This document shows, piece by piece, positions 1 to 64,000 of a stretch of DNA of 64,000 nucleotides. The notes beneath the pieces were generated by a model that was not told the origin of the DNA, ran no database searches, and worked only from the letters and a program-made list of their open reading frames with translations. A program made the position numbers and the translations under genes. The number at the start of each line of letters is the position of its first letter. Positions within the stretch are counted from its first letter, which is position 1. The stretch comes from Actinomycetota bacterium (GTDB taxonomy: Bacteria; Actinomycetota; CADDZG01; JAHWKV01), in NCBI GenBank assembly GCA_035759705.1, contig DASTUJ010000138.1:87-64086 (forward strand), written 5' to 3'.

Positions 1-7
1 TGGGAGC

Positions 8-1033
8 ATGGTTGACGTGTCAGCGACCATCTCGCCGGAAGCGCCGGAGACCTTCCCCGGGCCGGCCCGCCCTGCGATCGAGATCAGGGGACTGCGGAAG
101 GTCTACGGCGAGCTGGAGGCGGTGAAGGGCATCAACCTCGAGGTGCCCGCCGGCGAGATCTTCGGATTCCTCGGGCCCAATGGCGCCGGCAAGTCCACCA
201 CCATCAAGATACTCTGCACGCTCGTCCGCCCGACCTCGGGCGACGCCCTGGTGGCCGGCTACAACGTGGTCGAGGAGCGGACCGAGGTTCGGCGGCACAT
301 CGGGCTGGTCTTCCAGGAGCCCACCCTGGACGAGTACCTGACGGCCGAGCAGAACCTCAGGTTCCACGCCGAGATCTACGGCATCCCCCGGGCGGCGGTG
401 GCGTCGCGCCTGGAGTCGGTACTCAACATGGTCGGCCTGGCCGACCGCCGCAAGGACAAGGTCTCCACGTTCTCGGGCGGGCTCAAGCGCCGGCTCGAGA
501 TCGGCCGGGGCCTGCTGCACTCCCCGAGGGTGCTGTTTCTCGACGAGCCGACCATCGGTCTCGACCCGCAGTCCCGGGTGACTCTGTGGAAGTACGTCGA
601 CCAGCTGAGGGTCCAGGAGAGCATCACCGTCTTCCTCACCACCCATTACATGGACGAGGCGGAGCGCTGCGACCGGATTGCGATCATCGACCGGGGCGAG
701 ATCGTCGTCCTCGGGTCGCCGGCCGGCCTGAAGGCTAGCGTCGGCCAGGATCGGATCCGTATCCGGACCGCCGACGACACCGCAGCCGCCGAGACAATCA
801 TCACCGGCCTGGGGGTAAAGGCGATAGCCACCAAGGACGGGGTGGACGTGTTCACCGACGACGGTGAGGGTTTTGTGCCCCGGATCTTCGAGCTGGGCCT
901 CTCGGTGCAATCGGTCACGGTGACCAAGCCGACGCTGGACGACGTCTTCCTGGCCTACACCGGCAACCGGATCGACGACGCACCCGTGTCGGGCGGCATG
1001 CCCCCCGGGCCCTGGTCGAGGAAGCGCTCGTGA
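8..1033 (+). CDS. ABC transporter ATP-binding protein (DrrA-like, ABC-2 exporter family)
   Basis: Walker A GPNGAGKST, ABC signature LSGGLKRRL and Walker B LFLDEPT are all present. The 4-nt overlap with the downstream permease indicates an operon. Confidence 0.9.
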   Translation: MVDVSATISPEAPETFPGPARPAIEIRGLRKVYGELEAVKGINLEVPAGEIFGFLGPNGAGKSTTIKILCTLVRPTSGDALVAGYNVVEERTEVRRHIGLVFQEPTLDEYLTAEQNLRFHAEIYGIPRAAVASRLESVLNMVGLADRRKDKVSTFSGGLKRRLEIGRGLLHSPRVLFLDEPTIGLDPQSRVTLWKYVDQLRVQESITVFLTTHYMDEAERCDRIAIIDRGEIVVLGSPAGLKASVGQDRIRIRTADDTAAAETIITGLGVKAIATKDGVDVFTDDGEGFVPRIFELGLSVQSVTVTKPTLDDVFLAYTGNRIDDAPVSGGMPPGPWSRKRS

Positions 1034-1902
1034 CCACGGCGGCCGCCGCTCCCGAGCTGGAAATTGCCCCGGTCTCCGCCCCGGGCGGGGGTCTCGGCCA
1101 CGAGCTTCGGGCGATCAAGGTCGTCTGGAAGCGCGACCTGATCCGGTTCCGCAACGAGCGTGCCAGGATCCTGTCGAGCCTCATGCAGCCGCTGCTGTTC
1201 CTCTTCGTGCTCGGCAAGGGCCTGGCGGCCGTCGTGCCCGCCGAGGAGGGGACCGACTACTCGACTTTTCTGTTCCCGGGAGTCCTGATCACCGGCGTGA
1301 TGTTCACCGCGGTGTTCTCGGCGATCTCGATCGTGTGGGACCGGGAGTTCGGGTTTCTCCGGGAGATGCTCGTGGCGCCGGTCCGGCGGAGCAGCATCGT
1401 GATCGGCAAGTGCCTGGGCAGCGCAAGCATCGCCACCCTGCAGGGGATCGCGATCCTTTCGCTGGCCGGGCTGGTGCACATCCCCTACCACCCGCTGCTG
1501 CTGCTGGGGGGGACCGTGCTCACCTTCCTGGTCGCCTTCACAATCACCGCCTTCGGCCTGGTGCTGGCGGTCCGGGTCCAGTCGGTGCAGACGGTGATGC
1601 CCGTCATGCAGCTGCTGCTGACCCCGTTGATGTTCCTGTCGGGCTCGCTGTTTCCCATCGGGGGCAACATCCCGGCCTGGCTGTCGATTGCCACCAAGGT
1701 CAACCCGCTCAGCTACGGCGTGGACGCCACCCGCTCGCTGTTCTTTCACTTCCTGCCGGAGGGCGCGACCGGCGGTGCGCTGGTCGGGGGCATCACCTGG
1801 TTCGGCTGGCTGGTCCCGCCGTGGATGGACATCCTGATCGTCCTGGGAACCGGCATGGCGCTGCTCAGCGTCGCCTGCATCCTGTTTTCCAAAACCGAGT
1901 AG
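1030..1902 (+). CDS. ABC-2 type transporter permease (DrrB-like)
   Basis: A 290-aa polytopic membrane protein translationally coupled to the upstream ABC ATPase. It has typical ABC-2 permease hydrophobic segments. Confidence 0.85.
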   Translation: MTTAAAAPELEIAPVSAPGGGLGHELRAIKVVWKRDLIRFRNERARILSSLMQPLLFLFVLGKGLAAVVPAEEGTDYSTFLFPGVLITGVMFTAVFSAISIVWDREFGFLREMLVAPVRRSSIVIGKCLGSASIATLQGIAILSLAGLVHIPYHPLLLLGGTVLTFLVAFTITAFGLVLAVRVQSVQTVMPVMQLLLTPLMFLSGSLFPIGGNIPAWLSIATKVNPLSYGVDATRSLFFHFLPEGATGGALVGGITWFGWLVPPWMDILIVLGTGMALLSVACILFSKTE

Positions 1903-1942
1903 CCTCCACCAAGATGGTGCCCGCCCCGACTGGAGGCGCTTC

Positions 1943-3400
1943 GTGGACCTGGTAACCGGCTTCGGCCTCATCGGTGTGACCGTGATCGTGTCCGGCCTGG
2001 TGGCCGGATTGGTCGACCGGGGGCCGGTATCGTTCCCGATGATCTTTCTCGGGCTGGGCCTGGCGCTCGGGGCTGCCGGCGTGCTGGACGTGGGTGTGCA
2101 CGACCCGTCGCTGGAGGTCGTCGCCGCGCTCACCCTGTCCCTGGTCCTGTTCATGGATGCCTTCAGCCTGGAGGGCGGCGGGTCGCGCAAGGACTGGCTT
2201 GTCCCGGCGCTGGTCCTCGGCCCCGGCACGGCGCTTGTGATCCTGGTGGTCGCCGGGTCGGCCATCCTGCTGTTCGACGTGCGGCCGATCTCCGCTTTCA
2301 TCCTGGGGGCGGTTCTCTCCTCCACCGACGCGGTGGTTCTCAGAGATGTCGTCCGGGACGACCGGGTGCCGCGGCCGGTGAGGCGGGTCCTGTCGGTGGA
2401 GGCGGGGACCAACGACATCATCGTCCTGCCCCTCCTGCTCGTCCTGATCGCAGTGGCCGGGGGCGACGCTTCCGGCAACGGCGCCGGAGACTGGGCGCTG
2501 TTCGGCCTGAAGATCTTTGTCATAGGACCCGCCGTGGGCGCTGCGGTGGGCGCGGTCGGCGCCTGGCTGATGGCACGAGCCGACGCCCGGCACTCGGTCC
2601 GGCGCGAGTACCAGGCGCTCTACGGCGTCGGCCTCGTTTTGAGCTCATATGCCGCCGCGGTCGCGGTCGGGGGCGACGGCTTTTTGGCTGCGTTCTTTGC
2701 CGGCCTGGCGATCACGGCCCTCGACCAGACCTTGTGCGACTGCTTCCTGGAGTTCGGCGATGCTGCGGCGGAGATTTCGATGCTGTTGACGTTCGTCCTG
2801 TTTGGCGCCCTGCTCTCGACCGAGCTGGGTTCGGTCCCGCTGGTGAGCGGCCTGGCCCTCGCCGCTATCGTGATCTTCGTGGCCCGGCCGCTCGCCATCG
2901 AACTGGTGCTCAGCGTGCGGCAGGCCGCTCTCAGCCGGGCTGCCCGGGCGTTCATCGCCTGGTTCGGCCCCCGGGGCCTCAACTCCCTGCTTTTCGCTCT
3001 GCTCGTAGTGGCAGGCGAGGTGCCGGAGGGCGAGTTCCTCCTGGCGGTGACCGGCATGGTGGTCCTGGTGTCGGTTGTGGGGCACGGCGCCAGCGCGACG
3101 CCGGTGTCCTCCTGGTACGGCCGCAAGGTTGCAGCGGAGGTGCTGGCGGAGGAGCGCTTCGGCACCGCCACCGGCCTGTTCGAGCAGAAGGAGCAGACCT
3201 CCGACCGCATCAGCCCGGCCCGCCTGGCCGAGATGATGGAGAGCGACGACTCCCCGCTCGTGGTGGATGTCCGAACCCGATCGCAGCATGACCGCGATGC
3301 GGTGAAGATCCCCGGCAGCATCCGGGTTCTGCCCGACTCGATCCCCGAGTGGGTCTCCGACCAGCTGAAGGACCGGCCCTACGTCCTGTACTGCACCTGA
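1943..3400 (+). CDS. CPA1-family Na+(K+)/H+ antiporter fused to a C-terminal rhodanese-like domain, which is interrupted by an in-frame TGA
   Basis: The N-terminal ~400 aa are multi-TM with an NhaP/CPA1-like GAVLSSTDAV motif. The C-terminus (SPLVVDVRTRSQHDRDAVKIPGSIRVLP...YVLYCT) is a rhodanese fold that stops at TGA 3398-3400, inside the active-site loop. Confidence 0.75.
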   Translation: MDLVTGFGLIGVTVIVSGLVAGLVDRGPVSFPMIFLGLGLALGAAGVLDVGVHDPSLEVVAALTLSLVLFMDAFSLEGGGSRKDWLVPALVLGPGTALVILVVAGSAILLFDVRPISAFILGAVLSSTDAVVLRDVVRDDRVPRPVRRVLSVEAGTNDIIVLPLLLVLIAVAGGDASGNGAGDWALFGLKIFVIGPAVGAAVGAVGAWLMARADARHSVRREYQALYGVGLVLSSYAAAVAVGGDGFLAAFFAGLAITALDQTLCDCFLEFGDAAAEISMLLTFVLFGALLSTELGSVPLVSGLALAAIVIFVARPLAIELVLSVRQAALSRAARAFIAWFGPRGLNSLLFALLVVAGEVPEGEFLLAVTGMVVLVSVVGHGASATPVSSWYGRKVAAEVLAEERFGTATGLFEQKEQTSDRISPARLAEMMESDDSPLVVDVRTRSQHDRDAVKIPGSIRVLPDSIPEWVSDQLKDRPYVLYCT

Positions 3401-3538
3401 CCGAGCGAGGCCACCAGCGCCCGTGCGGCGCAACACATGAAGTCGAAGGGGTTCAGCCGGGTGTGGGCCCTGGAGGGAGGCCTCGACGCGTGGAGGGCCG
3501 GCTTCCCGGTGGAGGAGATGGTCACGCCGTCTGTCTAG
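3401..3538 (+). other. In-frame continuation of the rhodanese domain after TGA (PSEATSARAAQHMKSKGFSRVWALEGGLDAWRAGFPVEE...). It is either a readthrough or selenocysteine extension, or a pseudogenised tail
   Basis: The 45 codons after the TGA stay in frame and encode the conserved rhodanese C-terminal helix/strand (K.GF..V..L.GG...W..G.PV), ending at TAG 3536-3538. Confidence 0.5.
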
Positions 3539-5055
3539 AACTGGTCCCGGAGGGTCACCAGCTGGTCGACCGGGGCGTAGTCGTCGGTCAGCACCCGGGC
3601 TTTGCCCATGAACGACTTATACCGATCGCCCTCGATCAGGGTGAACTCCGGCGCCCGAGCGGCCAGCTCGGCCCGGATCGCCTCCACCGGCAGGGGGCTT
3701 TCCGACCCGACCATCACGAGGTTGTCGCCGCTACGGCCGGCGGCGACGTCGGGCCGGGTGATCAGGGCGACGTGCGGGAACACCTCCGCGATCGTCGCCG
3801 CCTCGGCCCGGGCGAACAGAAGGGGCGCAAAGTCGATGACGTTCACCAGGTAGATGCCGTCCGGGCGCAGGATGCGGCGGATCTGTTGGGCGGTCTCGAC
3901 CGTCGTCAGGTGCCAGGGCACCGCCAGCCCGCCGAAGGCGTCCTCCACGACGACGTCGCGGCTGGCGTCGGCCTGGTCTCTGAGAGCCACCCGGCCGTCA
4001 CCCACGTGCGCCTCGATGCCGTCGCCCAACTTCAGGCCGAGGCTCTTGACATCCAGGTCGACCACCCCCTGGTCGATCTCCAGCACCAGGTTGTCGGATC
4101 CGGGCCGGGTGAAGTCGAGGTACCTGGGGATGCTGAACCCACCGCCGCCGATGTGAAGCGCATCTATCGGCTTCTCCGGCTTGGCTGCATCGATCACCGC
4201 GGCAAATGAGCGGGTGTAGGAGAACTCCAGGTAGGAGGGGTCCTCGATGTCCACGTAGGAGTGAAAGAGCGTGTCCATGCGCAGCGTCCGTCCCGAGGGC
4301 CGGGTCGGGTCCACGACCACCTTGGCGCAGTGGTACGCCGTCTCCACGTCACACGGCGGAGGGAAGAACGACGAAGCACCGACTCCGGCCGCGGCGAACA
4401 GCAAAAGCCCGTAGGCCGCACGGTTGGCCCGCAGCTTGACTGTCAATATCAGCCCGAGCACGATCAGCGTGCCCCCCAGGGCCAGCAGGATGCGGCTCGT
4501 GGGCAGCTCGGCGACCAGCAGGAAGCCGGTGGCGAAGGTTGCCACCAGTGCCCCTAGCGTGCCGACTCCCGAAAGTCGCCCGACCACCCGGCCGGTCTCG
4601 TCCAGAGCCTGCAGCCGCAGCTTTACGACCAGCGGAGTGACCGCCGCCAGCAGGGCGGCCGGGGCGAGGATGGACACCGCCGCCATTACCAGAACCGAGG
4701 TGGCGTTGCCTCCCCGGACCTGCTCGCCGGTGAACCGCACTGCGGGCCCAACGAACAACACCAGGATGCCGGCCAGCAGGATCATCGGGCCCAGCAGCTT
4801 TTGTGGAGGCACCGCGTCGGCAGCGCGTCCGCCCAACCACGCGCCGAGGGCAATGGCGCCGAGGGCGAAGCCGATGACCCCGGTGCTCATCTCCAGCGTG
4901 AGCCCCAGGTAGGGCGCCACCAGGCGAAGGCTGAGGATCTCGAGCATGAGGATCGCCCCCGAGGTGATGAAGACCAGCCACCCCGCAGCGGCGGCGTTCA
5001 GCCCGGGGGCATCAACCGGCGTTGGTGCAGGCTCTTGCGGCGCGTCGTTATCCAA
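3535..5055 (-). CDS. speE: Membrane-anchored spermidine/spermine synthase-like aminopropyltransferase
   Basis: The N-terminal ~220 aa are polytopic. The C-terminal domain has the spermidine-synthase fold motifs (DALHIGGGGFSIPRYL, VVEDAFGGLAVPWHLTT, LRPDGIYLVNVID). Confidence 0.8.
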   Translation of the reverse strand: MDNDAPQEPAPTPVDAPGLNAAAAGWLVFITSGAILMLEILSLRLVAPYLGLTLEMSTGVIGFALGAIALGAWLGGRAADAVPPQKLLGPMILLAGILVLFVGPAVRFTGEQVRGGNATSVLVMAAVSILAPAALLAAVTPLVVKLRLQALDETGRVVGRLSGVGTLGALVATFATGFLLVAELPTSRILLALGGTLIVLGLILTVKLRANRAAYGLLLFAAAGVGASSFFPPPCDVETAYHCAKVVVDPTRPSGRTLRMDTLFHSYVDIEDPSYLEFSYTRSFAAVIDAAKPEKPIDALHIGGGGFSIPRYLDFTRPGSDNLVLEIDQGVVDLDVKSLGLKLGDGIEAHVGDGRVALRDQADASRDVVVEDAFGGLAVPWHLTTVETAQQIRRILRPDGIYLVNVIDFAPLLFARAEAATIAEVFPHVALITRPDVAAGRSGDNLVMVGSESPLPVEAIRAELAARAPEFTLIEGDRYKSFMGKARVLTDDYAPVDQLVTLRDQF

Positions 5056-5245
5056 GGAGTCGGCTCGATTCGTCTTGAGGGGTAACTCAGCCGATACTAC
5101 GACCGAAGCCGCACGAAGCCCTCAAAACGGCCGCGCCAAAGCGCCTGAAAGGCAGGTGGTGCAGGGGGAGGGACGTTCGAAAAGAAGGGGAAACTCACGC
5201 CGGTTACTCCTGCTTCAGTTTCGCCGGCGTGTTGGGTTTGTTTGT

Positions 5246-5425
5246 TTAGGCTGCGCCTCGCTGCAGGTGGGCGTGCCGGGGACGGCTCATAGCGTCCATG
5301 AACTCGTTCCAGTGCTCGGCATCCCGAGAACATTCGCCGCCCTCTTTGTAGACTTCGCCACAAAAAGCACAGGTCCAATCGGTGGAGATCTGCTGCTGCA
5401 CGATTTCTGCTCGCTTCAGGAACAA
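5246..5425 (-). CDS. Small hypothetical Cys-containing protein (possible zinc-ribbon-like)
   Basis: A 59-aa ORF (TTG start) sits in a 430-bp lower-GC intergenic gap. A strong SD (AAAGGAGGTG) lies upstream, and CAFCGEVYKEGGEC...H could be a metal site. A weak hairpin follows the stop. Confidence 0.3.
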   Translation of the reverse strand: MFLKRAEIVQQQISTDWTCAFCGEVYKEGGECSRDAEHWNEFMDAMSRPRHAHLQRGAA

Positions 5426-5523
5426 ACGACCCACCTCCTTTCGAACTCGATGTTTTCGTCTGATCCATCTGTACCCGGCAAAGCCCCTTTAAAACCCCGC
5501 GAAATTCTGTTATGGGGCCGGAG

Positions 5524-6369
5524 TCAGCGGGTGGGCGCCAGCCGGCCGTAGATTGCGATGCCGATCACTGCGGCCCACAGGCCCGCCAGGAGCGGTGCCG
5601 CCTCGGTTCCGAACACCACAAAAGCGGCCAGGCCGGTGCCCAGGGCAAGCAGCCGGGCGGCCTTCAGCCGTTCGGGTTCGATGGTCTGGCGGGTCCGGTC
5701 GCACCTCGACCGGGGGACGTAGTGCCCGATCGCCGGGAAGGCGGCCAGGGCGGCTGCGACGACAGCCCACCCGAGCCAACCGCCGGTGACGAACCCGGTC
5801 CCCAGGGTGTCCCGGAACAGCGTGACCGCGACGGTTGCGGCCAGGGTCAGGGCTGCCCCAACGTGATTGCGCCGGGGGCCGGGTTCGGGCAGCAGGGTGT
5901 CCCAGACGAGGGCGACGGCTACTGCGACCCCTCCGATCCACCCCCGCGGAAGCCAGGCGAAGGCTGCGGCGAGAACCGGCGCCGCCACCAGGTCAAGAAG
6001 GCTCGGCTGCTTGCCGGTGCTGCGGCCGGCGATCCGCAGCGCCATCAGGACGCCCACCGACGCTCCGGCCGCTTCGCTGCCGCCTGCCAGGATCAGGGCG
6101 GCAACTGCCGCCGCCACAAAGGCCGAGCGGGGGAAGTCGGGGTCAAGCTCCCGGGCGATCGCCCAGGACAAAAAGAGCATCACTGCGGCGTTTGCGGCGA
6201 CCGCTACGGCTGCAGCGGGCTCCCGGCCATCGATCACCTGGATCGCCAGCACTGCGGCAAATGTAACGGCGCAACACCCGAAGATCGTCAGGTGCGAGGA
6301 GTTCCTGGGGCTGAGTCCCCGCCAGAGGGTCGAGTTGCCGATGACTGCCGCGAGCCCGGAGGGGCTCAC
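5524..6369 (-). CDS. Hypothetical polytopic membrane protein (start uncertain)
   Basis: This is the C-terminal part of a long run-on ORF. It is Ala/Leu/Gly-rich with at least 6 predicted TM helices. The boundary is placed where the S9 peptidase gene ends. Confidence 0.5.
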   Translation of the reverse strand: MSPSGLAAVIGNSTLWRGLSPRNSSHLTIFGCCAVTFAAVLAIQVIDGREPAAAVAVAANAAVMLFLSWAIARELDPDFPRSAFVAAAVAALILAGGSEAAGASVGVLMALRIAGRSTGKQPSLLDLVAAPVLAAAFAWLPRGWIGGVAVAVALVWDTLLPEPGPRRNHVGAALTLAATVAVTLFRDTLGTGFVTGGWLGWAVVAAALAAFPAIGHYVPRSRCDRTRQTIEPERLKAARLLALGTGLAAFVVFGTEAAPLLAGLWAAVIGIAIYGRLAPTR

Positions 6370-8321
6370 GAAGGTCTGGCGGCTATCGCGTCGGCGTTCT
6401 CGATGTCTACCGGGGGCAGGTCGTCGGCCGGCGTGAACCCGAGGATCCGCCCGTAGAAGTACAGCTCGGCCTCGGCGGTGCGTTTGATGTTCTCCGCCTT
6501 GCGAAATCCGTGCTGCTCCCCCTCGTACGCCAGGTAGGCGAAGGGAACTCCCTTGGTGCGAAGGGCGCCGGCCATCCGCTCGGCCTGATCCGGCGGGACG
6601 ATCTTGTCCTCCAGGCCCTGGAACAGGATCAGCGGGGTGTCGAGAAGTTCCGTGTGGAAGATGGGCGAGCGCTCCTCGTAGAGCGCCCTGGCCTCGGGCC
6701 ACGGTCCGATCAGGTTGTCCAGATAGCGGGACTCGAACTTGTGGGTGTCCTCCGCCAGGGCTCCGGCGTCGGCAACCCCGAAGTGGCTTCCCCCGCAGGC
6801 GAAGGCGTCCCGGAAGGTGAGGGCGCACAGGGTGGTGTAACCCCCGGCGCTGCCTCCCCGGATCACCAAACGGTCGCCGTCGGCCTCGCCCCGCTCGGCC
6901 AGGTAGCGGGCGGCGTTGATGCAGTCGTCGACGTCGACCACCCCCCAGGTTCCGTTCAGACGCCTGCGGTACTCGCGGCCGTAGCCGGTGCTGCCGCCGT
7001 AGTTGACGTCGACCACCCCGATTCCCCGGGTGGTCCAAAACTGGATCCCCAGGTTGAGGGCCGACCATGTCGCCGAGGTCGGCCCGCCGTGGCTGATCAC
7101 GATAAGGGGAGGCAGCTCGCCCTCGACACCGGTGTATTCGGGGTGGTGCGGGGCGTAGAAGAGCGCGTGGGCGGTCAGCCCGCCCTCGGTGGGGAACTCG
7201 ATGGCCCGGGGCTCGGAGATCATCTCGGCCGGTATCGTGAGCTCCCGGCTTCGCCGGATGACCCGGGAGTTGCCTTCGGGCAGGTCGATCTCCACCACCG
7301 CCGGCGCCTGCGCGGCTCCGGCGGCGATCGCAACCACGCCCGTCCGGGACGGCCGGATCGAGTTCAAAACCGTGAACGGGAGGTCGACCGGCGTGAACCG
7401 GTCCTCTCCGGGCTTCATGACCCCGAGCCGGTCCAGGCCCGCCTCTCCCCAGATCGCGGCCAGCGAACCCCCGGCCAGGAATGTGTAGCTGGACTGGCCG
7501 AAGACCCAGTCCGGCCCGGAGAACTCGGAATCCATCGGCGCCACCGATCGGGGGCCTGCCGGCTCGTCGGCGTAGATGTTCCACCAGCCGCTGCGGTCGG
7601 AGATGAAGTAGAGCTGCCCGTCGGGGGACCAGCGGGGCTGGGTAACCGACTCGTCCCGCCCTCCGGCGACCTTGCGCGGTTTGCCGAGCGTCAGGTTCGG
7701 CCCGACCGGCGCCTCCCAGAGCTCGGTGCCGTCCCAAGGCATGTTGGGGTGGTCCCAGCTCACCCAGGCCAGGCGGTCGCCTGCCGGGCTGAGGCGCGGT
7801 GAGGCGTAGAAGTCGTGGCCGCCGAACAGGTCCTGGGGGTCGTCGGTCCCGTCCGCCGAGATGGCTGCGATCTCGTTGACCACCCCCTGGGCGGTGTGGC
7901 GCTCCCGGACACAGACGACCCAGCGGCCGTCGGGGGACACCACCGGGTCGGCGTATCGCTCGGACATCGGTTCGCCGGGCTGGGGTGTGATCGCCTGAGG
8001 CTCTTCGCCGGGGTCGAGGCGGTAGAGGCGCTGGTCGGAGAAGTTCGAGAAGAAGACCGATTCGCCGTAAACCGCGTGCGCCAGGCCGCCGTACTCGTGA
8101 ACGAGGGTGCGGGCGGCGAACCCCTCCGGCAGAACGTCGCCGATCGTCCCGTCCGCCGCCCTGCGGACGATCACGTACCGGCCGGCCTCGGCCGGGCGCA
8201 TCTCCAGCCAGAGCACGTCGTCGCCCTGGGCCATGGGGTAGCTGAGGGTGACTGCCTTCTCGACCAGAAGGTCGGCGGTGATGGGAGACGGCCAGGAGCC
8301 GTAGGGAAGTGGGGTGCTCAC
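6366..8321 (-). CDS. S9 family serine peptidase (prolyl oligopeptidase / acylaminoacyl-peptidase-like)
   Basis: 651 aa. An N-terminal beta-propeller region is followed by an alpha/beta hydrolase domain containing GGSAGG (nucleophile elbow GxSxGG) and downstream Asp and His residues. Confidence 0.9.
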   Translation of the reverse strand: MSTPLPYGSWPSPITADLLVEKAVTLSYPMAQGDDVLWLEMRPAEAGRYVIVRRAADGTIGDVLPEGFAARTLVHEYGGLAHAVYGESVFFSNFSDQRLYRLDPGEEPQAITPQPGEPMSERYADPVVSPDGRWVVCVRERHTAQGVVNEIAAISADGTDDPQDLFGGHDFYASPRLSPAGDRLAWVSWDHPNMPWDGTELWEAPVGPNLTLGKPRKVAGGRDESVTQPRWSPDGQLYFISDRSGWWNIYADEPAGPRSVAPMDSEFSGPDWVFGQSSYTFLAGGSLAAIWGEAGLDRLGVMKPGEDRFTPVDLPFTVLNSIRPSRTGVVAIAAGAAQAPAVVEIDLPEGNSRVIRRSRELTIPAEMISEPRAIEFPTEGGLTAHALFYAPHHPEYTGVEGELPPLIVISHGGPTSATWSALNLGIQFWTTRGIGVVDVNYGGSTGYGREYRRRLNGTWGVVDVDDCINAARYLAERGEADGDRLVIRGGSAGGYTTLCALTFRDAFACGGSHFGVADAGALAEDTHKFESRYLDNLIGPWPEARALYEERSPIFHTELLDTPLILFQGLEDKIVPPDQAERMAGALRTKGVPFAYLAYEGEQHGFRKAENIKRTAEAELYFYGRILGFTPADDLPPVDIENADAIAARPS

Positions 8322-8379
8322 AGGTTCAGGTTACCCGGCACGCGCTTGTTGAACCCGGTCGGATTCCTACGCGGGCGGA

Positions 8380-8616
8380 TCAGCTACAGCTGGGACAGGC
8401 CCCTGCGCCGCACGAAGGCGCGGGCCCGGAGTTGCCCGACGCCCGCTCGACGTTGTTGGGGCTGGTGCGCCCGCCCATGCCGGCGATCACCGACATCAGG
8501 CGTCGGGGCCGGCCGGCGCCGCAGGACGGGCAGGTGGCTTCGTCGACCTTGGCGGACGAGATCAACGTCTCGAACTCTTTTTCACATGCGGAGCATCTGA
8601 ACTCATAGATAGGCAT
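8380..8616 (-). CDS. FmdB-family zinc-ribbon protein
   Basis: MPIYEFRCSACEKEFETL...CPSCG is the canonical FmdB putative regulatory zinc-ribbon. The 78-aa ORF is embedded in the 3' end of a long antisense run-on ORF. Confidence 0.8.
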   Translation of the reverse strand: MPIYEFRCSACEKEFETLISSAKVDEATCPSCGAGRPRRLMSVIAGMGGRTSPNNVERASGNSGPAPSCGAGACPSCS

Positions 8617-8700
8617 GCGGAAAGTGTAGTCCGATCTCGTCCGGGAAACGTTCACAATGAAAGCTGCAGCTTTTTGCGGGCGAAGACGGGAGGACCGGGC

Positions 8701-10227
8701 ATGGAAGAGTCGGAGATCCTCGGCCGGTTCGACGACCTTCAGAAGAAGCTGGCCCCCTTCTGGAGCACCGCCGACGACCTCAACAAGCCACCGAACACCA
8801 TCTTCGTGATCCCGTCGATCAGCTACAAGGCCGCGGTCCTCAGCCAGCTGGAGAGCCTGCAGCAGTACGAGGAGAGGTTTCTCATCCTCTTCATGCTGCT
8901 GCGGAACCCACGCACCCGCCTGGTCTACGTCACCTCCGAGCAGACCCTTCCGAACGTTGTCGACTACTACCTGAACCTGCTGCCCGGCGTCATCGCGAGC
9001 CACGCCCGCCAGCGACTGTTCCTGGTCTCGACACTGGACGGGACACTTCGGCCGCTGACCGAGAAGCTGCTCGAGCGGCCGCGCCTGATCGCCCGCCTGA
9101 AGAGCCTGGTGATCGACCCGGACCGGGCCTACATCATCCCGTTCAACACCACCCACCTGGAGCGTGAGCTGGCGGTGAAGATGGACGTGCCCATCCTGGG
9201 GGCCGACCCCAGGTTCGGGCCTCTCGGAACCAAGAGCGGCTGCCGGCGCCTTTTCGCCGAGGAGGGGGTTCCCCACCCCGCGGGCTTCGAGGACCTGGCG
9301 ACCATGCCGGACGTGACCGCCGCAATCGCCAAGCTCCGGGCGGAGAAGCCGGGGATGCAGGAGCTGCTGGTCAAGACCAACGAGGGGGTTAGCGGTTGGG
9401 GGAACGCCCCCATCGACCTCGGCGGGCTGCCCGCCCCGGGGGACCCCGGTGAAGCCGAGGCGATCGAGCGGGCGGTGCGGGACCAGATCGGATTCAAGTA
9501 CCAGGCGTTCGAGGAGCAGTTCGTGCACGAGGGCGGAATCGTCGAGGAGATGGTGATCGGCGACGAGGTTCGCAGCCCCAGCGCCCAGATGTTGATCGAC
9601 CCGCAAGGCGGCGTGCAGATGCTTTCGACCCACGACCAGCTGCTCGGGGGCCCGGCGGGGCAGGTCTACCAGGGCTGCCAGTTCCCGGCCGACCGGGCCT
9701 ATGCGGTGAAGATCACGCAGGAGGCGGAAAAGATCGGGCGCCGGCTCGCCAAGGAGGGAGCGGTGGGCCGGGCGGCCATCGACTTCGTATGCATCCGCAC
9801 CCCCTCCGGGGACTGGGAGGCGTACGCGATCGAGCTGAACCTGCGCCAGGGCGGGACCACGCACCCGTTCCTCACGCTGCAGTTCCTCACCGACGGCAGG
9901 TACGTCCCCGACCAGGGCATATTCGTCGCCCCCAACGGCCGGCGGAAGTACTTCGTCGCCTCCGACCACGTCGAGTCGCCCCTGTACCGGGGTTTCACCC
10001 CGGACGACCTTTTCGACATTGTGGTGCGCCACCGGCTCCACTTCGACCACGCGGCCCAGACCGGGGTGGTGTTCCACATGGTGAGCGCCCTACCCGAGGT
10101 CGGCCGAACCGGGCTTACCGCGGTGGCCGACTCTGCGGAGGAGGCCCAGTGGATGTACGACGCGGTGATCCGGGTGCTGGACAACGAGGCGAAGGACGCT
10201 TTTGAGGAGCGACCGCCGTTCGGCTAA
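8701..10227 (+). CDS. ATP-grasp superfamily protein (PGM1-like peptide/amide ligase family, tentative)
   Basis: 508 aa with coding-like composition. There is a GGGAGG SD 8 nt before ATG 8701. The central region has an ATP-grasp-like fold signature, and the family assignment is by recall only. Confidence 0.6.
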   Translation: MEESEILGRFDDLQKKLAPFWSTADDLNKPPNTIFVIPSISYKAAVLSQLESLQQYEERFLILFMLLRNPRTRLVYVTSEQTLPNVVDYYLNLLPGVIASHARQRLFLVSTLDGTLRPLTEKLLERPRLIARLKSLVIDPDRAYIIPFNTTHLERELAVKMDVPILGADPRFGPLGTKSGCRRLFAEEGVPHPAGFEDLATMPDVTAAIAKLRAEKPGMQELLVKTNEGVSGWGNAPIDLGGLPAPGDPGEAEAIERAVRDQIGFKYQAFEEQFVHEGGIVEEMVIGDEVRSPSAQMLIDPQGGVQMLSTHDQLLGGPAGQVYQGCQFPADRAYAVKITQEAEKIGRRLAKEGAVGRAAIDFVCIRTPSGDWEAYAIELNLRQGGTTHPFLTLQFLTDGRYVPDQGIFVAPNGRRKYFVASDHVESPLYRGFTPDDLFDIVVRHRLHFDHAAQTGVVFHMVSALPEVGRTGLTAVADSAEEAQWMYDAVIRVLDNEAKDAFEERPPFG

Positions 10228-10235
10228 CCCGCTCC

Positions 10236-11078
10236 TCAAGGCAGCACCTTCACCTGCAAGTCGGCCTTCATCGCCGATAGAGCGGTTCCCCGGTAGGAGC
10301 CCTCGGACGGCAGGGTGGATGCCGCGGTCGGCCCTGCCGCCACCGCCAGGTGCCGGTCCGAAACCGCCAGCCCCAGAGTCGGGTCGAATCCCCTCCAGCC
10401 GACCCGGCTGAGGTACACCTCGGCCCAGGCGTGCAGGTACTTCTCGTCGACTTCCGGGTCGCCCTCCTGGTAGCCGCTGACGAACCGGGCGGCCAGGCCC
10501 ACGGACCGGCAGGCGTCCATGAAGAGCACCGCCGCATCGCGGCACGAGCCCCGTCCCCGGCTGAGCGTCTCCGCCGGGGAGAGGGGCTGCCCCTGGAGCC
10601 GTACCTCACCTTCGATCTCGGCCGCCAGCCGGCCCGACAGCTGGGTCAGAAACAGAGGAGCTTCGCCCCCCGCGGACTGCAGCACCTCCCGGGCAAGCTC
10701 CGACACGGCAGGGTCGCCGCCGGGCTGCATATACCGAACCAGTGCTGCCGACTCCTCCGCCGGGTAGCGCATCGGGAGCTCGATCAGCGCCGGGTCCAGA
10801 ACGATGTAGTCGAACGGGTTTGCACGAAAGGTCTCGGCTCGCACGCGTGTGGAGATCTCCAGGCTGGTGGTCCCCTCGGTGAACCAGGCGAGCGCGGTGT
10901 CGTTGCCGTCCAGGTCCGAGATCTCGGTGAGCCCGGCCGGGGCCGGGTCCAGGTTCAGCTCGAAGCTCAAAACGTGCTGCGAACGGTCGGCACGGGGCCT
11001 CAGGCGCACCGCCAGCGGCTCGAGCTTGACCGGCTCGCTGTAGTCGTAGCGGGTGGTGTGCTCAACCTCGAAGATCAC
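10236..11078 (-). CDS. Transglutaminase-like family protein
   Basis: Contains the transglutaminase core (GSCRDAAVLFMDACRSVGLAARFVSGY...HAWAEVY) with the Cys/His/Asp triad context. It is the last gene of the CP-ATP-grasp quartet. Confidence 0.85.
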   Translation of the reverse strand: MIFEVEHTTRYDYSEPVKLEPLAVRLRPRADRSQHVLSFELNLDPAPAGLTEISDLDGNDTALAWFTEGTTSLEISTRVRAETFRANPFDYIVLDPALIELPMRYPAEESAALVRYMQPGGDPAVSELAREVLQSAGGEAPLFLTQLSGRLAAEIEGEVRLQGQPLSPAETLSRGRGSCRDAAVLFMDACRSVGLAARFVSGYQEGDPEVDEKYLHAWAEVYLSRVGWRGFDPTLGLAVSDRHLAVAAGPTAASTLPSEGSYRGTALSAMKADLQVKVLP

Positions 11079-11079
11079 C

Positions 11080-11838
11080 TCAGCTCTCGATCCAGGTTAT
11101 CGGCGTCACGTTGGACGCCGGCTCGTCGCCCAGGAGGGGCTCCATCCAATCGGTGGGCATCTTCTCGACCAGCCGCCTCAAGCTGTAGTTCCACCGCTCG
11201 GCCACCGCAGTCAGGTCCTCGTGGAGGAAGCGGTTCGTGACCATCGGCTCGCCTTTGCGGAAGATCACCGCGTCCATCGGGTAGCCGACTCCCGTGGTGC
11301 TGCTCTGGGTGGAGTCGAACGCCAGAAAGCCCGCCTTGAACGCATCCTCCAGGGACGACTCGTAGCGCAGGATCCGATCCAGCAGCGGCTTGCCGTAGCT
11401 CGACTCACCGAGGATGCAGTACGGCGTGCCCCGGCCTACCTCCACCCAGTTGGCCTGGGGGTACAGCATGTAGAGCTTGTGCTCCTTGTCGGCGGAGAAC
11501 TGACCACCGATCAGGCAGTTCAGGTCGAAACGGAGCCCGGCGTCGAGCAGCGCCGCCTTGTCCTCCTGCGCCACCCTCCGGACCTGGTCGGCGAGGGCGT
11601 TGGCCGCCTGGTACAGCTTGTCGAAGCCGATCTTGCGCTCCTCCAGAGCCTCCTCGAAGTAGGTCAGGACCTTGTCGCGAACGCTTCGGAGGCCGGAGGT
11701 CATGAGCAGCATGGAGTGGTCGCCGTCCTCGATCACGGTGATCTTCCGGGCCGTGAGGGTCTGCGATCCCATCGATATCCGCGTGTCGGCGATCCCGACC
11801 AGCCCGTCGTGGACCTTGATGCCGATACAAAACGTCAT
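11080..11838 (-). CDS. Proteasome-type (Ntn-hydrolase, Anbu-like) peptidase
   Basis: 252 aa, starting MTFCIGIKVHDGLVGIADTRIS with a Thr/Ser near the N-terminus as in 20S beta / Anbu subunits. It lies in the 3' end of a 906-aa run-on ORF and overlaps the upstream gene by 4 nt. Confidence 0.8.
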   Translation of the reverse strand: MTFCIGIKVHDGLVGIADTRISMGSQTLTARKITVIEDGDHSMLLMTSGLRSVRDKVLTYFEEALEERKIGFDKLYQAANALADQVRRVAQEDKAALLDAGLRFDLNCLIGGQFSADKEHKLYMLYPQANWVEVGRGTPYCILGESSYGKPLLDRILRYESSLEDAFKAGFLAFDSTQSSTTGVGYPMDAVIFRKGEPMVTNRFLHEDLTAVAERWNYSLRRLVEKMPTDWMEPLLGDEPASNVTPITWIES

Positions 11839-12869
11839 TCTTTGCCTCCGGCCGCCCGGGACAAAGTGTTGCCGGCCGTCTGGGAGATCATCCACGCCCG
11901 GCGGTGGCTGTCCAAATCCCCAGCCGGCTGCTGGGCGAAGAGGTTGTCGAAGATCGCCTGGCCGATGAGGTTCAGCTGCGCCTGGATGTTGTCGAGGAAC
12001 TGGTGCAGGCCGAAGGAGATGATCTCCTCGATCCGCGCAAAGTTGAGCTGGGAACAGAGCAGCCCGAGGTGCTGCTCCGCCGGGTTGTCGAAGGTGCCGA
12101 CCCGGGACCCGGTCACCGCGTGCAGCGAGTCCTGGGCGCTGATCAGGCAGTGGCAGATGGCCCGGGGAAACTGGCGGTCCAGGATGAGGAACTCCGCCAC
12201 CCGGTCGGGCGTGATCCGTCCGTGGCGTTTGCGGAACATCTCGAAGGCGCTCGCCGACTTCAGCAGGGCCTTCCATTGGAGGGCGTCGAAGGGGGAGCCC
12301 ACCTCGGTGACGCTCGGCAGGAGGATGAAGTACTTCACGTCCAGCAGCCGGCAGGTCTTGTCCGCTCGCTCGATGTTGCGTCCCAGCTGGCCGAAGTGCC
12401 ACCCCTCGCCGTGCGACATGGTGTCGTCGGTGATGCCTCGAAACAGATGGCTCTGGATCTTGATCCTGTTGAAGAACGCGTGGGTGTCGCCGCTCTGCAG
12501 GTCCCGGTGCGACCCGGCGGCCACGAACAGGTAGAAGGTGTTGACCTGCTCCCACATCTCCGAGGAGATGGCGTCCCGAACCGCCCGGGCGTTCTCCCGG
12601 GCCATCTTCAGGCAGCTGAGGATCGAGTTGGGGTTGTCGGCGTCGAAGGTCAAGAACTCGATCACATTGGCGCGGGTCGGCGCGTCGTAGCGGGAGTCGA
12701 AGAGCGGCAGGTCGGCCAGGGTGAGGACCAGGGGCTCCCACTGCTCGTCGGATCCGGGCAGCAGGTCCAGCGTCAGGTTGAGGTTGGCGTCGATGAACCG
12801 GGCGATGTTCTCCGCCCGCTCGACGTAGCGGTGCATCCAGTAGATCGAGTTTGCTACCCGGCTTAACAT
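11835..12869 (-). CDS. Alpha-E domain protein (DUF403)
   Basis: A 344-aa alpha-helical protein of the family that always accompanies circularly permuted ATP-grasp enzymes. It is translationally coupled on both sides. Confidence 0.85.
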   Translation of the reverse strand: MLSRVANSIYWMHRYVERAENIARFIDANLNLTLDLLPGSDEQWEPLVLTLADLPLFDSRYDAPTRANVIEFLTFDADNPNSILSCLKMARENARAVRDAISSEMWEQVNTFYLFVAAGSHRDLQSGDTHAFFNRIKIQSHLFRGITDDTMSHGEGWHFGQLGRNIERADKTCRLLDVKYFILLPSVTEVGSPFDALQWKALLKSASAFEMFRKRHGRITPDRVAEFLILDRQFPRAICHCLISAQDSLHAVTGSRVGTFDNPAEQHLGLLCSQLNFARIEEIISFGLHQFLDNIQAQLNLIGQAIFDNLFAQQPAGDLDSHRRAWMISQTAGNTLSRAAGGKE

Positions 12870-14345
12870 CTACTCGGAGAGAACCCAGGTGTCTTTGCTG
12901 CCACCCCCCTGGGAGGAGTTCACCACCAGCGATCCTTTGGTCAGGGCGGCCCGGGTCAGGCCGCCCGGCATCACGTAGAGGTCCCGGCCCAGCAGGGTGA
13001 AGGGCCTGAGGTCCACGTGGCGGCCCTCGAAGTGGTCCTGGACGATGATCGGCGCCCGGGAAAGGGCCAGGGTGGGCTGGGCGATGTAGTTGCGGGGGCT
13101 GCCCTCGATGTGCCCTGCGAACTCCCTCCGCGTTTGCGGCGTGGCGTGGGGCCCGACCATCATTCCGTAGCCGCCCGACTCGTTTGCCGGCTTCACCACC
13201 AGCTTGTCCAGGTTGGCCAGGACGTGACGCCGGTCCTTCTCCTCCCAGCACAGATAGGTCGGGACGTTGGGGATGATCGCCTCCTCGCCCAGGTAGTACT
13301 TGATGATCTTCGGCACGTAGGCGTACACGACCTTGTCGTCGGCCACCCCGGTCCCCGGCGCGTTGGCCAGGCCGAGGTTGCCTGCCCGGAAGACGTCCAT
13401 CAGGCCCGGCACGCCCAGCATCGAGTCGGGCCGGAAGGCCCGCGGGTCCAGAAACATGTCGTCGATCCGGCGGTAGATAACGTCGACCTTGCGCATCCCC
13501 CGGGTGGTCCTCATGTAGACGGCGCCGTCGGTGGCGAGGAGGTCGGTCCCTTCGACCAGCTCGACCCCCATCTGCTGCGCCAGGTACGAGTGCTCGAAGT
13601 AGGCGGAGTTGTGGATGCCCGGTGTAAGAACCGCAACGGTCGGGTTCGCAACGCCGTGCGGGGCGATGTGCTGCAGAGTCTCCAGCAGCCGGGTGGAGTA
13701 GTTGTCGACCGGACGTACCCGGCACTCGGCGAAGACCTGAGGGAAGGTGCGCTTCATGACCTGCCGGTTCTCCAGCACGTACGAGACTCCGGACGGGCAC
13801 CTGAGGTTGTCCTCGAGCACGTAGAACTGCCCGTCCAGGTCACGGACCAGGTCCGAGCCGGCGATGTGACACCAGATGCCGTGGCGGGGGCTGATCCCCT
13901 CGCACTGGGGCAGGTACGACTTGGAGGAGCGGATCACGTACTCCGGGATGACCCCGGCCCTAAGGATCCTCTGGTCGTTGTAGATGTCCTCGAGGAACAG
14001 GTTGAGAGCCTGGATACGCTGCTCCAGGCCCGCCTCGATGCGCTTCCAGTCGCTCGCTTCGACGATCCGGGGGATGAGGTCGAAGGGGAAGATGCGCTCG
14101 GGGCCCGTGCCGGACGAGTTGAAGGTGATCCCCATGTTGAGCAGGGCCAGCTCGGCCGCCCGCTGCCGCCTGACCAGATCCCCTTCCGAAAGGGATGTGA
14201 TCCGGTCGACCACCGGCTCCGAGTGGGGACGCGGCCGTCCGTTGGGCTGGAACATCTCGTCGAAGAACCCCTCGGTGTCGTAGGTGTCGAACCCACGGGG
14301 TCCCGAGGGGCCGATGTTGGTCTCGACTCTAGCCGTGGGAACCAC
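12870..14345 (-). CDS. Circularly permuted type-2 ATP-grasp protein (DUF404/DUF407)
   Basis: A 491-aa protein with hallmark conserved blocks (GVIPEYVIRSSKSY, VVKPANESGGYGMMVGP, YIAQPTLALSR). It is the first gene of the quartet. Confidence 0.9.
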   Translation of the reverse strand: MVPTARVETNIGPSGPRGFDTYDTEGFFDEMFQPNGRPRPHSEPVVDRITSLSEGDLVRRQRAAELALLNMGITFNSSGTGPERIFPFDLIPRIVEASDWKRIEAGLEQRIQALNLFLEDIYNDQRILRAGVIPEYVIRSSKSYLPQCEGISPRHGIWCHIAGSDLVRDLDGQFYVLEDNLRCPSGVSYVLENRQVMKRTFPQVFAECRVRPVDNYSTRLLETLQHIAPHGVANPTVAVLTPGIHNSAYFEHSYLAQQMGVELVEGTDLLATDGAVYMRTTRGMRKVDVIYRRIDDMFLDPRAFRPDSMLGVPGLMDVFRAGNLGLANAPGTGVADDKVVYAYVPKIIKYYLGEEAIIPNVPTYLCWEEKDRRHVLANLDKLVVKPANESGGYGMMVGPHATPQTRREFAGHIEGSPRNYIAQPTLALSRAPIIVQDHFEGRHVDLRPFTLLGRDLYVMPGGLTRAALTKGSLVVNSSQGGGSKDTWVLSE

Positions 14346-14661
14346 CGTCCATTTCGATCCCTACTACTCGCCGGGGGGCTGAAGGAAAGGAGGTCCCGGC
14401 GGAGCGCCCTACGGAGGAGGCTCGTGGCGGCGAGACCGGATGGGCACTCCGGGGACCTTGGTAGAACCCTACGAAGCCGATGTTATCCGGCGGTTGCCGG
14501 AGGGTTAAGTCTGGGTAAACGCCCGCTGGGGCCCTCGATTGCCAAGAAAAGAGCCAATTTCGCCAGGTTTGGCTTAAGACGGCCGGCAGGCGTGCCGATA
14601 GACAGTCATGCGAGGGGCTCGACTTATTGCTGCCCTGGCTCAAAAGAGCTCTTCTTCATCG

Positions 14662-15384
14662 ATGATCGTTACATTCAGCTTCGTTCTTTTGATGCTTACG
14701 GGCTCGGTTGGGGCAATGGCTGTGCTCACTTCCCAGCCCTCAGCCTCCGAGACTGCCGCGAAGGCATCCGACCAATTGACACCCCCGGGTCTTGTTGCAA
14801 AAGCGCCCCCGGTGAAAACCCCTGCCTCCGATACCCTTCCCGCCAACTCGGCGCCGGGCGAGGCCGTCCCGGTCCCCGCCGAATCAACACCAAACAAGCC
14901 CCAGCCGCAGGCGTCGGGCAAGCCCAAGGCTCTTCCGGCCCCGCCGGCAGAGCCGGCTCCGGAACTGGGGAAGGTGGTCCCCGGGCAGGTGGTCCCTCCG
15001 GTTCTGCTCAGAGCGTTCAAAGTGGATTGCGAGCGGGACAGCCTGGCCGTCCGGCGGGGATGGTCCGTCACCTTCGACTGCACCCTCGACGGCTGGATTG
15101 CCGTTCCCACCAACGTCCCGATCCTGTTTTCGTCGGACAACGGCGGCGGCCCCTGTGACGGTACGCAGGCGTTTTCGTCAAGCCCCGACGTGATCCGGCG
15201 CTCCGCACTCCAGGCGCCGACCCCTTTCACCGTGACGGTGGACGCCCGCGGCGGAGGGTTCGCCGGTGGCCGGGTCGGGATCGGCACTCCGTGGGAGGCG
15301 AGTGAGGACCTGGTGGAGGTAGTGGTCGAAGACGCCCCGGGCGACCAGCACCCGGCCTGTGGCCCCGGCAAAGAGTCCCTGTAG
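14662..15384 (+). CDS. Hypothetical secreted Pro-rich protein
   Basis: Starts at ATG 14662 with a signal/TM-like MIVTFSFVLLMLTGSVGAMA. A Pro/Ala-rich linker is followed by a Cys-containing C-terminal domain. It is convergent with glnA. Confidence 0.45.
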   Translation: MIVTFSFVLLMLTGSVGAMAVLTSQPSASETAAKASDQLTPPGLVAKAPPVKTPASDTLPANSAPGEAVPVPAESTPNKPQPQASGKPKALPAPPAEPAPELGKVVPGQVVPPVLLRAFKVDCERDSLAVRRGWSVTFDCTLDGWIAVPTNVPILFSSDNGGGPCDGTQAFSSSPDVIRRSALQAPTPFTVTVDARGGGFAGGRVGIGTPWEASEDLVEVVVEDAPGDQHPACGPGKESL

Positions 15385-15399
15385 CCTCTCCGGCCAGGG

Positions 15400-16728
15400 T
15401 TACAGAATAGGGAGATACCGCTCCAGCTCGTAGGGGGTGACGTACGCCTTGTGGTCGTCCCACTCCTTCTTCTTGTTGCGGATGAACCACTCGAAGGTGT
15501 GCTCACCCAGGGTCTCCCGCACCAGATCGGAGGCCTCGCAGACCTGTATCGCCTCGTGCAGGTCCTCGGGCAGAGAGCCGATGCCGGCGGCCTTGCGCTC
15601 CTTGAGGCTCATCTCGTAGATGTTGTCGTCCGCCTCGGGCGGGAGCTCGTAGCTCTCCCGTATTCCTTTGAGCCCTGCGGCCAGCATCACGCTGAACGCA
15701 AGGTAGGGGTTGCAGGCGGGGTCGGGGAAGCGGGCCTCGATCCGGGTCGCCTGTTCCTTGCCCGGCTTGTACATCGGAACCCTCACCAGTGCGGAGCGGT
15801 TGCGGCGGGCCCAGCAGACGTAGACGGGGGCCTCGTAGCCCTGCACCAGCCGCTTGTACGAGTTCACCCACTGGTTGGTGACGGCGCAGATCTCGCTGGC
15901 GTGCCGCAGGACCCCGGCGAGGAACTGCTTGCCGACCGTGGACAGGTGGGCTTCGTCGGAAGCGTCGAAGAACGCGTTGTGGTCGTCGGAGAACAACGAC
16001 ATGTGCGTGTGCATGCCGCTGCCGTTGATGCCGCTGACCGGCTTCGGCATGAAGGTCGCGTAGACCCCCAGCTCCTGGGCGATCTCCTTCACCACCAGGC
16101 GGTAGGTCATTACGTTGTCGGCCATCGAGAGGGCGTCGGCGTACCTGAGGTCGATCTCGTGCTGGGACGGTGCCACCTCGTGGTGGACGTACTCGACGGG
16201 GATGCCCATCTCCTCGAGGTACTCGACGGTCCGCTTGCGCAGGTCGCCGGCTTCGTCGAGCGGCGTGAGGTCGAAGTAGGAGCCGTGGTCCAGGAACTGG
16301 GTGCTGCGGGAGTCCTTGAAGTAGAAGTACTCGAGCTCGGGGCCTACGTAGTAGCTGTAGCCCATCCCGGCCGCCTCCTTGAGCGTTCTCTTCAGGACCT
16401 GGCGGGGGTCGCCGGCGAACGGCGTTCCGTCCGGGTTCCAGATGTCGCAGAACATGCGGGCCGAGTCGGAGCGCGACGGGTGGGCCGGCATGACCTGAAA
16501 GGTCGACGCATCCGGCCAGGCGATCATGTCGGACTCCTCGATGCGGGCGAACCCCTCGATGGCCGAGCCGTCGAACCCGATGCCCTCGGTCAGAGCCTCC
16601 TCGAGGTCGGTCGGGGTGATGTCGAAGGCTTTGAGGAAGCCGAGGATGTCGGTGAACCAGAGGCGCACGAACTTGATGTTGCGCTCCTCAACCGTCTTCA
16701 GGACAAACTCTTGATCGGGTGTCAGCAA
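15400..16728 (-). CDS. glnA: Glutamine synthetase type I
   Basis: 442 aa with classic GSI motifs (FDGSAIEGF, KPVSGINGSGMHTHMSLF, NPYLAFSVMLAAGLKGI). Confidence 0.95.
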   Translation of the reverse strand: MLTPDQEFVLKTVEERNIKFVRLWFTDILGFLKAFDITPTDLEEALTEGIGFDGSAIEGFARIEESDMIAWPDASTFQVMPAHPSRSDSARMFCDIWNPDGTPFAGDPRQVLKRTLKEAAGMGYSYYVGPELEYFYFKDSRSTQFLDHGSYFDLTPLDEAGDLRKRTVEYLEEMGIPVEYVHHEVAPSQHEIDLRYADALSMADNVMTYRLVVKEIAQELGVYATFMPKPVSGINGSGMHTHMSLFSDDHNAFFDASDEAHLSTVGKQFLAGVLRHASEICAVTNQWVNSYKRLVQGYEAPVYVCWARRNRSALVRVPMYKPGKEQATRIEARFPDPACNPYLAFSVMLAAGLKGIRESYELPPEADDNIYEMSLKERKAAGIGSLPEDLHEAIQVCEASDLVRETLGEHTFEWFIRNKKKEWDDHKAYVTPYELERYLPIL

Positions 16729-16776
16729 AATTCCTCCAAAACCGGGCCCCGCACTCTTGCAGGCGCCCGCAGTCGT

Positions 16777-17433
16777 CTAGCCGGCGAAGCGGTACCCCAC
16801 GTTTCGAACTGTCTCGATCATGTGGGCCTCGTGCCCCAGCTTGGCCCTCAACCGTCTCACATGAACGTCAACCGTCCGGGTGCCTCCGAAGAAGTCGTAT
16901 CCCCAGACCTCGCTCAGCAGCGCACTCCGGGAGCAGACCCGTCCAGGCCTCTGCGCCAGATATGCGATTAGCTCGAACTCCTTAAATGTAAGGTCCAGTG
17001 CCTCGCCCCGCACCCGGACCTCGAACCGCTCGCGGTTGATGTTGATCTCTCCGCGCTTGATCACCTCGGACGACTCGGTCTCGGCCGGGCTGACCACCCG
17101 CCGCAGCCGGGCGTCGAGCTCCTCGGGAGTACAGCGGTCGGTCAAAAAGTCGGCGACGCCGGAGGCCCAGTCGAAGCTTGCCAGAGCATCGTCGTTGAGG
17201 ACCACGACGAACGGGGCTTCGGTTTCACCCCTCAGCTTTCGCACGACGACGGCGGCCTCGTCGGGACGGTCGCGGCCGTCCACGACGATGAGGTCGGCAA
17301 GGCGGCGGCTGAGCAGATCGGGGGTCGCGTCGGCGAAGGTGATGGGCTCCGGGGCGGGCCTCTTGCCGGAGAGCGGGGGGAAGGACTCCTCCGGATCGGA
17401 GCGCTGGCTACTCAGCCAAAGTAGACGAATCAT
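16777..17433 (-). CDS. OmpR-family winged-helix regulator with atypical receiver domain (GlnR-like nitrogen regulator)
   Basis: The C-terminus is an OmpR/PhoB wHTH (LTFKEFELIAYLAQRPGRVCSRSALLSEVWGYDFFGGTRTVDVHVRRLRAKL). The N-terminal receiver lacks the canonical acidic pocket, like actinobacterial GlnR, and it sits adjacent to glnA. Confidence 0.8.
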   Translation of the reverse strand: MIRLLWLSSQRSDPEESFPPLSGKRPAPEPITFADATPDLLSRRLADLIVVDGRDRPDEAAVVVRKLRGETEAPFVVVLNDDALASFDWASGVADFLTDRCTPEELDARLRRVVSPAETESSEVIKRGEININRERFEVRVRGEALDLTFKEFELIAYLAQRPGRVCSRSALLSEVWGYDFFGGTRTVDVHVRRLRAKLGHEAHMIETVRNVGYRFAG

Positions 17434-17521
17434 TGAGAATAGTCTAAGTGCTGACGGCTAAGCCGTGACGATATTCGAATGGTGGGCTCTCCTTACCCGG
17501 TGAAACGTAGGATAACGCGCA

Positions 17522-18340
17522 ATGTCGATGGAATCTCGGGAACGCACACCGGTCGTCACACGAGTGGCTCTGGCCGGCCTCGCGGCCGGCGCCGTTGGGT
17601 CGTCGCTCCTCGGACCTCGGATCCTGGCCGGCTACGCCGCCGTCGGCTTGGCGGTGGCAGTCGGGTTGACCCTCTACACACTCGGGGGCGGGGCGAGGGC
17701 TCTGCCTGCGCTCGGCGCAGTGCTGGTAATGGCCTACCCCCTGGCGGCGGTCGAGCGCGGCGAGGGAGGGATCTTGTGGGCGGCGGCGCTCACGTTTTTT
17801 GCGATGGCCGGCGCCTACGTGATGCGCGGCCTGGGCCGAGACGTGGTCGGCTCCTTGGCGGTGGGTGTCGCGGTGGTGCTCCACCTGGGGCTGCTCGGCA
17901 GCTATCTGGTGCTGGTTGCGGTTTCCGGGAACCGCCTGCTGGGCGCCCTGGTCCTGATGGTGGTGGCCTTTGAGGCGGCGCATGCCGTTCTGCTCTCCCG
18001 AGCCCACCCGTTGGAGCGGCCTTCCAACCGGGGGGCTGCTCCGGCGTCCTTCTTCGACCCGAGGGCTGCGCTGGCCGGGCTGGCCGCCTGCGTCGTTGCG
18101 TCGGTGGTCGCCCGGCTGTTTCTTGACTCCCCGCCGGGCGTGCTCAGCTCGGTTGTGCTCGGGGCGGCCGTCGGCGCCGCAGCGACGCTGGGACACGCCG
18201 CTGCAGCGGCCACCTCGGAGGATTTCGAGTCCGGCGCGCTGCGGATGGGGGGCCTCGACGCGGGGGTGTTCATCTCGCTCAACGCCTTGCTGTTTGCGGC
18301 CGGCGCCTTCTACTACGGCTTCCGCCTGTACCTCGCCTGA
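17522..18340 (+). CDS. Hypothetical integral membrane protein
   Basis: 272 aa, Ala/Gly/Leu-rich with about 7 predicted TM helices. No diagnostic motif was recognised. Confidence 0.5.
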   Translation: MSMESRERTPVVTRVALAGLAAGAVGSSLLGPRILAGYAAVGLAVAVGLTLYTLGGGARALPALGAVLVMAYPLAAVERGEGGILWAAALTFFAMAGAYVMRGLGRDVVGSLAVGVAVVLHLGLLGSYLVLVAVSGNRLLGALVLMVVAFEAAHAVLLSRAHPLERPSNRGAAPASFFDPRAALAGLAACVVASVVARLFLDSPPGVLSSVVLGAAVGAAATLGHAAAAATSEDFESGALRMGGLDAGVFISLNALLFAAGAFYYGFRLYLA

Positions 18341-18342
18341 TC

Positions 18343-18723
18343 TCAGGCCGAGGGGGCCGACTCCCGGGTCCGGACCTGCTCCAGCGCGGACCGGAGCGCT
18401 TCCAGGACGATGGTGGCGCAGTTCGTGCGCTCGTCGGGAATGCCGCCCAGCGCCCGGTAGAGCCGGGGGTAGTCGATCGTCTGGGCCTCCGTGATCGAGG
18501 TGCCGATGGCGAGCTCGCAGATGACATCGGCCGAGGCGATGGCGGTGGCGCAGCCCTGAGCCCGGAAACGGGCGTCGGCGATGACGCCGTCGTAGACCAC
18601 GAGGGCCAGGTGGACAACGTCGCCGCAGGTCTCGTTTCCGGCCTGAGCGGTGCCCTGGGGATCGTCCAGATCACCCGCATGCGACGGCTCGAGGAACCGG
18701 CCCATTAGCGCGTCGCTGTACAT
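18343..18723 (-). CDS. NifU/IscU/SufU-like Fe-S cluster assembly scaffold
   Basis: 126 aa with conserved scaffold Cys residues (GNETCGD, RAQGCATAIASADV, NCATIVLEAL). Confidence 0.85.
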   Translation of the reverse strand: MYSDALMGRFLEPSHAGDLDDPQGTAQAGNETCGDVVHLALVVYDGVIADARFRAQGCATAIASADVICELAIGTSITEAQTIDYPRLYRALGGIPDERTNCATIVLEALRSALEQVRTRESAPSA

Positions 18724-18796
18724 CCCTCCACTTTAAGGGACGGCGGGCTGCTATTTCCGAGCCTGGATAGAGTGCGGTCCTGCGGTAGTCTGGGGC

Positions 18797-19936
18797 ATGC
18801 CTACTATCGAGCAAGTGCGAGAGGTTCTCGCCACCATCAACGACCCCGAGCTCCACCGCAGCATCGTGGAGCTGGGCATGGTCAAGGGTATCGAGGTCGC
18901 TCCGCCGCACGTCACGGTCGACCTGGCCCTCACCATTCCCGGATGCCCCCTCAAGTCCTTCTTCCAGGAGGTCCTGCCGGCCAAGATCCAGGCCTCCTTC
19001 CCCGAGATCACCGCAGTCACGGTCAACCTCGGGTCCATGACCGACGAGGAGCGCAAAGCTCTGGTCGGCGGGGTGAAGAGTGAAAGCCCCTCCTCTTTTG
19101 CCGGCCCGCAGTCGCGCACCACGGTGCTGGCCATTGGAAGCGGAAAGGGCGGGGTCGGCAAATCGACCCTCACCGCCAACCTCGCAGCGGCCCTGGCCAA
19201 ACGAGGTCACTCGGTCGGCCTTCTGGACGCCGACATCTGGGGATTCTCCTCCTCCCGAATGCTGGGGACCTCGGCCAAGCCGACCGTCATCGACGAGCGC
19301 CTTATCGTCCCCGTCGAGGCTTACGGCTTCAAGATGATCTCCATGGGCAACCTGGTCGAGGACGACCGCCCGGTCGTCATGCGAGGCCCCATGCTCCACA
19401 AGATCCTTCAGAGCTTCTTGTCCGACGTTCACTGGGAGGAGCCGGACTACCTCCTCATCGACATGCCCCCCGGCACCGGTGACATCTCCCTTTCTCTGTC
19501 GCAGTTCGTCCCCGGTTGTTCGATCATCCTCGTCACCACCCCCCAGCAGGCTGCCGAGAAGGTGGCCGAGAGGGCCGGGCATATGGCCGGCAAGGTTGGG
19601 ATGAAGGTGGCGGGGGTCATCGAAAACATGGCTTACGCCCTCTGCGAGCACTGCGGAGAGCGGACCTACCCGTTCGGCAGCGGCGGCGGCCAGGAGCTTG
19701 CCGAGACGTTCGGGGCGCCGCTTCTCGGCCAGATCCCGCTGGACCCACCGATGGGCGCCCTCGCCGACCACGGCAAGCCTTCGGTGATCGTCACCCCGGA
19801 GTCACCCTCGGCGAAGGCTTTCGAAGAGGTCACCGAGGCCCTGGTCAAGCTGATTCCACCCAAACCCAGAAGCCGGATGCGCAAGTCGCTCCCGCTCATC
19901 ATGAGCCCTTCGGCCGCCCCCGCCCACACCGGCTGA
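18797..19936 (+). CDS. Mrp/ApbC-family Fe-S cluster carrier ATPase with N-terminal DUF59/MIP18 domain
   Basis: Has the deviant Walker A AIGSGKGGVGKST and a CxxC (ALCEHCG). The N-terminus has the DUF59 signature (INDPELHRSIVELGMV). Confidence 0.9.
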   Translation: MPTIEQVREVLATINDPELHRSIVELGMVKGIEVAPPHVTVDLALTIPGCPLKSFFQEVLPAKIQASFPEITAVTVNLGSMTDEERKALVGGVKSESPSSFAGPQSRTTVLAIGSGKGGVGKSTLTANLAAALAKRGHSVGLLDADIWGFSSSRMLGTSAKPTVIDERLIVPVEAYGFKMISMGNLVEDDRPVVMRGPMLHKILQSFLSDVHWEEPDYLLIDMPPGTGDISLSLSQFVPGCSIILVTTPQQAAEKVAERAGHMAGKVGMKVAGVIENMAYALCEHCGERTYPFGSGGGQELAETFGAPLLGQIPLDPPMGALADHGKPSVIVTPESPSAKAFEEVTEALVKLIPPKPRSRMRKSLPLIMSPSAAPAHTG

Positions 19937-20272
19937 GGATTCCAAAAAGCCACCAGAATTCGCGCTCGGCTGGCTTCAAAAAGAACTGGCCTAATGGGGT
20001 GGCACCTTGTACGATACCGATTGTCATACGCCCCATCAGGGGTGGCAGGATGGTCGGATATGTCTCTCGCCGCGGGGAACGGCGCCAGTTTCTTGGTTTG
20101 ACGGCGTTTTATTCTTCCGATGAGGGGCAGAAACTTCCCAGAAAGGCAGGTTTGTCATTGCCGTTCGGCCTAGGATTCATATCCCACGGACGAATGGGTC
20201 GTTCTGATAGTGTTTGCTAGACTGCGGGTGGAATACCCTTTGATTCGAAATGAAACGTAAGAGGAGGTAGTA

Positions 20273-20767
20273 ATGAAGAAGCTCACGGGACTACTGCTCG
20301 TGACTGTGATAGCAGGAGCGATCTTCGCCGCTCTGGCCCTCCCGGCGTTCGCTGCTAGCAGCAACGCAGGTGGAGTTGTTGTCGAGTCCGGCGATGCACC
20401 TGACTGTGTTGGCGGAAGCTGTGGCGGCGTCATCGTCGAGGACCCGGCTGGCGTCGGCCCCGACTGCACCGGCGGCAACTGCGGCGGAAGCATCTGCCAG
20501 GGCCCCGACTGCGGCAGCTGCGCAGGCGGTAACTGCGGCGGAAGCATCAGCGGTCCGGGAACGGCCGTTGACCACGGTAAGAAGCACGACGCACCGGCCA
20601 AGGCCGCTGGCGCAAAGGCACTGCCCCGCACGGGTATCCCGACCGCAGCCACCCTGGCACTCGGCGCCGGAATGATCCTGGTTGGTCTGTTCTTCACCTT
20701 CGTCGAGCACCCCTCGACCAAGGTCGCAATGGCAGCCATGACCTACCGCCCGAAGCGTCGCCTCTAA
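20273..20767 (+). CDS. Small secreted Cys/Gly-rich protein with LPXTG-type C-terminal sorting signal
   Basis: A signal peptide (MKKLTGLLLVTVIAGAIFAALALPAFA) is followed by three DC(x)GG(S/N)CGG repeats and then LPRTG, a hydrophobic segment and a KRR tail. A strong SD (AGGAGG) is present, and an intrinsic terminator follows immediately. Confidence 0.7.
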   Translation: MKKLTGLLLVTVIAGAIFAALALPAFAASSNAGGVVVESGDAPDCVGGSCGGVIVEDPAGVGPDCTGGNCGGSICQGPDCGSCAGGNCGGSISGPGTAVDHGKKHDAPAKAAGAKALPRTGIPTAATLALGAGMILVGLFFTFVEHPSTKVAMAAMTYRPKRRL

Positions 20768-20784
20768 TACACCGATTCAACCAA

Positions 20785-20816
20785 GCAGCCCCCGGAGACG
20801 GGGGCTGCTTTTTTTG
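20785..20816 (+). terminator. Rho-independent terminator (GCAGCCCCCG-GAGA-CGGGGGCTGC followed by a T7 run)
   Basis: A perfect 10-bp GC stem with a 4-nt loop is followed by TTTTTTT, directly after the stop of the LPXTG gene. Confidence 0.75.
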
Positions 20817-20902
20817 TTGAGTGATGACCGGACATCGCTCACAATGGTTGCGCCCCGGCGGGGGCAACCTGAAGACAACAAGTTCGAGCGGTAGGGGAGA
20901 GC

Positions 20903-22471
20903 TTGGCTCAAGATCAACTGCCCGCACCAACTCCGGCAACCCGGTCGATGCGCAGCCGGGTCGTCTCGTCGTTGTTTGCTCCGCTCGACCTTGCCGCCCT
21001 TGCCTACTTCCGGATCGTGTTCGGCCTGGTGGTCTGCTGGGAGTCCTGGAGATACTTCAAGCTCGGGTGGATCGACGCCTTCTTCGTCGATCCTCCGTTC
21101 CTGTTCACCTACTGGCCGTTTCACTTCGTAGACCCGTGGCCGGGCTGGGGGATGAAGGCTCACTTCCTGGTCCTCGGCGCCGCAGGCATCCTGGTCGCCC
21201 TGGGAGCGTTCTACCGGGCGTCCGCCTCGGTGCTGTTCGTTGCGATGACGTACTTCTTCCTGCTCGACAAGGCCAACTACCTCAACCACCTCTACCTGGT
21301 CTGCCTCCTCGCTTTTCTGATGATCTTCCTGCCCGCCCACCGGACGTGGTCGGTAGACGTCCGGAGGAAGCCGTCCCTTAGGGCAGACACCGCCCCGGCC
21401 TGGACCCTGTGGCTGCTTCGCTTCCAGCTGGCGCTTCCGTACTTCTTCGGGGGCATAGCCAAGCTGAACCCCGACTGGTTAAAAGGGGAGCCGCTCAGGA
21501 TGTGGCTGGCCGAGGACGTGGACTTTCCTCTCATCGGCCGGTTCTTCACCGAGGAGCCGGTCGTCAGGCTGATGACCTACGGCGCGTTGGCGCTGGACCT
21601 GCTGGTCGTCCTCTTCCTGCTGGCGTCCCGGAAAACCCGGCCCTTCGCATACGCCGCCGCAGTCGCTTTCCACTTCATGAACTCGAGGCTGTTCAACATC
21701 GGCATCTTCCCGTGGCTGATGATCGCAGGCACGGCAATCTTCTTTCCTCCCGACACCCCCAGACGGATTCTCGAGGACCTCCGGCGCCGGCCCGGCTCGC
21801 TGCGATCGATTGCATGGTGGATTGGGATGGCCGGCGGCGCTTGGCTCGGCTGGAAGCTGCCGACGACCTTCACGCTGCCCCAGGTGGCGATAGGCGGCCT
21901 CGGAATCGCAATCCTCTGCTGGAGCCTGGCCGAGCTGTTGCGGCCCCTACCGGCCGTTCCTGTGGCCTCCGAGCCGCAGCAGGAGAACGATCGGGCGACC
22001 GGGCCGGCGCTTCGCCCGCCCCGGCCGGTGCTCGCCCTTCTGGTCCTATGGGTCGCCGTGCAGGTGTTGCTGCCTTTCAGGCACCTGGCCGTGCCCGGCA
22101 ACGTCTACTGGACCGAGGAGGGACAGCGGTTCTCATGGATGATGCTCGTTCGGTCCAAGGAGGGCCGGGTCATCTACGAGGTGACCGACGTGAGCCGGGG
22201 TCAGACGTGGGAGCTGTTCCCCGAGAACTACCTGACCCGAAGGCAATCCCTGACGCTTAGGGACAAGCCCGACATGATCGTTCAGTTCGCCCACTACATC
22301 CAGGACCGGCTCCGGGAAGACGGCTACCCGGAGGTGGAGATACGGGCAATCACCGCCATCTCGTTGAACAACAAGCCGGAGCGCCCGGTCATCGACCGGA
22401 ACGTCGACCTGACGAAGGTAAAGGTTCCCTGGTTGGGCAAAGCAGACTGGATCACGGCTGAGGAGCCCTAG
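20903..22471 (+). CDS. HTTM-domain protein (vitamin K-dependent gamma-glutamyl carboxylase-like)
   Basis: A 522-aa polytopic protein. The N-terminal HTTM signature region is LAALAYFRIVFGLVVCWESWRYF...FHFMNSRLFNIGIFPWLMIAG. The C-terminal soluble domain (YWTEEGQRFSWMMLV) is as in bacterial VKGC homologues. Confidence 0.8.
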   Translation: MAQDQLPAPTPATRSMRSRVVSSLFAPLDLAALAYFRIVFGLVVCWESWRYFKLGWIDAFFVDPPFLFTYWPFHFVDPWPGWGMKAHFLVLGAAGILVALGAFYRASASVLFVAMTYFFLLDKANYLNHLYLVCLLAFLMIFLPAHRTWSVDVRRKPSLRADTAPAWTLWLLRFQLALPYFFGGIAKLNPDWLKGEPLRMWLAEDVDFPLIGRFFTEEPVVRLMTYGALALDLLVVLFLLASRKTRPFAYAAAVAFHFMNSRLFNIGIFPWLMIAGTAIFFPPDTPRRILEDLRRRPGSLRSIAWWIGMAGGAWLGWKLPTTFTLPQVAIGGLGIAILCWSLAELLRPLPAVPVASEPQQENDRATGPALRPPRPVLALLVLWVAVQVLLPFRHLAVPGNVYWTEEGQRFSWMMLVRSKEGRVIYEVTDVSRGQTWELFPENYLTRRQSLTLRDKPDMIVQFAHYIQDRLREDGYPEVEIRAITAISLNNKPERPVIDRNVDLTKVKVPWLGKADWITAEEP

Positions 22472-22532
22472 GGCCCGGTAACTGCAGCCGGGCGTCCCCC
22501 GAGGTTATTGCTACCTGCCGGGGCCGGTCCCG

Positions 22533-23095
22533 TCAGTCGCAGCCGTCGGGGTTACGATCCTCGACGCAGACATCGCCGCTTTGTCCGCTGGAGCCGGTTG
22601 CCCCGCTTCGAGCACCGTTGCCTCCGCGGCCGCTGGTGCCGCCGTCGGCTCCGTCGGCGCCGGTGCCGCTGTCGGCATCGCCTCCGCCTCCGGCTCCGCC
22701 CTGTCCGCCGGCGCCATCGCCCCCGCTGCCTCCGCCGCCGTCCGCGCTGTCGTCCCCGGAGCTGCTGTCCGAGCTGCCGCCGGAGCCGCCTCCTCGCCCA
22801 CTGCCGCTCCGCCGGAGCCTCCGTCACCGCTGCCGCCGACCGAGGCGCCGCTGGGACCTCCCGAGCCGCCTCCACCGCCGGACCCGGAGTCGCCCCCGCT
22901 CCCGCCGCCGCCCGAGGACCCCGTGGCGCCGCTGGCGCCGGATTCGAGGATGAACTCCTGCTCGCACCCCGTGGAGTCCGGGCCCGGACCGGAGGTCTCG
23001 CAAAAGTTTTCGGCTGATGCGGTTGAGATCAACGATGCCCCGAGAAGGGCGGCCGAGATCAATGCAACGGCCAAAAGCGTTCTGCGAGTTTTCAT
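22533..23095 (-). pseudogene. Paralog A of the secreted Gly-rich Cys-loop protein family, apparently frameshifted
   Basis: The N-terminus (signal peptide plus AENFCETSGPGPDSTGCEQEFILES) is in one frame from 23095. The conserved C-terminus (GNGARSGATGSSGQSGDVCVEDRNPDGCD*) is in another frame ending at 22533. The frames switch near 22805-22825 within the GGx repeats. Confidence 0.45.
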
Positions 23096-23301
23096 CCCAT
23101 CCTCCTTGTTCCGCCGGTTCTCCGAGCGTGCCCGGTTCGGTCACGAGCCCTCGGGATCCTCTGGAGCGCCTCCTCAGGCATGGTGCTCATGGTGCGTTTG
23201 TTAAGTAGCGTTTGAACAACATACTTGAGTCGCCTATGGAGGTATAGGCAATCCGGCTAATTACATCTTGAGGATTAGAGAGACTCGCCCTACCAGGACG
23301 C

Positions 23302-23333
23302 AAAAAAGGGGCGGCCCGAAGGCCGCCCCTTTT
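23302..23333 (-). terminator. Hairpin terminator (AAAAGGGGCGGCC-CGAA-GGCCGCCCCTTTT), bidirectional-type
   Basis: A perfect 13-bp stem with A/T flanks lies 3' of paralog B. Confidence 0.7.
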
Positions 23334-23355
23334 GCCTTTTCAGGCTGAACTGCTA

Positions 23356-24021
23356 TTAGCAGTCGTTGTTGTTGTCAGCGTCTGCGCAAGCGTCGCCGGA
23401 GTCGCCGGAGTCGCCGGTGGCGCCGCTACGGGCACCGTTGCCGCCGTTACCGGAACGTCCGCCTTCGCCGCCTTCGCCGCCGTCGCCGGTGTCGGCGTCG
23501 CCGCCGTTACCTTCGCCGCCGTCGCCGCCGGTGCCGTCGCCGCCACCTGCGCCGTTGCAGCCGCCGGACTCGTCGCCGGAGCCGTCACATGCGCCGTCGC
23601 CGCCGAGGCCGCCTGCGCCGCCGCCGCCGTCGCCGCCGCCGGTGGTTGCACCGGCGTAGTCGCCGCTACCACCAGCTGCGCCGCCGCCGCCGCCTGCGCC
23701 GCCGTTGCCGCCGCCGTCGCCGCCAGCACCGCCGGCACCTGCGCCGCCGCCGCCGCCGTCGCCGCTACCGCCGGCTGCTGCGCCGGATGCTCCGCCTGCG
23801 CCGCCGTCGCCGGCTGCGCCGGACTCGCCACCGTCGCCACCAGCGCCGGACTCGCCGGTTTCGCCGGTTGCGCCGGTCTCAAGGCCGAACTCCTGGGAGC
23901 ACTCGGTTGTGTCGGGGCCCGGGCCGTTTGCGTCGCAGTTGTTCTCTGCGGCTGCGGTCGGGATGAGCAGTGCTGAAACCATGGCAAGCATCATGAGCAT
24001 GCCAAACATTTTCTTGATCAT
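23356..24021 (-). CDS. Secreted Gly/Ala/Asp-rich (PGRS-like) repeat protein with three conserved Cys pairs, paralog B
   Basis: Signal peptide MIKKMFGMLMMLAMVSALLIPTAAA, then ENNCDANGPGPDTTECSQEF, ~150 aa of GGxGGxGG repeats, a middle CDGSGDESGGC pair and a C-terminal CADADNNNDC*. The SD is GGAGG. Confidence 0.8.
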   Translation of the reverse strand: MIKKMFGMLMMLAMVSALLIPTAAAENNCDANGPGPDTTECSQEFGLETGATGETGESGAGGDGGESGAAGDGGAGGASGAAAGGSGDGGGGGAGAGGAGGDGGGNGGAGGGGGAAGGSGDYAGATTGGGDGGGGAGGLGGDGACDGSGDESGGCNGAGGGDGTGGDGGEGNGGDADTGDGGEGGEGGRSGNGGNGARSGATGDSGDSGDACADADNNNDC

Positions 24022-24270
24022 TCCTACTACCTCCTGGCTAACTGCCGTATTCGATGTGCTTCTGAATTAGCGATGTATCGAACCTGCATGGTGTTGCGGG
24101 AAGTTCAAGCTGCTCGAAATGGAATGGGCGCTACCGGCCGCCTGATAGGCGAAACCGAGCCCCTTCCACCCGATACTCGGGGACTCTATCAGTTTGGCCG
24201 GTGGGAGTGGGCGAACCCGCGAAAAAAAGTTGGGAGCCGCTCCGACGGCGTTCGAGGTATCCCGGAATAG

Positions 24271-24300
24271 AAAGAGGGGCGGCAATTGCCGCCCCTCTTT
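24271..24300 (-). terminator. Hairpin terminator (AAAGAGGGGCGGC-AATT-GCCGCCCCTCTTT)
   Basis: A perfect 13-bp stem 3' of paralog C. Confidence 0.7.
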
Positions 24301-24316
24301 GTCGAGCTTGAAGCTG

Positions 24317-24988
24317 TTAGCAGTCGTTGTTGTTGTCGGCCTCGGCACAAACGTCGCCGGAGGTGCCGGAGTCGCCGGTGCGGCCGCTGCGAGCGCCGTT
24401 GCCGCCGTTACCGGACTGACCGCCCTCGCCGCCTTCGCCGCCGTCGCCGGTGTCGGCGTCGCCGCCGTTACCTTCGCCGCCGTCGCCGCCGGTGCCGCTT
24501 CCGCCACCTGCGCCGTTGCATCCAGCGCTGGTGTCGGTTGCGCTGCCGTCACATGCGCCGTCGCCGCCTGCGCCACCTGCGCCGCCGCCGCCGTCGCCGC
24601 CGCCGGTGGTTGCACCGGAGTAAGCGCCACTGCCGCCGGCTGCTCCGCCGCCGCCGCCTGCGCCGCCGTTGCCGCCGCCGTCGCCGCCGGCACCGCCGGC
24701 ACCTGCGCCGCCGCCGCCGCCGTCGCCGCTACCGCCTGCTGCTGCGCCGCTTGCGCCGCCGTCGCCGCCGGCACCAGCGTCGCCCGAGGCTCCGCCTTCG
24801 CCGCCGTCGCCGCTTGCGCCGGTTGCGCCGGTTTCGCCGGACTCGAGCTCAAAAGCCTGCTCGCAGCCGGTCTCGTCAGCGCCGGGACCGTTTGCGTCAC
24901 AGTTGTTCTCCGCAGATGCGGTGGGAACGAGCAGTGCGGCCGACAGGGCCAGCATCAGCATCATTCCGAAGAGGTTCTTGACCTTCAT
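24317..24988 (-). CDS. Secreted PGRS-like Gly-rich Cys-pair protein, paralog C
   Basis: About 90% identical to paralog B, with the same three Cys pairs and signal peptide MKVKNLFGMMLMLALSAALLVPTASA. Confidence 0.8.
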   Translation of the reverse strand: MKVKNLFGMMLMLALSAALLVPTASAENNCDANGPGADETGCEQAFELESGETGATGASGDGGEGGASGDAGAGGDGGASGAAAGGSGDGGGGGAGAGGAGGDGGGNGGAGGGGGAAGGSGAYSGATTGGGDGGGGAGGAGGDGACDGSATDTSAGCNGAGGGSGTGGDGGEGNGGDADTGDGGEGGEGGQSGNGGNGARSGRTGDSGTSGDVCAEADNNNDC

Positions 24989-25180
24989 TTTCGGTGTCCT
25001 CCTAGAGATTCGATCGAATCAACTCCCGAAGGAGTTGGGTGGAGCGTTTGATGCGCGCTCGACGCAAGGAGAGTTAGCACCTTCCGCCGTGCATCGGGGA
25101 GTCTATCAAACCGTTCGGCCAAAAGGGCACTCGGTGAGAAAAAGTTCTTCCGAAAATTGTTGACGGCTCTTTCGAGAAAT

Positions 25181-25210
25181 AAAACGGCGGCCCCGAAGGG
25201 CCGCCGTTTG
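25181..25210 (-). terminator. Hairpin terminator (AAAACGGCGGCCC-CGAA-GGGCCGCCGTTTG)
   Basis: A 13-bp stem 3' of paralog D. Confidence 0.7.
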
Positions 25211-25227
25211 TTGCCAGGGGTTGAGCC

Positions 25228-25896
25228 TTAGCAGTTGTTGTTGTTGTCAGCGTCTGCACAAGCGTCGCCGGAGTCGCCGGAGTCGCCGCTACGGCCGCTG
25301 CGTGCGCCGTTGCCGCCGTTACCGGAACGTCCGCCTTCGCCGCCTTCGCCGCCGTCGCCGGTGTCGGCGTCGCCGCCGTTACCTTCGCCGCCGTCGCCGC
25401 CGGTGCCGTCGCCGCCTGCGCCGCCGTTGCATCCAGCGCTGGTGTCGGTTGCGCTGCCGTCACATGCGCCGTCGCCGCCTGCGCCGCCTGCGCCGCCGCC
25501 GCCGTCGCCGCCGCCGGTGGTTGCACCGGCCCAAGCGCCACTGCCGCCGGCTGCTCCGCCGCCGCCACCTGCGCCGCCGTTGCCGCCGCCGTCGCCGCCG
25601 GCACCGCCGGCACCTGCGCCGCCGCCGCCGCCGTCGCCGCTACCGCCGGCTGCTGCGCCGGATGCTCCACCTGCGCCGCCGTCGCCTGCTGCGCCGGAGT
25701 CGCCGCCTGCGCCGCCGTCACCGGTTGCGCCGGTCTCGCCGGTCTCGCCGGTGGTGAGCTCGAGCTCCTGCGAACACTCGGTGGTGTCCTCGCCCGGGCC
25801 GTTGGCGTCACAGTTGTTCTCAGCTGCTGCGGTAGGAACCAGAAGTGCGGCCGCGAGGGCCAGCATCATCAGGGTGCCCATGAGTTTCTTGATCAT
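25228..25896 (-). CDS. Secreted PGRS-like Gly-rich Cys-pair protein, paralog D
   Basis: Starts at MIKKLMGTLMMLALAAALLVPTAAA (ATG 25896). It is near-identical to B and C, and the C-terminus is CADADNNNNC*. Confidence 0.8.
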   Translation of the reverse strand: MIKKLMGTLMMLALAAALLVPTAAAENNCDANGPGEDTTECSQELELTTGETGETGATGDGGAGGDSGAAGDGGAGGASGAAAGGSGDGGGGGAGAGGAGGDGGGNGGAGGGGGAAGGSGAWAGATTGGGDGGGGAGGAGGDGACDGSATDTSAGCNGGAGGDGTGGDGGEGNGGDADTGDGGEGGEGGRSGNGGNGARSGRSGDSGDSGDACADADNNNNC

Positions 25897-26350
25897 CTGC
25901 GTGATTCCTTCCTTTGATGTTGCCTTGCTTATGCGCTGCATCCGCCTCCTGGACCTTGCCGCCAGGGGCGAAATTCTTTTGCGAGACTTCGCAACTACTG
26001 GTAAATCCCCGCCGTATCTCGATGCAAAACTTTGGTGTAGACGAAACTAGCGCCCAGTTAAATGAGCACGCCGAATGTTACCGCTCCAAACCGGCCGGTT
26101 CAAGGAATTGTTTCAGAACCCCGCTCAGCGTTCGCAGATCCTCCACCGCCGTTTCCGCGTATCGAGTTTACGGGCGTGCGGGGAGTATGTGAACGGGAGG
26201 ATCGACGGAAATCCGGCGTCTCGCAGCCGAGTTAGACTCTTAAGGCATTCGCCGAAGAGCAACAGCGGCCGGGAGACAGATTTGACGGAGAAGAATTCCA
26301 GGCGGGACGACAGGATCCTCGATCCCGAGCTCCTCAACGACGCGGCCTCG

Positions 26351-26818
26351 ATGTCCACCACCGACCTGCGCAGCCGCCGGGACGAGGTCCGTGAGCTGGA
26401 AGCGGAGTTCAGCTATGCCCGCCGCCTTCTGCAGGGCAAGATCGACATCCTGGCCGCCGAGCTGAAGCGGCGCTCGGAGGGCGGAGAGGCCGGCATGGGA
26501 GACCTGGTCAGCCGGCTGCCCTCCATCCTTGCCGACGAGCCCCGCTCCGGCGGCGCCACCCGCCTGCTGGAGTCCGATCTCCCTCGCAACGCCGGCAAGT
26601 TCCGCAGGTACACCGAGAGGCTGGCTACCGGACTGGCACACATCGAGACCTCAACCCCCGAAGAGCTCACCGCGATGGTCACCGAGCTGGGAGCCGAGGA
26701 GCGAAAGGTCTCCGAAGACCGCCGGCGGGCCCAAAAGATCATCGACGGGCTGAACGCAGAGCTGGTGAGGCGGTACCAGAAGGGTGATGAGGACCCCTCG
26801 GCTCTTTTGAGCAGCTAG
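26351..26818 (+). CDS. Hypothetical coiled-coil protein (start uncertain)
   Basis: The ORF extends from 26075, but coding-like composition and charged heptad-like repeats begin around ATG 26351 (MSTTDLRSRRDEVRELEAEF). No motif was recognised. Confidence 0.45.
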   Translation: MSTTDLRSRRDEVRELEAEFSYARRLLQGKIDILAAELKRRSEGGEAGMGDLVSRLPSILADEPRSGGATRLLESDLPRNAGKFRRYTERLATGLAHIETSTPEELTAMVTELGAEERKVSEDRRRAQKIIDGLNAELVRRYQKGDEDPSALLSS

Positions 26819-26825
26819 CGGGCCG

Positions 26826-27605
26826 GTGGAACCCAGCGCTTTTGAGGTGAACGAACCCCCCTCCCAGTCCGGCCCCCCGGCCGAGTTCGAGACGGAGACC
26901 GACTACCGGGCCGAGCTTGAACGAACCCGCTCGCAGCTCCTGGTGTTCGCCCGGGACATGAGTGCGGTTTACCAGAGGAAGCGGGAGCACGAACAAAAGC
27001 TCGGCGCCCTGCTCGAGGAGCTCCGAACCGACTACCTCTCGATTGTGGAGACCCTCGCCCTGGTGGTGGAGGCCAAGGACCAGTACACCGCCAACCACCT
27101 CGAACGGTGCAAGCGTTACGGCATCGCGCTGACCAGCCGTATCGATGCGGCGATGATCACCCCGCAGCTCCAGTACGGATTCCTCCTGCACGACGTCGGC
27201 AAGATCGGCATCCCGGAGGCGATCCTCATGAAGCCCGGACCGCTGACCTCCGAGGAGATGACCGTCATGAGAACCCACCCCTTGATCGGGGTACAGATCG
27301 TCGCCCCGATGCGCCGGGTGCTGGACGAGGTGACGGTGGAGGTCATCCGCCACCACCACGAGCGGTTCGACGGCAACGGGTACCCGGACGGCCTCAAAGG
27401 GGAGGACATCCCGCTGTCGGCCAGGATCTTCAGCGTCGTGGACAGCTTCGACGCCATGACCACGAACCGGCCCTACCGCAAGGCCCTTCCCCTGGATGAG
27501 GCTCTCACCCGCCTCAGGGCCGAAGCGGGCAAGCAGTTCGATCCCGATGTCGTGGCCGAGTTCGAGCTGCTGATGCAGAGCATCCAGTCTCCCGAGGACT
27601 GGTAA
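26826..27605 (+). CDS. HD-GYP domain c-di-GMP phosphodiesterase
   Basis: The HD motif (LLHDVGKIGIP) and GYP motif (HHERFDGNGYPDGL) are both present. The start is GTG. Confidence 0.9.
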   Translation: MEPSAFEVNEPPSQSGPPAEFETETDYRAELERTRSQLLVFARDMSAVYQRKREHEQKLGALLEELRTDYLSIVETLALVVEAKDQYTANHLERCKRYGIALTSRIDAAMITPQLQYGFLLHDVGKIGIPEAILMKPGPLTSEEMTVMRTHPLIGVQIVAPMRRVLDEVTVEVIRHHHERFDGNGYPDGLKGEDIPLSARIFSVVDSFDAMTTNRPYRKALPLDEALTRLRAEAGKQFDPDVVAEFELLMQSIQSPEDW

Positions 27606-27651
27606 AAACCCGTTACCTGGCTAACCCCTGCGTTCTGTTAGCGTCGATCGA

Positions 27652-28689
27652 GTGGAAGTCACAGCTCATCCGATAGAAGGCGCCTTCGACCTGCCCGAGT
27701 GGCAGGAGCTGCTCGAGGCAGACCCGAACAGGCACGTCTTCGCCACCCCCGAGTGGAGCCGCCTGTGGTGGAACCGGTTTGGGGAGGGCAAACAGGAGGG
27801 CCTGGTGCTGACCTTTTCCGACCCCGGCACGGTCGCGCTGGCCGCGTTGACCATCGACCGAACGGAAGAAGGCCGCAGAGTCCGCTTTCTGGGAGGCGAC
27901 GACCTCACCGACTACCAGGGCCCGCTGATCGCGTCCGAGAGGCACCGTCCCGCGGTGGCCGAGGCGTTCATCCGGTACCTCGTTGAGACGTTCGACGACT
28001 GGGACTACCTGGAGGCCAAGGGACTTCCTGTGCCTTTCCACTTCTCGGAGTGGCTGGTTGAGGCCGCAGACCGGATGAAGCTCCGGTTCGAGCTGGAGCT
28101 GCATGAGCTGACGGCGGTGCTGATGCTCCCGGACTCCTGGGACACCTACCTCGCCGGCCTGGGCAAGAAGAAGCGGCACGAGCTGGAGAGGAAGACCCGC
28201 CGTTTTGAACGGGAGGCCCCCGACGCCGTGCTGCGCAGCACCGGCGACGAAACGCTCGAGGCGGACATCGAGGCGTTCATCCGCCTCCACAAGACCAGCG
28301 CCGGCGAGAAGGGCGAGTTCATGCTGCCCGCCCGCGAGGAGTTCTTCCGGGAGATCGCCCGCACCCTCCAGCCGATGGGGATGCTGGCGCTCGACTTCCT
28401 CGAGCTGGACGACAAGCCGATCGCCGCCACCATCTCGTTCCGGTACGACAACGTCTTTTACCTGTACAACTCGGCCTACGACCTCACCCTGCGCCCGATA
28501 TCGCCCGGGCTGATCCTGGTCTCCCGCCTGATACAGCGATCGATTGGCGAAAAGGCCAGGCGTTTCGATTTCCTGAGGGGCCGGGAACGGTACAAGTACG
28601 ACCTGGGGGCGGAGGCGCTGCCTCTCCACTGGATCCTGATCCGCCACCCTTCCGGGATGGCGACGGAATCCGGCCGTCCCAGTAAGTAA
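27652..28689 (+). CDS. GNAT-fold acyltransferase of the CelD/FemAB-like (BioF2-like) family
   Basis: 345 aa with the conserved C-terminal block (ISFRYDNVFYLYNSAYD...PGLILVSRLIQRSI...FDFLRG) typical of this family. Confidence 0.75.
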   Translation: MEVTAHPIEGAFDLPEWQELLEADPNRHVFATPEWSRLWWNRFGEGKQEGLVLTFSDPGTVALAALTIDRTEEGRRVRFLGGDDLTDYQGPLIASERHRPAVAEAFIRYLVETFDDWDYLEAKGLPVPFHFSEWLVEAADRMKLRFELELHELTAVLMLPDSWDTYLAGLGKKKRHELERKTRRFEREAPDAVLRSTGDETLEADIEAFIRLHKTSAGEKGEFMLPAREEFFREIARTLQPMGMLALDFLELDDKPIAATISFRYDNVFYLYNSAYDLTLRPISPGLILVSRLIQRSIGEKARRFDFLRGRERYKYDLGAEALPLHWILIRHPSGMATESGRPSK

Positions 28690-28837
28690 GGAATAACCAC
28701 AGGCTTCGGCTACCATTTTCCTAGTAGGCATAACGAGCGTAGTTTGCCAACATCCCGATTACGAAGGACGCCCCGCACTGGCCGTTAGAGATTTAACCCT
28801 GATTCCCGAGTCATTCCGGCCGGTCCGGCGTGTCGCG

Positions 28838-30124
28838 ATGCTTGTCGTGCACTCCAACCCCCTGGCCGAGCCCGGCTCGGGTGACGCCGGCGGCATGACG
28901 GTCTACGTCCGGCAGATGGCCGCAAGCCTCGCCCAGCGGGGCATCGAGGTGGACATCTTCACCCGGCGAGACTCAGCGGACTCGAAGACCGAGGTCACCC
29001 TCCGGCCGGGCGTGCGGGTCATCCAGGTCGAGGCCGGGGCTCCCGGCCTATCAAAGGAGCAGATCCCCGCCTACCTGCCCGAGTTCAGCGCCAACCTGCT
29101 CAAGTTCGTCGAGAGCTCAGGGATTTCCTACGACGTCGTCCACAGCCACTACTGGCTTTCGGGCAAGGTGGCCGCCATCGTCGCCGCCCGCTGGGGGGTC
29201 CCTTTCGTACACACCTTCCACACCCTCGGCCGCGAGAAGAACCGCGCCCGCCGTCCGGGAGACCTCATGGAGCCGGAGTTCCGGCTGGACGGGGAGGCGC
29301 GGGTGATCGCCGACGCCTGCGCGATCGTGGCCAGCACCGCGGAGGAGCGCAAGGCCCTCATCGATCTCTACTCGGCTCACCCGGAGCGCATCCACCTCAT
29401 CCCGCCGGGCGTGGACCATGCCACGTTCCGCCCCGACAACCGGGAGGCGGCCAAGCACGCCCTCGGCCTCGAGGGCAAGAAGGTCATGCTCTTCGTCGGC
29501 CGGCTGCAGCCGTTGAAGGCGGCCGACGTCGCCATCGAAGCTCTGGGACATCTGGTCCGCTGGGGAAGGGTGGGCCTGGACGACGTGCGTCTTCTGATCG
29601 TCGGAGGGTCCAGCGGCAAGTCCGGCTCGGGGGAGTCCGAGAGGCTGGCGGAGCTGGTTGCCGGTCTGGGCCTGTCGGAGGCGGTCCAGTTCGTCCCGGC
29701 GCAGCCGCACAACCGCCTGCCCGCCTACTACCAGGCGGCCGACGTGTGCCTGGTCCCCTCCTACACCGAGTCGTTCGGCCTGGTTGCGCTGGAGGCCCAG
29801 GCGTCGGGGGTCCCGGTGGTGGGATCCGCTGTCGGAGGCCTGAAGGCCATCGTCCGTCACGGGCAGACCGGCTACCTCGTGGCGCCCGGGGCGTCGGAGT
29901 CATTCGCAGAGCGGACGTGGATGGTCCTGTCGGACGACCGCCTCTCGGAGAGCATGGGCAGGCTGGCGGTCTGCTCGTCCGGCGACTTCGCGTGGGACCG
30001 CTCGGCCGGTGAGCTGCACGATCTTTACACCGCAGGGTCCAAGAGCAACGACTGTTCCCCCTCTTCGATGTGGAGTGGGAAGAAACCTTTCGGGTCGCGA
30101 ACAATTGTCCTGAAGCGGTCTTGA
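28838..30124 (+). CDS. mshA: D-inositol-3-phosphate glycosyltransferase MshA-like (GT4)
   Basis: Has the MshA signature N-terminus (VHSNPLAEPGSGDAGGMTVYV, VVHSHYWLSG) and the GT4 EX7E region (PSYTESFGLVALEAQASGVPVV). An in-frame TTG at 28745 would add RRVAM upstream, so the true start may be earlier. Confidence 0.85.
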   Translation: MLVVHSNPLAEPGSGDAGGMTVYVRQMAASLAQRGIEVDIFTRRDSADSKTEVTLRPGVRVIQVEAGAPGLSKEQIPAYLPEFSANLLKFVESSGISYDVVHSHYWLSGKVAAIVAARWGVPFVHTFHTLGREKNRARRPGDLMEPEFRLDGEARVIADACAIVASTAEERKALIDLYSAHPERIHLIPPGVDHATFRPDNREAAKHALGLEGKKVMLFVGRLQPLKAADVAIEALGHLVRWGRVGLDDVRLLIVGGSSGKSGSGESERLAELVAGLGLSEAVQFVPAQPHNRLPAYYQAADVCLVPSYTESFGLVALEAQASGVPVVGSAVGGLKAIVRHGQTGYLVAPGASESFAERTWMVLSDDRLSESMGRLAVCSSGDFAWDRSAGELHDLYTAGSKSNDCSPSSMWSGKKPFGSRTIVLKRS

Positions 30125-30469
30125 CGCTCCTCAAAGGGCTGGGTAACTTGTCCCAGTCGCACGCAGCCCGGTAAACCGCCGGCAGCGAAGCGGTCTCGAA
30201 GAGGGCAGAGCGAATCCTCGTTGGTCTCTCGTCTTTGAAGGTTTTGGCCTACATCGACGTGGATTTGGGCGGGAAGGCACTGCATCTACGGGATTGTGGT
30301 TGCCGGGATTTTCCGGCCGTGTGGGACTGGCAGGGCCCAAGATGCCGTAAGGAAGCACAAAACTGTGTTCGGGGAAGTGCGCAGTGGAGTGCGACTCGAG
30401 GTACCTCGGGCCCTGCTTCTTTTTGTCTCCGTATGTTCGCGTCGAGAGCGCGAATAAATCTCGTCTGCC

Positions 30470-30505
30470 GCCCTTGACCGGTTCGGCCGCGCGCCGTAGT
30501 TTTCG
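30470..30505 (+). promoter_or_regulatory. Candidate sigma70-type promoter (TTGACC-17 nt-TAGTTT) inside a 700-bp non-coding gap
   Basis: CCCTTGACCggttcggccgcgcgccgTAGTTTtcg has near-consensus -35 and -10 elements at optimal spacing. Confidence 0.3.
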
Positions 30506-30827
30506 AGTATCCCGAGCGATACCGGGGACCGGCAGCGGATCCTTCCGGCAGCTCATCCCAAGGCCGAAACCTTGTCGGCGGACCGGGCAACCAGGTCTGT
30601 CCACAGGTAGTACAGCTTTTGAGCGTCGGAGGTGATCGCAAAGGCCCCAGGGATTGCTCGGGACACTTTTAGGGCTCAGGGCAATAAGGTTGCGTGGCCC
30701 GCCGTAGCTACTGCACGAAGCACCGGCGAAAGCCGGCCGATCGAGCGGTTCTGGGGCCGGGTTGTGTGGCCCCAACTCCTGAGCCTTAAATGTGTCCCGA
30801 GCAAGGCGCGGTCTGGGATACTGCCGG

Positions 30828-31650
30828 AATGGACACAGATCGCAAGGTAGCCGTTCTCGGCTCCGGCAAGATGGGCGAGATCCTCGCCGCAGGCATGGTT
30901 CGCTCCGGCGTCTGTTCCGCCGGGCAGATTCTGGTCACCGACGCCGACCCGGATCGTCTCCAGCAGGTAGCCGGCCGCCATGGCTTTTCGGCCGCAAAGA
31001 GCAACCGGGAGGCCGTCGAGGAAGCCGGGGTCGTGGTACTGGCGGTCAAGCCCAAGGACATCGACGGTCTGCTCGCCGAGATCGGCCCCGCTCTGGGGGC
31101 CGGCACTCTGGTTATCTCAATCGCTGCGGGCATCACCACCGGCGCCCTGGAACACGGTTTGGGCGACGGGGCAACTGTGGTTCGCGCCATGCCGAACGCC
31201 GCGTCCTCTGTTGGCGAAGGCATCACTGCCATCTGCCCGGGCAGCGCAGCCGGCGACGAACACCTGGCCGTGGCCCGGGAGCTGCTGGAGGGCGTGGGGC
31301 CGGTCCTGTCGGTGGGCGAGGCCTACATCGACGCGGTGACGGCGGTCTCCGGCTCTGGTCCCGCCTACTTCGCCCTTTTCGCCGAGGCTATGGTCGATGC
31401 CGGCGTCACGGTTGGCCTGCCCCGGGAGATCTCAGCCCGGCTCGTGGCCCAAACTATGAAGGGCACGGCAGCGTTGATCACCCAGGGGATGGAGCCGGTG
31501 GAGGTTCGCGCAGCCGTCACCTCTCCCGGAGGCACCACCGCGATGGCGGTCCGGGAGTTGGAGAGGGCCGGGGTGCGTGCCGGAATCCTGAACGCCGTTC
31601 AAGCTGCCTTCGACCGGGCCAGAGGGCTGGCAGGAGCCGAAGGCAAGTAG
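30828..31650 (+). CDS. proC: Pyrroline-5-carboxylate reductase
   Basis: NADP-binding N-terminus (VAVLGSGKMGEILAAGMV) and a conserved C-terminal dimerisation domain (VTSPGGTTAMAVRELERAG). Confidence 0.9.
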
Positions 31651-31656
31651 GTTTCT

Positions 31657-31767
31657 AGGCCGAACCGCCGCCGGACTTCTTGGCGGCCTTCTTGGCCTTC
31701 TTCGCTGCCTGGGCGGCGTCGTTCTTCGGACGCTTCTTCTCTTTGGGTGCAGGCTGCTTAGCCACTT
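31657..31767 (-). CDS. Small Lys/Ala-rich basic protein (36 aa, hypothetical)
   Basis: A GTG start sits 6 nt after a strong SD (AAGGGAGG). It encodes VAKQPAPKEKKRPKNDAAQAAKKAKKAAKKSGGGSA*, which fell below the ORF-track length cutoff. Confidence 0.35.
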
Positions 31768-31953
31768 CGCCTCCCTTTGATTCAGGTGGTGGGCCTGGCC
31801 GTCGAAGGATCGAGCAGGCTCCCACATGGTGCCACCTCTAACAGCAAAATGGCGCCGTTGCCGGGTGAGGGATCATACCGCGCCCGATAGCAGGGGTTGC
31901 CCTATGTTGCCCAGTGGGGCGGGATGTATACTCCCGAAAAAAAGGGTGAGCGA

Positions 31954-32148
31954 ATGGCTCGTGAAAAACAGGGGTTCCAGTTTCTGACCGTGAGCGAGGT
32001 CGCTCTGCTGATGCGTGTATCCAACATGACGGTTTACCGACTGATCAAGTCCGGAGCTCTAAAGGCGGTGCAGGTCGGTAACCGCTACCGGGTTAAAGAG
32101 TCGGATGTTCACCAGTATCTTGATGACCATTACGTCAGGGCGGTCTAG
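31954..32148 (+). CDS. Excisionase/MerR-like HTH DNA-binding protein (BldC-like small regulator)
   Basis: LTVSEVALLMRVSNMTVYRLIKSGALKAVQVGNRYRVKESDV is the HTH_17/excisionase-family fold. It is about 64 aa from ATG 31954, which follows an AAAGGGTGAG SD. Confidence 0.7.
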   Translation: MAREKQGFQFLTVSEVALLMRVSNMTVYRLIKSGALKAVQVGNRYRVKESDVHQYLDDHYVRAV

Positions 32149-32259
32149 GCAGAGTCTCTAAGCTGAGGTTCGCTCGATGCGCGCCTCGAAAATGCAGTCT
32201 GCTCTACGAATAGATCGACGGTAGATGGCGCGCCGGCACTAACTTAAAAGGGATGCCAA

Positions 32260-33156
32260 GTGGCGCGTGTTTCTCAGAAAGAGTTGATCGACCGGCTCGT
32301 CGAGTCGTGCCACACCATCGTCCTGCTCGGGGGCATCGACTCCGGTAAAACCAGCTTCGGGCTCAGCCTCGCGGAAGCCGCCCGGCGTAAGGGAATCTCG
32401 GTTGCCTACGTCGACGCCGACCTGGACCAGTCCACGGTCGGCCCGCCTACCTGTGTGGGCCTCAAGTTCTGCACCGACCTGGAGAGGGTTGACGCCCAGA
32501 CCGTCCGGGACGCCGACGAGCTCGGCTTCGTCGGCGCCTACTCGGCCGAGGGAAACCTGACGGCGGTGGTGGCCGGAACCGCCCGCCTGGTCAACCACGC
32601 CCGGGACGCCGGGTGCCGGCTCGTCATCGTCGACACGGGAACGCTCATCTCCGGGACGGACGCCGAGCTGCTCAAATTCCACAAGCTGGACCTGGTCCGG
32701 CCCGACCACGTGGTCGGCTTTCAAAGAGGCGAGGAGCTCGACCCCATCCTCGGCGTTCTAAGCCGCTTCTTCTCGCTCGACGTCACGGCACTCAAGGTCG
32801 ACGGTGAGATCGCCGAACGGTCCGCCGAGGACCGGCTCGCGGCCCGGGAGAAGGCCCTCGCCTCCTTCTTCGTCCCGCCGATATCCAAGTGGCGGGTTAA
32901 GCGGACGGTTTTTATGCCCACGCTCGCTCCCGACACCGATGCGAGGCGCCTGGACGGCCTGCTGGTGGGGCTCGAGGACGGCAAGGGCAAGTGCCGCGGC
33001 ATCGGCCTTCTGGAGTACACCGAGGAGGGCGATGTGCTCAGGATGGTATCGTCAGTAGGCACCGGTGCCAGAGGTCTCAGGCTCGGATCGGTCCGCCTGA
33101 CCGTGGAAGGTAAGACCATCGGCAGGTTCGAAGCAGAAGAGATCTTCAGCAGCTAG
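32260..33156 (+). CDS. P-loop NTPase, Clp1/Grc3-like polynucleotide kinase family (tentative)
   Basis: The Walker A LLGGIDSGKTSFGLSLA resembles archaeal Clp1 (GxxDxGKTT). It also has a VIVDTGTL Walker-B-like strand. Length is 298 aa. Confidence 0.55.
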   Translation: MARVSQKELIDRLVESCHTIVLLGGIDSGKTSFGLSLAEAARRKGISVAYVDADLDQSTVGPPTCVGLKFCTDLERVDAQTVRDADELGFVGAYSAEGNLTAVVAGTARLVNHARDAGCRLVIVDTGTLISGTDAELLKFHKLDLVRPDHVVGFQRGEELDPILGVLSRFFSLDVTALKVDGEIAERSAEDRLAAREKALASFFVPPISKWRVKRTVFMPTLAPDTDARRLDGLLVGLEDGKGKCRGIGLLEYTEEGDVLRMVSSVGTGARGLRLGSVRLTVEGKTIGRFEAEEIFSS

Positions 33157-33193
33157 ACCGCTGAGGCCGAATTTCTTAGGAGAAGGGCTCGAT

Positions 33194-33295
33194 TTGTCAT
33201 CTGTCGTAAAGAAGCGCAGGAAAAAGATGCGCAAGAAGAAGCACAAGAAGATGTTGAAGCGGACGCGCTGGCAGCGCCGGCAGCAGGGTAAGTAG
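33194..33295 (+). CDS. Ribosomal protein bS22-like (33-aa actinobacterial small basic protein)
   Basis: TTG-SSVVKKRRKKMRKKKHKKMLKRTRWQRRQQGK* resembles the mycobacterial bS22 motif (…[21 protein letters not shown]…). An SD AGGAGAAGG lies 8 nt upstream. Confidence 0.75.
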   Translation: MSSVVKKRRKKMRKKKHKKMLKRTRWQRRQQGK

Positions 33296-33307
33296 GCCTT
33301 CCGCCAG

Positions 33308-34120
33308 ATAACCTTTCTCTCCGACTTCGGACTGGCCGACGAGTACGTCGCAGTCTGCAAGGCGGTGATTAGGAGTATCGCTCCGGGTGCGGAGATCGCA
33401 GACATCAGCCACCTCATCGAGCCCTACGGGGTGCGTCAGGGTGCCGTGGTGCTGTATGAGTCCGTCCCCTACTTCCCACAATCGGTCCACCTCGCAGTTG
33501 TCGACCCGGGTGTTGGTTCGGCCCGGCGCGCCGTGATCCTCTCGGTAGCCGGCGGCAGCTCGCTGCTGGTCGGGCCCGACAACGGCCTCCTTATGCCCTC
33601 CGCCGCCCGTCTGGGCGGCGTCGAGGGCGCCTGGGAGATCGCCAACCCCGAGCTGGGCCTCCCGGTCCGCTCCTCGACCTTCCACGGGCGGGACGTCTTC
33701 TCTCCGGCGGCCGCCCACCTGTTCCTAGGGGTCGCCCCGGCAGAGTTCGGTCCCGGGGTCGACCCAGGCTCCCTGGTGCGGCTGGAGGAGACCACGGTGG
33801 CGGACCTCGGCAGCCACCTGAGCGGCGAGGTCGTGCACGTCGACCGGTTCGGGAACCTGCAGACCAACCTTCGTAGTGTCCACCTGGACCGCCTGAACGC
33901 CGTACCCGGCGACCGGCTGCAGGTCCGTCTGGGAGAGCGCGTTGTGGAGGCGACCGTACGCCGGTCTTACTCCTTCGGCGAGGTGGGGGAGCTGCAGCTG
34001 GTGGTGGACTCGCACGGCTGCGTCGCGATCTGCGTCAACGAGGGGAGTGCGGCCCTGCTGACCGGCGCCCGGCCCGGTTCGACCGTGCTGCTGGGAGCTG
34101 GAGGGTTTGCGGAGGGCTAG
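33308..34120 (+). CDS. SAM hydroxide adenosyltransferase family protein (DUF62); start codon unresolved
   Basis: The conserved N-terminal ITFLSDFGLADEYVAVCKAV lies in frame directly after the bS22 TAG. No ATG, GTG or TTG precedes it (ATA 33308 or CTG 33332 are the only in-frame candidates). The ORF-track start GTG 33365 would delete the conserved DFG motif. Confidence 0.7.
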   Translation: MTFLSDFGLADEYVAVCKAVIRSIAPGAEIADISHLIEPYGVRQGAVVLYESVPYFPQSVHLAVVDPGVGSARRAVILSVAGGSSLLVGPDNGLLMPSAARLGGVEGAWEIANPELGLPVRSSTFHGRDVFSPAAAHLFLGVAPAEFGPGVDPGSLVRLEETTVADLGSHLSGEVVHVDRFGNLQTNLRSVHLDRLNAVPGDRLQVRLGERVVEATVRRSYSFGEVGELQLVVDSHGCVAICVNEGSAALLTGARPGSTVLLGAGGFAEG

Positions 34121-34301
34121 TGGATTTTGGAGCGTGCCGCCGTCTAGCGGGGAACGCTGCTCATCTGGAGGACCGAGAGGGCTCCCATCAGCAAAATTGC
34201 CAGGAGCAGCACCGCTACGGCCACGATCGTATTCCGTCTCACCCAATGAGGATATCGTGAGCCAACGTAATTGGGCACGACCGTGACACGGGAGTAGCAA
34301 A

Positions 34302-34559
34302 ATGGGTTCGTTTCTCTACGCAATCATCGTCGGCGGGATCGCCGGCTGGCTGGCCAGCATGGTTACGGGCACCAACGAGCGGATGGGTTGCCTGTTGAAC
34401 ATCGTCGCAGGGATAGTCGGGGGGTTCATTGGAGCCTGGGTCTTCCAGAAGACCGGCATGCAGATGCCGGGAGGAACCTGGGTGGGCCCGATTGTGGTGT
34501 CGTTCGTCGGCGCAGCGATTCTGCTGGGCATCGTTCGGTTGTTGACCGGGCGGGGCTAG
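34302..34559 (+). CDS. GlsB/YeaQ/YmgE-family stress-response membrane protein
   Basis: 85 aa with two TM helices and the GGIAGWLAS...GFIGAW family signature. Confidence 0.85.
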   Translation: MGSFLYAIIVGGIAGWLASMVTGTNERMGCLLNIVAGIVGGFIGAWVFQKTGMQMPGGTWVGPIVVSFVGAAILLGIVRLLTGRG

Positions 34560-34563
34560 CGGT

Positions 34564-34971
34564 CTACTTCCCGAGCTGAAGGGTCAGCTCGCAGATCGCC
34601 CGCTCCAGCGTCTCGAGGCCCTCGGCCTTGCCGACGCACAACGCCACCCCAACGCCGGCCGCCTGCTGCTTGAGGTCTTTGTCCACGTAGGCGGTGTAGA
34701 GAATGATGTTCTGGTCCGGGGCGTCGGCGAGGATGCGCCGGGAGGCCTCGAGGCCGTTCATCCCGGCCATGGCGTGGTCTATGACCATGACGGCCGGACG
34801 GTGCTCGGCCGCCAGCTCCACGGCCTGGGCGCCGCTGCTGCCCTGGCCGACGATGTTGAACCCGTCCAGGGTAAGAAGCGACACGAGCATGTCCAGCACG
34901 TGTTTGGTGTCGTCGACGACCACTACGTCTATCGCCAAGATGTTCCTTTCCTTAGGCTTGCCGGGCGGCAT
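34564..34971 (-). CDS. Stand-alone response-regulator receiver domain protein (CheY-like)
   Basis: Has the acidic pocket DVVVVDD, a phospho-acceptor Asp in MVIDHAM, and Thr and Lys in LYTAYVDKD. Confidence 0.8.
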   Translation of the reverse strand: MPPGKPKERNILAIDVVVVDDTKHVLDMLVSLLTLDGFNIVGQGSSGAQAVELAAEHRPAVMVIDHAMAGMNGLEASRRILADAPDQNIILYTAYVDKDLKQQAAGVGVALCVGKAEGLETLERAICELTLQLGK

Positions 34972-35028
34972 GGCGCGCGGTTGGCCTTCAATTCACATTA
35001 CTTGAAGTTTCGCAGTTAGGGTGTAGGT

Positions 35029-35769
35029 GTGATGGGTCTCTTTCCTCTGGCTGCTGCACTGGTAAGCGGCACATTCTCAGCCTCACTCCTCCGCCAGTTT
35101 GCCCGCCGGCGTGGTCCTCACCAGCTGGCCTGGGGCATCGCGCTGGGCACCTTTGCCGCCGCTTCGGTGTTTGCCGCGGTGGGCATGCTCGCCGGCTGGT
35201 CCGGTTCCATCTTCCGGTTGTACTATCTGTTCGGCGCCCTGGTAAACGTGCCGATACTGGCTTTGGGTACCCTCTATCTCTATTTCCCGCGCCGGGTGGG
35301 CCACCTGGCGGCACTTTTGGTGGCGGCGGCATCGCTTTACGGCGCGGTAGCAGTTATGTCGGCCGAACTGGTCGAGGCGCCGCTCAGGATCTCGGGCGCG
35401 ATCCCCATGGGCTCAGAGGTCATGGCCCCCGCCGTCCGTGCGCTGTCCCGCTACTACTCCTACGCCGGCTTCCTGATCGTCGTGGCCGGTGCAATCTGGT
35501 CGGCGGTGAAGCTCGCACGCAAGCCGGGGGAGCGGTTCAAGCGACTGGCGCAGGGTAACGGCCTGATCGCCGCAGGGACTGTCGTGGTGGCGCTGGGAAG
35601 CGCCTTCGCCCGGCAGGGCCAGGGAACGGTGTTTGCGGTGGGCCTGGCGGTGGGCGTGACGGTCATGTACCTGGGGTTTCTCCGCACGAGCACGCCGCCC
35701 GGCCGAAAGGCGGCTGTTGCCGAGGCGCAGGGCGCGGTGGTGGCGACCAATGGTTCCTCGGGAGGTTAG
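35029..35769 (+). CDS. Hypothetical integral membrane protein
   Basis: 246 aa with about 6 TM helices and no recognised motif. Confidence 0.5.
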   Translation: MMGLFPLAAALVSGTFSASLLRQFARRRGPHQLAWGIALGTFAAASVFAAVGMLAGWSGSIFRLYYLFGALVNVPILALGTLYLYFPRRVGHLAALLVAAASLYGAVAVMSAELVEAPLRISGAIPMGSEVMAPAVRALSRYYSYAGFLIVVAGAIWSAVKLARKPGERFKRLAQGNGLIAAGTVVVALGSAFARQGQGTVFAVGLAVGVTVMYLGFLRTSTPPGRKAAVAEAQGAVVATNGSSGG

Positions 35770-35819
35770 CGCTGCGCGGCGGGCTTTTGCGAAGCAGCTG
35801 AGCGGGACCGGCGTGGATC

Positions 35820-36560
35820 GTGGCTGACGCCTCGGTCGGGCTGCCGATCGCCTTTATCGCCGGGGCCGCTTCCTTCCTCTCTCCCTGCGTACTTCCCCTG
35901 CTGCCCGGCTACCTCTCCTACATGTCAGGGATGTCGCTGGAGATGGTGCGGGAGGGCAACGCGCCGGTCCGCCGGCTGCTCGGGCCGACTCTGTTGTTCG
36001 TTGCCGGCTTTTCGACCATCTTCGTTGCCCTGGGGACCTCGGCCAGCCTGGCCGGCTCGCTTTTGAGGGACCACCAGCTGATCCTGACCCGTATTGCAGG
36101 CGTGCTGGTCATTCTGATGGGGCTGGCTTTCATGGGCCTGCTGCCGCTCCCCTTCCTCTATCGGGAGAAGCGCCTGGACATGAGGCGGGGGCGCACCTAC
36201 ACCGGCAACTACCTGATGGGCCTGAGCTTCGGGCTCGGGTGGACTCCCTGCATCGGCCCGACCCTCGGCGCGACGCTGGTCATCGCCTCCCAGGCGGACC
36301 GGGTGGGGGAGGGGGCGCTCCTGCTGTTCGTGTACTCGCTGGGTCTCGGCATTCCGTTCGTGTTGTCGGCGCTCGGCGTGTCCCGGCTCACCGGGGCCCT
36401 CGCCTTTTTCCGCAGCCACCAACAGGCGATACTGCGGGTAAGCGGAGGGCTGCTGGTGGCGTTCGGGCTGCTCCTGTTCTTCAACCGGGTGTACGTGATC
36501 TCCGCCTGGATCCAGCGGGGGATGGACGCAGCGGGCCTGGAGGAGCTGATAGGCATATGA
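35820..36560 (+). CDS. ccdA: Cytochrome c-type biogenesis protein CcdA (DsbD-like thiol-disulfide transporter)
   Basis: The two conserved Cys are present in SPCVLPLLPGYL and GWTPCIGPTLG. Confidence 0.9.
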   Translation: MADASVGLPIAFIAGAASFLSPCVLPLLPGYLSYMSGMSLEMVREGNAPVRRLLGPTLLFVAGFSTIFVALGTSASLAGSLLRDHQLILTRIAGVLVILMGLAFMGLLPLPFLYREKRLDMRRGRTYTGNYLMGLSFGLGWTPCIGPTLGATLVIASQADRVGEGALLLFVYSLGLGIPFVLSALGVSRLTGALAFFRSHQQAILRVSGGLLVAFGLLLFFNRVYVISAWIQRGMDAAGLEELIGI

Positions 36561-36793
36561 GCGACGTGGTCCTTTACACGAAGCCGGGCTGCTGCCTGTG
36601 CGACGACGCAAAAGCGGCCCTGGAGAGGGCCGGCATCGGGTTCCGGGAGGTGGACATCAATCGGGACCCCGGCTTGTTCGCCGAGTACGGCATCCGCATC
36701 CCCGTGGTGGAGGTCGGCGGTGTGCCTGCATTCGAGGCGGGGATGAACCCGGACGAGATTGCGGAACTGGTGGACGAGGCGCGGGGCCTCTAG
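36557..36793 (+). CDS. Glutaredoxin-like protein (NrdH/GlrX-like), translationally coupled to ccdA
   Basis: An ATGA overlap joins it to ccdA. CCLCDDAK is a CxxC in a thioredoxin-fold context (LYTKPGCCLC...VPVVEV). Confidence 0.8.
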   Translation: MSDVVLYTKPGCCLCDDAKAALERAGIGFREVDINRDPGLFAEYGIRIPVVEVGGVPAFEAGMNPDEIAELVDEARGL

Positions 36794-36802
36794 CTCGGCA
36801 AA

Positions 36803-36836
36803 ACAAAAAGGCCCGGCCGGGTGGCCGGGCCTTTCG
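36803..36836. terminator. Bidirectional hairpin terminator (AAAAAGGCCCGGCC-GGGT-GGCCGGGCCTTT)
   Basis: A 9-11 bp GC stem between two convergent genes, flanked by an A-run and a T-run. Confidence 0.65.
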
Positions 36837-36850
36837 TCGGGGCTTTGTTT

Positions 36851-37894
36851 CTAAGCGATCTGAGGCTGGGTCAGCCGCGCTTCCTTCTCGATCTTCGAAA
36901 CGCCGATCAGGTGGGCGATCATCAGGATCACGCTGATCGCCAGGTAGATGAACGCCGGCACCCGTACCGATCCCCGGACCCGCACTGCTGCGACCAAGGC
37001 ATCGTCCGGAGCGCCCGGCTGTCCGGTCATGTCCAGTGTGGCGAAAGGCACGTTCGGCTTGATGGCGTCGTCCTTGCGGAATCCGTAGTCGATGAGCTTG
37101 CCGGTCTTGTCGGCGTTGAGCGTGATGGTCTGGCCCTCGGCGTCGACCTCGAGAATGGGCATTCCCGGAGTCACATCCGTGCCTTCCTCGACCAGGAACT
37201 CCTTGACGGTGCCCTCGGCTTTGCCGCCCAGGTCGCCGGACATCATCTGCTCGATTGCGACCGCCCGGCCGACTGCGAGGACGGAGTCCTTCCCGGCCAC
37301 GTCGACTTCCTTCATCCTGACGTCGGTGGTTGAGAACTTCTCAGGGTCGAGTGCGATGTCGCCCTTGGTCATGTCCTCGACCGACTCGACGACACCGGGG
37401 ATGGGGCTCGTGGCCTCCATCACCAGCGCCTCCATTACCGGGTCGGCGTTCTCCAGCTCGGAGGCCAGGTCGTCGCCCCCTTCGAGGTCGGCCAGGTGGA
37501 CGTCCTCCTCGGGCTCCTCCCAGCCTTCGCCGTCGGGGTAGTCCGCGGTGTCCCAGGTTCCCCACCGGGTGTCGACCTCGTCCAGCTCAGGACCGACCGC
37601 CGCCGGATGCCATGCGGTGTCCGTTCCCAGATCACCCCAGAAACCAGCTTCACCCTTCGGGCCAAGGCCCGTGGCGAACCAGATGGCCGAAAGAAGCGTC
37701 ATCACCGCAAACAGGCAGGCGCCGGTTACGAAGTAGCCGAGCTTGGCACCCAGGATCATCGACGTAAGCAGCCAGACGCTGCCCACGAAGACGACGATGA
37801 ACGCGATGGTGATTGCAATCCCCTTGATGAAGGTACCGCTGCCTCCGGAGGTCGCGGCCTCGGTAGCGAGTAGTGCGATGTCGGAGGTATTCAA
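36851..37894 (-). CDS. Hypothetical membrane protein at the end of the cytochrome b6c operon
   Basis: Three N-terminal TM helices, an acidic Glu/Asp-rich periplasmic region, then a lipoyl/hybrid-motif-like beta segment and a C-terminal TM helix. Confidence 0.55.
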   Translation of the reverse strand: MNTSDIALLATEAATSGGSGTFIKGIAITIAFIVVFVGSVWLLTSMILGAKLGYFVTGACLFAVMTLLSAIWFATGLGPKGEAGFWGDLGTDTAWHPAAVGPELDEVDTRWGTWDTADYPDGEGWEEPEEDVHLADLEGGDDLASELENADPVMEALVMEATSPIPGVVESVEDMTKGDIALDPEKFSTTDVRMKEVDVAGKDSVLAVGRAVAIEQMMSGDLGGKAEGTVKEFLVEEGTDVTPGMPILEVDAEGQTITLNADKTGKLIDYGFRKDDAIKPNVPFATLDMTGQPGAPDDALVAAVRVRGSVRVPAFIYLAISVILMIAHLIGVSKIEKEARLTQPQIA

Positions 37895-37920
37895 CGGCTT
37901 GCTCCCAATCCGAGAAGCAT

Positions 37921-38841
37921 CTACAGGCTCCTCTCGTAATCCACAACCAATTGGATCTGCTCATCGGTGAGGGTTCCGCCCCAGGCGGGCATCGCTCCGG
38001 TGCCCTGGCCGGACGTGCCGTAGGGCTGTCCGGGCTTGGAGCCTTCCTTCACGAAGGTCTTGTGATCTTCGATGTTCGGGAACATCGCCGACTCGGACCC
38101 ACCCTTCATCGCAGGACCGGATCCTCCGGCGCCGCCGATACCGTGGCAGGTGGAACAGAACTGGGTGAAGATCTGGTCGCCGGTGGCGCCCTCCTCCACC
38201 TCCGCCTCCTGCTGGATGCTCTCGAGCCAGTTGACGATGTCGTCAAGCTCCTGCTCGGTCAGAGGGCCGCCGTACTCGCCGCCCCATGTGGGCATGTCGG
38301 TTCCCGGGCGTCCACGTTCGATGGTCTCGCGGATGTAGGCGCGGGCATCCTCGAAGCCGGGAGGCGGCTCCTCGTAGCGGGCGAACACGGTCTTGAGCTC
38401 GGGCACCTGCACGATGGATCGGGTCCCGGTGTCCGGGTTGAGGAACTCGTTGGTTCCGCCCTCGGCACCCTCGCCGTGGCAGCGGGCGCACTCCTTGCCC
38501 TTCGAGTTGGTGGCTCCGGTCTGCTGGTTGGTGGTCAGGGCGTAGTACTCCTCGCCCCGCTCGAGCGACTCCTCGGCAAACTCCTTTTCGTTGTCCAGGC
38601 GGTTCTGGGGCTCCTGCACCCAGTAGGCCGGCATGAAGAAGGCAAAGAACAGCGTGAGGGCCAGGCCCCAGCCGTGGATCTTGGTTAGGCGTGACGACTC
38701 CAGCACTGCGTCGATGTCTGCCGGCCTGAGGGCCGGGGGCACCTTCGACTTGTTGCCGGATCCCGAGCGCGTCCTGAGCACAACCAGGGCGGCGCCGGCG
38801 GCAATGCCTCCAACTAGAACTGCGATAAGTAGCTGACCCAT
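37921..38841 (-). CDS. qcrC: Di-haem cytochrome c (QcrC-like)
   Basis: An N-terminal TM anchor and two CxxCH motifs (CARCHG, CSTCHG). Confidence 0.9.
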   Translation of the reverse strand: MGQLLIAVLVGGIAAGAALVVLRTRSGSGNKSKVPPALRPADIDAVLESSRLTKIHGWGLALTLFFAFFMPAYWVQEPQNRLDNEKEFAEESLERGEEYYALTTNQQTGATNSKGKECARCHGEGAEGGTNEFLNPDTGTRSIVQVPELKTVFARYEEPPPGFEDARAYIRETIERGRPGTDMPTWGGEYGGPLTEQELDDIVNWLESIQQEAEVEEGATGDQIFTQFCSTCHGIGGAGGSGPAMKGGSESAMFPNIEDHKTFVKEGSKPGQPYGTSGQGTGAMPAWGGTLTDEQIQLVVDYERSL

Positions 38842-38878
38842 GATCTCCTGCTAACTTGCTGTTCGAACGGTCAAAGTT

Positions 38879-39580
38879 TTAGGCGGTAACGCAGTGAGCC
38901 CCTTCAGGCTGCGGCTGCGTGGTGATGGTTCCCCGGGGGGCTCCGGCGATGATGGTGGCGGTGTCGACGATGATCTCGCCGTCCACCACCTCGACCCTGA
39001 ACTGGTCGAGGCTGCGAGGCGCCGGGCCATCCCGGTACTCGCCGTTCACGGAGTACTTCGAGCCGTGGCACGGGCACTCGAACCACTTTGCGGGCGGGCA
39101 CCACGGAACGCTGCAGCCCAGGTGAACGCACTTGCGGTAGAGGGCCATGAAGCCGGAGACATCGACGTTGGCTGCCTTGTAGGCGGGAACGTCGGCCGCG
39201 TCGGCCGGGTCGCCTTCGTACAGGGTCAGGTAGAAACGGCCGTCCGGGATGAACTTGGGCTCCCGGCTTGCGAGCTCGGCGCGAAGGTCGTCCTCGTTGC
39301 CGACGGTGATCTTCGAGCCGAATCCGCCCCGCAGGCGGGGGTACAAAAAGTCGATGGAGGCCAGGGCGAACTGCCCCAGGAAGGCGAGGGAGGCAAACCC
39401 TACGCCCCGCAGGAGGAACTTGCGGCGGCCGACGTCGGTGACGTCGGAAACCGGCTGTACCTCGAGCTGGCCTTCGGTGACCGCGCCGGCTTTGCGGCTG
39501 CGGGCGCCGATGAGAGCAAAAGGAATCCAGGCCAGAAGAGAGGCCAGGGCAATGATGAGGGCGAACTGAATAGGTGTCAT
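38879..39580 (-). CDS. qcrA: Rieske [2Fe-2S] subunit
   Basis: CVHLGC and CPCHGS Rieske boxes. The start ATG at 39580 overlaps the upstream gene by 4 nt. Confidence 0.9.
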   Translation of the reverse strand: MTPIQFALIIALASLLAWIPFALIGARSRKAGAVTEGQLEVQPVSDVTDVGRRKFLLRGVGFASLAFLGQFALASIDFLYPRLRGGFGSKITVGNEDDLRAELASREPKFIPDGRFYLTLYEGDPADAADVPAYKAANVDVSGFMALYRKCVHLGCSVPWCPPAKWFECPCHGSKYSVNGEYRDGPAPRSLDQFRVEVVDGEIIVDTATIIAGAPRGTITTQPQPEGAHCVTA

Positions 39581-40425
39581 AGCTCGAAAAATATCCCCGC
39601 GTCCCATGGGTAGACAAAGTTGAATCCAGGGCCTCTCATGATCGACCCTAGCATGCCGAGAATTGCGAACATGAGCATGAAGATGGTCCACATCGAGATG
39701 GCCAGCTTCCGGTCACCGGGCTTGTTGGACGGGTTCCGGTCGATGTACGGCGTTGCCATCAGGCCCAGGATGAGCCACTGCGGAATCGAAACGCCCGCCA
39801 CCTGCGGGTGGAAGTAACGAAGCAGCTCCTGCAGTCCGAGGAAGTACCACGGCGCCTTGGAGGGGTTCGGTGTGACGTTGATGTTGGCAAGCTCACGAAG
39901 CTCGGCGTTCACAAAAACGGAGACGATGGTCAGAAGCGCAGTTACCGCCAGAACGGCGAGGAACTCGCCCGCCATCAGGTGCGGCCAGGTGTTGACCCGG
40001 TCGATGGGCTCCTTCTCGACTCTCTGGATAGATTCCGGCTTGACGACCGCCAGCAGACGCTGCAGACGCTCGGGAGCGGCGTCGCCGGCCCCTACGCCTG
40101 CCCTTGCCGCCGCCCTGCGTCCACCGGCGGCCGGAGCCGCAGCAGGAGGGGCGGCTGCCGGAGCAGAGGCGGCGGCAGCAGCCGGAGCAGCAGCTACGGC
40201 TGCGGGCTCGGGTGCCGAAGCAGCAGCAGCCGCGGGTTTCTCGGCAGACTCATCAGCGGCAGCGGGCTTGTCAGCAGCAGGAGTCTTGGGAGCTCCCCCG
40301 CCTGCAGCAGCCTTCTTGGCGCGGTGCCGTGCAGCCTTGGCTCGAGCCTCGGCAACCGCCGGGGATGAGCCCTTGGCATTTTCTTCGGCCAGCGTCTGGT
40401 CGAATATTTCGTCAGGAGTGGGCAT
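39577..40425 (-). CDS. Cytochrome b6f subunit-IV-like (cytochrome b C-terminal half) with long Ala/Pro-rich N-terminal extension
   Basis: The C-terminal ~150 aa correspond to the PetD/cytochrome-b C-terminal helices (PWYFLGLQELLRYF, ISMWTIFMLMFAILG). It is preceded by a ~120-aa low-complexity Ala/Pro/Lys region. Confidence 0.8.
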   Translation of the reverse strand: MPTPDEIFDQTLAEENAKGSSPAVAEARAKAARHRAKKAAAGGGAPKTPAADKPAAADESAEKPAAAAASAPEPAAVAAAPAAAAASAPAAAPPAAAPAAGGRRAAARAGVGAGDAAPERLQRLLAVVKPESIQRVEKEPIDRVNTWPHLMAGEFLAVLAVTALLTIVSVFVNAELRELANINVTPNPSKAPWYFLGLQELLRYFHPQVAGVSIPQWLILGLMATPYIDRNPSNKPGDRKLAISMWTIFMLMFAILGMLGSIMRGPGFNFVYPWDAGIFFEL

Positions 40426-40459
40426 CAGTTCGTCCTAGTCCGTCGTGGAGTGGTGCAGA

Positions 40460-41251
40460 TCATAGTGGTCCCGAAATTCCGCCGTCCTTGCGGACTCGCC
40501 AGAAGTGCACGGCCATCAGCAGCGTGATGACAAACGGCAGTGCAAGCACGTGCAGCGTGTACCAGCGGATCAGAGTCCCGGCACCGATCTGAACGCCTCC
40601 GAGAAGGATGAACGAGACCTCTTTACCAACCAGCGGCGACTCGTAACCCATCTGTGTGCCGACGGTGACCGCCCAGATCGCCAGCTGGTCCCAGGGCAGC
40701 AGGTAGCCGGTAAAGGCCAGGAGCAGTGTGAGGAGCAGCAGAACGACTCCGATGACCCAGTTGAACTCCCGCGGCGGCTTGTAGGAGCCGGTGTAGAAGA
40801 CCCGGGACATGTGCAGGAAGACGGTGACGACCATCAGGTGGGCGCTCCAGCGGTGCATGTTTCTCACCAGCTGGCCGAACGCCACCGAGGTTGCCAGCCC
40901 GACCATGTCGGTGTAGACGACCTCGGTCGAGGGCCGGTAGAAGAACATCAGGAAGATTCCGGTGATCGTCAGGAAGATGAACAGGAAGAAGGAAAGGCCG
41001 CCCAGACACAAGGTGTACGAGAGCTTGATTCCGTGCCGCTTCACCTTCACCGGGTGGAGGTGGTACAGGACGGAGTTCATGATCACGTAAGCGCGGTTAC
41101 GTGGGGAGTCCTGGTATCCCTTCGTCAGGACCGATCCGGGCCTGAAGATGGAACGCCAAACCTGGCCGCCTCTCAGGCCGTCCCAAGCACCCTTTGCCAG
41201 AGCGCCCGGGTGGCGCAGGCCACCAAGCTTTTCTTTCAGATTTGCCGCCAA
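40460..41251 (-). CDS. qcrB: Cytochrome b6-like (split cytochrome b N-terminal half)
   Basis: Four-helix haem-binding core with conserved His pairs ([33 protein letters not shown]). At 263 aa it has b6 length rather than that of a fused cytochrome b. Confidence 0.9.
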
Positions 41252-41276
41252 CCCGTTCTCCTTGTGTCTTAGGTTG

Positions 41277-41690
41277 CTACGAAGTTGCGCCGGAAACCTT
41301 GCCCATCGCCCTCGCCGGAGCCTTCTGGGCCTCCAGCCTGCCGATGGTCAGCGCCCCCGTGGGACACCTTTCAACGCACAGCAGGCACCGGGTGCACGCA
41401 TCGTCGTCAATCACGAACAAAATGTCATTGGCTTTCATGTCCCGGGCTATCTCTTCCGAGCCGGCCTCCGCAACGATGTTGGGAGTGAGCATGAAGATGC
41501 AGTACCAGGGGCAGATGTCGACGCAGCCCTCGCAGAGAATACACAGTTCGGGAATGAGCCCGATGTACCGGGGCGGCTTGCGTACGGACTTGACCCAGGA
41601 AGCTTCGACGTCCTGCATGACGTAGTCGGTGCGCAGGCGCGGCTTCTCAATGTCGTTCTTCTCGCTAAACGGATCCTGCGGGTATGTCAT
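41277..41690 (-). CDS. 2x[4Fe-4S] ferredoxin-domain protein
   Basis: [12 protein letters not shown] and [12 protein letters not shown] cluster motifs. Confidence 0.8.
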
Positions 41691-42031
41691 TTCCCGGGGA
41701 GGTATCCCTTAACGCCCTCGCTGCCCCTGAGGCCGAGGCGCCGGCGGCGCTTCTCACCCAGGATGTAGGTCGCAGCTACGGGAATTGCAAAAATGAAGGT
41801 CTGGACGCCCATGGTGATCGCATCGTGGATGCGAACCAGGGTGTAGGGGTCCTTGAACTCGATGCCCGAGACACTCTTGATGAACGCCGCGATGGACTCG
41901 GAGTTTCCGTCCCAGGCGTAGCGGAACATCGACGGCAGAAAACCCAGGGTCACGATCAAAATTCCCGTGATGATCGTGGACAGGATGATCGCCCGGACCC
42001 AGGTCATCGGCTTGTCAGTTTGTTTGCTCAA
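41687..42031 (-). CDS. Small hypothetical membrane protein (possible accessory subunit)
   Basis: 114 aa with two TM helices. It is translationally coupled (4-nt overlap) to the ferredoxin gene. Confidence 0.5.
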   Translation of the reverse strand: MSKQTDKPMTWVRAIILSTIITGILIVTLGFLPSMFRYAWDGNSESIAAFIKSVSGIEFKDPYTLVRIHDAITMGVQTFIFAIPVAATYILGEKRRRRLGLRGSEGVKGYLPGK

Positions 42032-42145
42032 AGTAAGTGGTTCCCTCTTTGGTCTGTTCCGCCGTTCGGTTCGTGTGTCGGCGTCGGGCGCATTATAGCC
42101 GACGGTCCTGGCGACACTTCGGCCACTAACTGCACAGCCGACACT

Positions 42146-42295
42146 CTACTTTGCCGCGCCCTTTTTTTCAGAAGCCCGCAACTCGTCGATGCGCTTTTCG
42201 AGCGCCCGCTGACGCCTGGAAACCGAAAAAAGAAACATAACAATCGCCGCAAAAACCAGCAGATAGGCGAGTCCCAGAAAGCCGAGGCCGTCCAT
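42146..42295 (-). CDS. ccmD: Haem exporter protein CcmD-like (49 aa)
   Basis: MDGLGFLGLAYLLVFAAIVMFLFSVSRRQRALEKRIDELRAS... is a single TM helix plus a basic/coiled tail, immediately downstream of ccmC. It is missed by the ORF track (below 60 aa). Confidence 0.55.
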   Translation of the reverse strand: MDGLGFLGLAYLLVFAAIVMFLFSVSRRQRALEKRIDELRASEKKGAAK

Positions 42296-42332
42296 GTCAG
42301 GCCCGGGGGGTGCGGCGGCAGATGTTCACGGG

Positions 42333-43052
42333 CTAAAGACTACCCGCAGCGCGGTGGGTTATGACCGCGTTCTCCAAAGAGTCGCTCTCGAGCTCCATGA
42401 CCTCGTCCTCCAGCTTGATCACCCTGACCCCCAATGCAAGCAGGACCAGGTACAAAAGCGTGAAGACCGCGAACATCAGGACCAGCACGATCTGCATCTC
42501 CGGCGGCAGGGCGGCCGAGGCTTCGGGGCGGATCACGGTGCGGGACGGGTGCTGGCCCCGCCACCAGTCGACCGAGAAGTGCACGAGCGGCACCACCATG
42601 AACCCTGCGATGCCGATGACCGCGCCGATGCGGGCGCCCCGGGTCTCGTCGCTGGCGTTCGCCCGGAAGGTCAGGTACCCGAGGTAGATGAGAAACAGGA
42701 CGAGGGTCAAGGTGAGCCGGGGGTCCCACGCCCAGAACGCCCCCCAGATGGGCTTCCCCCACATGGCGCCGGTGATCAGCGTGATGCCGGTGAAGAGAAC
42801 CCCGACCCTGGCACTGCCCTGGGCGACCCAGTCCCAGCGGGACTCGGAGGTCTTGAGGTAGGCGACCGAGCAGGCCAGAACCACCCCGAACGCCAGGTAG
42901 GCGACCCATGCGGACGGCGCATGGACGTAGAGGATCCGCTGCGACACGCCCTGGAAGGCCTCGGTGGGAACCCAGAAGAAAATTAGGGCCAGGCCCGTCA
43001 GGAACGCGGCGGCCAGAATCGTTTGCGTGAGCTGGAGTGGGTCTTTTTTCAT
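42333..43052 (-). CDS. ccmC: Haem exporter protein CcmC
   Basis: Has the WWD domain WAWDPRLT and conserved His residues. Confidence 0.9.
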   Translation of the reverse strand: MKKDPLQLTQTILAAAFLTGLALIFFWVPTEAFQGVSQRILYVHAPSAWVAYLAFGVVLACSVAYLKTSESRWDWVAQGSARVGVLFTGITLITGAMWGKPIWGAFWAWDPRLTLTLVLFLIYLGYLTFRANASDETRGARIGAVIGIAGFMVVPLVHFSVDWWRGQHPSRTVIRPEASAALPPEMQIVLVLMFAVFTLLYLVLLALGVRVIKLEDEVMELESDSLENAVITHRAAGSL

Positions 43053-43753
43053 TCCTCGATCACAAATTCGAAGGTCACGGCTCCGAGAGTCAGGAAGATC
43101 ACGTCGAAGACTGCCAGAAGGATAAACCAGCGCAGTTCGTTACCGAACCCGTTCTCGATCAGAAGCGTGGAGGTGAGCTTGGAGGCTCCCAGGATCACCG
43201 GCAGGGTCAACGGGAACGTGAGCAGCGGCAGCATGAGCGACCGGGCCTCCGCATGCTGGGTGGCTGCGCCGAACAGGGTGCCCACCGCGGCCATTCCCAG
43301 GCTGGCCACAAGCATCACCGGAAGGATCTGCGGGAACAGCGACCCCGGCGCGATGTTGGCGAAAAGCATAAAAAGCGGGATTGCAACCATCTCGGTTGCC
43401 AGCAGAAAGGCCACGTTGGCAATCAGCTTGCCGGTGTAGAGGGCGGCGGGGTCCACGGGGGCGAGGAGCAGACCGTCGGCGGCCGAGGTCTCGCGGTCCG
43501 CCGCAGCGCTCCTTCCAAACCCGATGACCGCAGCGAAAAAGATGCTGGTCCACAGCAGCAGCCCCGTTATGTCCCGGGCCGACAGGGCGCCGGCGACCGG
43601 CACCGGCACCGGGGCCCTGAGGGCGCCCGGCGGCAGGGCGAAGGTCAGCAGGAAAACCAGGCAGAGGGCGAATACCAGCATCACCGGGGCGATCTGCCTG
43701 GCCCGCGACTCACCCCTCAGGTCCTTCGCGGCCAGCGCCAGCACAGTCCTCAA
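43049..43753 (-). CDS. ccmB: Haem exporter permease CcmB
   Basis: A 234-aa 6-TM ABC-2-like permease, overlapping ccmA and ccmC by 4 nt each. Confidence 0.85.
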   Translation of the reverse strand: MRTVLALAAKDLRGESRARQIAPVMLVFALCLVFLLTFALPPGALRAPVPVPVAGALSARDITGLLLWTSIFFAAVIGFGRSAAADRETSAADGLLLAPVDPAALYTGKLIANVAFLLATEMVAIPLFMLFANIAPGSLFPQILPVMLVASLGMAAVGTLFGAATQHAEARSLMLPLLTFPLTLPVILGASKLTSTLLIENGFGNELRWFILLAVFDVIFLTLGAVTFEFVIEE

Positions 43754-44352
43754 ACGAGCCGCCCTCCGTCCAGGTCCACGAGCCGTCCGGCGATCTGCAT
43801 CGCCTTCGCCCGGTCGTGCGTGGTGAGCAGCGTGGTCCTCCCGGGCCGGGAGATCAGCGCGGGGAGCCCGCCGGCGCTCGCCTCGTCCAGCCCGGAGAAG
43901 GGCTCGTCGAGCAGGAGGATGTCAGGGTCGTGCAGCAGGGCCCGGGCCAGGCCCAGCCTCTGTGACTCCCCGCGGGAGAACGTGCGGACCAGCGCGCTGC
44001 CCTTGTGCTCGAGGCCCACCTGCTCCAGCAGGCCCGGCACCTTCGCCCGGTCGACCCTGTACAGGTCGGCGTAGAACTGCAGGTTCTCCGGTGCCGACAG
44101 GTACCGGTAGAGGAAAGGCTCGTGCCCGAGGTACCCGATCTGCGCTTTGGCGTTCCGGGGTGCCCTGCCGGCGAGGGTTACGGTTCCCGAGGTCGGCTTC
44201 AACAGCCCGGCGGCGATCTTGAGTAGGGTCGACTTACCGGAGCCGTTGGCGCCGAGCAGGGCGACGGTCGCCCCCTCTTCGATCTCGAGTGTGAGGTTGC
44301 TCAACGCCCGGACCCGGCCGAACTTCTTGCTGACGCCGTCGAGGACTATCAC
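43750..44352 (-). CDS. ccmA: Haem exporter ATPase CcmA
   Basis: Walker A GANGSGKST, signature FSRGESQRLGLA, and Walker B LLLDEPFSGLD. Confidence 0.9.
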   Translation of the reverse strand: MIVLDGVSKKFGRVRALSNLTLEIEEGATVALLGANGSGKSTLLKIAAGLLKPTSGTVTLAGRAPRNAKAQIGYLGHEPFLYRYLSAPENLQFYADLYRVDRAKVPGLLEQVGLEHKGSALVRTFSRGESQRLGLARALLHDPDILLLDEPFSGLDEASAGGLPALISRPGRTTLLTTHDRAKAMQIAGRLVDLDGGRLV

Positions 44353-44362
44353 CGGTGGGGGG

Positions 44363-45583
44363 TCAGCTGTCCGCCGGAGCGCTCAGCCGGGCGAGAAGAG
44401 CCGCACGCTGGGATTCGTAGTCGTCCTTCTCGATCGCCCCCGACTCGAATAGCTCGTCCAGCTCGGCGATCTGTTCGATCAGGACCTCGCGGGTGGGCCG
44501 GTTCGGCTGAGGTGCGGGGGCAGCCGGCTTTCCGGCCGCCGCTTTGGCCGCCCTTCTGCGGCGCATCCGGACCGTAGCCAGGCCGAGCAGAAGCGCCAGC
44601 ACCGCGACCCCGGCGGCGAAACCGATCCACACCCCGTCGGTGCCCTCATCGGGGAAGCCGATGTCGGCCTCGATCACCGAGCCGGGGTTCAGCTCTCCGC
44701 TGCGGTAGCGGTTGTACGACTCGCCGCCGAGCGTTTTGGACTCCTCGAACTCGAACCCGGGCGCAGCGGTCAGCACCAGCCGTTTGCCGATGAGCAGGTC
44801 GGCGTGCTCGGTCGGGTGGTAGACCTCGCGCCGCAGCTGCCAGCCGGTTCGGGGGACCTTGACCTTGAACAGGTAGGCGACCGAGGCCTCGCCGGGCGGG
44901 AAAGCCGAGGTGGTGACCAGACGGCCCTCCCCGGACGTGGCCAGCCCGGCGCCGTTGGCGGCGTCGGCCGGCGCCAGGTCGTAGGCCGACTCGGGGACCG
45001 GGAGCTTCAGAACCTGCCTCTGCTGAGGAGCCGGCGACCCGGCTGGGCTCGGTTCCGGCTCCGCCTGGTCCGACTCGGAGCCGATGAAGGCGCGGTCGGA
45101 GTCGTTTTGGTACCTGAGCAGCTGGAGCACCTCCAGGACGTTGCCCTGGCCCTCCTCGGTGTTCTGGAGGACGGTCATGGAGTCCGAGGTGATCTTCACC
45201 ACTGACACATCGTCGGTGGTCTCGTAGATCTTCAGCTCGACCGGGTCGGTCCGGCCGGCCTCGACCACCTGGCTGTAGGCGACCCCTCCGTAGAACAGGC
45301 CGACCAGGTGGCTCTTTGCCGGGTCGGCCTCGAAGGTGAACGAGCCGTCGGCGGCGACCGGTGCAAAAACCGGCTGCCCCTGAGGAACGCCTTCGTCGTC
45401 GTTCTGCAGAACCGTGATCCGAAGGTCTCCGGGGAGTGCGGCCCCGGCGGTCCCCATAACCACCCGGCCGGGTGTCGCCGCCAGGGCAACTCGCGGCAGG
45501 GCGAGGACGGCGAACGCCAGCAGGGCTACCGCTGCGGCCCGCCGGTTGATCGAACGACTGGATGGTTCGGCCGGAAGGATCAC
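44363..45583 (-). CDS. Hypothetical exported, C-terminally membrane-anchored protein within the ccm operon
   Basis: A signal peptide, an about 300-aa beta-rich ectodomain, a TM helix (VWIGFAAGVAVLALLLGLATV), then a charged tail (EKDDYESQRAALLARL). Confidence 0.6.
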   Translation of the reverse strand: MILPAEPSSRSINRRAAAVALLAFAVLALPRVALAATPGRVVMGTAGAALPGDLRITVLQNDDEGVPQGQPVFAPVAADGSFTFEADPAKSHLVGLFYGGVAYSQVVEAGRTDPVELKIYETTDDVSVVKITSDSMTVLQNTEEGQGNVLEVLQLLRYQNDSDRAFIGSESDQAEPEPSPAGSPAPQQRQVLKLPVPESAYDLAPADAANGAGLATSGEGRLVTTSAFPPGEASVAYLFKVKVPRTGWQLRREVYHPTEHADLLIGKRLVLTAAPGFEFEESKTLGGESYNRYRSGELNPGSVIEADIGFPDEGTDGVWIGFAAGVAVLALLLGLATVRMRRRRAAKAAAGKPAAPAPQPNRPTREVLIEQIAELDELFESGAIEKDDYESQRAALLARLSAPADS

Positions 45584-45924
45584 TTCTTGCGCAGGCGGGC
45601 CCGTGCGGCCTGGATCTCCGCCTCGAGGGTCGCCTGCTCGCTTTCCGCCTCGGCCTCGCCCTCGAGCTCCCGGATGATTCCCAGGGCCTCGGCCTTGCTC
45701 TGCCGACGGAGCTGGACGTAGTCCTCGTCGTCCATCTTCCCCATCTCGTGGTCGAGCTCCAGGTCCAGGATCGACCGGTAGACGCTGGACTTCTCCTCCA
45801 GAAGGTCGGCCGTGCGTCGATCTTCGGCCGGCCCCCGAAGGGCCCGGCGGCGCCCCAGGAGCGGCCTCACGATCCAGGCGACGGCAGCGGCCACGACCAG
45901 CCCCACCACTACCTGCTCGATCAT
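45580..45924 (-). CDS. Small TM plus coiled-coil protein in the ccm operon (hypothetical)
   Basis: MIEQVVVGLVVAAAVAWIVRPLL is followed by a Glu/Asp-rich helical tail. An ATGA overlap couples it to the upstream gene. Confidence 0.5.
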   Translation of the reverse strand: MIEQVVVGLVVAAAVAWIVRPLLGRRRALRGPAEDRRTADLLEEKSSVYRSILDLELDHEMGKMDDEDYVQLRRQSKAEALGIIRELEGEAEAESEQATLEAEIQAARARLRKK

Positions 45925-46393
45925 TCCGATCCCCGCTTGAAGTTCTTGAAGTCCCTGTCGAACAGCTTTTCGTCCTGTTCGCTCAACTCGGGCACCGTCG
46001 CACTGGGCTCGGGCCCGGCCTCCCCGCCGCCGGTCCGGCGCCGGAGGAAGAGCATCACCACGCCCAGCCCCGCCAGCACGGCCAGGGGAGGGGCGACCCA
46101 GGCCAGCGAACCGCCTGGCCGGGCGAGGGCGACCTCGCCGAAGTTGTCGACTATCCACCGGTCGATCTCGGCGTTGGTGTCGCCCCGGCGAACCATCTCG
46201 TCCACTTCGGCCCGCAGCCGGCTGGCCTGGTCCGAGGGGCACTCGTCAAGAGTGAGGCCGGGGCAGAAGGGCGACATCATGCGGCCGGCGACCTCGTCGG
46301 AGGTGGGGACCGCGTCGGGGTCGGGACCGGAGGTGAGAGCCACTCCCAGCGCCAGGCCGCCGAGAACGGCTATGGCCGCCAGGGGCCACACCC

Positions 46394-46397
<4 letters not shown>
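45921..46397 (-). CDS. ccmH: CcmH-like cytochrome c biogenesis protein
   Basis: A signal peptide is followed by MMSPFCPGLTLDECPSDQASRLRAEVDEMVRRGDTNAEIDRWIV, which matches the CcmH LxCPxC...DLRxEV...I..W region. A C-terminal TM helix is present. Confidence 0.65.
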
Positions 46398-48391
<1,994 letters not shown>

Positions 48392-48415
48392 GGCCCTAAC
48401 CTCCTGCGGGTGACG

Positions 48416-48829
48416 CTAGCCTTCTGAGGCCAGCTTGGCTTCCATCTTCGACGGGCACTTGACCAGGACGCTGGAGGCGGAGAACGCCTCGTCCGCCATT
48501 GCTCCTTCGGCCACGACCTCGACGTCGTCGGCGAAGGTGTCGGGCAGAGCGTCCTCGGTGGTCACGTCGACCGATGACGACCCGTCGGAGACCGCGAAGC
48601 GAGTGGTGGTCCCGGCCGTCTCTATGGAACCGGGCACGACCTTACCGGCAACCCGCACGGAGCGGTTGCCGTCAAAGCTCCCGGAGGTCAGCTCCGAGGG
48701 CGTTCGGTAGTAGGCCGTGGTTCCCGAAAGTGACCAGACGATCAATCCGACGATTGAGGCCACGATCACTCCCGCGGCCAGAAGAAAGCGTTTTGACGCG
48801 GACATGGGCGTCATTATCCCATCGTTCAA
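48416..48829 (-). CDS. ccmE: Haem chaperone CcmE, Cys-variant
   Basis: An N-terminal TM anchor and an OB fold (VRVAGKVVPGS). The canonical haem-binding HxxxY is replaced by C-P-S-K-M (VLVKCPSKMEAK). Confidence 0.8.
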   Translation of the reverse strand: MNDGIMTPMSASKRFLLAAGVIVASIVGLIVWSLSGTTAYYRTPSELTSGSFDGNRSVRVAGKVVPGSIETAGTTTRFAVSDGSSSVDVTTEDALPDTFADDVEVVAEGAMADEAFSASSVLVKCPSKMEAKLASEG

Positions 48830-48934
48830 ACCAACCGGGCACTTGAGCCCCCGGCCGGGCGTGGAACGAAACTCGGTGCGAGAATTAGACTTGATTCAAG
48901 CGACTGCTCAAACCTTTGTGGGAGACATCAAAAC

Positions 48935-50260
48935 ATGGCGGAATACGACGCAATTGTCGTCGGTGCGGGCCCGGGAGGCTCCGCCGCCGCTTACTGGCTG
49001 GCGGCGGCCGGGCTCAAGGTCGCCCTGCTGGAGAAAAAGGCGCTGGGCCGGGACAAGGTCTGCGGTGACGGCCTCACCCCCCGCGCCACCAAGGCGCTGG
49101 TCGACATGGGCGTGCGGCCTGCCACCGAGTCCTACCACCGGATCAGGGGCCTCAGGGTTCTGGGCGCCGGCCGGGAGATGGAGCTGGACTGGCCCACCCT
49201 CAGCAACTTCCCGGCCAACGGCCTGGTGGCCGCCCGTGCGGTGCTGGACGCCGACATCACCCGCCGGGCGATCGAGGGTGGCGCCGAGCTGTTCGAGATG
49301 ACCGAGGCCGTCGAGCCGGTCCGCAACGGCAAGACCGTGGTCGGCGTGAAGTGGGTCCGCAAAGAGGCCGCCGAGGGCGGGGGCGTGGTCAAGGCCGAGG
49401 AGGGCACCTTTATGGCGCCGTTCACCGTGGTCGCCGACGGCGCCTCGTCGTCGTTCGGGCGCGCTCTCGGCATCCGGATGGACCCGAGCTACCCGCTGGG
49501 GCTCGGCATCCGGGCCTACTACGAAACCGATCGGTCGAGCGACGACTTCATCGAGTCCTGGCTGGAGCTGCGCAAGGACGACCTCCTACTGCCTGGCTAT
49601 GGGTGGCTGTTCCCGCTGGGCGACGGAACGATGAACGTGGGCGTCGGGCTGCTGCAGACCTCGAAGAGGGACCTGAACGTCAACCTCAGCCGGCTGCAGC
49701 ACGACTTCATCGACTGCCTCCCCAAGTCCTACGGCATCACCCACGAGACCGCCACCGGCCCCTACAAGTCGGCCCGCCTTCCTCTGGGACTGAGCGTACG
49801 CAAGCCCTACGGCGACGGCTTCTTGTGCATCGGCGACGCCGCCGGAATGATCAACCCGTTCAACGGGGAGGGGATCGACTACGCCCTGGAAACCGGCAAG
49901 CTCGCCGCCGGGATGATCAGTGCGGCGCTGGCCCGGGGCGACTCCACCGAGCTCGGTGACTACCAGACGGCCCTGACCGACATCTACGGCGGCTACTACC
50001 GGCTGGGCCGGCTGTTCCTCCGGATGATCAGCAAGCCCGAGCTGTTCCGCCTGATGTGCGGCATCGGCATGCGTTCCGAGTCGGTGATGGCCTTCGCCCT
50101 GCAGGTCCTGGCAAACCTCGGCGAGGAGCACGGCGGCAGGATGGCCGACCGGGCCTTCCGCGGGCTGGTCCGGGTGGCGGAGAAGGGCCTCGAGGAGTAC
50201 ACCGACCCGGAAATACCCACCCCGAACGGGGTTAAGGAAAAGGTCTCCGCCCGTTCATAG
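48935..50260 (+). CDS. Geranylgeranyl reductase family FAD-dependent oxidoreductase
   Basis: The FAD fingerprint is DAIVVGAGPGGSAAAYWLA. Family motifs are GDAAGMINPFNGEGIDYAL and FLCIGDAAG. Confidence 0.85.
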   Translation: MAEYDAIVVGAGPGGSAAAYWLAAAGLKVALLEKKALGRDKVCGDGLTPRATKALVDMGVRPATESYHRIRGLRVLGAGREMELDWPTLSNFPANGLVAARAVLDADITRRAIEGGAELFEMTEAVEPVRNGKTVVGVKWVRKEAAEGGGVVKAEEGTFMAPFTVVADGASSSFGRALGIRMDPSYPLGLGIRAYYETDRSSDDFIESWLELRKDDLLLPGYGWLFPLGDGTMNVGVGLLQTSKRDLNVNLSRLQHDFIDCLPKSYGITHETATGPYKSARLPLGLSVRKPYGDGFLCIGDAAGMINPFNGEGIDYALETGKLAAGMISAALARGDSTELGDYQTALTDIYGGYYRLGRLFLRMISKPELFRLMCGIGMRSESVMAFALQVLANLGEEHGGRMADRAFRGLVRVAEKGLEEYTDPEIPTPNGVKEKVSARS

Positions 50261-50728
50261 CCGGGCTGCGGCCTCTTCCGCCGGTGAGACCACCGAGTCG
50301 TAGTCGAAGGCCAGCCTCACGTATTCACCGGCCATCAACGGCGAGGTGACCATGAAGTCCGCCGACGACCGGTTGCAGGCGATTGGGATGTTGTAAACCG
50401 CAGCGATCCGGAGCAGCGCCTTGACGTCGACATCGTGGGAGTGGGACTCCAGCGGGTCCCAGAAGAAAACCACGAAGTCGATGTGGCCCTCGGTGATCCC
50501 CGCCCCAATCTGCTGGTCGCCGCCCAGGGGACCGCTCCGGAACCTCGTCACGTCCAGCCCCACCTCGTTCTCCAGCAGGGCTCCTGTGGTCCCGGTGGCG
50601 CATAGCAGGTGCTGGGAGAGGATCGGCCTGTTCCAGTTGGCCCAGTCGACCATCTCGCTTTTGCGGTTGTCGTGTGCCACCAGCGCGATGGTCTTCACCG
50701 CCGGCATGACGACAGGTTGAATCTTCAT
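50255..50728 (-). CDS. mgsA: Methylglyoxal synthase
   Basis: IALVAHDNRK...GTTG...GPLGGDQQIGA...IDFVVFFWDPL...HDVDVKALLR matches the MGS active-site region. The likely start is ATG 50728 (MKIQP...). Confidence 0.85.
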   Translation of the reverse strand: MKIQPVVMPAVKTIALVAHDNRKSEMVDWANWNRPILSQHLLCATGTTGALLENEVGLDVTRFRSGPLGGDQQIGAGITEGHIDFVVFFWDPLESHSHDVDVKALLRIAAVYNIPIACNRSSADFMVTSPLMAGEYVRLAFDYDSVVSPAEEAAARL

Positions 50729-50910
50729 AGGCCCGCTCCATTCGAACTCAGGTTTCACAATTCCGCTCCGCCCGCCGTTGGTCCGAGTATGCGGTCGCCA
50801 GGTTTCCGGTCTGTTGCGGGCTCGTGAACAGGAGATGGCGCCGGAGAATTCGCCCTTAACTAATTTCGCTTTGTGCCGATCAACTCGCAGAGATAACCGC
50901 GGGATCTCCT

Positions 50911-51534
50911 ATGGAGGCATGGGCTGATATGGACGGAAGAGCTGCCAGAAGTATCGAAGCAATCCTTGACGAGTACAACAAAAAACAGCGAGCTGCGAGG
51001 TTGGAGATGGAACTTCGGAAAGCCCAGCGAGAAGAGTTTTTGAGCAACTTTGCCGGACGCATCCAGAGCACCGTCCGGCCGGTGATGGTGGAGGCGGCGG
51101 AGCTGCTGAAGCGAAGCGGGCACGACTACGAGATCATCGAGAACGAAGACGGCCTGCAGGCCGACGGCAAGACCTTGAACGCTGCGATCGTCCTGGCAAT
51201 CTTCCCGGAGGGGGAACGCCCCAACGACCCCCGCAACAGCGAACAGTCCGGCTGGCCGCACATCGCCTTCTTCGTGAACCCCAACAAAAACACGATCTTC
51301 GTCCACGAGAGCGCCATGATGCCCAACATCGGCGGCCCCTCGGGCACCGCAGGGGAGTACACCCTGGACGAGATCACGGCCGAGACGGTGCAAAAGCACA
51401 TCGTCAGCGTCCTTGCCCGGGCGATGGGCATCGGCCGGGTAAAACGCACCACCCGCAGCCTCCGGGCCCCCCGCGTCCGCCGTCAGGCCGAGGACCCGAT
51501 TCCGGCAGCCCCCTTCAACTACCTGGCGCGCTAG
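50911..51534 (+). CDS. Hypothetical protein
   Basis: 207 aa with coding-like composition and no recognised motif. Confidence 0.45.
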   Translation: MEAWADMDGRAARSIEAILDEYNKKQRAARLEMELRKAQREEFLSNFAGRIQSTVRPVMVEAAELLKRSGHDYEIIENEDGLQADGKTLNAAIVLAIFPEGERPNDPRNSEQSGWPHIAFFVNPNKNTIFVHESAMMPNIGGPSGTAGEYTLDEITAETVQKHIVSVLARAMGIGRVKRTTRSLRAPRVRRQAEDPIPAAPFNYLAR

Positions 51535-51763
51535 CCGCCGCTCTTTCGGAGGGCCGGGATCCCGCGGTCAAAGGTCTCCGGAAGCGCCCGCATCGCCGCC
51601 GCCCCGGCCCGTAGCCGCCCTTCTAATGAAGGAGCGGCCTTTTCGACGTTTGCGCAGGCGGCGCTTCGGTAAGGGTTTGGGCTGACGAGCCTCGGGCTGC
51701 GGGGCAAGCTTGTGATAGCTTTCAGTGGTCTTGTCGGCTATCCACGAAGGGAATTGACGCTCA

Positions 51764-52132
51764 GTGCCGGACGGCTATTTCGGTTCATATCTAACCCTGG
51801 CGATCTACTCCCTGGCCATGATCGGCCTGGTGGGTGGCACCCTTGGGCTCAACCGCCTGGTTTCCCCCAAGGTGCCCGGCAAAGAGAAGATGACGACCTA
51901 CGAGAGCGGCGTCGACCCCATCGGCAGCGGCCAGAGCCAGACGACCATCCGCTACTACATGTTCGCCCTGCTCTTCGTCATCTTCGACGTCGAAGCGGTC
52001 TTCCTCTTCCCCTGGGCAGTGGTCTTCGAGGAGATCGGGTTGTTCGCCTTCGTCGAGATGATGATCTTCATTCTCATCCTCGCCCTGGGCCTGCTCTACG
52101 CCTGGCGCAAGAAGGTGCTGGACTGGATTTGA
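51764..52132 (+). CDS. nuoA: NADH-quinone oxidoreductase subunit A
   Basis: Three TM helices and the conserved YESGVDP plus FDVE(A/I)VFLFPW motifs. The start is GTG. Confidence 0.9.
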   Translation: MPDGYFGSYLTLAIYSLAMIGLVGGTLGLNRLVSPKVPGKEKMTTYESGVDPIGSGQSQTTIRYYMFALLFVIFDVEAVFLFPWAVVFEEIGLFAFVEMMIFILILALGLLYAWRKKVLDWI

Positions 52133-52193
52133 GAGCTTTCCCAGCACGGCAGGCCACTTCCGCTTCACCGAAAATTTCCCGTAAGGAGCGCTG

Positions 52194-52739
<546 letters not shown>

Positions 52740-53225
52740 CCGGCGGGTTTCCGACAAGATCGGGGACCTTGCCACCGGTATAGAGGTTAAATACGGGCAC
52801 ATCTGGGCGACGGTTGAACCGGCGCGCATTGTCGACGTCGTGACCACCCTCAAGACCGACCCGGACCTGCTGTGCAGCTACCTGACCTTCCTATGTGGTG
52901 TCGACTGGGAAGCCGAGGGCTTCGAGGTTGTGATCACCCTCTACTCGGTCACCAACGAGAACACCGTGATCCTGCACGTGCCGCTGGGGGCCGGCGCCAC
53001 CATGCCGACCCTGACCGGCGTATTTCGGAGCGCCAACTGGCACGAGCGTGAGGCCCACGAGATGTTCGGCATCAACTTTGAGGGCCACCCGAACCTGGTG
53101 AAGCTCTACCTGCCCGAGGACTTCGTGGGGCACCCCCTTTTGAAGAGCTTCAAGCTGGCCAGCCGCACCTACAAGCCCTGGCCCGGCGCTAAAGACCCAA
53201 GTGAAGCTGCAGGCGGAGGTCGCGG

Positions 53226-54386
53226 ATGAGCACCCTCATCCCCACCACCGACAAGTGGCTGACCGAGGCGCGCCTCTCCGGCGGCGGCACCCTGCGCACC
53301 GAGGAGATGGTGCTAAACATCGGCCCCCAGCACCCGGCGACCCACGGAGTTCTTCGGGTGGTGGTCACCCTGGACGGCGAGAAGATCGTCGACGCCGTCC
53401 CGGTCATCGGGTACATGCACCGGGGCCACGAGAAGCTTTTCGAGCAGCGGGACTTCCGCCAGATCACGAACCTGTGCTCCCGGATGGACTGGCTCTCCGG
53501 CATCAACAACGAGATCCCGGCGTCGCTGGCGGTCGAGAGGCTGATGGAGCTGGAGGTTCCCCGCCGGGCGACCTACCTCAGGGTGATCATGGCCGAGATC
53601 AACCGGATCCTGAACCACCTGATGTTCACCGGGTCGTTCGGCCTGGAGCTCGGCGCCACCACCCCGGTCATGTACGCCTTCCGCGAGCGGGAGCTGCTGC
53701 AGTCGGCCATGGAGATGGCCACCGGCGGGCGCCTGCACTTCGGTTTCATCCGCCCGGGCGGGCTGAAGGAGGACGTGCCGCGGGGGTTTGTCGACCTGGC
53801 CCTTAGAGGCATCCGCCAGCTGCAGCGGGCGATCCCGGACTACGAGGACCTGCTGATCGGCAACGAGATCTTCAAGGCACGCACGGTCGGAGTCGGCGTC
53901 CTGGATCCAGACCTGGCGATCGAGTACGGCGTGTCCGGCCCGATCCTCAGGGCCAGCGGGGTTCCCTACGACGTCCGCAAGGCCGAGCCGTACCTGAACT
54001 ACTCGGAGTTCGACTTCGACATCCCGGTGGGGGTGCAGGGCGACTCGTTCGACCGCTACTGGGTGTTGATCCAGGAGATGAAGGAGTCGGCGAAGATCGT
54101 GGAGCAGGCCCTGCAGGGGCTGCCCTCCGGCTCGCACATCGGGCAGGTCCCGAAGCGGCTGACCATCCCGAAGGGGGCCATCTGGGCCAAGGCCGAGAAC
54201 CCGCTGGGCGAGCTCGGCTACTACATAATCTCCGACGGCGAGGCCAAGCCCTACCGCATGAAGGCCCGGACGCCCTCGTTCTCCAACATATCGGTCGTCC
54301 CGCACATGCTCCGGGGCGCCTACGTGCCGGACATGGTTGCCGTGCTCGGCAGCATGTTCTTCGTGGTGGGGGACATCGACCGTTGA
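53226..54386 (+). CDS. nuoD: NADH-quinone oxidoreductase subunit D
   Basis: GPQHPATHGVLR, RMDWLSG and C-terminal PHMLRG...VLGSMFFVVGDIDR blocks. Confidence 0.95.
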   Translation: MSTLIPTTDKWLTEARLSGGGTLRTEEMVLNIGPQHPATHGVLRVVVTLDGEKIVDAVPVIGYMHRGHEKLFEQRDFRQITNLCSRMDWLSGINNEIPASLAVERLMELEVPRRATYLRVIMAEINRILNHLMFTGSFGLELGATTPVMYAFRERELLQSAMEMATGGRLHFGFIRPGGLKEDVPRGFVDLALRGIRQLQRAIPDYEDLLIGNEIFKARTVGVGVLDPDLAIEYGVSGPILRASGVPYDVRKAEPYLNYSEFDFDIPVGVQGDSFDRYWVLIQEMKESAKIVEQALQGLPSGSHIGQVPKRLTIPKGAIWAKAENPLGELGYYIISDGEAKPYRMKARTPSFSNISVVPHMLRGAYVPDMVAVLGSMFFVVGDIDR

Positions 54387-55396
54387 TCGCCGACATCCTT
54401 GCCAACGGCTACGTCCAGCTGGGACTGAAGCTCGGCGTCCTGATGATCCTGCTGCCGGCGACGCTGGCCCTGGGCTGGGTGGAGCTGAAGATCGGCGCCC
54501 ACATGCAGGCCCGGATGGGGCCGATGTACCCCGGCGGGTTCCACGGCTGGGCCCAGACGCTCGCCGACGGAATCAAGTTCGTCCTGAAGGAGAACATCAT
54601 CCCGAAGAACGCCGACAAGAGCGTCTTCTCGATGGTCCCCTACGTGACGATGCTCGGCGCCGCCCTCATCTACGTGGTGATCCCGGCCGGCGAGAACATC
54701 GTGATCGAGAACCTCGAGGTGGGGGTGTTCTACGTCCTGGCAGCGTCGTCCATCGGGGTCATCGGTGTGCTGATGGCCGGCTGGGCCTCCGCCAACAAGT
54801 ACTCGATGATGGGCGCCCTTCGCGCGGCGGCCCAGCTGATCGCCTACGAGCTTCCGCTGGTGCTGGCCGCGGCGGCAGTGGCGATGATGGCCGGTTCGCT
54901 TTCGCTGGTCGACATCGTGGAGGGCCAGAAGGAGCTGCAGCTGTTCGGCTTCTACATCCCCTACCTGCCGTTCCAGATCATCGGCTTCTTCATCTTCCTG
55001 ACCGCGGCCACCGCCGAGATGACCCGGCCCCCGTTCGACATGCCGGTGGCGGAGGCCGAGCTGATCACCGGCGCCTTCACCGAGTACACCGGCATCCGGT
55101 TCGCTTTCAGCCTGTTCGCCGCCGAGTACATCACGATGATCGGGCTGTCGGCGTTCGGCGCCACGATGTTCCTGGGGGGCTACGCTCCGCTGCACCGGGG
55201 GCTGGACTTTGTCCCCGGCATCGTGTGGCTGCTGGGCAAGACCGCTACGATCCTGTTCCTGCTGATCTGGATCCGGTGGACGTTCCCCCGCTTGAGGGAG
55301 GACCAGCTCCAGAAGTTTGCATGGAAGGTACTGATCCCGCTGTCGCTGGTGAACATCTTCGTCACCGGCGCCCTGAAGCTGACCCCGTGGATCTAG
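54383..55396 (+). CDS. nuoH: NADH-quinone oxidoreductase subunit H
   Basis: An 8-TM protein with the GW(A/S)SANKYS(M/L)MGALRAAAQ(L/M)I(A/S)YE signature. It starts immediately after nuoD with a TTGA overlap, leaving no room for nuoEFG. Confidence 0.95.
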   Translation: MIADILANGYVQLGLKLGVLMILLPATLALGWVELKIGAHMQARMGPMYPGGFHGWAQTLADGIKFVLKENIIPKNADKSVFSMVPYVTMLGAALIYVVIPAGENIVIENLEVGVFYVLAASSIGVIGVLMAGWASANKYSMMGALRAAAQLIAYELPLVLAAAAVAMMAGSLSLVDIVEGQKELQLFGFYIPYLPFQIIGFFIFLTAATAEMTRPPFDMPVAEAELITGAFTEYTGIRFAFSLFAAEYITMIGLSAFGATMFLGGYAPLHRGLDFVPGIVWLLGKTATILFLLIWIRWTFPRLREDQLQKFAWKVLIPLSLVNIFVTGALKLTPWI

Positions 55397-55405
55397 GAGA
55401 CCGTT

Positions 55406-56023
55406 ATGGCGACAACTGAAGACCGCATCGACGAGCTGGTGCCGCGCGACGCTCTAAAGACCCTCTCGCCGGGCCGGGACAAGCGGACCACGTTCGGCAT
55501 CGGCCTGATCAAGGGCCTCGCCGTCACCCTCCGGCACATGCTGAAGCCTGCGATCACCATCCAGTACCCGGATGAGATCGACGAGCTTCCCGCACGCTCC
55601 CGCGGCGTCATCGCCCTGAAGGAGGAGAACTGCACCGTCTGCATGCTGTGCGCCCGCGAGTGCCCGGACTGGTGCATCTATATAGAAGGACACAAGGAGG
55701 CCCGGGAGAGCGTGGCCGGCAAGAGGGCGAAGAAGTTCAATGTCCTGGACCGGTTCGCCATCGACTACGCCCTCTGTATGTACTGCGGCATCTGCGTCGA
55801 GGTCTGCCCGTACGACGCCCTGTTCTGGGGGCAGGAGGACAACTACTCCGAGCACGACGTCCTCCAGCTGACCCACGAGAAGGAAACCCTGAACCAGTGG
55901 ATGTACAACGTGCCGCCCCCGGTGGAGCTGGAGCTGGGCGCCATGGGGCCCGAGGTCAAGCCGCTTCCCGCCGCGGCGCCCGCCGCCGAGGCTGCCCCGG
56001 CTCCCGCCAAGGAAGGGGCGTAG
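55406..56023 (+). CDS. nuoI: NADH-quinone oxidoreductase subunit I
   Basis: Two 4Fe-4S motifs ([24 protein letters not shown]) and an Ala/Pro-rich C-terminal tail. Confidence 0.9.
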
Positions 56024-56024
56024 C

Positions 56025-56510
56025 TTGCAGGGACTGATTTTCCTGGTCGTCGCCGCCACGTCGGGCTTCGCCGCGATCCGGCTGGTGACCAACAAGAACC
56101 TGGTCCACGCCGCCCTGTACCTGGTGGTGACCCTGATGGGCATGGCGATCATCTTCCTGCTGCTCACGGCCGAGTTCGTCGCCTGGGTGCAGGTCCTGAT
56201 CTACGTCGGCGCGGTGATTGTGCTGCTGCTGTTCGGTTTGATGTTGACCCGGGCTCAAATCGGCAAGACCGCCCTCGACCGCCAGCAGCGCTGGGTGGCC
56301 GGGCCGGTTGCGCTGGTCCTGTTTGCCGTCACGACCCCGGTGCTGTGGAGGTTCTTCGACGGAGAGACCATCCGCCTCGACCAAACGTCCGGAAACACCG
56401 AGGCCCTGGGGATGGAGATCTTTACGAAGTTCGTCCTGCCGTTCGAGATCGTTTCGGTGCTGCTGCTCGCCGCGCTCGTGGGCGCCGTGTTCCTGGCGAA
56501 GAAGGATTAG
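56025..56510 (+). CDS. nuoJ: NADH-quinone oxidoreductase subunit J
   Basis: A 5-TM, 161-aa protein. The TTG start is 2 nt after the nuoI stop. Confidence 0.85.
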   Translation: MQGLIFLVVAATSGFAAIRLVTNKNLVHAALYLVVTLMGMAIIFLLLTAEFVAWVQVLIYVGAVIVLLLFGLMLTRAQIGKTALDRQQRWVAGPVALVLFAVTTPVLWRFFDGETIRLDQTSGNTEALGMEIFTKFVLPFEIVSVLLLAALVGAVFLAKKD

Positions 56511-56513
56511 CGC

Positions 56514-56819
56514 ATGCCTTTGAACTGGGTCCTGGTCCTCACCACCTTCCTTTTCTGCGTGGGTGTCTACGGCGTGCTCGCCCGGCGGAACGCCGTGATC
56601 GTGCTGATGTCGATTGAGATCATGCTGAACGCGGTCAACCTGAACTTCATCGCCTTCAACGGCGCGCTCGAGGGTGAGCGGCTGATCGGGCAGGTATTCG
56701 CCCTGTTCGTGATCGCCATCGCCGCCGCCGAGCTGGGCGTCGGCCTGGCCATCGTCCTTTTGATCTACCGCAACAGCTTCACGGTTTCGCTGGATGAGGT
56801 GAACCTGCTCAAATGGTGA
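56514..56819 (+). CDS. nuoK: NADH-quinone oxidoreductase subunit K
   Basis: 101 aa with three TM helices and the conserved ...[11 protein letters not shown]...[11 protein letters not shown] block. Confidence 0.9.
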
Positions 56820-58858
56820 CTATCCTTGCAACCGCGGCGGAGCACGGCACCGAGGCCGCAGCTTCCACCGGCGCTCCCCTGGAGATGGCCTGGCTGATCC
56901 CGATCATCCCGATGATCTCGGCGGGCGTCATCTGGGCGATCGGAAAGCGCTTCCCCCGGCGTGGCGCGGAGATAGGAATCCTGGCGATGCTGGCCGTCCT
57001 GGTGGGGGCGCTGGTCGTTTTCTTCGACACCATCGGCCACATTGCGGCCGACGAGGCCTGGCACGGCTTCGAGAAGTCGGTCACCTGGATGGACTTCGGG
57101 CCGAGCTCCACGCTCGAGCTCGGATTCAAGGTCGACGGCCTGTCGGCGGTTCTGCTGGTTGTGGTGGGCATCGTCGCGACGATGGTCCACGTCTACGCCC
57201 TCTCCTATATGAAGGGCGAGGTCCGGGTCACCCACTTCTTCGCCGCCCTCTCGCTGTTCACCGCTTCGATGCTGAACCTGGTCCTTGCGAACAACCTGCT
57301 GCAGATGCTGGTCGGATGGGAGGGTATGGGCGTCTGTTCGTACCTGCTGATCGGCCACTGGTGGGAGAAGCACGAGAACTCCTCGGCTGCCATCAAGGCG
57401 TTCCTCACCACCCGCGTCGGCGACGTCGGCTTCATGATCGGCATCTTCGTGCTGTTCTGGGGCGCCCAGAGCTTCAACGTCGGGGTCATCTCCGAGATGG
57501 CCACCGCCGGCGACATCGCCCGCGGCACGCTGACCGTGGGGGCGATCCTGCTGTTCTGCGGCGCCGTCGGCAAGTCGGCCCAGTTCCCGCTCCACACCTG
57601 GCTGCCCGACGCCATGGCCGGGCCGACGCCGGTCTCCGCCCTGATCCACGCGGCCACTATGGTCGTCGCCGGCGTCTACCTGGTGGCCCGGATGTTCCCC
57701 GTATTTGCCGCGGCGGCCCCGGCTGCTCTCGGCGTGGTCGCGGTCATCGGCTCGATCACCATGCTGATCGCCGCCCTGCTGGCCCTGGTGCAGAACGACC
57801 TCAAGAAGATTCTGGCGTACTCGACCGTCTCCCAGCTGGGCTACATGATCGCCGGCCTGGGCGTCTCCGCCTACACCGCCAGCGTGTTCCACATCTGGAC
57901 CCACGCCTGGTTCAAGGCGCTTTTGTTCCTGGCGGCCGGATCGGTGATCCACGGGGTGCACTCCAACTACATGAGCGACATGGGTGGCCTGCTCAAGAAG
58001 ATGCCCGTCACCGCCATGACCTTCATCATCGGAGGCCTGGCGCTGGCCGGATTCCCGCCCTTCGCCGGGTTCTGGTCGAAGGACGAGCTGGTTCTCGGCG
58101 CCTACACCGAGGCCATGCACGGCAGCGGGATCGCGATGTTCACCTTCATCGCCATGCTGGTGACCGCCTTTTTGACCGCGCTGTACGTCGCCCGGATGCT
58201 GGCTCTGACGTTCTTCGGAAAACCGAAGTACGACACCGCCCACGTCCACCCGCACGAGAGCCCCCGGCTGATGACCGTCCCACTGATGATCCTGGCCGCG
58301 CTCGCAGTCGCCGGCGGATGGGTCGGCCTGCCCGGCGAGGCGAACCAGTTCGCCAAATGGGTCCACCTGGCCGGAACCGAGCACCACCCGTTCAACATCA
58401 TGATCGCTGTGGTCTCCACCGGAGCGGCGCTGGCCGGCTTCGCTATCGGCTGGGCGATCTTTCGGATGGGCAGGGTCAAGGTCGACGTCCAGAAGACGGC
58501 GGCGGCCCCGCTCTACAAGCTGCTGGTCAACAAGTACTACCTGGACGACATCTACTGGAAGTTCATCGTGGCCCCGGTGCGGGACCGCCTGTCCGCGGCG
58601 GCCTACTGGACCAACATGAAAATTCTGGACGCCACGGTCGACGCGGCGGGCACGGTGGCGGTCAAGACCGGGGCCTTCGCCTACCGGGACGTCGACCAGG
58701 GCCTGATCGACGGTTTCATCCACAACCTGGCGGGGCTGGCCGGACTGGCCGGCTCGAAGATGAAGTTCTGGCAGACCGGAAACATGCAGCGGTACGCCGC
58801 TGCGATGTTCCTCGGAGTCGCCACGCTTGTCGGCGCATTCGTATTTTTCCGAATCTAG
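56813..58858 (+). CDS. nuoL: NADH-quinone oxidoreductase subunit L
   Basis: A 681-aa antiporter-like subunit with a long C-terminal extension helix. Confidence 0.95.
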
Positions 58859-58880
58859 ATCCAAAACAGACGGAGGGGCT

Positions 58881-60449
58881 ATGAACTTGGTTGAAGAGTG
58901 GGGAATCACGCTGGCGGTGTTTCTGCCACTGCTTGGGGCGATTGTCATTGCCCTGACTCCCAAGGGCATGGAGGGCATCCAAAAGATGCTGGCTCTCGCC
59001 GCAACCGGCGCTGCGCTGCTGGTCGGCCTGGCGCTGACCTTCGCGTTCGAGCACGGCGAGCCCGGAATGCAGTTCGAGAAATCGGCATCCTGGATCCCGT
59101 CGATCGACTCCAACTACCACGTGGGGATCGACGGAATCTCGCTTCCGCTGCTGGTCCTGAGTCTGCTGGTCTGCTTCCTCTGCATCATCTATGCCTGCTG
59201 GCACATCCCGGAGCCGGGCAACGCCAAGGCATTCCTGGCGCTGATCCTGCTGCTCGAGACCGGCATGAACGGGTCGTTCATCGCCCTGGACCTGGTGCTG
59301 TTCTTCGTCTTCTGGGAGCTGGTCCTGGTCCCGATGTACTTCCTCATTGGGATCTGGGGCGGCGAGAACCGCCAGTACGCCTCCATCAAGTTCTTCCTGT
59401 ACACGCTGTTTGGAAGTGTCTTCATGCTCCTCGGCTTCCTGGCGCTGTACTTCCAGTCCGACCCGCACACCTTCGACATGCTGCTGCTGCAGGACGAGGG
59501 CGTTCTCAGCCTGACGCCGGCCCTGGGCAACCTGATCTTCGGGGGCCTGGCGCTCGGCTTTGCGGTCAAGGTGCCGATGTGGCCGTTCCACACCTGGCTG
59601 CCCGACGCCCACACCCAGGCGCCGACCATCGGCTCCGTCCTGCTGGCGGCGGTTCTTCTGAAGATGGGCACCTACGGCTTCATGCGCATCGCCATCCCGA
59701 TCCTGCCCGAGCCGGCGATGAAGTTCGCCCCGGTCATTGCGATCCTGGCGGCGATAGCCATCGTCTACGGCGCATTGTGCTGCCTGGCGCAGACCAACCT
59801 GAAACGGATGATCGCCTTCTCGTCGGTCGGCCATATGGGCTTCGTCATGCTCGGCATCTCCACGATGACCCCGGAGGGTTTCAACGCCGCGGTCTTCGGC
59901 ATGGTTGCCCACGGGGTGGTCACCGGGATGCTCTTCTTCCTGGCCGGTTCGATCAAGGAGCGCTACCACACCTACGAGATGCCCGAGCTGGCCGGCATGG
60001 GGCTCAAGATCCCCCGGATGGCCGGCCTGCTGGCCTTCTGTGCCATCGCGTCGCTGGGGCTTCCGGGGCTCGCCGGGTTCTGGGGCGAGGTGATGGCCCT
60101 GCTCGCGTCCTACCAGCCACTGGAGGGGCTTGACCCGACGATCTTCCGGGTGGCCATGGTCGTCGGAGCCATCGGCACCGTACTCACCGCCGGTTACTTC
60201 CTGTGGATGCTGCAGCGGGTGAACATGGGCAAGGCCCGGGAGGACGGGCACCACAAAGACCTATTCGACGTGGAGCGTCTCGAGGTACTTGCCTGGGCGC
60301 CGCTGCTGGCCCTGATCCTGGTCCTCGGCCTGTACCCCCGCCTGATCATGGACACCACCACCAGCTCGGTCACCGCCCTCACGGAGACCATCACCGGGGA
60401 GAGCGCATCAAGCGATGAGGCCCGCGTGGCGACGGTGGCCGACCACTAA
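58881..60449 (+). CDS. nuoM: NADH-quinone oxidoreductase subunit M
   Basis: An antiporter-like subunit. The likely start is ATG 58881 (MNLVEEWG...) after a GGAGGGG SD. Confidence 0.9.
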   Translation: MNLVEEWGITLAVFLPLLGAIVIALTPKGMEGIQKMLALAATGAALLVGLALTFAFEHGEPGMQFEKSASWIPSIDSNYHVGIDGISLPLLVLSLLVCFLCIIYACWHIPEPGNAKAFLALILLLETGMNGSFIALDLVLFFVFWELVLVPMYFLIGIWGGENRQYASIKFFLYTLFGSVFMLLGFLALYFQSDPHTFDMLLLQDEGVLSLTPALGNLIFGGLALGFAVKVPMWPFHTWLPDAHTQAPTIGSVLLAAVLLKMGTYGFMRIAIPILPEPAMKFAPVIAILAAIAIVYGALCCLAQTNLKRMIAFSSVGHMGFVMLGISTMTPEGFNAAVFGMVAHGVVTGMLFFLAGSIKERYHTYEMPELAGMGLKIPRMAGLLAFCAIASLGLPGLAGFWGEVMALLASYQPLEGLDPTIFRVAMVVGAIGTVLTAGYFLWMLQRVNMGKAREDGHHKDLFDVERLEVLAWAPLLALILVLGLYPRLIMDTTTSSVTALTETITGESASSDEARVATVADH

Positions 60450-61897
60450 TGGACCTAAACCTCCAAGCACTACTGCCGGAGCTGATCCTGACGCTGGCCG
60501 CATGCGGCGTCATGACCATCGACCTGTTCCTCCCCAAGGAGAAGCGTGGGATGGCGTTCCCACTGGCGGTCGTGGGCATTCTGGCCACGCTGGCCGCGGT
60601 GCTCATGCTCTACGGCCAGAACATCACCACGCTGGACGGGATGTTCGTGGTCGACCGGTTCGCGGTGATCTTCAAGATCGTGTTCTGTGTCGCAGCCCTT
60701 CTGGTGTTCGCGGTGTCGCAGCCCTACCTGAACGACGACAACGACGTCCCCCACGGCGAGTACTTCACGATGATGATGTTCTCGCTGCTGGGCATGTTGA
60801 CCATCGCCTCCAGCCGGGACCTGATTGCGATCTTCGTCGCGCTGGAGATGATCTCGCTGCCCGCCTTCATCCTGGCCGGCATCCGCAAGAACGACATCCG
60901 CTCCAACGAGGCGGCCCTGAAGTTCTTCCTGTTCGGAGTCCTTTCGACCGCCCTGATGCTGTTCGGCATGTCGCTGTTCTACGGGCTGACCGGGGCCACC
61001 AACCTGGCCGACGTGTCCGAGGGCCTGGCCGGCCGGACCGACATCGACGAGGTGGCCCTGCTCGCCATCTTGTTCCTGATCGTCGGCTTCGGCTTCAAGG
61101 TCTCCGCCTTCCCGTTCCAGTGGTGGGTCCCCGACACCTACGAGGGCGCGCCCATCCCGGTGGCCGCCTTCCTCTCGGTGGCCTCCAAGACCGCCGGCTT
61201 CGTCGGTCTGTTCCAGGTCATGTTCCTGGGCCTGGGGGAGCTGGCCGACATGTGGCGGCCGATGTTCGCGGTAATCGGCATCGTGACTATGACGTTCGGC
61301 AACCTCGTTGCGATCCAGCAGAAGCAGATAGTCCGGCTTCTCGCCTACTCGTCGATCGCGCAGGCCGGCTACATGCTGGTCCCGCTGGGGGTGGCGAGCG
61401 CCACGAACGGCGAGGTAAACACCCAGATCGTCTTTTCGGTGGTTGCCTACCTGCTGGTCTACGCCTTCATGGAGACCGGCGCCTTCGCGGTCGCCACGGC
61501 GTTCGGCCGCAAGACCGGCAAGTACCTGATCGAGGACTACGCCGGGCTGTTCGCCCGGTCCCCGGCTCTCGCAGTGGCCATGGCGGCCTTCCTGTTCTCG
61601 CTGGCCGGCATCCCCCCGTTTGCCGGGTGGTGGGCCAAGTTCGTTATCTTCCAGACGTTGATCGAGGGCGAAGGCCTCTGGCTGGCCGTCATCATGGCCG
61701 TCAACACGGTCATCGCGATGTTCTACTACCTGGCGGTGGTCAAGAAGATGTTCGTCGACAAGCCTGAGGACGCGGCTGCGGTCCCGATGCCGAAGGTGCT
61801 GGCCGGCGCCATCGGGATTGCTGCAGTAGTGGTGACGGTTGGAGGCTTCCTGCCGGACCTGTTCGGCAAGCTCGCGACGAACTCGAACTTCTTCTAA
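60449..61897 (+). CDS. nuoN: NADH-quinone oxidoreductase subunit N
   Basis: An antiporter-like subunit with a 1-nt overlap to nuoM. It is the last gene of the operon. Confidence 0.9.
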   Translation: MDLNLQALLPELILTLAACGVMTIDLFLPKEKRGMAFPLAVVGILATLAAVLMLYGQNITTLDGMFVVDRFAVIFKIVFCVAALLVFAVSQPYLNDDNDVPHGEYFTMMMFSLLGMLTIASSRDLIAIFVALEMISLPAFILAGIRKNDIRSNEAALKFFLFGVLSTALMLFGMSLFYGLTGATNLADVSEGLAGRTDIDEVALLAILFLIVGFGFKVSAFPFQWWVPDTYEGAPIPVAAFLSVASKTAGFVGLFQVMFLGLGELADMWRPMFAVIGIVTMTFGNLVAIQQKQIVRLLAYSSIAQAGYMLVPLGVASATNGEVNTQIVFSVVAYLLVYAFMETGAFAVATAFGRKTGKYLIEDYAGLFARSPALAVAMAAFLFSLAGIPPFAGWWAKFVIFQTLIEGEGLWLAVIMAVNTVIAMFYYLAVVKKMFVDKPEDAAAVPMPKVLAGAIGIAAVVVTVGGFLPDLFGKLATNSNFF

Positions 61898-61919
61898 GCC
61901 GAACTGCGGCTCGGGTCCC

Positions 61920-62360
61920 CTACCAAAAGGAGCTCCAGGTCATCGGACCGACCTTGCCGTCGGCCGGGAGTCCCTTTTGCTGCTGGCACTGTTTGACGGC
62001 AGCTTCGGTCACCGGGCCGAACTTCCCGTCGGTTGCGAGCGGAAAACCCAGCTTGCCGAGAGCCTGTTGAATGAGGGCAACGTTCGGGTCGGGCTGGTGG
62101 GTTTGCTGGTACCGCGCCTGGCTCAGCACCGTGCCCGGATAGGGCGGGGCTCCGGATGCTCCGGCGAAGATCGCGTTCCAGGTCATCGGACCGACCTTGC
62201 CGTCGGCCGGCAGGCCTTTTTGCTGCTGGAACTGCTTGACGGCCGCCTCGGTTCCCGACCCGAACTTCCCGTCGCAGTCCACCGCCAACCCCTGTTTCGC
62301 CAGAGACTGCTGTACTAGCGCGACGTTCGGATCCGCCTGGTGGGTCTGCTGGTAGCGTTC
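61920..62360 (-). repeat. Internal ~220-bp tandem duplication encoding the two PG-binding domains
   Basis: Two about 80%-identical DNA copies: CAGGTCATCGGACCGACCTTGCCGTCGGCCGG...TGCTGCTGG...GAACTTCCCGTCG... Confidence 0.7.
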
Positions 62361-62885
62361 CTTGCTCATCACCGAGCCGGGATAGGGAAGCGAAGCGCCT
62401 TGCGAAACCGGTTGCGAGGGTGGGCTGGGGGCGCCGCCGCCCGAGAACAGCGCCGACTCCTTCTCCCGCCGTTTCGTAAGCCCGGGGAGAACCCTTCCCC
62501 CGGCTTTGTTCCACTTCATCATCTCCGAAGGGACATCGCCATACCGTCGTTCCCTCAAGGCGTTGACCAGGCCGGACTTCCTGGTCCACCCTGCGCCCAG
62601 GTTGTAGGTGAACGAGACCAGAGCGTCGAACTGGTTCTGGGTCAGCGGAACCCCGATCGAGTCGACGGATTTCGCGAACCGGTCGGAGGCCTGCTTGAGC
62701 ATCTCGAGCCCCCGTTCACGGCTGATTCCCCGCCGGAACTCCTCCGGCTCACTCCCGTTGATGCAGCCCATGTGAACAAGGGTTCCAAACCCTATGGTGC
62801 AGTTGTTGGCTGCATCGTTGTAGAGATTCGGACGGAACCCCTCGAACTCTGCGATCAGCTGCGCTCCGGCATCCGAAAGCCTCAT
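61920..62885 (-). CDS. GH24 phage-type lysozyme fused to two peptidoglycan-binding (PG_binding_1) domains
   Basis: The N-terminus (IAEFEGFRPNLYNDAANNCTIGFGTLVHMG...FDALVSFTYNLGAG) is a T4/lambda-type lysozyme fold with a catalytic Glu. The C-terminus has two about 70-aa repeats (LPADGKVGPMTW). Confidence 0.8.
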   Translation of the reverse strand: MRLSDAGAQLIAEFEGFRPNLYNDAANNCTIGFGTLVHMGCINGSEPEEFRRGISRERGLEMLKQASDRFAKSVDSIGVPLTQNQFDALVSFTYNLGAGWTRKSGLVNALRERRYGDVPSEMMKWNKAGGRVLPGLTKRREKESALFSGGGAPSPPSQPVSQGASLPYPGSVMSKERYQQTHQADPNVALVQQSLAKQGLAVDCDGKFGSGTEAAVKQFQQQKGLPADGKVGPMTWNAIFAGASGAPPYPGTVLSQARYQQTHQPDPNVALIQQALGKLGFPLATDGKFGPVTEAAVKQCQQQKGLPADGKVGPMTWSSFW

Positions 62886-62979
62886 AACCTCTGCCCCCCG
62901 TGACTAAGAACTACCTCTGCGCTGTGTGCAACTGGCCAATCTACCAGCGAGTCCGGGGTCGGGAAAGAGCGGGGCGAGG

Positions 62980-63477
62980 CTAACCCAGCGTTTTGCGAAA
63001 CAGCCAGTAGGGTTGGGCGCCCCGTTTGGCCAGGCCCTGCTCCTTGTGGAACCCGAGGCTCGAAAACAGGGCCTGGGCGCCGGTCATCAGCCCGTTGACG
63101 GTGGCGGCAATCGTGTCTGCGCCGTCGGCGGCCGCCCGTTCCAGACAGGCCAGGACCAGCGCCCGGGCGACGCCCTCGTTGCGTGCGTTCGGCGCTACCG
63201 CCAGGAGGTCGACGGAAGCCCAGGCGACCGGCAGCGGGGGCAGAGCCCACCCGGGAGGCCGGTAGGCGACCGAGCCCAACAGGCCGCCGTCCCCGCGGAC
63301 GACGAGAAACGTGGCGGTCTCCGACGCCGGGGAGATCGCGGTCAGGGTCTTCACCATCCCGGGCCAGACCTCGGCACCGAGCTCGTTCGAGAACTCCCGG
63401 TAGGCCCACACGTTCAGGTGCGCGATGGCAATGCGGTCCTCGGCGGTGGCTTCTTCGATGACGGGGGCTTCGCTCAC
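62980..63477 (-). CDS. GNAT family N-acetyltransferase
   Basis: 165 aa with acetyl-CoA-binding motif A context (VAPNARNEGVARALVLACLERAA) and the GNAT fold. Confidence 0.8.
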   Translation of the reverse strand: MSEAPVIEEATAEDRIAIAHLNVWAYREFSNELGAEVWPGMVKTLTAISPASETATFLVVRGDGGLLGSVAYRPPGWALPPLPVAWASVDLLAVAPNARNEGVARALVLACLERAAADGADTIAATVNGLMTGAQALFSSLGFHKEQGLAKRGAQPYWLFRKTLG

Positions 63478-63498
63478 GGGAAGCCACCTTACCGCCGG

Positions 63499-64000
63499 CT
63501 ACTCCTCGAGGCTGTGGAGGACCGCCCGCTCGATCTCGTTGAGCGTGTAGGTGTCGAGGATCTTGTTGCCGTCCTGTCCCCGGACGTAGAAGGAGTCGAC
63601 GACCTTGCCGCCCATCGTCTGGACTTTGGCCGACCGGATGTCCAGGTCCAGGTCCGCCAGCGCCCGGGTAATCCGGTAAAGGACGCCGACCCCGTCGGCG
63701 GCGTGGACCTCGATGACCGTGGCGGACTGGGAGGTGGAGTTGTCGAACCTGACCGATGCGGGAACCGGACTCCTGGTCATCGGCTTGAGCCGACCGTAGG
63801 TGCGGGCCCGTTCGGCCACGCGGGCCTGAAGGGCGAGGCCGCCTCCGAGCGCCAGCTTCAGGTCTTTCAGCACCCTGTCCCACGGCGTGACGTCCCGGCG
63901 CGGGTCGGAGACCTGGAACACCGAAAGTGCCCGTTCCTCGTCGCTGGAGTAGGCGTTGGCAATCAGGACGTCGAGCCCGTGAAGCGCCAGCACGCCGGCC
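63499..64000 (-). CDS. glnD: C-terminal ACT-domain region of a [protein-PII] uridylyltransferase GlnD-like protein (partial, runs off the window)
   Basis: Two ACT-like segments (VIEVHAADGVGVLYRITRALADLDLDIRSAKVQTMGGKVVDSFYV) typical of the GlnD C-terminus. The ORF is open to the window edge. Confidence 0.55.
   Translation of the reverse strand, partial: AGVLALHGLDVLIANAYSSDEERALSVFQVSDPRRDVTPWDRVLKDLKLALGGGLALQARVAERARTYGRLKPMTRSPVPASVRFDNSTSQSATVIEVHAADGVGVLYRITRALADLDLDIRSAKVQTMGGKVVDSFYVRGQDGNKILDTYTLNEIERAVLHSLEE

Follow-up and report, generated by a model that had tools for sequence, protein, structure and literature searches.

The TGA codon at 3398-3400 of the window (the whole 64 kb stretch of DNA that was analysed) is very probably a selenocysteine codon served by a hairpin of its own, and the gene that carries it would encode an NhaP antiporter with a Cys-x-Sec rhodanese domain, for which a regulatory role may be proposed. 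Recoding at this codon is well supported by the comparison of homologous sequences. The features of the gene are the following:

1943-3538, + strand: complete predicted antiporter-rhodanese selenoprotein gene, NhaP-type, 531 codons, GTG start
2012-3109, + strand: CPA1 NhaP-like membrane domain, residues 24-389 (PF00999, 110 bits)
3212-3499, + strand: C-terminal rhodanese domain, residues 424-519, interrupted by the UGA (PF00581, 49.6 bits)
3392-3394, + strand: Cys484 (TGC), first residue of the C-x-U motif, probable canonical rhodanese active-site Cys
3398-3400, + strand: UGA codon 486, proposed selenocysteine from the TGA/Cys pattern in homologues
3401-3535, + strand: second half of the rhodanese (45 codons), the translation of which requires decoding of the UGA; the frame is kept in all TGA forms
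3417-3431, + strand: SECIS-like hairpin, stem 3417-3421 (GCGCC) with 3427-3431 (GGCGC), loop 3422-3426 (CGUGC)

A GGAGG sequence lies 8-9 nt 5' of the GTG start at 1943, and orthologues of 484-490 aa share the start residue of the window gene. Orthologues with 82-84% identity are present in the MAGs JAUJPC01, JAJCYE01 and DATAAN01. The ORF 1943-3400 encodes a cation/proton antiporter and half of a rhodanese domain and ends, after ...DRPYVLYCT, at TGA 3398-3400 (codon 486); 45 in-frame codons (PSEATSARAAQHMKSKGFSRVWALEGGLDAWRAGFPVEEMVTPSV) follow up to the terminal TAG at 3536-3538 and include a GGLDAW motif at 3476-3493. When the window protein was searched against Pfam with Cys substituted at the TGA, the Rhodanese profile (PF00581) matched residues 424-519 over positions 1-101 of 102, with 49.6 bits against a gathering threshold of 22.2, and since this profile is completed only across the TGA, the domain spans it. 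The initial annotation, in which the ORF stops after ...PYVLYCT within a C-T-TGA-P context and the next 45 codons complete a rhodanese, is thus borne out by the Pfam match and by the window sequence itself. No TGA in the window other than TGA 3398 is flanked on both sides by coding signal; a reassigned genetic code was considered and excluded, as the other TGA codons of the window serve as ordinary stops.

Conservation of the internal TGA codon

The initial annotation had named the state of this codon in orthologues, Cys or TGA, as a point to be checked. TGA stands at this codon in 60 species-representative genomes, which span six phyla, and also in the metagenome contig L001, which is independent and carries synonymous differences; neither TAA nor TAG occurs at codon 486 in these 60 genomes or in L001. 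In 12 homologues (L018, L032, L039, L048, L051, L055, L069 and L082-L086) the position is occupied by Cys (TGC or TGT), as confirmed at the DNA level, and one homologue has AGC at the aligned codon. The terminal stops of 55 TGA-form genes are TGA in 28, TAG in 20 and TAA in 7, which gives a chance of (28/55)^55 = 7e-17 that the internal stop would be TGA only. The Cys residue upstream is encoded in all 55 tabulated TGA forms (TGC 52, TGT 3), a further TGA form, L035, has Tyr in its place, and YC[TA]U is kept in nearly all TGA forms.

Differences among the sequences fall at first, second and third codon positions in the numbers 191/200/409 after the TGA and 169/126/434 before it, the third position being dominant in both parts. 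These sequence comparisons show purifying selection on the downstream frame, which is kept and diverges mainly at third positions, and the loss of downstream conservation that the initial annotation had held to speak against its proposal was not found.

These observations bear directly on the other possibility raised at the outset, that of a recent nonsense mutation, a pseudogene or a base-calling error, with the gene broken at 3398. Gene callers and public annotations do stop at this TGA, five NCBI entries of 485-487 aa (P0020, P0029, P0031, P0074 and P0099) are named 'cation:proton antiporter', and Sec machinery was not seen in the 64 kb window (see below). Against such a reading stand the presence of the same TGA in 60 independent genomes of six phyla and in an independent contig, the purifying selection downstream and the restriction of the internal stop to TGA; a shared systematic artefact is implausible for assemblies of independent source (NCBI, ENA, JGI and Logan). 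The probability of a broken gene is therefore negligible, and conservation of the TGA across 60 genomes leads us to set aside both the nonsense mutation and the sequencing error in favour of a recoded codon.

Of the 120 best protein clusters, with identities from 92% down to about 58%, about 108 terminate at ...YCT, and the eight that are full-length all read YCxCP. As most of the closest clusters end at the TGA, this appears to be a widespread gene, present in at least six bacterial phyla, that is systematically mis-annotated.

The hairpin downstream of the TGA

The hairpin GCGCC/CGTGC/GGCGC at 3417-3431 has a dG of -9.4 kcal/mol; its stem begins 16 nt and its loop 21 nt after the TGA, which agrees with the 5-bp GC hairpin placed at about 21 nt by the initial annotation. 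In every TGA form the motif GCGCC-CGKGB-GGCGC is near-invariant, synonymous sites included, and the hairpin is the sole consensus structure found by RNAalifold, with 99.6% of the cells of the hairpin alignment paired. At the four stem codons the synonymous-site entropy lies between 0 and 0.26 bits, whereas the remaining downstream codons range from 0.85 to 1.68, and the Arg codon in the loop is CGT in 43 TGA forms, CGG in 12 and CGC in none.

This constraint on synonymous sites is confined to the TGA forms. Nine of ten Cys/Ser forms in one comparison have no hairpin, with 2-4 of the 5 stem pairs left; the Cys form L055 has all five stem pairs, but with a different sequence; and three Dehalococcoidia Cys forms retain the stem in part or as a whole and carry CGC in the loop, by which the loop U/G is lost. 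Compensatory changes in the stem were not observed (0 double changes, and 5 one-sided changes of which 4 keep a G.U pair). With a stem that is invariant and shows zero covariation, the evidence for the hairpin comes instead from the constraint on synonymous sites, and the zero covariation is uninformative rather than contradictory. The 76-nt fold at 3395-3470 is no more stable than shuffled sequences (z = +1.33), and only the local 15-nt hairpin, not the wider fold, is meaningful. An exact copy of the hairpin motif also occurs at 41202-41216, antisense within a cytochrome b-like gene on the minus strand; it has no TGA upstream of it and is unrelated.

In the published bSECIS model (PMC13188914, Fig. 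2), the apical loop has 3-9 nt and the upper stem 4-16 bp, with a G in the first two loop positions, a distance of 16-37 nt from UGA to loop and a minimum free energy of at most -7.5 kcal/mol. The window hairpin falls within these limits (loop of 5 nt, stem of 5 bp, G at position 2, spacing of 21 nt and -9.4 kcal/mol).

One metagenome scan was run with a spacer 1 nt shorter than in the arrangement TGA N15 AGCGCCCGKGNGGCGC, and yielded nine contigs rich in errors, among them homopolymer deletions and broken frames. These contigs hold stand-alone LYCT-TGA rhodanese genes in which both the TGA and the GCGCCCGUGUGGCGC hairpin recur. Use of the hairpin in a second reading frame was considered for them and rejected: the correct continuation (TSARVA...) is found in the adjacent frame, and the frame shift is thus a sequencing artefact.

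ARAGORN, Rfam and tblastn detected neither tRNA-Sec nor selA, selB or selD in the 64 kb window. With ARAGORN, neither the window nor any of 60 related loci yielded a tRNA-Sec, and Rfam at gathering thresholds gave no match in the window and only ordinary tRNAs in seven related loci. The tblastn probes, approximate E. coli SelA, SelB and SelD sequences, had no match in the window or in any Actinomycetota locus examined; elsewhere they gave SelA-type matches only, at the edges of L022, L025 and L059 and in L084. In the Chloroflexia MAG L059 a selA fragment (PF03841, 50.7 bits) lies about 10 kb from the gene. The match in L084, a 395-residue SelA-like PLP enzyme beside a Cys form, was left uncounted as Sec machinery.

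The absence of Sec machinery from the 64 kb window, together with the shortness of the hairpin, would also agree with a hairpin-stimulated read-through of the UGA in which a near-cognate tRNA inserts Trp, Cys or Arg and no selenium is involved, and the identity of the inserted residue is beyond the reach of comparative sequence data. We regard such read-through as improbable: homologues that lack the TGA have Cys at the aligned codon, as is classical for Sec/Cys pairs, the hairpin conforms to a SelB-type bSECIS in its geometry and in the loop G[U/G] rule, and the nearest curated family of the domain is a selenoprotein with the same motif. Inefficient near-cognate read-through is moreover an unlikely route to an active-site residue conserved across six phyla. 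Insertion of selenocysteine, guided by a SECIS-like hairpin, was the reading preferred in the initial annotation, and it gains strength from the TGA/Cys orthologues, the purifying selection, the hairpin constraint peculiar to the TGA forms and the relationship to family NF041203.

The rhodanese domain and the antiporter

The best NCBIfam match of the domain is NF041203, 'rhodanese_LYCAU (seleno)protein' (E = 8e-27, profile positions 15-125 of 126); the full protein scores 93.4 bits and the domain by itself 94.5 bits, both below the curated cutoff of 115; because of this, the curated selenoprotein model misses the fusion. The L-Y-C-x-U motif of the family reads L-Y-C-T-U in the window. NF041203 corresponds to the CxU rhodanese-like selenoprotein 'form 3', with TKB26178.1 as an example (PMC13188914), and this form was named 'COG0607 form 2' in PMC9312934. 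The initial annotation had pointed to an extra Cys two residues before the TGA, and this C-x-U motif is indeed present as Cys484-Thr-UGA486; its remark that rhodanese-family selenoproteins are known agrees with the identity of the closest curated family, itself a CxU rhodanese selenoprotein. Two selenoproteome reviews make no mention of a fusion of the CxU rhodanese to an NhaP-type antiporter. What is new is the architecture, the domain itself being a known selenoprotein domain (CxU rhodanese).

It had also been proposed that the TGA falls exactly at the catalytic Cys. An ungapped phmmer alignment with 6mxv does place the TGA codon on the catalytic Cys, and is the sole alignment to do so. In phmmer alignments with 1gmx (GlpE) and 2hhg the upstream residue, Cys484, occupies the catalytic position, hhalign against an approximate GlpE sequence aligns Cys484 with GlpE Cys65, and in the AlphaFold secondary structure of the Cys homologue P0114 the upstream Cys opens the loop that follows the strand. 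By these alignments and this model, the canonical catalytic position is probably that of Cys484 and not that of the Sec, and the proposed placement was probably two residues off. In rhodanese domains the catalytic Cys opens an active-site loop of 6 residues; the loop of the window protein is two residues longer than that of GlpE.

The membrane part matches Pfam Na_H_Exchanger (PF00999) over residues 24-389 with 110 bits against a gathering threshold of 26.2. As the window protein has an internal stop, the structure modelled was that of its Cys-form homologue P0114, and Foldseek superposed this AlphaFold model on PaNhaP and MjNhaP1 with TM-scores of 0.72-0.77. The ion-binding motifs T128-D129 (2324-2329) and N157-D158 (2411-2416) are present, as is the arginine of WFGPRG (2960-2980), and the peptide EAGTNDII is one of the best conserved in the antiporter-rhodanese family; by analogy with PaNhaP, the TD and ND motifs would lie on particular helices. 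Scores of the equivalog models are far below their cutoffs (139 bits for both NF003716 and NF003715, against 355 and 309, and 33.5 against 279.6 for TIGR00831), and NCBIfam thus gives no specific K+/H+ or Na+/H+ equivalog assignment.

Proposed product and comparison with known systems

According to the mechanism that we propose, the 15-nt hairpin at 3417-3431 would recruit SelB carrying Sec-tRNA(Sec), and the ribosome would insert Sec at residue 486 and read on to the TAG at 3536. The product would have 531 residues and a mass of roughly 56 kDa and comprise a CPA1 antiporter and a complete rhodanese, with Cys484-Thr-Sec486 in an enlarged active-site loop. The Cys/Sec pair could then form a fast-reacting centre, sensitive to redox state, persulfides or electrophiles, that regulates the fused antiporter, and its chemistry may be that of a reversible selenenylsulfide or of a Se/S-sulfane adduct. 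The cost of a Sec residue can be taken as an argument that the rhodanese module fused to the antiporter is chemically active and not a dead regulatory fold. Gene-neighbourhood clustering of 60 loci revealed no partner conserved across phyla, and genomic context thus gives no clue to function; for this reason it is on domain architecture that we base the regulatory-sensor role, which seems the most likely one for the rhodanese.

Bacterial Sec insertion is incomplete and competes with termination. The gene might accordingly work as a selenium-dependent switch between a 485-residue antiporter with a crippled rhodanese and the full-length regulated form, both functional, and the truncated product would keep the whole membrane domain. 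This is very improbable: Cys forms of the same protein exist without such a switch, and the full-length protein thus appears to be the functional unit. The switch would in any case add to Sec insertion at codon 486 rather than replace it.

If codon 486 is read as Sec, a membrane ion transporter joins the short list of predicted transporter selenoproteins, and Sec decoding is implied in many uncultured lineages known only from MAGs (Actinomycetota, Chloroflexota, Acidobacteriota and others). The fusion would link redox or sulfane-sulfur chemistry to cytoplasmic pH and cation homeostasis, and its near-invariant 15-nt hairpin offers a compact natural candidate SECIS that may be of use for recoding work. 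More tentatively, and with some doubt on our part, the protein may be the first CPA-type antiporter selenoprotein, in which a Cys-x-Sec rhodanese module, as an ultra-reactive sensor of redox state, persulfides or electrophiles, gates K+/Na+-H+ exchange and of which the full-length regulated form needs selenium; if this were true, it would represent a selenium-based functional counterpart of KefC gating in Actinomycetota, Chloroflexota and Acidobacteriota.

The hairpin resembles the bSECIS elements of E. coli fdhF and fdnG in lying directly after the UGA inside the coding sequence and in presenting an apical-loop G followed by U/G about 20 nt from the UGA. It is far shorter than they are, at 5 bp, neither a lower stem nor a bulged U was detected in it, and its sequence is almost invariant across phyla and does not covary. 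With form 3 of NF041203 the rhodanese domain shares the fold and the L-Y-C-x-U active-site motif, although the model of NF041203 represents a protein that stands alone, with a length of about 126 residues, whereas the window domain is the C-terminal module of a membrane antiporter of about 420 residues (531 residues for the fusion).

PaNhaP (4cz8/4cz9) and MjNhaP1 (4czb) have in common with the window protein the PF00999 match, the predicted fold, the TD and ND motifs and the conserved Arg; unlike it, the archaeal NhaPs have neither a C-terminal rhodanese domain nor a selenocysteine. The order of a CPA membrane domain followed by a responsive cytoplasmic domain is also that of KefC (KTN domain, glutathione adducts, 8by2) and of SLC9C1 and SOS1 (cyclic-nucleotide-binding domain), and structures of all three appear in the fold search. 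The gating proposed here would parallel that by the KTN domain of KefC and by the cyclic-nucleotide-binding domains of SLC9C1. The sensor is a KTN domain in KefC and a CNBD in SLC9C1 and SOS1, whereas here it would be a rhodanese with Cys-x-Sec, its gating being hypothetical.

An antiporter gene with a divided rhodanese domain

The gene is made up of two stretches that share one reading frame (window positions):

1943-3400, + strand: antiporter-rhodanese ORF with a GTG start and GGAGG 8-9 nt upstream of it, ending at TGA 3398-3400 after ...DRPYVLYCT
After TGA 3398-3400 to TAG 3536-3538, + strand: in-frame continuation of 45 codons (PSEATSARAAQHMKSKGFSRVWALEGGLDAWRAGFPVEEMVTPSV)

With cysteine substituted at the TGA, the product has Pfam matches to Na_H_Exchanger over residues 24-389 (110 bits) and to Rhodanese over residues 424-519, the latter covering the complete domain (profile 1-101 of 102, 49.6 bits). 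As this second match is complete only when the TGA is read as Cys, the TGA splits one domain in two, and the initial annotation was correct both in ending the ORF at this TGA after ...YCT, with the frame open for 45 further codons, and in placing the rest of the rhodanese fold 3' of it. In a six-frame scan of the 64 kb, TGA 3398-3400 was the sole TGA flanked on both sides by coding-type GC3/GC2. A reassigned genetic code was rejected, since TGA is the ordinary terminator of many other ORFs in the window.

The membrane part carries T128-D129, N157-D158 and the arginine of WFGPRG. An AlphaFold model of P0114, a homologue with Cys at the TGA position (pLDDT 86.8, pTM 0.81), superposes on PaNhaP and MjNhaP1 with TM-scores of 0.72-0.77; the K+/H+ antiporter equivalogs of NCBIfam were matched far under their cutoffs. 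The convergent downstream gene (3538-5055, - strand) encodes a 506-residue product for which Pfam gave nothing at E <= 0.001. Its N-terminal half is hydrophobic, and its C-terminal half, read by eye, recalls the methyltransferase fold of spermidine-synthase-like enzymes; synteny with the antiporter gene is confined to the closest Actinomycetota relatives (L002-L006). No neighbouring gene conserved across phyla was found, and the gene would therefore act as a self-contained unit.

The TGA codon and its neighbouring Cys among relatives

A protein search with the full read-through sequence gave 2,992 matches, of which the best 120 clusters (92% to about 54% identity; JGI, ENA, Logan, NCBI) were inspected. 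About 108 of these are 484-490 residues long and end in ...YCT, and eight have 529-555 residues and the motif YC[TAGS]CP[DNH][ED].. The gene is thus widespread and systematically truncated in public annotation. Comparison at the DNA level, limited to a single genome for each GTDB species, gave TGA at the aligned codon in 60, TGC in seven, AGC in one and a deletion in one, so that both TGA and Cys occur among the orthologues; metagenome contigs add five Cys forms (TGC/TGT). According to record titles, the TGA forms belong to Actinomycetota, Chloroflexota (Ktedonobacterales, Chloroflexia, Dehalococcoidia and Sphaerobacteraceae), Acidobacteriota/Thermoanaerobaculia, Planctomycetota, Candidatus Dormiibacterota and an alphaproteobacterial MAG. 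Neither TAA nor TAG was ever seen at the internal position among the relatives surveyed; at their genuine ends, 55 of the genes use TGA (28), TAG (20) or TAA (7), giving (28/55)^55 = 7e-17.

Among eight Actinomycetota sequences, differences at codon positions 1/2/3 number 191/200/409 in the 37 codons after the TGA and 169/126/434 in the 37 codons before it. This third-position excess indicates that the downstream part is translated in this frame under purifying selection, and the frame is conserved in relatives. A 553-bp ENA metagenome contig (L001) holds an 89%-identical relative, YCA-TGA-PSEATSARAAQHMKSKGF..., which carries synonymous differences past the TGA. The possibility raised initially that the TGA is a nonsense mutation or sequencing error, leaving a pseudogene, is refuted by the presence of the same TGA in 60 genomes together with this selection downstream. 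Single loci depart from the pattern: L027 has an extra in-frame stop upstream (about 11390, LPD*ILEW), which could reflect pseudogenisation or misassembly, and in two Acidobacteriota the motif is lost, by a two-residue deletion of Cys and Sec in L034 (about 11440, AYDMDDATS) and by Ser (AGC) at the Sec position in L045 (11450), so the rhodanese redox centre is dispensable in some lineages.

The TGA had been placed exactly on the catalytic Cys, which is probably not the case. Alignments to GlpE (1gmx) and 2hhg by phmmer, and of the family profile to a GlpE sequence by hhalign, put the upstream Cys on the catalytic Cys, with U-P as a two-residue insertion; only an ungapped phmmer alignment to 6mxv puts the TGA codon there. 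In the P0114 model, Y482 is the last strand residue, after which come the loop C483-G-C485-P-H-E and a helix. Substitutions in relatives give opposite indications: L035 (11420) keeps TGA and hairpin with Tyr replacing the otherwise invariant upstream Cys (YYA-TGA), whereas in P0006, P0007 and L045 the first Cys is retained and the Sec position is occupied by Glu or Ser. Cys484 is probably the canonical position, with Sec486 two residues into an enlarged loop.

The downstream hairpin as a candidate SECIS

The hairpin GCGCC-CGTGC-GGCGC reported earlier is present at 3417-3431. Bacterial SECIS elements are modelled with a loop of 3-9 nt, a stem of 4-16 bp, a G in the first two loop positions, a UGA-to-loop distance of 16-37 nt and an MFE <= -7.5 kcal/mol (PMC13188914 Fig. 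2); the hairpin agrees with every one of these criteria, having a 5-nt loop (C-G-U/G...), a 5-bp stem, a distance of 21 nt and a dG of -9.4 kcal/mol.

In an ungapped alignment covering, for 55 TGA forms, the 51 nt from the TGA onward, AGCGCC-CGKGB-GGCGC is almost invariant. Third-position entropy at stem codons +6/+7/+9/+10 is 0.26/0/0/0 bits, against 0.85-1.68 bits at the remaining downstream codons; Ser is AGC in 51/55, Ala +7 is always GCC or GTC, Ala +10 is always GCG, and the loop Arg is CGT (43) or CGG (12) and never CGC, despite the GC-rich genomes. RNAalifold returned the hairpin as the sole consensus structure (-8.97 kcal/mol), with 99.6% of cells paired. No pair is changed on both sides, and four of the five one-sided stem changes preserve a G.U pair; what speaks for the putative SECIS is synonymous-site constraint without covariation.

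The hairpin sequence is absent from all ten Cys and Ser forms of one comparison, in which S[VGI][RKQH] replaces SAR; nine retain 2-4 of the five stem pairs and L055 retains 5/5 with another sequence. Three Dehalococcoidia Cys (TGC) forms, L018 (11447), L032 (11378) and L069 (11447), still encode SAR, with the GCGCC...GGCGC stem intact in L018 and partly disrupted in the others, and their Arg is CGC, a codon absent from the tabulated TGA forms, so that the loop U/G is gone. They resemble recent conversions of Sec to Cys in which a 'fossil' SECIS is decaying, and point to a functional requirement for loop position 3 (U/G).

The hairpin motif is matched exactly a second time at 41202-41216 (+ strand, GCGCCCGGGTGGCGC; chance expectation 0.02 matches), antisense within the 5' portion of a cytochrome b-like ORF on the minus strand (40460-41251). 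There is no TGA at the right distance from it on either strand, and it appears unrelated to Sec decoding.

Probable selenocysteine decoding and the fused architecture

The best NCBIfam match of the rhodanese part is NF041203, 'rhodanese_LYCAU, rhodanese-related (seleno)protein' (E = 8e-27; 93.4 bits, under the curated cutoff of 115; profile 15-125 of 126). Together with the TGA/Cys pattern and the SECIS geometry of the hairpin, this match upholds the candidate selenocysteine site, and the same three observations count against read-through of the UGA with a standard amino acid, which is disfavoured. The comparisons support a decoded UGA, with the hairpin under selection wherever TGA is kept, and we have little doubt that this is a genuine selenoprotein gene; a selenium-dependent switch between two isoforms is possible in addition.

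No Sec machinery (SelA/B/D, tRNA-Sec) was found in the 64 kb window. With an E. coli SelA sequence (about 460 residues) as probe, the 5' end of a selA-like gene, 36-37% identical to the probe's N-terminal region, was found roughly 10 kb upstream of the fusion gene, each time cut by the locus end, in a Chloroflexia MAG (L059 1-270, - strand, PF03841 at 50.7 bits) and, as similar tblastn matches, in two Ktedonobacterales MAGs (L022 1-345 and L025 3-206, both - strand). These are the sole supporting trace of such machinery. A 395-residue SelA-family PLP enzyme (L084 108-1295, PF03841 44 bits), about 1.7 kb upstream of a Cys-form gene, is shorter than the probe and therefore probably a SelA-like paralogue rather than a Sec synthase.

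The module also occurs alone: metagenome contigs L087-L095 (JGI/ENA), found by a pattern with a spacer 1 nt short and with frames often broken by 1-nt homopolymer deletions, carry stand-alone LYCT-TGA-PNEATSARVA rhodanese genes with an identical hairpin. Most simply, an antiporter would have gained a Sec-rhodanese module by fusion, the SECIS being embedded in that module. In L001 (41-553, 1.4x coverage) the Sec-rhodanese is in frame with what looks by eye like an FtsX/MacB-type permease N-terminus instead of the antiporter, which reflects either chimerism in the assembly or a further fusion architecture of the module. Among stand-alone YCTCP.. relatives, reading the sequences by eye suggests a hydrophobic helix at the N-terminus of P0003-5 and P0008 and several hydrophobic segments in P0009, and this subtype seems generally membrane-tethered.

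The two selenoproteome reviews consulted mention neither antiporter nor exchanger, nor does the 2026 one mention NhaP; the paper library searched gave no paper combining 'rhodanese' with 'NhaP' and nothing relevant for selenoprotein with 'proton antiporter'. The CPA1 antiporter joined to an LYCxU Sec-rhodanese is a new architecture, the selenoprotein domain itself being already known. SelB and Sec-tRNA(Sec) would deliver selenocysteine at the UGA and, judging from the architecture, the Cys-x-Sec centre might react with oxidants, sulfane sulfur or electrophiles, a chemistry that could regulate the fused antiporter. The sensor-domain transporters KefC, SOS1 and SLC9C1 are among the fold-search matches of the P0114 model, and their sensor domains would be analogous to the proposed regulation of the antiporter by its rhodanese module.

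What the first reader, a model, noticed from the sequence alone, without database searches (positions are those of the whole stretch)
20273..25945. HTTM (vitamin-K-dependent gamma-carboxylase-like) membrane enzyme embedded among secreted Cys-pair / Gly-rich proteins: a candidate enzyme-substrate system
An HTTM-domain protein (20903-22471) sits between a secreted DCxGGxCGG-repeat LPXTG protein and a tandem array of four paralogous secreted proteins. Each paralog has an about 150-aa PGRS-like (GGxGGx, Asp/Asn-containing) repeat bracketed by three conserved Cys pairs (Cx9C, Cx9C, Cx8C). HTTM is the catalytic fold of the eukaryotic Glu gamma-carboxylase, and bacterial homologues have no established substrates. 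Co-location with secreted, acidic, Gly-rich, disulfide-looped proteins suggests a dedicated modification (for example Glu to Gla, giving Ca2+-binding beta-roll/PGRS-like fibres or surface proteins). I am not aware of such a gene neighbourhood being described.
Basis: partly seen in the sequence, partly recalled or inferred. Interest (0 to 1): 0.85.

Follow-up and report, generated by a model that had tools for sequence, protein, structure and literature searches.

The report
Bacterial vitamin-K-carboxylase homologue beside glycine-rich secreted proteins
An uncultured soil actinobacterium carries a membrane enzyme related to the human vitamin-K-dependent carboxylase, with its catalytic residues intact, next to genes for unusual acidic, glycine-rich secreted proteins; the pairing is real and conserved in close relatives, but it does not show that the enzyme modifies these proteins.

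Summary
20903-22471(+) encodes a full-length VKGC-type protein (HTTM 1e-84, VKGC lumenal domain 2e-41). Upstream is an LPRTG-anchored protein with eight Cys. Downstream, on the opposite strand, are four Gly-rich secreted genes. Three details are wrong:
- Paralog A is a shorter subtype and is frameshifted.
- Only B-D have three Cys pairs.
- The Cys spacings are Cx11C, Cx9/10C and Cx8C.

The enzyme keeps the residues for quinol activation, CO2 trapping and carboxylate binding. It lacks Tyr395 and the propeptide-binding site.

The enzyme/Gly-rich adjacency holds in every relative with 58-90% identical enzymes and enough flanking DNA. That covers about nine lineages and two gene orders, one co-directional with a duplicated enzyme.

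Against a link:
- 80 genomes with 39-51% identical enzymes have no Gly-rich neighbours, no conserved neighbour, and no excess of secreted neighbours.
- The Gly-rich family also occurs at six or more loci without the enzyme.
- In the window every structural gene has its own terminator.

The Gly-rich proteins are a rare, undescribed (GGX)n family with an unresolved fold.

My estimate is about 0.3 that the enzyme modifies its neighbours. More likely it works independently beside a lineage-specific family of surface proteins. Interest is moderate and the idea is testable.

The parts
20273..20767 (+). LPRTG-anchored surface protein of 164 aa. It has a signal peptide, three PDCxGGxCGG-type units (8 Cys in four Cx4C pairs), LPRTG, a hydrophobic segment and a KRRL tail. 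A strong GAGGAGG ribosome-binding site precedes it.
   Evidence: The Pfam Gram_pos_anchor match is sub-threshold. Identity to orthologues is 84-94% aa with pN/pS 0.10-0.18, close to the conserved neighbouring Mrp gene (87-94% aa, pN/pS 0.08). No PDB relative was found.
20783..20810 (+). Intrinsic terminator after the LPXTG gene (12-bp stem followed by a T-run). It separates that gene from the HTTM gene.
   Evidence: The hairpin is conserved in five orthologous loci, with a compensatory stem change in L091. The only Rfam match here is a chance-level sRNA hit on the hairpin.
20903..22471 (+). VKGC-type membrane enzyme of 522 aa from a TTG start, with an HTTM domain and a VKGC lumenal domain. An ATG at 20948 is an alternative start. 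About 8 hydrophobic segments are predicted. The residues for quinol activation, CO2 trapping and carboxylate binding are intact.
   Evidence: NCBIfam SdpB scores far below its cut-off.
22533..23095 (-). Gly-rich paralog A, short subtype, about 187 aa if intact, with two Cys loops (Cx11C and Cx8C). It is frameshifted near 22795-22823. The ORF as listed is 22511-23095, and the true C-terminal half is in another frame at 22533-22823.
   Evidence: Intact orthologues are L001 9560-10117 (185 aa), the 190-aa L085 gene and the 191-aa L197 gene.
23356..24021 (-). Gly-rich paralog B, 221 aa. It has a signal peptide cleaved after AAA, then Cx11C, a (GGX)n domain with the core motif GGSGDYAGATTGGG, Cx9C and Cx8C.
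23308..23329 (-). Intrinsic terminator hairpin downstream of paralog B.
24317..24988 (-). Gly-rich paralog C, 223 aa, with Cx11C, Cx10C and Cx8C.
24274..24297 (-). Intrinsic terminator hairpin downstream of paralog C.
25228..25896 (-). Gly-rich paralog D, 222 aa from the MIKKLMG start. The ORF is open up to 25941.
   Evidence: A close orthologue in L137 lies next to RsiG/HD genes that are 92-97% identical to those of the window.
25182..25209 (-). Intrinsic terminator downstream of paralog D (12-bp stem).

Best explanation
This is a lineage-specific cell-surface gene neighbourhood in an uncultured soil Actinomycetota. Its two components most likely work independently.

(a) The HTTM protein is a genuine member of the widespread bacterial VKGC-type family. 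By homology, it is a polytopic membrane enzyme whose active site faces outside the cytoplasmic membrane. A lysine (Lys187, equivalent to human Lys218) would deprotonate reduced menaquinone. Oxygenation to the epoxide would then generate a strong base. That base would deprotonate a carboxylate-bearing substrate held by Asn128/His129, and the substrate would be carboxylated with CO2 trapped on Phe269. Conservation of these residues is shown here. The chemistry and the substrate are inferred. The same active site and the same invariant WTEEG motif occur in hundreds of genomes that lack any Gly-rich neighbour. The natural substrate is therefore probably something common to those organisms, not these proteins.

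(b) The four minus-strand genes belong to a rare, undescribed family of Sec-exported, very acidic (GGX)n proteins stapled by disulfide loops. In the window, paralogs B, C and D each have a strong ribosome-binding site and their own terminator, and they have duplicated recently. Family members are scattered over several loci per genome. Some are fused to Ig-like adhesin repeats or carry cell-wall anchors. They are most likely structural surface or matrix proteins, as is the sortase-anchored Cys-rich protein upstream.

On this reading the adjacency is inherited synteny rather than an operon.
For: The enzyme belongs to the family and keeps its active site.

The wider family shows no partner:
- 592 relatives were confirmed in one scan of species-representative genomes.
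- The best 80 (39-51% identity, many phyla) have no ORF with at least 30% Gly within 10 kb.
- They share no neighbour family. The best candidate is generic response regulators, in 11 of 84 loci.
- Small signal-peptide proteins are not enriched next to the enzyme (3% against 5% background).
- L198 and L199, at 50-51% identity, also lack Gly-rich genes.

Gly-rich genes occur away from HTTM:
- L153 has 6.2 and 2.8 kb of flank without it.
- In L108 the gene lies next to a CcdA-like gene.
- L122 and L168 have two copies near rpoB.
- L196 has 10 kb of unrelated genes upstream.
- L134 has Gly-rich genes, a GT2 gene and the LPXTG gene, with no HTTM in between.

The window genes are separate transcription units. 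The orientation is convergent, and the LPXTG gene and paralogs B, C and D each have a strong terminator.

In most relatives the whole region is syntenic (GlnR, NifU, Mrp, LPXTG, HTTM, Gly-rich, RsiG, HD). Adjacency there carries little independent weight.

The family is modular. P0129 combines Ig-like repeats with the Gly-rich domain, and P0133 has an LKTTG anchor.
Against: - The gene immediately downstream of HTTM is a short-type Gly-rich gene in every clade member with enough flank, about nine lineages.
- This includes L090 and L003. There the flanking genes differ and the Gly-rich genes are co-directional with HTTM, with gaps of 9-290 bp.
- L090 has two tandem HTTM paralogs bracketed by Gly-rich genes.
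- The neighbours are exported and 15% Asp+Glu. These are the only residue types that VKGC-type enzymes are known to carboxylate.
- HTTM proteins SdpB and YitO are needed to mature co-encoded secreted proteins (PMC6818787).
Confidence: 0.5

Rival explanations
1. One reading: a dedicated enzyme-substrate system. As the LPXTG and/or Gly-rich proteins emerge unfolded from the Sec channel, the VKGC-type enzyme uses menaquinol, O2 and CO2 to carboxylate Glu (or Asp) residues. This would create high-affinity Ca2+ sites that organise the acidic (GGX)n domains on the cell surface.
For: - The active site is intact and predicted to face outward.
- HTTM is always followed by a Gly-rich gene across 58-90% identity and two gene orders. 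One of these is co-directional and carries an HTTM tandem duplication.
- The candidate substrates are exported and very acidic: 15% Asp+Glu, 1-2% Lys+Arg.
- The segments after the first Cys loop (EFELESGETG) and in the LPXTG protein (VVVE, VIVE) place Glu after a hydrophobic residue. Human GGCX prefers this arrangement (PMC12647623).
- A highly expressed structural gene followed by a conserved terminator and then an enzyme gene resembles precursor/modifying-enzyme layouts. This last point is inference.
- Precedents are MloH (PMC12647623) and SdpB/YitO (PMC6818787).
Against: - There is no association outside the clade and no enrichment of secreted neighbours family-wide.
- Gly-rich genes occur at six or more loci without HTTM.
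- The transcription units in the window are convergent and separately terminated.
- Tyr395, which stacks on the residue before the target Glu, is Gln or His here. Leu394 is Gly and His404 is Arg.
- The propeptide-binding residues are polar or variable.
- No propeptide-like or Gla-like motif is present, and Pfam finds nothing in the paralogs.
Confidence: 0.3
2. A looser functional module. HTTM acts in the same envelope-building process without carboxylating these proteins. It could help process or export them, as SdpB does for SdpC. It could instead modify a lipid or glycan to which the surface proteins attach, or supply quinone-linked redox chemistry for their many disulfides.
For: - Adjacency is conserved in the clade.
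- All the neighbours are Cys-loop proteins that need extracytoplasmic disulfide formation.
- DCC1-type thiol-disulfide oxidoreductase genes lie next to, or are fused with, HTTM in other lineages.
- A GT2 glycosyltransferase gene lies beside Gly-rich genes in L090 and L134.
- Viral VKGC-like epoxidases have been proposed to drive lipid desaturation (PMC13486548).
Against: - The two GT2 genes are not detectably homologous to each other.
- No VKOR, DsbA or sortase was found among the window proteins tested.
- The match to the SdpB model is far below its cut-off (21.7 against 178.4 bits).
- Nothing here is specific to this reading.
Confidence: 0.15
3. The Gly-rich ORFs are not real genes. They would be frame artefacts of GC-rich repetitive DNA.
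For: Every frame of this GC-rich repeat is open, and paralog A contains a frameshift.
Against: - The ORFs have signal peptides, strong ribosome-binding sites and individual terminators.
- Cys positions and register are conserved across 20 non-redundant members from many samples.
- pN/pS is 0.34-0.46 in this frame.
Confidence: 0.02

Closest known systems
[quoted passage not shown]
   Same: It has the same two-domain architecture (HTTM plus lumenal domain). Asn159, His160, Lys218, Trp223, Asp263, Phe286, Asn290, Phe299, Trp399 and Met401 are all conserved.
   Different: The protein is about 230 residues shorter. Leu394, Tyr395 and His404 are Gly, Gln/His and Arg. The propeptide-binding residues (Tyr415, Leu426, Val430, Phe431) are not conserved. 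No Gla-domain substrates are present.
Bacterial VKGC orthologues: MloH of malonomycin biosynthesis, and the Leptospira orthologue
   Same: These are bacterial members of the same family. MloH shows that bacterial members can carboxylate a carboxylate-bearing residue (Asp) (PMC12647623, PMC12186529). From my own knowledge (Rishavy et al. 2005, J Biol Chem, not read here), the Leptospira enzyme has epoxidase activity but no detectable Glu carboxylase activity. PMC4555120 mentions only that the gene exists.
   Different: MloH sits in a PKS-NRPS cluster and acts on a small-molecule intermediate. Here there is no biosynthetic cluster, and the neighbours are ribosomal, Sec-exported proteins.
SdpABC / YitPOM of Bacillus subtilis
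   Same: An HTTM-family membrane protein is encoded beside a signal-peptide-bearing, disulfide-containing secreted protein and is needed for its maturation (PMC6818787).
   Different: SdpB lacks the VKGC lumenal domain. The window protein scores far below the SdpB family cut-off. There is no SdpA-like gene. The neighbours are not hydrophobic toxin precursors.
PE_PGRS proteins of mycobacteria
   Same: They share long GGX-type glycine repeats with Asp/Asn/Ala/Ser at the third position, an actinobacterial origin and multigene expansion.
   Different: There is no PE domain and no ESX secretion. These proteins have a Sec signal peptide instead, plus disulfide loops. They are much shorter, strongly acidic and have a highly conserved register.
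Polyglycine-II helix bundle proteins (snow-flea antifreeze protein, phage S16 gp38 adhesin). This comparison is from my own knowledge.
   Same: They share a three-residue glycine periodicity, near absence of hydrophobic residues, and disulfide staples.
   Different: There is no sequence similarity to any PDB chain. AlphaFold2 gave no confident fold (pLDDT 42 and 50.5).

Membership tests
VKGC / HTTM family (Pfam PF05090 + PF22777) | HTTM domain and VKGC lumenal domain both score above the Pfam gathering thresholds | tested here: met
   284.6 and 142.2 bits against cut-offs of 27.7. phmmer to human GGCX gives E 4.6e-40.
VKGC / HTTM family | Catalytic base Lys218 with Trp223 and Asp263 (quinol deprotonation site) | tested here: met
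   These correspond to Lys187, Trp192 and Asp232. They are invariant in 19 diverse homologues and in all 8 clade members. Their roles are taken from PMC12647623.
VKGC / HTTM family | CO2 pocket (Phe299) and substrate carboxylate binding (Asn159/His160) | tested here: met
   These correspond to Phe269 and Asn128/His129, and are invariant.
Animal-type protein Glu carboxylase (GGCX in the strict sense) | Glu-binding segment 393-404 with Leu394, Tyr395 and His404 | tested here: not met
   The residues are Gly, Gln (His in two members) and Arg. Trp399 and Met401 are kept. The bacterial clade has an invariant WTEEG motif instead.
Animal-type protein Glu carboxylase (GGCX in the strict sense) | Hydrophobic propeptide-binding site (Tyr415, Leu426, Val430, Phe431) | tested here: not met
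   The window protein has Val, Glu, Thr and Arg, and these positions vary among clade members.
Animal-type protein Glu carboxylase (GGCX in the strict sense) | Epoxidase and carboxylase activity, with a VKOR-type recycling partner | not testable with these tools
   Activity needs biochemistry. No VKOR, DsbA or DsbB was found among 10 window proteins scanned. The rest of the genome is not available.
Vitamin-K-dependent (Gla) substrate proteins | Gla domain, or a propeptide with Phe(-16), Ala(-10), Leu(-6) | tested here: not met
   Pfam finds nothing in the four paralogs, and only a sub-threshold anchor match in the LPXTG protein. No such motif is visible after the signal peptides in the family alignment.
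SdpB family (NCBIfam TIGR04033) | Score above the family cut-off | tested here: not met
   21.7 bits against a cut-off of 178.4.
PE_PGRS | N-terminal PE domain, with secretion by ESX | tested here: not met
   There is no Pfam PE hit. The N-terminus is a classical Sec signal peptide with an AxA cleavage site.
RTX beta-roll Ca-binding repeats | Nonapeptide GGxGxDxUx with a hydrophobic position and period 9 | tested here: not met
   Gly autocorrelation peaks at lags 3 and 6 and is about 0 at lag 9. Hydrophobic residues make up 2%. There is no Pfam HemolysinCabind hit.
Polyglycine-II bundle proteins | Period-3 Gly repeats that fold into packed PGII helices | tested here: inconclusive
   Period 3 is present. 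The AlphaFold2 models have low confidence (pLDDT 42.2 from a single sequence, 50.5 with a 16-sequence alignment), so no fold search was run.
Sortase (LPXTG) substrates | LPXTG, a hydrophobic segment and a basic tail at the C-terminus, with a sortase in the genome | tested here: inconclusive
   LPRTG, a 22-residue hydrophobic stretch and ...RPKRRL are present and conserved in orthologues. The Pfam anchor model scores 15.1 against a cut-off of 20. The tail is unusually long, at about 21 aa. No sortase gene was seen in the parts of the window examined.

The most novel reading that the evidence does not exclude
This would be the first natural protein substrates of a bacterial vitamin-K-dependent carboxylase. 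A menaquinone-dependent VKGC homologue would carboxylate Glu/Asp on Sec-exported (GGX)n and LPXTG surface proteins of an actinobacterium. That would imply a bacterial equivalent of Gla-dependent Ca2+ binding, and that protein carboxylation predates animals.
Probability: 0.2. Interest if true: 0.85.

Novelty: new variant of a known kind. Interest (0 to 1): 0.5.

Why it matters
VKGC-type enzymes are common in bacteria. One search here found more than 1,800 relatives, and one scan of species-representative genomes found 592 loci. Their function is known for only one natural-product enzyme, MloH. A conserved pairing with exported, extremely acidic proteins gives a concrete and inexpensive experiment for testing whether bacteria carry out vitamin-K-dependent protein carboxylation.

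Separately, the Gly-rich proteins are an essentially undescribed domain family. They have no Pfam model and only 21 hits among 1.84 billion representative proteins. Their repeat register is unusually exact and they carry disulfide staples, which makes them candidates for a new polyglycine-type fold or a hydrated, cation-binding surface matrix.

The negative results also matter. Across the wider enzyme family there is no conserved partner. Any substrate assignment made from this locus should therefore not be extended to other bacterial VKGC homologues.

Tried and rejected
1. Word-indexed homology searches with paralog C gave 1 hit. A spliced alignment of the N-terminus and the core gave 3 hits. 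Low-complexity words swamp the candidate list, so neither search was useful for co-occurrence. I used a specific DNA pattern for the core motif instead and an exhaustive HMM search.

2. AlphaFold2 on paralog C gave pLDDT 42 from a single sequence and 50.5 with a 16-sequence alignment. Both are unreliable, so no fold search was run.

3. A PDB sequence search found nothing for the Gly-rich or LPXTG proteins.

4. An Rfam scan of 19900-26300 found only a chance-level hit on the terminator.

5. A GT2 glycosyltransferase as a recurrent partner was rejected. The GT2 genes of L134 and L090 are not detectably homologous, and the window has none.

6. An RTX or beta-roll reading was rejected on periodicity and composition.

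7. The idea that the LPXTG protein is far more conserved than its surroundings was softened. It is about as conserved as the neighbouring Mrp gene, while HTTM and NifU evolve faster.

8. P0121's contig (L084) has no HTTM within 6.5 kb upstream but ends 400 bp downstream of the gene, so it is uninformative.

Full report
WHAT IS IN THE WINDOW

The window is GC-rich chromosomal DNA (63-70% GC). The closest public relatives of the locus are from uncultured soil Actinomycetota.

Between a conserved Mrp/NifU/GlnR block and an RsiG/HD block lie six genes:

- 20273-20767(+) encodes a 164-aa protein. It has a signal peptide and three PDCxGGxCGG-type units with eight Cys. It ends in LPRTG, a hydrophobic stretch and RPKRRL.
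- A 12-bp-stem terminator follows at 20783-20810.
- 20903-22471(+) encodes a 522-aa protein. It matches Pfam HTTM (1.1e-84) and the VKGC lumenal domain (1.6e-41), and human GGCX in the PDB (4.6e-40).
- Four Gly-rich genes follow on the opposite strand, convergent with HTTM: A (22511-23095), B (23356-24021), C (24317-24988) and D (25228-25941).

B, C and D are 75-87% identical to one another. Each has a Sec signal peptide ending in AxA, followed by a Cx11C loop and a short segment of alternating acidic and hydrophobic residues (EFELES). Then come about 150 residues of GGX repeats, interrupted by a Cx9/10C loop, and a terminal Cx8C loop. Each has a strong ribosome-binding site and its own terminator hairpin.

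Paralog A is a shorter subtype and is frameshifted near 22795-22823. The other frame continues to ...SGDVCVEDRNPDGCD* at 22533. This matches intact 185-191-aa orthologues elsewhere. I cannot tell whether the frameshift is a real pseudogene or an assembly error.

THE ENZYME

The alignment to human GGCX was projected on 19 diverse homologues and on the eight members of the close clade.

These residues are conserved throughout:
- the general base Lys218, its stacking partner Trp223, and Asp263;
- the naphthoquinone contact Phe286 and the catalytic-centre residue Asn290;
- the CO2-stacking Phe299;
- the pair that binds the substrate carboxylate, Asn159/His160;
- Trp399 and Met401.

The roles of these residues are taken from PMC12647623 and PMC13486548.

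These residues are not conserved:
- Leu394 (Gly);
- Tyr395, which anchors the dipeptide around the target Glu (Gln or His);
- His404 (Arg);
- the hydrophobic propeptide-binding site, Tyr415/Leu426/Val430/Phe431 (Val/Glu/Thr/Arg, and variable).

The bacterial clade has an invariant WTEEG motif where animals have WTNGLY.

The protein is therefore a true family member that can plausibly carry out the quinol, O2 and CO2 chemistry. It cannot recognise substrates the way the animal enzyme does.

By homology its active site lies outside the cytoplasmic membrane. A simple hydropathy scan finds about eight hydrophobic segments, with the C-terminal 130-residue domain after the last one.

Bacterial precedent exists. 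MloH carboxylates an aspartyl residue in malonomycin biosynthesis (PMC12647623, PMC12186529).

THE GLY-RICH PROTEINS

No Pfam, NCBIfam or PDB relative was found.

A DNA pattern for the core motif (G.G[AD][YW].GAT.GGG) is absent from shuffled sequence and from about 1.3 Mb of unrelated loci. In metagenomes it recovered about 14 genuine loci, often as tandem arrays.

An alignment of 20 non-redundant members shows an exact register and invariant motifs:
- GGSGDGG;
- GGGGGAAGGSGA[YW]AGATTGGGDGGGG;
- the central CDGS...GC loop.

Composition and selection:
- The mature proteins are 44% Gly, 15% Asp+Glu, 1-2% Lys+Arg and 2% hydrophobic.
- Gly autocorrelation peaks at lags 3 and 6.
- pN/pS is 0.34-0.46, so the genes are real and under constraint.

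An exhaustive profile search of 1.84 billion representative proteins found only 21 hits, and most are fragments at contig ends. One hit (P0129) has the domain at the C-terminus of a 643-aa protein with Ig-like repeats. Another (P0133) carries an LKTTG-type anchor.

AlphaFold2 gave no confident fold. A polyglycine-II type structure fits the period-3 repeat and the absence of a hydrophobic core, but it is not shown.

IS THE PAIRING MORE THAN AN ACCIDENT?

For a link:
- Every relative with a 58-90% identical enzyme and enough flank has a short-type Gly-rich gene immediately after HTTM. Most also have the LPXTG gene immediately before it. These are L001/L002, the P0002 contig, L085-L088, L089, L091 and L197.
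- In those contigs the whole region from GlnR to RsiG is syntenic, so they are not independent observations.
- L090 and L003 are more informative, because their flanking genes differ.
- L090 reads Gly-rich, Gly-rich, HTTM, a second HTTM paralog, Gly-rich. All are on one strand, with gaps of 9-230 bp.
- L003 reads HTTM then Gly-rich on one strand.
- Adjacency has thus survived rearrangement and an inversion.

Against a link:
- The 80 best HTTM loci from species-representative genomes (39-51% identity, many phyla) contain no ORF with at least 30% Gly within 10 kb.
- They share no neighbour family.
- Small signal-peptide proteins are not enriched next to HTTM in them.
- Two further loci at 50-51% identity also lack Gly-rich genes.
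- Gly-rich genes occur without HTTM in L153, L108, L122/L168, L196 and L134. In L134 the LPXTG gene and Gly-rich genes flank a GT2 gene instead.
- In the window itself, the LPXTG gene and paralogs B, C and D end in their own terminators. The terminator between the LPXTG gene and HTTM is conserved in five loci, with a compensatory stem change in one.

WEIGHING THE EVIDENCE

I started from a low prior for convergent, separately terminated neighbours. I raised it for adjacency that survives rearrangement, for the L090 arrangement, and for the match of cellular compartment and chemistry. I lowered it for the family-wide absence of a partner and for the dispersed Gly-rich copies.

My resulting subjective estimates, not calculated values, are:
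- about 0.3 that the enzyme directly modifies these proteins;
- about 0.15 for a looser shared role in building the envelope;
- about 0.5 that the enzyme acts on something else, and the neighbourhood is inherited synteny next to an expanding surface-protein family.

COMPARISON WITH KNOWN SYSTEMS

The enzyme is a new member of the bacterial VKGC family.

The neighbourhood is not described in the literature I could search.

The nearest functional precedents are SdpB/YitO, which are HTTM proteins required to mature co-encoded secreted proteins (PMC6818787), and MloH.

The Gly-rich proteins resemble PGRS repeats in composition. They differ in export route, size, charge and disulfide loops.

VERDICT

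Interest is moderate (0.5). It would be high only if the modification is demonstrated.

Noticed in passing
window 22533-23095 (-): Paralog A is split by a 1-nt frameshift near 22795-22823. The C-terminal half, which holds the second Cys loop, lies in another frame. P0136, a homologue from another assembly, also shows an internal out-of-frame stretch. These GC-rich repeats may therefore be prone to sequencing or assembly errors.
   Followed up: partly
L090 1317-4460: Two HTTM/VKGC genes lie in tandem, 9 bp apart. They are 61% and 43% identical to the window enzyme. Both keep all catalytic residues, and Gly-rich genes bracket them on the same strand.
   Followed up: partly
L013 7796-8653 and L024 9383-10267: In two related Planctomycetota MAGs, the gene next to HTTM encodes a secreted protein with DDDD, about 24 copies of SGK, DDDD, and a Cys-rich C-terminal domain. 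This is another tripeptide-repeat secreted protein beside a VKGC homologue. It may be coincidence.
   Followed up: no
L014 9501-9926; L198 5611-5874; protein P0115: DCC1-like (DUF393) thiol-disulfide oxidoreductase genes sit directly upstream of HTTM in several distant lineages. In P0115 the domain is fused to HTTM. This could be a redox partner for the wider family.
   Followed up: no
proteins P0129 and P0133: The Gly-rich domain also occurs at the C-terminus of a 643-aa protein with Ig-like repeats, and in a protein with an LKTTG-type anchor. It therefore behaves as a modular surface domain.
   Followed up: no
window 20273-20767 and orthologues: The LPXTG Cys-rich protein is about as conserved as the neighbouring Mrp protein (84-94% aa, pN/pS 0.10-0.18), while HTTM is only 58-72% identical. 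Synonymous divergence in the LPXTG and Gly-rich genes (pS 0.21-0.38) is lower than in HTTM and Mrp (0.52-0.56).
   Followed up: partly
L122 757-5482 and L168 3237-7962: Two Gly-rich genes flank an epimerase-like gene and a membrane protein that may be a glycosyl-phosphate transferase, close to rpoB. These gene identities are read from the sequence, not from a domain search. The arrangement places the family in a cell-wall or polysaccharide context without HTTM.
   Followed up: no
window 26075-27605: An RsiG-like protein (PF22802) and an HD-domain protein (HD_5) lie directly beside the Gly-rich array. This junction is conserved in L001, L137, L123 and L116.
   Followed up: no
window 61920-62885 (-): This gene encodes a protein with a phage-lysozyme domain and two peptidoglycan-binding domains, within an otherwise housekeeping region (nuo genes).
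   Followed up: no
L004 5510-5767: A long poly-G-coding run is probably an assembly artefact. The MAG is labelled Enterobacteriaceae, yet it carries the best GTDB match to this actinobacterial enzyme. The bin label looks unreliable.
   Followed up: no

Follow-up and report, generated by a model that had tools for sequence, protein, structure and literature searches.

A cell-wall sorting signal is defined by an LPXTG motif, a hydrophobic segment and a positively charged cluster (PMC5148588), and in the sortase-anchored LPXTG proteins of PF00746, such as the SrtA substrates of S. aureus, it is preceded by a signal peptide and a flexible linker. LPXTG is read by sortases of classes A and C, and LAXTG by class E, which is typical of soil actinobacteria (PMC5148588). 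Among the very small proteins with a layout of this type (about 100-160 aa) is the enterococcal EF2685/EF0750 family (NF053819). The long chaplins ChpA-C of Streptomyces, which depend on class E sortases (PMC5148588), are small wall-anchored proteins of soil actinobacteria, encoded near secreted paralogous partners that they possibly organise on the surface. Secreted small Cys-rich proteins encoded beside a carboxylase homologue also recall the substrates of vitamin-K-dependent carboxylases (Gla-domain proteins, gamma-carboxylated conotoxins and, with Asp as target, those of MloH), which are characterised by a propeptide or exosite recognition element and a cluster of Glu (or Asp) targets (PMC12647623). 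The small gene described here shares features with each of these systems and was compared with them in its locus, in a window of 64 kb (the whole stretch of DNA that was analysed) and in related loci.

The open reading frame is located at 20273-20767 on the forward strand, starts with ATG and encodes a product of 164 aa. The preliminary description had assigned it the span 20273-20816, of which the start was right, while the end takes in the terminator that follows the stop codon. All features of the gene lie on the forward strand. The product begins with a Sec signal peptide (aa 1-27; 20273-20353; MKKLTGLLLVTVIAGAIFAALALPAFA), consisting of MKK, a hydrophobic core and AFA|A, with an AxA cleavage site before A28; AlphaFold2 (AF2) placed a helix at residues 2-26, and the pattern is kept in homologues. 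It is followed by a mature Cys/Gly-rich head domain of 67 aa with eight Cys (aa 28-94; 20354-20554), a charged linker of variable sequence (aa 95-116; 20555-20620), predicted to be disordered (AF2, pLDDT <50), and the pentapeptide LPRTG (aa 117-121; 20621-20635). The C-terminal part is formed by a hydrophobic, membrane-spanning segment of 23 aa (aa 122-144; 20636-20704; IPTAATLALGAGMILVGLFFTFV; AF2 helix 124-145, pLDDT 72-88) and a conserved, extended tail of 20 aa that runs to KRRL and would be cytoplasmic (aa 145-164, with the stop codon 20705-20767; EHPSTKVAMAAMTYRPKRRL). Signal peptide, LPRTG, hydrophobic stretch and KRR tail, all named beforehand, are thus present in the sequence. The three DC(x)GG(S/N)CGG modules claimed for the head were recovered in part, PDCVGGSCGG and PDCTGGNCGG being exact and the third a variant, DCGSCAGGNCGG.

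Homologues were collected with a word-indexed search of 5.8 billion proteins, which gave 73 clusters at 42-97% identity. Their sources are metagenomes, of soil or of other origin, and MAGs that carry the label Actinomycetota, Acidimicrobiia or Actinomycetes. A scan with a single genome for each GTDB species yielded 12 loci, every one of them in uncultured Actinomycetota. In a codon-threaded comparison with eight orthologues, differences fell mostly at third positions (first/second/third: 6/3/37 for L012, 7/5/49 for L013 and 25/14/66 for L014), and synonymous codon changes outnumbered non-synonymous ones in all eight comparisons. Judged by this pattern, the small gene is a real coding gene under purifying selection, and the antisense ORFs overlapping it are accordingly artefacts of GC-rich sequence.

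Conservation was quantified per region, as the fraction of majority residues, in an alignment of 39 sequences reaching down to ~50% identity. The fraction was 0.62 for the signal peptide, 0.84 for the Cys domain, 0.34 for the linker (length 11-36 aa), 0.98 for the 5-aa LPxTG motif, 0.78 for the membrane segment, the length of which is constant at 23 aa, and 0.71 for the tail. L117, P118, T120 and G121 are invariant in 39/39 sequences, and position 119 is occupied by R in 36 of them, by K in 2 and by V in 1. The tail, too, is under constraint: P147 and A152 never vary, and conservation reaches 90% or more at Y158, P160, R162 and R163. Exactly eight Cys were counted in 38 of the 39 homologues, and the one exception has an internal deletion. 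Since the invariant LPxTG directly ends a near-random linker, it is regarded as a functional motif, and the objection raised in advance, that LPRTG might be a chance motif not kept in orthologues, is refuted.

When the protein was searched against Pfam, a single match was returned, to Gram_pos_anchor (PF00746), at 15.1 bits versus a gathering score of 20. The match spans profile positions 2-35 of 43, i.e. all except the basic end. The same profile was matched at E <= 0.1 by 17 of the 39 family members (best E-value 0.0068), and the native sorting signal was under the gathering threshold in every member checked. The basic cluster, (K/R)RR, is located at the extreme C-terminus and is set apart from the membrane helix by a conserved insert of ~13-16 aa, where AF2 placed a second short helix (147-156). 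After deletion of the insert in silico, the Gram_pos_anchor score was 18.8 bits with YRPKRRL as tail and 21.5 bits with KRRL. The sub-threshold score is hence attributed to the long-tail insert, and the outcome of sorting-signal prediction, proposed earlier as a check, was divided: the native signal falls below the threshold and the signal shortened to the KRRL tail passes it. The remark that the tail is longer than usual holds, given the conserved 20-aa tail. Read from its residues, the signal is canonical except for this inserted segment, by which, along with its orphan passenger, the protein differs from ordinary sortase-anchored proteins; signal peptide, flexible linker, LPXTG, a hydrophobic segment of ~23 aa and a basic C-terminus are shared. 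In NCBIfam, TIGR01167 was not matched, and the sole match, to NF053819, was weak (15.9 bits, where 47 are required) and covered the sorting signal alone; the enterococcal proteins resemble the small protein in size and layout, whereas their passenger domains are unrelated and they belong to another phylum. The invariant Pro of the motif suggests an LPXTG-reading sortase (class F-like or another) rather than one of class E. In this respect, the small protein also differs from the chaplins, in which LAXTG is combined with hydrophobic amyloid-forming domains, whereas here an invariant-Pro LPxTG is combined with a Cys/Gly-rich head.

With LPxTG in 39/39 sequences, a variable linker before it, a hydrophobic helix behind it and a basic C-terminus, the earlier reading as a sortase-type sorting signal stands, and the small protein is probably a sortase-type, cell-wall-anchored surface protein. 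According to this explanation, which is held with moderate confidence, the precursor would be exported through Sec and its signal peptide cut off after AFA27. The 67-residue Gly-rich head would then fold as a small module with four disulfides, carried on the disordered charged linker of variable length. LPRTG, the membrane helix and the basic end would hold the precursor in the membrane until a sortase cuts between Thr120 and Gly121, and the mature protein of ~93 residues would be linked to peptidoglycan. The tail helix (HPSTKxAMAxx, ~13-16 residues) before YRPKRRL is probably situated at the cytoplasmic side of the membrane, where it may serve in retention or in a function of the cleaved C-peptide.

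The search for the corresponding enzyme was based on Pfam and on the sortase signature motif. The sortase motif T[LVIM]x[TS]C was found in none of the six-frame ORFs of the 64-kb window and 22 related loci, and no Pfam sortase was detected among the 57 window ORFs scanned, which code for an ABC transporter, cytochrome c maturation, a bc-complex, complex I and other housekeeping functions. Extension of the search (Pfam or TLxTC motif) to ~300 kb of flanking sequence from 28 related loci likewise gave no sortase, and apart from the small protein itself neither LPXTG nor LAXTG proteins turned up in the window or in these flanks.

Three points stand against the anchoring reading, namely that no sortase was found in the searched sequence, that the signal is sub-threshold and that the conserved 20-aa tail is unlike that of ordinary signals. 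The same three points favour the main alternative, a permanently membrane-anchored type I protein with LPxTG as a juxtamembrane motif that sortase leaves uncut; the C-terminal helix and the cytoplasmic amphipathic helix would here form a functional anchor or interaction site. The long, conserved and predicted helical tail could indeed mean an uncleaved membrane protein. Against this, it is very unlikely that an invariant juxtamembrane pentapeptide would by chance read exactly L-P-x-T-G and be correctly spaced from a 23-aa helix and a basic end (roughly of the order of 1e-4, if residue frequencies are typical and some ten positions are allowed), removal of the insert gives an above-threshold signal, and sortases are common in Actinobacteria (PMC5148588). 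A permanent type I anchor is accordingly considered fairly unlikely, and sortase anchoring is kept as the working explanation.

The eight Cys of the head are located at positions 45, 50, 65, 70, 75, 80, 83 and 88, in the spacing C-x4-C, then C-x4-C-x4-C-x4-C-x2-C-x4-C. Ahead of the modules are P(D/N)C and short VVVE or VIVED strands. No relative of the head was found in Pfam or NCBIfam, and a search of PDB sequences with the family profile gave nothing meaningful (best E = 2.5). A HMMER profile search of 1.84 billion representatives at 50% identity returned the family's own cluster and three other matches, all of which were set aside: a 1211-aa Sushi/CCP-repeat protein (P0074) was judged spurious, as a short NxGGVxxxGDAPxC string was matched 14 times, a generic LPGTG protein (P0075) shared the signal peptide and anchor, and the third (P0076) was a fragment. 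With the 39-sequence alignment as input, AF2 modelled the head with low confidence (pLDDT 55-66, too low to justify a fold search), with short strands after each CGG only. By these searches, the head is an orphan domain restricted to the clade. Exported proteins in Actinobacteria undergo oxidative folding, and exported cysteines are oxidised. Together with the even and invariant number of Cys, this points to four disulfides, and a small cross-linked module is the most likely form of the head.

The small gene has its own expression signals. A perfect Shine-Dalgarno sequence, AGGAGG (20262-20267), is located 5 nt 5' of the ATG, and the surrounding AGGAGGTA is invariant in 9 loci. The upstream alignment of nine regions revealed three conserved non-coding blocks on the forward strand. 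The first, TGTACGATACCG (20008-20019), in the intergenic region between mrp and the small gene, is kept in most of the nine and is a possible regulatory site. The second, GAAACTTCCCAGAAAG (20130-20145), has TTCnnnGAA dyad symmetry and several invariant columns (A203, T206, T207 and C209 of the aligned stretch), which makes it a possible operator. The third, TCTGATAGTGTTTGCTAGACTGCGG (20203-20227), includes TAGACT at 20218-20223 after TGC, a candidate (extended) -10 element of a promoter of the small gene itself. A sigma-70 consensus scan gave no full -35/-10 match at 20203-20227, and the assignment of the candidate -10 element is based solely on conservation and the TAnnnT pattern. Downstream, an intrinsic terminator (20783-20816) starts 16 nt past the stop codon; its stem-loop (20783-20810) comprises a 12-bp stem with 9 G-C pairs and a GAGA loop of 4 nt, followed by TTTTTTT. 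With a folding energy of -31.7 kcal/mol (z = -7.5 versus dinucleotide shuffles), it is a strong terminator; the preliminary description had called it textbook. A Rfam scan of 19800-26200 at E <= 1 gave only sub-threshold chance matches, of which sX12 is simply this terminator. Taken together, upstream blocks with a candidate promoter, Shine-Dalgarno sequence and terminator indicate that the small gene is an independent monocistronic unit.

As an alternative to disulfides, the eight Cys could be metal ligands of a small extracytoplasmic protein that binds or buffers Cu, Zn or Fe, which would be compatible with wall anchoring. Such a function would fit the closely set CxxxxC and CxxC pairs, which have Asp and Asn next to them, and also the location of the gene, which always neighbours mrp/apbC, coding for an Fe-S carrier, and a NifU-like gene. 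In every locus with readable upstream sequence, mrp/apbC is located directly 5' of the small gene. However, mrp is part of a conserved glnA-glnR-x-nifU-mrp block that is syntenic across the clade, so that the adjacency may reflect inherited gene order only. Moreover, Mrp and NifU are cytoplasmic, whereas the small protein is exported through Sec, its gene is a separate transcription unit ~336 bp from mrp, and no similarity to any known metal-binding family was found in the Pfam, NCBIfam and PDB searches. Functional coupling to mrp/apbC and nifU was set aside on the same grounds (cytoplasmic products, and a small gene with its own upstream blocks, Shine-Dalgarno sequence and terminator). Metal binding is consequently seen as a doubtful role for the head, and the disulfide-bonded, wall-anchored module remains preferred.

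Downstream of the terminator and outside the transcription unit, the window contains a gene (20903-22471, forward strand) for a homologue of vitamin-K-dependent carboxylase, with an HTTM domain (284.6 bits) and a VKGC lumenal domain (142.2 bits) in Pfam. The preliminary description had proposed the small protein as a possible second substrate or partner of this HTTM enzyme; on such a reading, conserved Glu or Asp before each Cys module would, for instance, be carboxylated at the stage of the membrane-held precursor. The small gene directly precedes the HTTM gene on the same strand in L013, L023 and L027 as it does in the window, and both products face the outside of the membrane. The equivalents of Lys218 and His160 of human GGCX are aligned and kept in the HTTM protein (phmmer alignment to 9wfn_A), the conserved acidic residues D41, D44, E56 and D57 flank the Cys modules, and the bacterial homologue MloH carboxylates Asp (PMC12647623). 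The adjacency of the two genes thus holds in the window; among relatives it is not conserved.

Synteny was compared in 13 lineages with readable downstream sequence. The HTTM gene is located 3' of the small gene in 4 of these (the window's own group, L013, L023 and L027) and is absent there in the other 9, in which the small protein is 92% (L012), 86% (L026), 75% (L014), 70% (L016), 69% (L017), 58% (L028), 56% (L019), 55% (L020) and 51% (L021) identical to that of the window. In both L012 and L026, the Cys domain is essentially unchanged though HTTM is missing beside the gene; the mature Cys domain of L012 differs from that of the window in one residue, and the next gene there, 0.6 kb away, encodes a Gly-rich secreted protein. 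Between loci in which the Mrp, HD and small proteins share 79-95% identity, and the flanking genes 88-95%, the HTTM protein itself reaches no more than 59-69%, and its gene thus has the behaviour of an accessory gene that evolves fast or is exchanged. For the family with HTTM and lumenal domain, >1800 relatives were counted at E <= 1e-30, Chloroflexi and Planctomycetota among them, and in one of these genomes (L025) the relative has unrelated neighbours, whereas the small protein forms one 50% cluster among the 1.84 billion representatives and was not found in the other phyla spanned by the HTTM family. Only two positions with conserved Glu (E38/39 and E56) were counted in the 39-sequence alignment, and no propeptide-like hydrophobic helix was seen in it between signal peptide and head. 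Known carboxylase substrates resemble the small protein in being small, secreted and Cys-rich, and in some genomes its gene has that of a carboxylase homologue as neighbour, but they differ from it in propeptide and Glu cluster; co-occurrence with the enzyme at this locus is, moreover, not conserved and the two genes are separate transcription units. Because the adjacency is not conserved, the HTTM protein has diverged, its family is wide and a strong terminator lies between the genes, a role of the small protein as substrate or physical partner of HTTM is improbable, and this part of the preliminary description is not upheld.

Among the downstream neighbours, Gly/Asp/Glu-rich secreted proteins accompany the small gene most constantly: nearly all lineages, whether HTTM is present or not, encode them at most a few kb away. 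In the window they are represented by an array of four secreted paralogues with three Cys pairs each (22511-25941, reverse strand). The Gly-rich proteins of the relatives are kin to these paralogues; they carry a signal peptide, show Cys pairs at both termini and in the middle, and gave no Pfam match. In L024, whose downstream context is different, the gene next after HTTM (61% identical) codes for a Gly-rich secreted protein. If HTTM has a protein substrate at this locus, the Gly-rich acidic proteins would be better candidates than the small protein. The most plausible, if tentative, role of the head is in the envelope, as a structural or docking element acting with the Gly-rich acidic secreted neighbours and not as a partner of HTTM; that the small protein may be their wall-anchored docking partner is a reasonable idea. 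In a wider scheme, which is a long shot of very slight probability, the neighbouring Gly/Asp/Glu-rich secreted proteins with their terminal Cys pairs would build a lineage-specific surface layer, the small protein would be its docking subunit on the wall, and in the HTTM-bearing sublineages a menaquinone-dependent carboxylase would modify the layer on Glu or Asp. The carboxylated components in that scheme would be the Gly-rich proteins or the anchor itself, and, were it true, a protein modification system of the Gla type would for the first time be found in bacteria.

As far as can be told from sequence comparison, the small gene is of a kind already known, a small sortase-type surface protein, and its orphan head and tail extension are what is unusual. 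Comparative genomics gives no backing to the vitamin-K-carboxylase link, and a search for the substrate of the HTTM protein should turn to the Gly-rich acidic secreted proteins first. With the head, the sortase-type surface proteins would gain a clade-restricted passenger domain to which nothing in Pfam, NCBIfam or PDB is related. The sorting-signal variant with its conserved extended, probably cytoplasmic tail is missed by standard models, and predictions of the surface proteome of uncultured Actinomycetota will undercount such extended-tail proteins.

The vitamin-K-dependent carboxylase homologue of the window (HTTM and VKGC lumenal domains, 20903-22471, + strand) keeps the equivalents of Lys218 and His160 of human GGCX. 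It was found in 4 of 13 lineages, and its identity between loci was 59-69%, as against 88-95% for the flanking genes. With this lower identity and patchy presence, it has the look of an accessory gene that evolves fast or has been exchanged.

Four paralogous secreted proteins rich in Gly, Asp and Glu (194-237 aa) are encoded as an array on the − strand at 22511-25941, each with a signal peptide, runs of GGx-like triplets and Cys pairs at the N-terminus (AENNCDANGPGxDTTEC), in the middle and at the C-terminus (..CADADNNNDC); none of the four was matched by Pfam or NCBIfam. Relatives were located in the related loci L014 (14158-16709), L012 (11079-11606) and L020 (10766-11010), which carry the small LPXTG gene with no HTTM gene downstream, and in L024 (1966-2544), a locus with an HTTM homologue. 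In L024 the Gly-rich protein gene lies directly 3′ of the HTTM gene, in a genomic context other than that of the window, and in nearly all lineages the small LPXTG gene is accompanied by Gly-rich relatives, with or without HTTM. The Gly-rich secreted paralogues make stronger candidate substrates for the HTTM protein than does the LPXTG protein, which the preliminary description had proposed as a possible second substrate or partner.

A second textbook terminator (25182-25209, − strand; 12-bp stem, 9 GC) is located just 3′ of the last Gly-rich paralogue (25228-25941, − strand). Numerous long, overlapping Arg-, Pro- or Ala-rich ORFs are present on both strands at 22500-25900, in other frames of, and on the strand opposite to, the Gly-rich genes; these were rejected as genes, as they arise from the GGN/GCC-rich repeats.

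The 336-bp spacer between mrp and the small LPXTG gene contains three conserved non-coding blocks: TGTACGATACCG at 20008-20019, GAAACTTCCCAGAAAG at 20130-20145, with an internal TTCnnnGAA dyad, and TCTGATAGTGTTTGCTAGACTGCGG at 20203-20227, with an internal TAGACT −10-like hexamer. All three are retained among loci with coding identity as low as about 70% and are possible promoter and operator sites. In L024 the HTTM gene begins 93 nt into the contig; the visible leader (1-93) has a stop codon in frame at nt 9-11, and after it come GC-rich hairpins and a run rich in T and C. This layout matches the window order of small gene end, terminator and HTTM, and a small-protein gene may thus lie just beyond the contig edge.

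Elsewhere in the window, 35820-48829 is occupied by a cluster of genes for respiration and for the handling of thiols and haem, comprising CcdA/DsbD_TM (35820-36560), dihaem cytochrome c, Rieske, cytochrome b and 4Fe-4S proteins (37921-41690, − strand) and system I cytochrome c maturation proteins (CcmC-like, CcmA-like, CcmF and CcmE; 42333-48829, − strand). Cytochrome c maturation in actinobacteria usually follows a route other than system I. The gene at 32260-33156 (+ strand) encodes a bacterial protein whose P-loop domain is of the polynucleotide-kinase-like CLP1_P type (93 bits), and nuo genes adjoin a gene in which a lysozyme of phage type is fused to the domains PG_binding_1 and PG_binding_3 (61923-62885, − strand).

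In another phylum, an HTTM homologue 48% identical to that of the window was found in a 4.98-Mb genome (L025, neighbourhood 7916-13504). Two proteins are encoded 1.5-5 kb after it: one is secreted and contains collagen-like GPTG repeats as well as runs of poly-Asp/Gly, and the other gives a weak match to Pfam Collagen. These neighbours hint that HTTM proteins may be associated more widely with Gly-rich acidic secreted proteins.

Follow-up and report, generated by a model that had tools for sequence, protein, structure and literature searches.

Four tandem paralogues of a predicted exported, acidic glycine-rich protein family beside a carboxylase homologue in a soil actinobacterium

The window analysed here, a stretch of 64,000 nucleotides from a soil actinobacterium, carries four paralogous tandem genes, A, B, C and D, on its minus strand. 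In our view the array probably consists of four separately transcribed genes coding for a family of Sec-exported, acidic, Gly-rich proteins. Comparison with related lineages showed that B, C and D are old paralogues, in which the core appears to be kept alike by gene conversion while the N-terminal parts and flanks diverge, and that copy A is a still older, shorter paralogue, which is broken only in this assembly. Tandem paralogues, terminators and one frameshift, as first described, are ordinary genome architecture, the frameshift being most probably trivial, and a conserved carboxylase-like neighbour is the only unusual point of the locus. Two things remain of note: this neighbour, and a protein family without annotation from uncultured soil Actinomycetota, whose members are acidic, Gly-rich and secreted, probably stapled by their Cys pairs and apparently expressed at a high level.

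Layout, age and transcription signals of the array

The genes of the array are:
22533-23095, minus strand: copy A, an old divergent paralogue, 187 aa when intact (from a three-frame translation)
22511-23095, minus strand: copy A open reading frame as assembled, 194 aa, tail out of frame
23356-24021, minus strand: copy B, 221 aa; signal peptide and Gly-rich acidic protein with three Cys pairs
24317-24988, minus strand: copy C, 223 aa
25228-25896, minus strand: copy D, 222 aa, starting with MIKK

An earlier note on this DNA had described a tandem gene family with stop-to-stop distances of 961 and 911 nt, and we measured the same distances for these four related minus-strand genes. The DNA identity among B, C and D, given there as about 90%, is 83-87%. 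The array does hold four tandem paralogues, as proposed. Copy A, however, shares only about 60% identity with the other three, its product is shorter, and neither the central Cys pair nor the aromatic core is present in it, indicating that it is a distinct old paralogue and no fourth recent copy. Each of the four genes has its own ribosome-binding site (AGGAGG for copy B). The start of copy D at 25896 is preceded by the ribosome-binding site AAGGAAGGA, and its orthologues L8D and L10D begin with MIKKLMG; use of the longer open reading frame up to 25941 is unlikely. The protein encoded by copy B was found with identical sequence on two other metagenome contigs, and exact look-ups in a clustered protein database did not return the array proteins.

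A recent duplication, as previously suggested, is contradicted by the orthologues and by the spacers between the copies, which are unique and do not align with each other. For both B and D, lineages with flank identities of about 86% (nucleotide) or about 70% (amino acid) have a separate orthologue whose signal peptide is identical (for copy B, L10B). Contig L008 has the same arrangement as the window, with 86% identity, and includes D with its terminator as well as the C leader and the 5' part of C. In the Gly-rich core, dS values (NG86) among B, C and D are 0.11-0.23, as compared to 0.24-0.28 for the same core between orthologues; for the N-terminal part and signal peptide, the paralogues give 0.5-1.3. 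Only the Gly-rich core is thus homogenised among the paralogues, which points to gene conversion, in agreement with the earlier note. The expected expansion and contraction is also apparent, as the locus evidently gains and loses copies and L010 holds a decayed C-type copy.

Since repeats are hard to assemble, one might suspect that copies have been collapsed or joined into chimeras. Short-read contigs of near-identical strains and relatives indeed stop within the array, L001 in C, L006 in B, and both L002 and L003 in a Gly-rich gene. Copy C is covered by L001 in its 3' 420 nt and by L008 in the orthologous 5' 289 nt, so that its middle (about 24736-24870) lies outside every independent contig. 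However, L001 supports the order carboxylase-A-B-C(3') at 99.8% identity, L008, an 86% identical relative, supports RsiG-D-C(5'), the 65-kb contig L010 has the same gene order, and the intergenic spacers are unique. We consider such a mis-assembly extremely unlikely; as a practical warning, genes of this array break short-read assemblies.

The following putative transcription signals were identified:
23303-23332, minus strand: terminator of copy B, 13-bp stem, UUCG loop, U6 tail; -40.3 kcal/mol, z = -4.09
24271-24300, minus strand: terminator of copy C, 13-bp stem; -30.2 kcal/mol, z = -5.52
25182-25209, minus strand: terminator of copy D, 12-bp stem; -31.5 kcal/mol
24022-24200, minus strand: promoter and 5' leader of B, extended -10 element TGATAGAGT, hexamer 24183-24188 (from an alignment of upstream regions)
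24989-25115, minus strand: promoter and 5' leader of C, extended -10 element TGATAGACT, hexamer 25101-25106

The hairpins of B, C and D are located directly 3' of the stop codon and have U-rich tails; their z-scores range from -4.1 to -5.5 and none of 200 shuffled sequences folded equally well. With a GC-rich stem-loop 3' of the stop followed by a U-tract, they have the features of strong intrinsic (Rho-independent) terminators. A private hairpin had been claimed for every copy, which is correct for B, C and D but not for A, whose 3' side folds into no terminator hairpin (z = 0.5); likewise, the perfect 13-bp stem holds for B and C, whereas D has 12 perfect pairs. The same D hairpin is present in L008 and L010, and in L005 a strong terminator likewise follows the orthologue, which is single-copy there. 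The extended -10 elements of B and C are promoter-like, an assignment that we infer from their sequence. The C leader contains the hairpin CAACUCC-UUCG-GGAGUUG and is about 95% conserved in L008, above the level of the coding sequence. Compared with 15 background genes, B, C and D differ strongly in codon use (GGG 0% versus 27%, CGG 0% versus 42%, GCA 56% versus 7%, ACC 97% versus 70%), and copy A is background-like. Taking codon bias, ribosome-binding sites and terminators together, high expression of B, C and D, which had been put forward before, is plausible.

The frameshift in copy A

As previously described, the N- and C-terminal halves of copy A lie in different frames, which our three-frame translation confirmed. 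The lesion is:
22794-22795: 1-nt deletion private to the window, CCTCCT-CGCCC (plus strand) in the window versus CCTCCTCCGCCC in L001 and L006

The frame switch had been placed near 22805-22825, 10-30 nt away from the actual site, which is not in a poly-G tract: the missing base belongs to a CC dinucleotide within CCTCCTCC, where no homopolymer or simple-sequence tract is present. L001 (99.83% identical) and L006 (99.91%), two independent assemblies, both contain an intact 187-aa copy A and are otherwise identical to the window across the coding sequence of A. Over positions 19113-23532, which both contigs cover, the only private differences of the window are 1-nt deletions at 20765 and 22794, with no private substitutions. 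This makes an assembly error or a very recent mutation the likely cause. An assembly error, one of the explanations offered earlier, stays in play, and a consensus error is the reading that we judge most likely; otherwise, the deletion would be a very recent, strain-specific mutation. On the other hand, none of about 20 other open reading frames in the window with full-length domain matches is split, which suggests that the assembly is not generally indel-prone and weakens the consensus-error reading.

It had also been proposed that a recently duplicated structural gene had left copy A as a true pseudogene, or as a gene switched by slippage in a GC-rich repeat. The frames of copy A do differ, copy decay is seen at the locus of a relative, and a JGI contig has 78 nt less between B and the carboxylase gene, so that A may vary in length. 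However, the paralogues are older than the lineage splits, and copy A is intact not only in the two assemblies of 99.8-99.9% identity but also in relatives with 83%, 70% and 64% carboxylase identity; A-type orthologues have dN/dS values of 0.16-0.32, indicative of purifying selection. This argues against a long-standing pseudogene, and the position of the missing base in a CC dinucleotide, away from any long repeat, against a phase-variable slip. We therefore regard this explanation as a whole as very unlikely. Two related candidates found no support: a phase-variable contingency locus, as L001 and L006 share a single in-frame length and the lesion is outside a simple-sequence tract, and programmed ribosomal frameshifting, as no slippery heptamer could be read from the sequence of A.

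The predicted products and the neighbouring carboxylase homologue

The array proteins have a predicted Sec signal peptide with an AxA cleavage site. The mature proteins, of about 197 aa, contain 44% Gly, 15% Ala, about 16% Asp and Glu and a single aromatic residue, and three Cys pairs are conserved in B, C and D. Gly residues are arranged in GGX triplets, with autocorrelation peaks at lags 3 and 6. The Pfam scan of B, C and D at E <= 0.01 returned no family, NCBIfam contained no relative, and a PDB sequence search retrieved GGGGS linkers alone and no structural relative. The proteins appear to form an uncharacterised secreted family, found so far only in soil Actinomycetota.

We propose that the array proteins are plentiful outside the cytoplasm, as part of the envelope or a matrix. 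Three disulfides might staple the triplet-periodic Gly-rich region into a defined structure, perhaps a polyglycine-II or collagen-like one, with a dense acidic surface that could bind cations or water; having several copies would provide dosage and N-terminal diversification. Alternatively, the proteins might have no defined fold and be secreted, intrinsically disordered acidic polymers, in which composition alone matters and which could act as spacers, form a hydrogel or, like hydrophilins, protect against desiccation. The lack of Pfam, NCBIfam or PDB relatives, the extreme composition and the existence of core-deleted members (P0005 and the L010 remnant) are compatible with disorder, as are two AlphaFold2 runs without a confident fold (pLDDT 40.8 and 41.1); these runs used alignments of only 4-6 rows, so that the low pLDDT is weak evidence. 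The core NGGAGGGGGAAGGSGAY/WAGATTGGGDGGGGAGG.GGDGACDGS, however, is almost invariant across L005, L008, L009, L010 and P0001, which for a low-complexity sequence suggests a real and possibly unusual fold. Moreover, conservation extends to the three Cys pairs, the core has a dN much lower than its dS, and the 73% identical L005 orthologue (dN/dS about 0.35-0.4) has exactly the same length of 223 aa. We consider a purely disordered polymer unlikely and prefer the stapled structure.

Two further genes adjoin the array:
20948-22471, plus strand: homologue of the vitamin-K-dependent carboxylase (VKGC) with HTTM and lumenal domains; alternative start at 20903
20273-20767, plus strand: Gly/Cys-rich neighbour, 164 aa, secreted, with an LPRTG sortase-type anchor

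The carboxylase homologue is full length (Pfam E-values of 1e-84 and 1.6e-41) and aligns to human VKGC with E = 6e-40. Its active centre seems largely intact: the equivalents of human K218, N159, H160, W223, D263, N290 and F299 are conserved in the alignment, whereas Y395 aligns to a Gln (residue roles: PMC12647623, PMC13486548). All syntenic relatives likewise have the LPRTG gene, for which Pfam gave no match, upstream of the carboxylase gene. In six of six related lineages, with 60-100% carboxylase identity, a Gly-rich secreted gene adjoins the carboxylase homologue; in one of them, L012, the genomic context is different and the two genes are co-directional instead of convergent.

Due to this adjacency in every related lineage examined, one might speculate that the carboxylase homologue naturally acts on the array proteins. 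Once these are exported by the Sec route, the membrane-bound enzyme would carboxylate their Glu and/or Asp residues with the help of menaquinol, O2 and CO2, turning the proteins into high-capacity Ca2+ or mineral binders, and the LPRTG-anchored neighbour could be a further substrate. The full-length enzyme with its seven conserved residue equivalents, and the adjacency that persists in L012 despite another context and orientation, are in line with this idea. The active site of human VKGC is on the topologically external side. For Asp there is a precedent in the bacterial VKGC orthologue MloH, which carboxylates Asp according to a work cited in PMC12647623. On the other hand, five of the six adjacencies share one synteny block and are not independent, and only the signal peptide and one Cys-loop motif link the L012 protein to the family. 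No carboxylase homologue is encoded within 10 kb on either side of the L005 single-copy orthologue or in 7.7 kb of L004, and no such Gly-rich gene adjoins a carboxylase homologue of 50% identity in another phylum. In addition, the Y395 equivalent is a Gln, Glu positions are not strictly conserved and swap with Asp or Asn, and no propeptide-like motif was recognised by eye. Overall, we regard a substrate role as quite unlikely. We know of no substrates for most bacterial VKGC orthologues, and it is at least as doubtful that the array proteins, and perhaps the LPRTG neighbour, are these long-sought substrates and, carboxylated outside the membrane, form a Gla-type Ca2+- or mineral-binding surface material in soil Actinomycetota.

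Comparison with known glycine-rich and carboxylase systems

Similar to the PGRS domains of mycobacterial PE_PGRS proteins, the array proteins are actinobacterial, exported, encoded by a multigene family and rich in long GGA/GGN/GGD-type triplet repeats (44% Gly, GGX triplets and lag-3 periodicity, as expected of PGRS repeats), the repetitive GC-rich DNA is prone to recombination, and Ca2+ binding has been proposed. In contrast, they have a classical Sec signal peptide in place of a PE domain or ESX signal, are much more acidic, and have three conserved Cys pairs, a fixed length and a near-invariant core. Membership was rejected, as the PE domain (PF00934) for ESX-5 secretion is absent, with no Pfam family at E <= 0.01. 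An RTX/beta-roll protein (PF00353) was rejected as well: there was no Pfam match, and GGAGGD is present but the hydrophobic position 8 of GGXGXDXUX is missing.

Snow-flea (Collembola) antifreeze proteins, which are polyglycine-II helix bundles, may be a parallel: they too are small, secreted and about 45% Gly, with a three-residue periodicity, almost no hydrophobic residues and disulfide pairs that could staple helices. The array proteins exceed them about 2.5-fold in length and are strongly acidic, a PDB sequence search detected no similarity, and the two AlphaFold2 runs gave no confident helix-bundle model. Like the collagen-like proteins of bacteria (BclA, Scl) and the glycine-rich proteins of plants (PF07172), the array proteins are secreted or on the surface and have runs of the Gly-X-Y kind (GETGATGASGDGGEGGASGDAG), to which some family members add GDTGDTG motifs, but they are almost without Pro, and Gly also fills X and Y. 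Collagen (PF01391) was rejected for lack of a Pfam match and because the Gly-X-Y register shifts after about 11 triplets. B, C and D did not match PF07172 at E <= 0.01, and the precomputed match of a fragment, P0002, the sole member with one, is attributable to composition.

Compared with VKGC and its Gla-protein substrates, or with MloH from malonomycin biosynthesis, the array proteins lack a Gla-domain motif and a recognisable propeptide, the Y395 equivalent is not conserved in the neighbour, and the link is known from gene adjacency, which is not universal in the array family. The likeness lies in a full-length VKGC homologue, its active centre largely conserved, beside exported Glu/Asp-rich proteins, and with this, the locus gives concrete candidate substrates for bacterial VKGC orthologues.

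Layout, products and expression of the array

The tandem array of four related genes described in the earlier note is real, and the stop-to-stop distances between copies B, C and D (961 and 911 nt) are the same as the figures given there. The four genes are arranged as follows:

22533-23095, minus strand, copy A
23356-24021, minus strand, copy B, 221 aa
24317-24988, minus strand, copy C, 223 aa
25228-25896, minus strand, copy D, 222 aa, with the start at MIKK

The coding sequences of B and C are 83% identical and those of B and D and of C and D 87%, which is lower than the previously stated value of about 90%. Copy A shares only around 60% coding sequence identity with the other three. As A is shorter and has neither the central ACDGS...GC cysteine pair nor the one aromatic residue found in B-D, it represents a different, older paralogue. 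The signal peptides of A-type proteins keep a twin-arginine (MKTRRTLL in the window at 22996-23095, minus strand; MKVRRTLL at L010:9560-10117 and MRMRRAVI at L014:5783-6355 in two related loci), whereas B-D begin with MIKK; this hints at another export route, perhaps Tat, or at different regulation.

All array proteins possess an N-terminal signal peptide with a terminal AxA site, followed by a small cysteine loop and a conserved motif (ENNCDANGPG.D...C.QEF.LE.GETG), around 150 glycine-rich residues with triplet periodicity, and a second cysteine loop at the C-terminus (D.CA.ADNNNDC). A near-invariant core, NGGAGGGGGAAGGSGA(Y/W)AGATTGGGDGGGGAGGAGGDGACDGS....GC, lies in the middle of the glycine-rich region. 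The mature proteins consist of 44% Gly, 15% Ala and around 16% Asp plus Glu, contain six cysteines and one aromatic residue, and their glycine residues show autocorrelation maxima at lags 3 and 6. For B, C and D, neither Pfam nor NCBIfam contained a match, a PDB sequence search found artificial GGGGS linkers only, and two AlphaFold2 runs on shallow alignments (4 rows for the full-length and 6 rows for the mature protein) had a pLDDT of about 41. Conservation of the length and of the cysteine pairs, an invariant core and dN values below dS would argue for a defined structure rather than a merely compositional polymer. A bacteriocin was considered and dropped, as the mature protein has about 197 aa and a Sec-type signal, and no immunity or export genes are located nearby.

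According to the earlier note, each copy is followed by a perfect hairpin with a 13-bp stem. Perfect GC-rich hairpins with four-base loops and U-rich tails are indeed found immediately 3' of B, C and D, with stems of 13, 13 and 12 bp and folding energies of -40.3, -30.2 and -31.5 kcal/mol, respectively (z-scores -4.1 to -5.5; none of 200 shuffled sequences folds as well). These are intrinsic terminators; the stem behind D is thus one base pair shorter than described, and no terminator is present 3' of A (folding z = 0.5). A search of the whole window against Rfam gave no match at the gathering threshold, and at E <= 1 only sub-threshold matches over the terminators and at a few other places in the region. 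The intergenic spacers show no overall alignment to one another, but those upstream of B and C have an extended -10-like element in common (TGATAGAGT or TGATAGACT), the counterpart of which upstream of the single-copy orthologue in locus L005 reads TTTAGAGT. Strong ribosome-binding sites precede all four genes. Together, the terminators, the unaligned spacers, the -10-like elements and the ribosome-binding sites suggest that the array genes are probably transcribed separately, each as a unit of its own. The 5' leader of C (24989-25115, minus strand) is around 95% identical to that of its orthologue in locus L008, compared with 88-90% for the coding regions; it contains a UUCG-capped hairpin, CAACUCC-UUCG-GGAGUUG, and matched no Rfam family.

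Codon use in B-D was compared with that of 15 background genes from the window and differs sharply from it, and codon use in A is background-like.

Codon use in copies B-D and in 15 background genes of the window
Codon: B-D; background
GGG: 0%; 27%
GCA: 56%; 7%
GCG: 2%; 32%
CGG: 0%; 42%
ACC: 97%; 70%

Such codon use would fit a high expression of B-D, as would the ribosome-binding sites, the number of copies and the terminator that each of them has for itself.

Old duplications with gene conversion in the core

Comparisons with orthologues contradict the recent duplication of the array that had been proposed in the earlier note. Window positions 27679-24693 have a collinear counterpart in the JGI contig L008 (86% identity), which carries, in this order, HD-GYP, RsiG, D with its terminator, and the leader and start of C. 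The same block with copies A', B' and D' is present in L010, a 65-kb MAG contig with a carboxylase 70% identical to that of the window. The signal peptides of B and D are identical to those of their respective L010 orthologues, and the signal peptide of D differs from its L008 orthologue by one residue. B and D thus have orthologues of their own in L010, as does D in L008, which indicates that the paralogues are older than these lineage splits.

The suggestion of gene conversion is, on the other hand, supported. Among B, C and D, dS amounts to 0.11-0.23 in the glycine-rich core and C-terminal half, which is no higher than the dS of 0.24-0.28 obtained for the core in orthologue comparisons, but reaches 0.5-1.3 in the signal peptide and N-terminal part. 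Such a mosaic is what gene conversion restricted to the core leaves behind. Copies are also lost from the locus: at L010:11055-11835 (minus strand), a decayed C-type copy has its signal peptide and N-terminus joined to the C-terminal motif, with the glycine-rich core deleted and a premature stop; an additional C-terminal remnant is present, and two terminator hairpins persist. Short-read contigs repeatedly end inside array genes.

The frameshift in copy A

For the frameshift in copy A, a genuine pseudogene, a phase-variable slip in a GC-rich repeat and an assembly error had been put forward. In L001, an ENA farmland-soil contig of 9320 nt that is 99.83% identical to window positions 24736-15419, A is intact and codes for 187 aa, and it is likewise intact in L006, an independent NCBI MAG contig of 4486 nt with 99.91% identity. 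Compared with these two contigs, the window is one base short at 22794 (plus strand CCTCCT-CGCCC versus CCTCCTCCGCCC). A second base is missing at 20765 (TAA-A versus TAA), where the LPXTG-type gene upstream has just ended with its stop codon. Position 20766 is precisely where the Logan contig L007 starts, possibly because of an assembly bubble there.

Within 19113-23532, the interval covered by L001 and L006, these two 1-nt deletions are the only private differences of the window, which has no private substitution, compared with seven in L001 and two in L006. The frameshift is thus private to this assembly, and as two indels without a single substitution are not what natural divergence would be expected to produce, a consensus error is the favoured and probable explanation. 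Against an error speaks that the assembly is not generally indel-prone: around 20 other open reading frames of the window, some of them overlapping in pairs on one strand, are separate genes, and wherever a family was matched the domain match is full-length; a general indel problem was therefore rejected. A real, very recent mutation is a less probable but still serious alternative to the consensus error. Phase variation and programmed -1 frameshifting are both rejected: the site at 22794 is a CC dinucleotide rather than a homopolymer or simple-sequence tract, no slippery heptamer is found there, and in-frame alleles exist.

A long-standing pseudogene is likewise contradicted by the relatives. 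Those with carboxylases 83%, 70% and 64% identical to that of the window have gene calls of the A type, 184-190 aa long, and in the latter two, for which the DNA was compared, the genes are intact with dN/dS values of 0.16-0.32 at dS >= 1, indicating that the A lineage is functional. In a contig from JGI 3300041965, B is identical and lies 78 nt closer to the carboxylase gene, and the gene called in place of A has 80 aa; in this other population, A may differ in length or be disrupted.

The carboxylase neighbour and the distribution of the family

Two genes adjoin the array on the side of copy A:

20273-20767, plus strand, secreted Gly/Cys-rich protein, 164 aa, upstream of the carboxylase homologue
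20948-22471, plus strand, carboxylase homologue, 507 or 522 aa, convergent with A at a distance of 62 nt

The 164-aa protein has repeated C.GG.CGG motifs and 12 cysteines, and carries an LPRTG sortase signal together with a transmembrane helix and a tail of basic residues. It gave no Pfam match, and its gene is conserved immediately before that of the carboxylase homologue in L010, L013, L014 and also L002. Immediately past D, genes for an RsiG-like anti-sigma factor and an HD-GYP protein (26075-27605, plus strand) form a pair that is syntenic in L003, L008 and L010. Further along the window lie a cytochrome c maturation cluster (CcmF, CcmH) with a cytochrome b/Rieske cluster (38.9-48.4 kb), and an NADH dehydrogenase (nuo) operon (51758-61897, plus strand) with NuoB, NuoC, NuoI and NuoJ homologues by Pfam, whose reading frames are spaced such that separate genes for NuoE, F and G would not fit in.

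The carboxylase homologue contains an HTTM domain (E = 1e-84) and the lumenal domain of the vitamin-K-dependent carboxylase (VKGC; E = 1.6e-41) according to Pfam, and matches human VKGC with E = 6e-40. Of the residues with described roles in VKGC (PMC12647623, PMC13486548), equivalents of K218, N159, H160, W223, D263, N290 and F299 are kept, and Y395 aligns to a glutamine. MloH, a bacterial orthologue, has been reported to carboxylate aspartate (PMC12647623). A glycine-rich secreted gene adjoins the carboxylase homologue in all six lineages compared (99.6-100%, 83%, 70%, 64%, 62% and 60% identity), although these adjacencies are not independent, as five of the six lie in one synteny block of GlnA, GlnR, NifU, Mrp, the LPXTG protein, carboxylase, array, RsiG, HD-GYP and GNAT. 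In locus L012, the neighbourhood is different and the glycine-rich gene is co-directional with the carboxylase; its product has weak homology to the family, through the signal peptide and a CET.GP.P...C loop. No glycine-rich secreted gene neighbours a 50% identical carboxylase homologue from another phylum, and no carboxylase homologue is found near the family members in L004 and L005. It is attractive to speculate that the array proteins are substrates of the adjacent carboxylase homologue, but we regard this as unlikely. Of the leads from this locus, only the conserved linkage to a VKGC orthologue could be of importance.

A full scan of 1.84 billion representative proteins recovered only 18 relatives, most of them fragments from soil metagenomes and Actinomycetota MAGs, a count that may be too low as an exact look-up in the clustered protein collection did not find the array proteins. 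A word-indexed protein search, dominated by low-complexity words, gave one match and an N-terminal profile eight; scans of genomes and metagenomes gave one and two loci, respectively. Among the relatives, P0005 is an 80-aa mini form in which the N-terminal cysteine loop is almost directly joined to a C-terminal ACADADDDNNC loop, and P0018 (643 aa) has Ig-like repeats followed by a glycine-rich module. The single-copy orthologue in the GTDB MAG L005 has 223 aa and 73% identity, and is likewise followed by a perfect hairpin terminator, in an unrelated neighbourhood. No description of this glycine-rich family was found in the literature. In terms of sequence the family is new, but it belongs to a familiar kind, that of secreted glycine-rich repetitive proteins encoded in multigene arrays.
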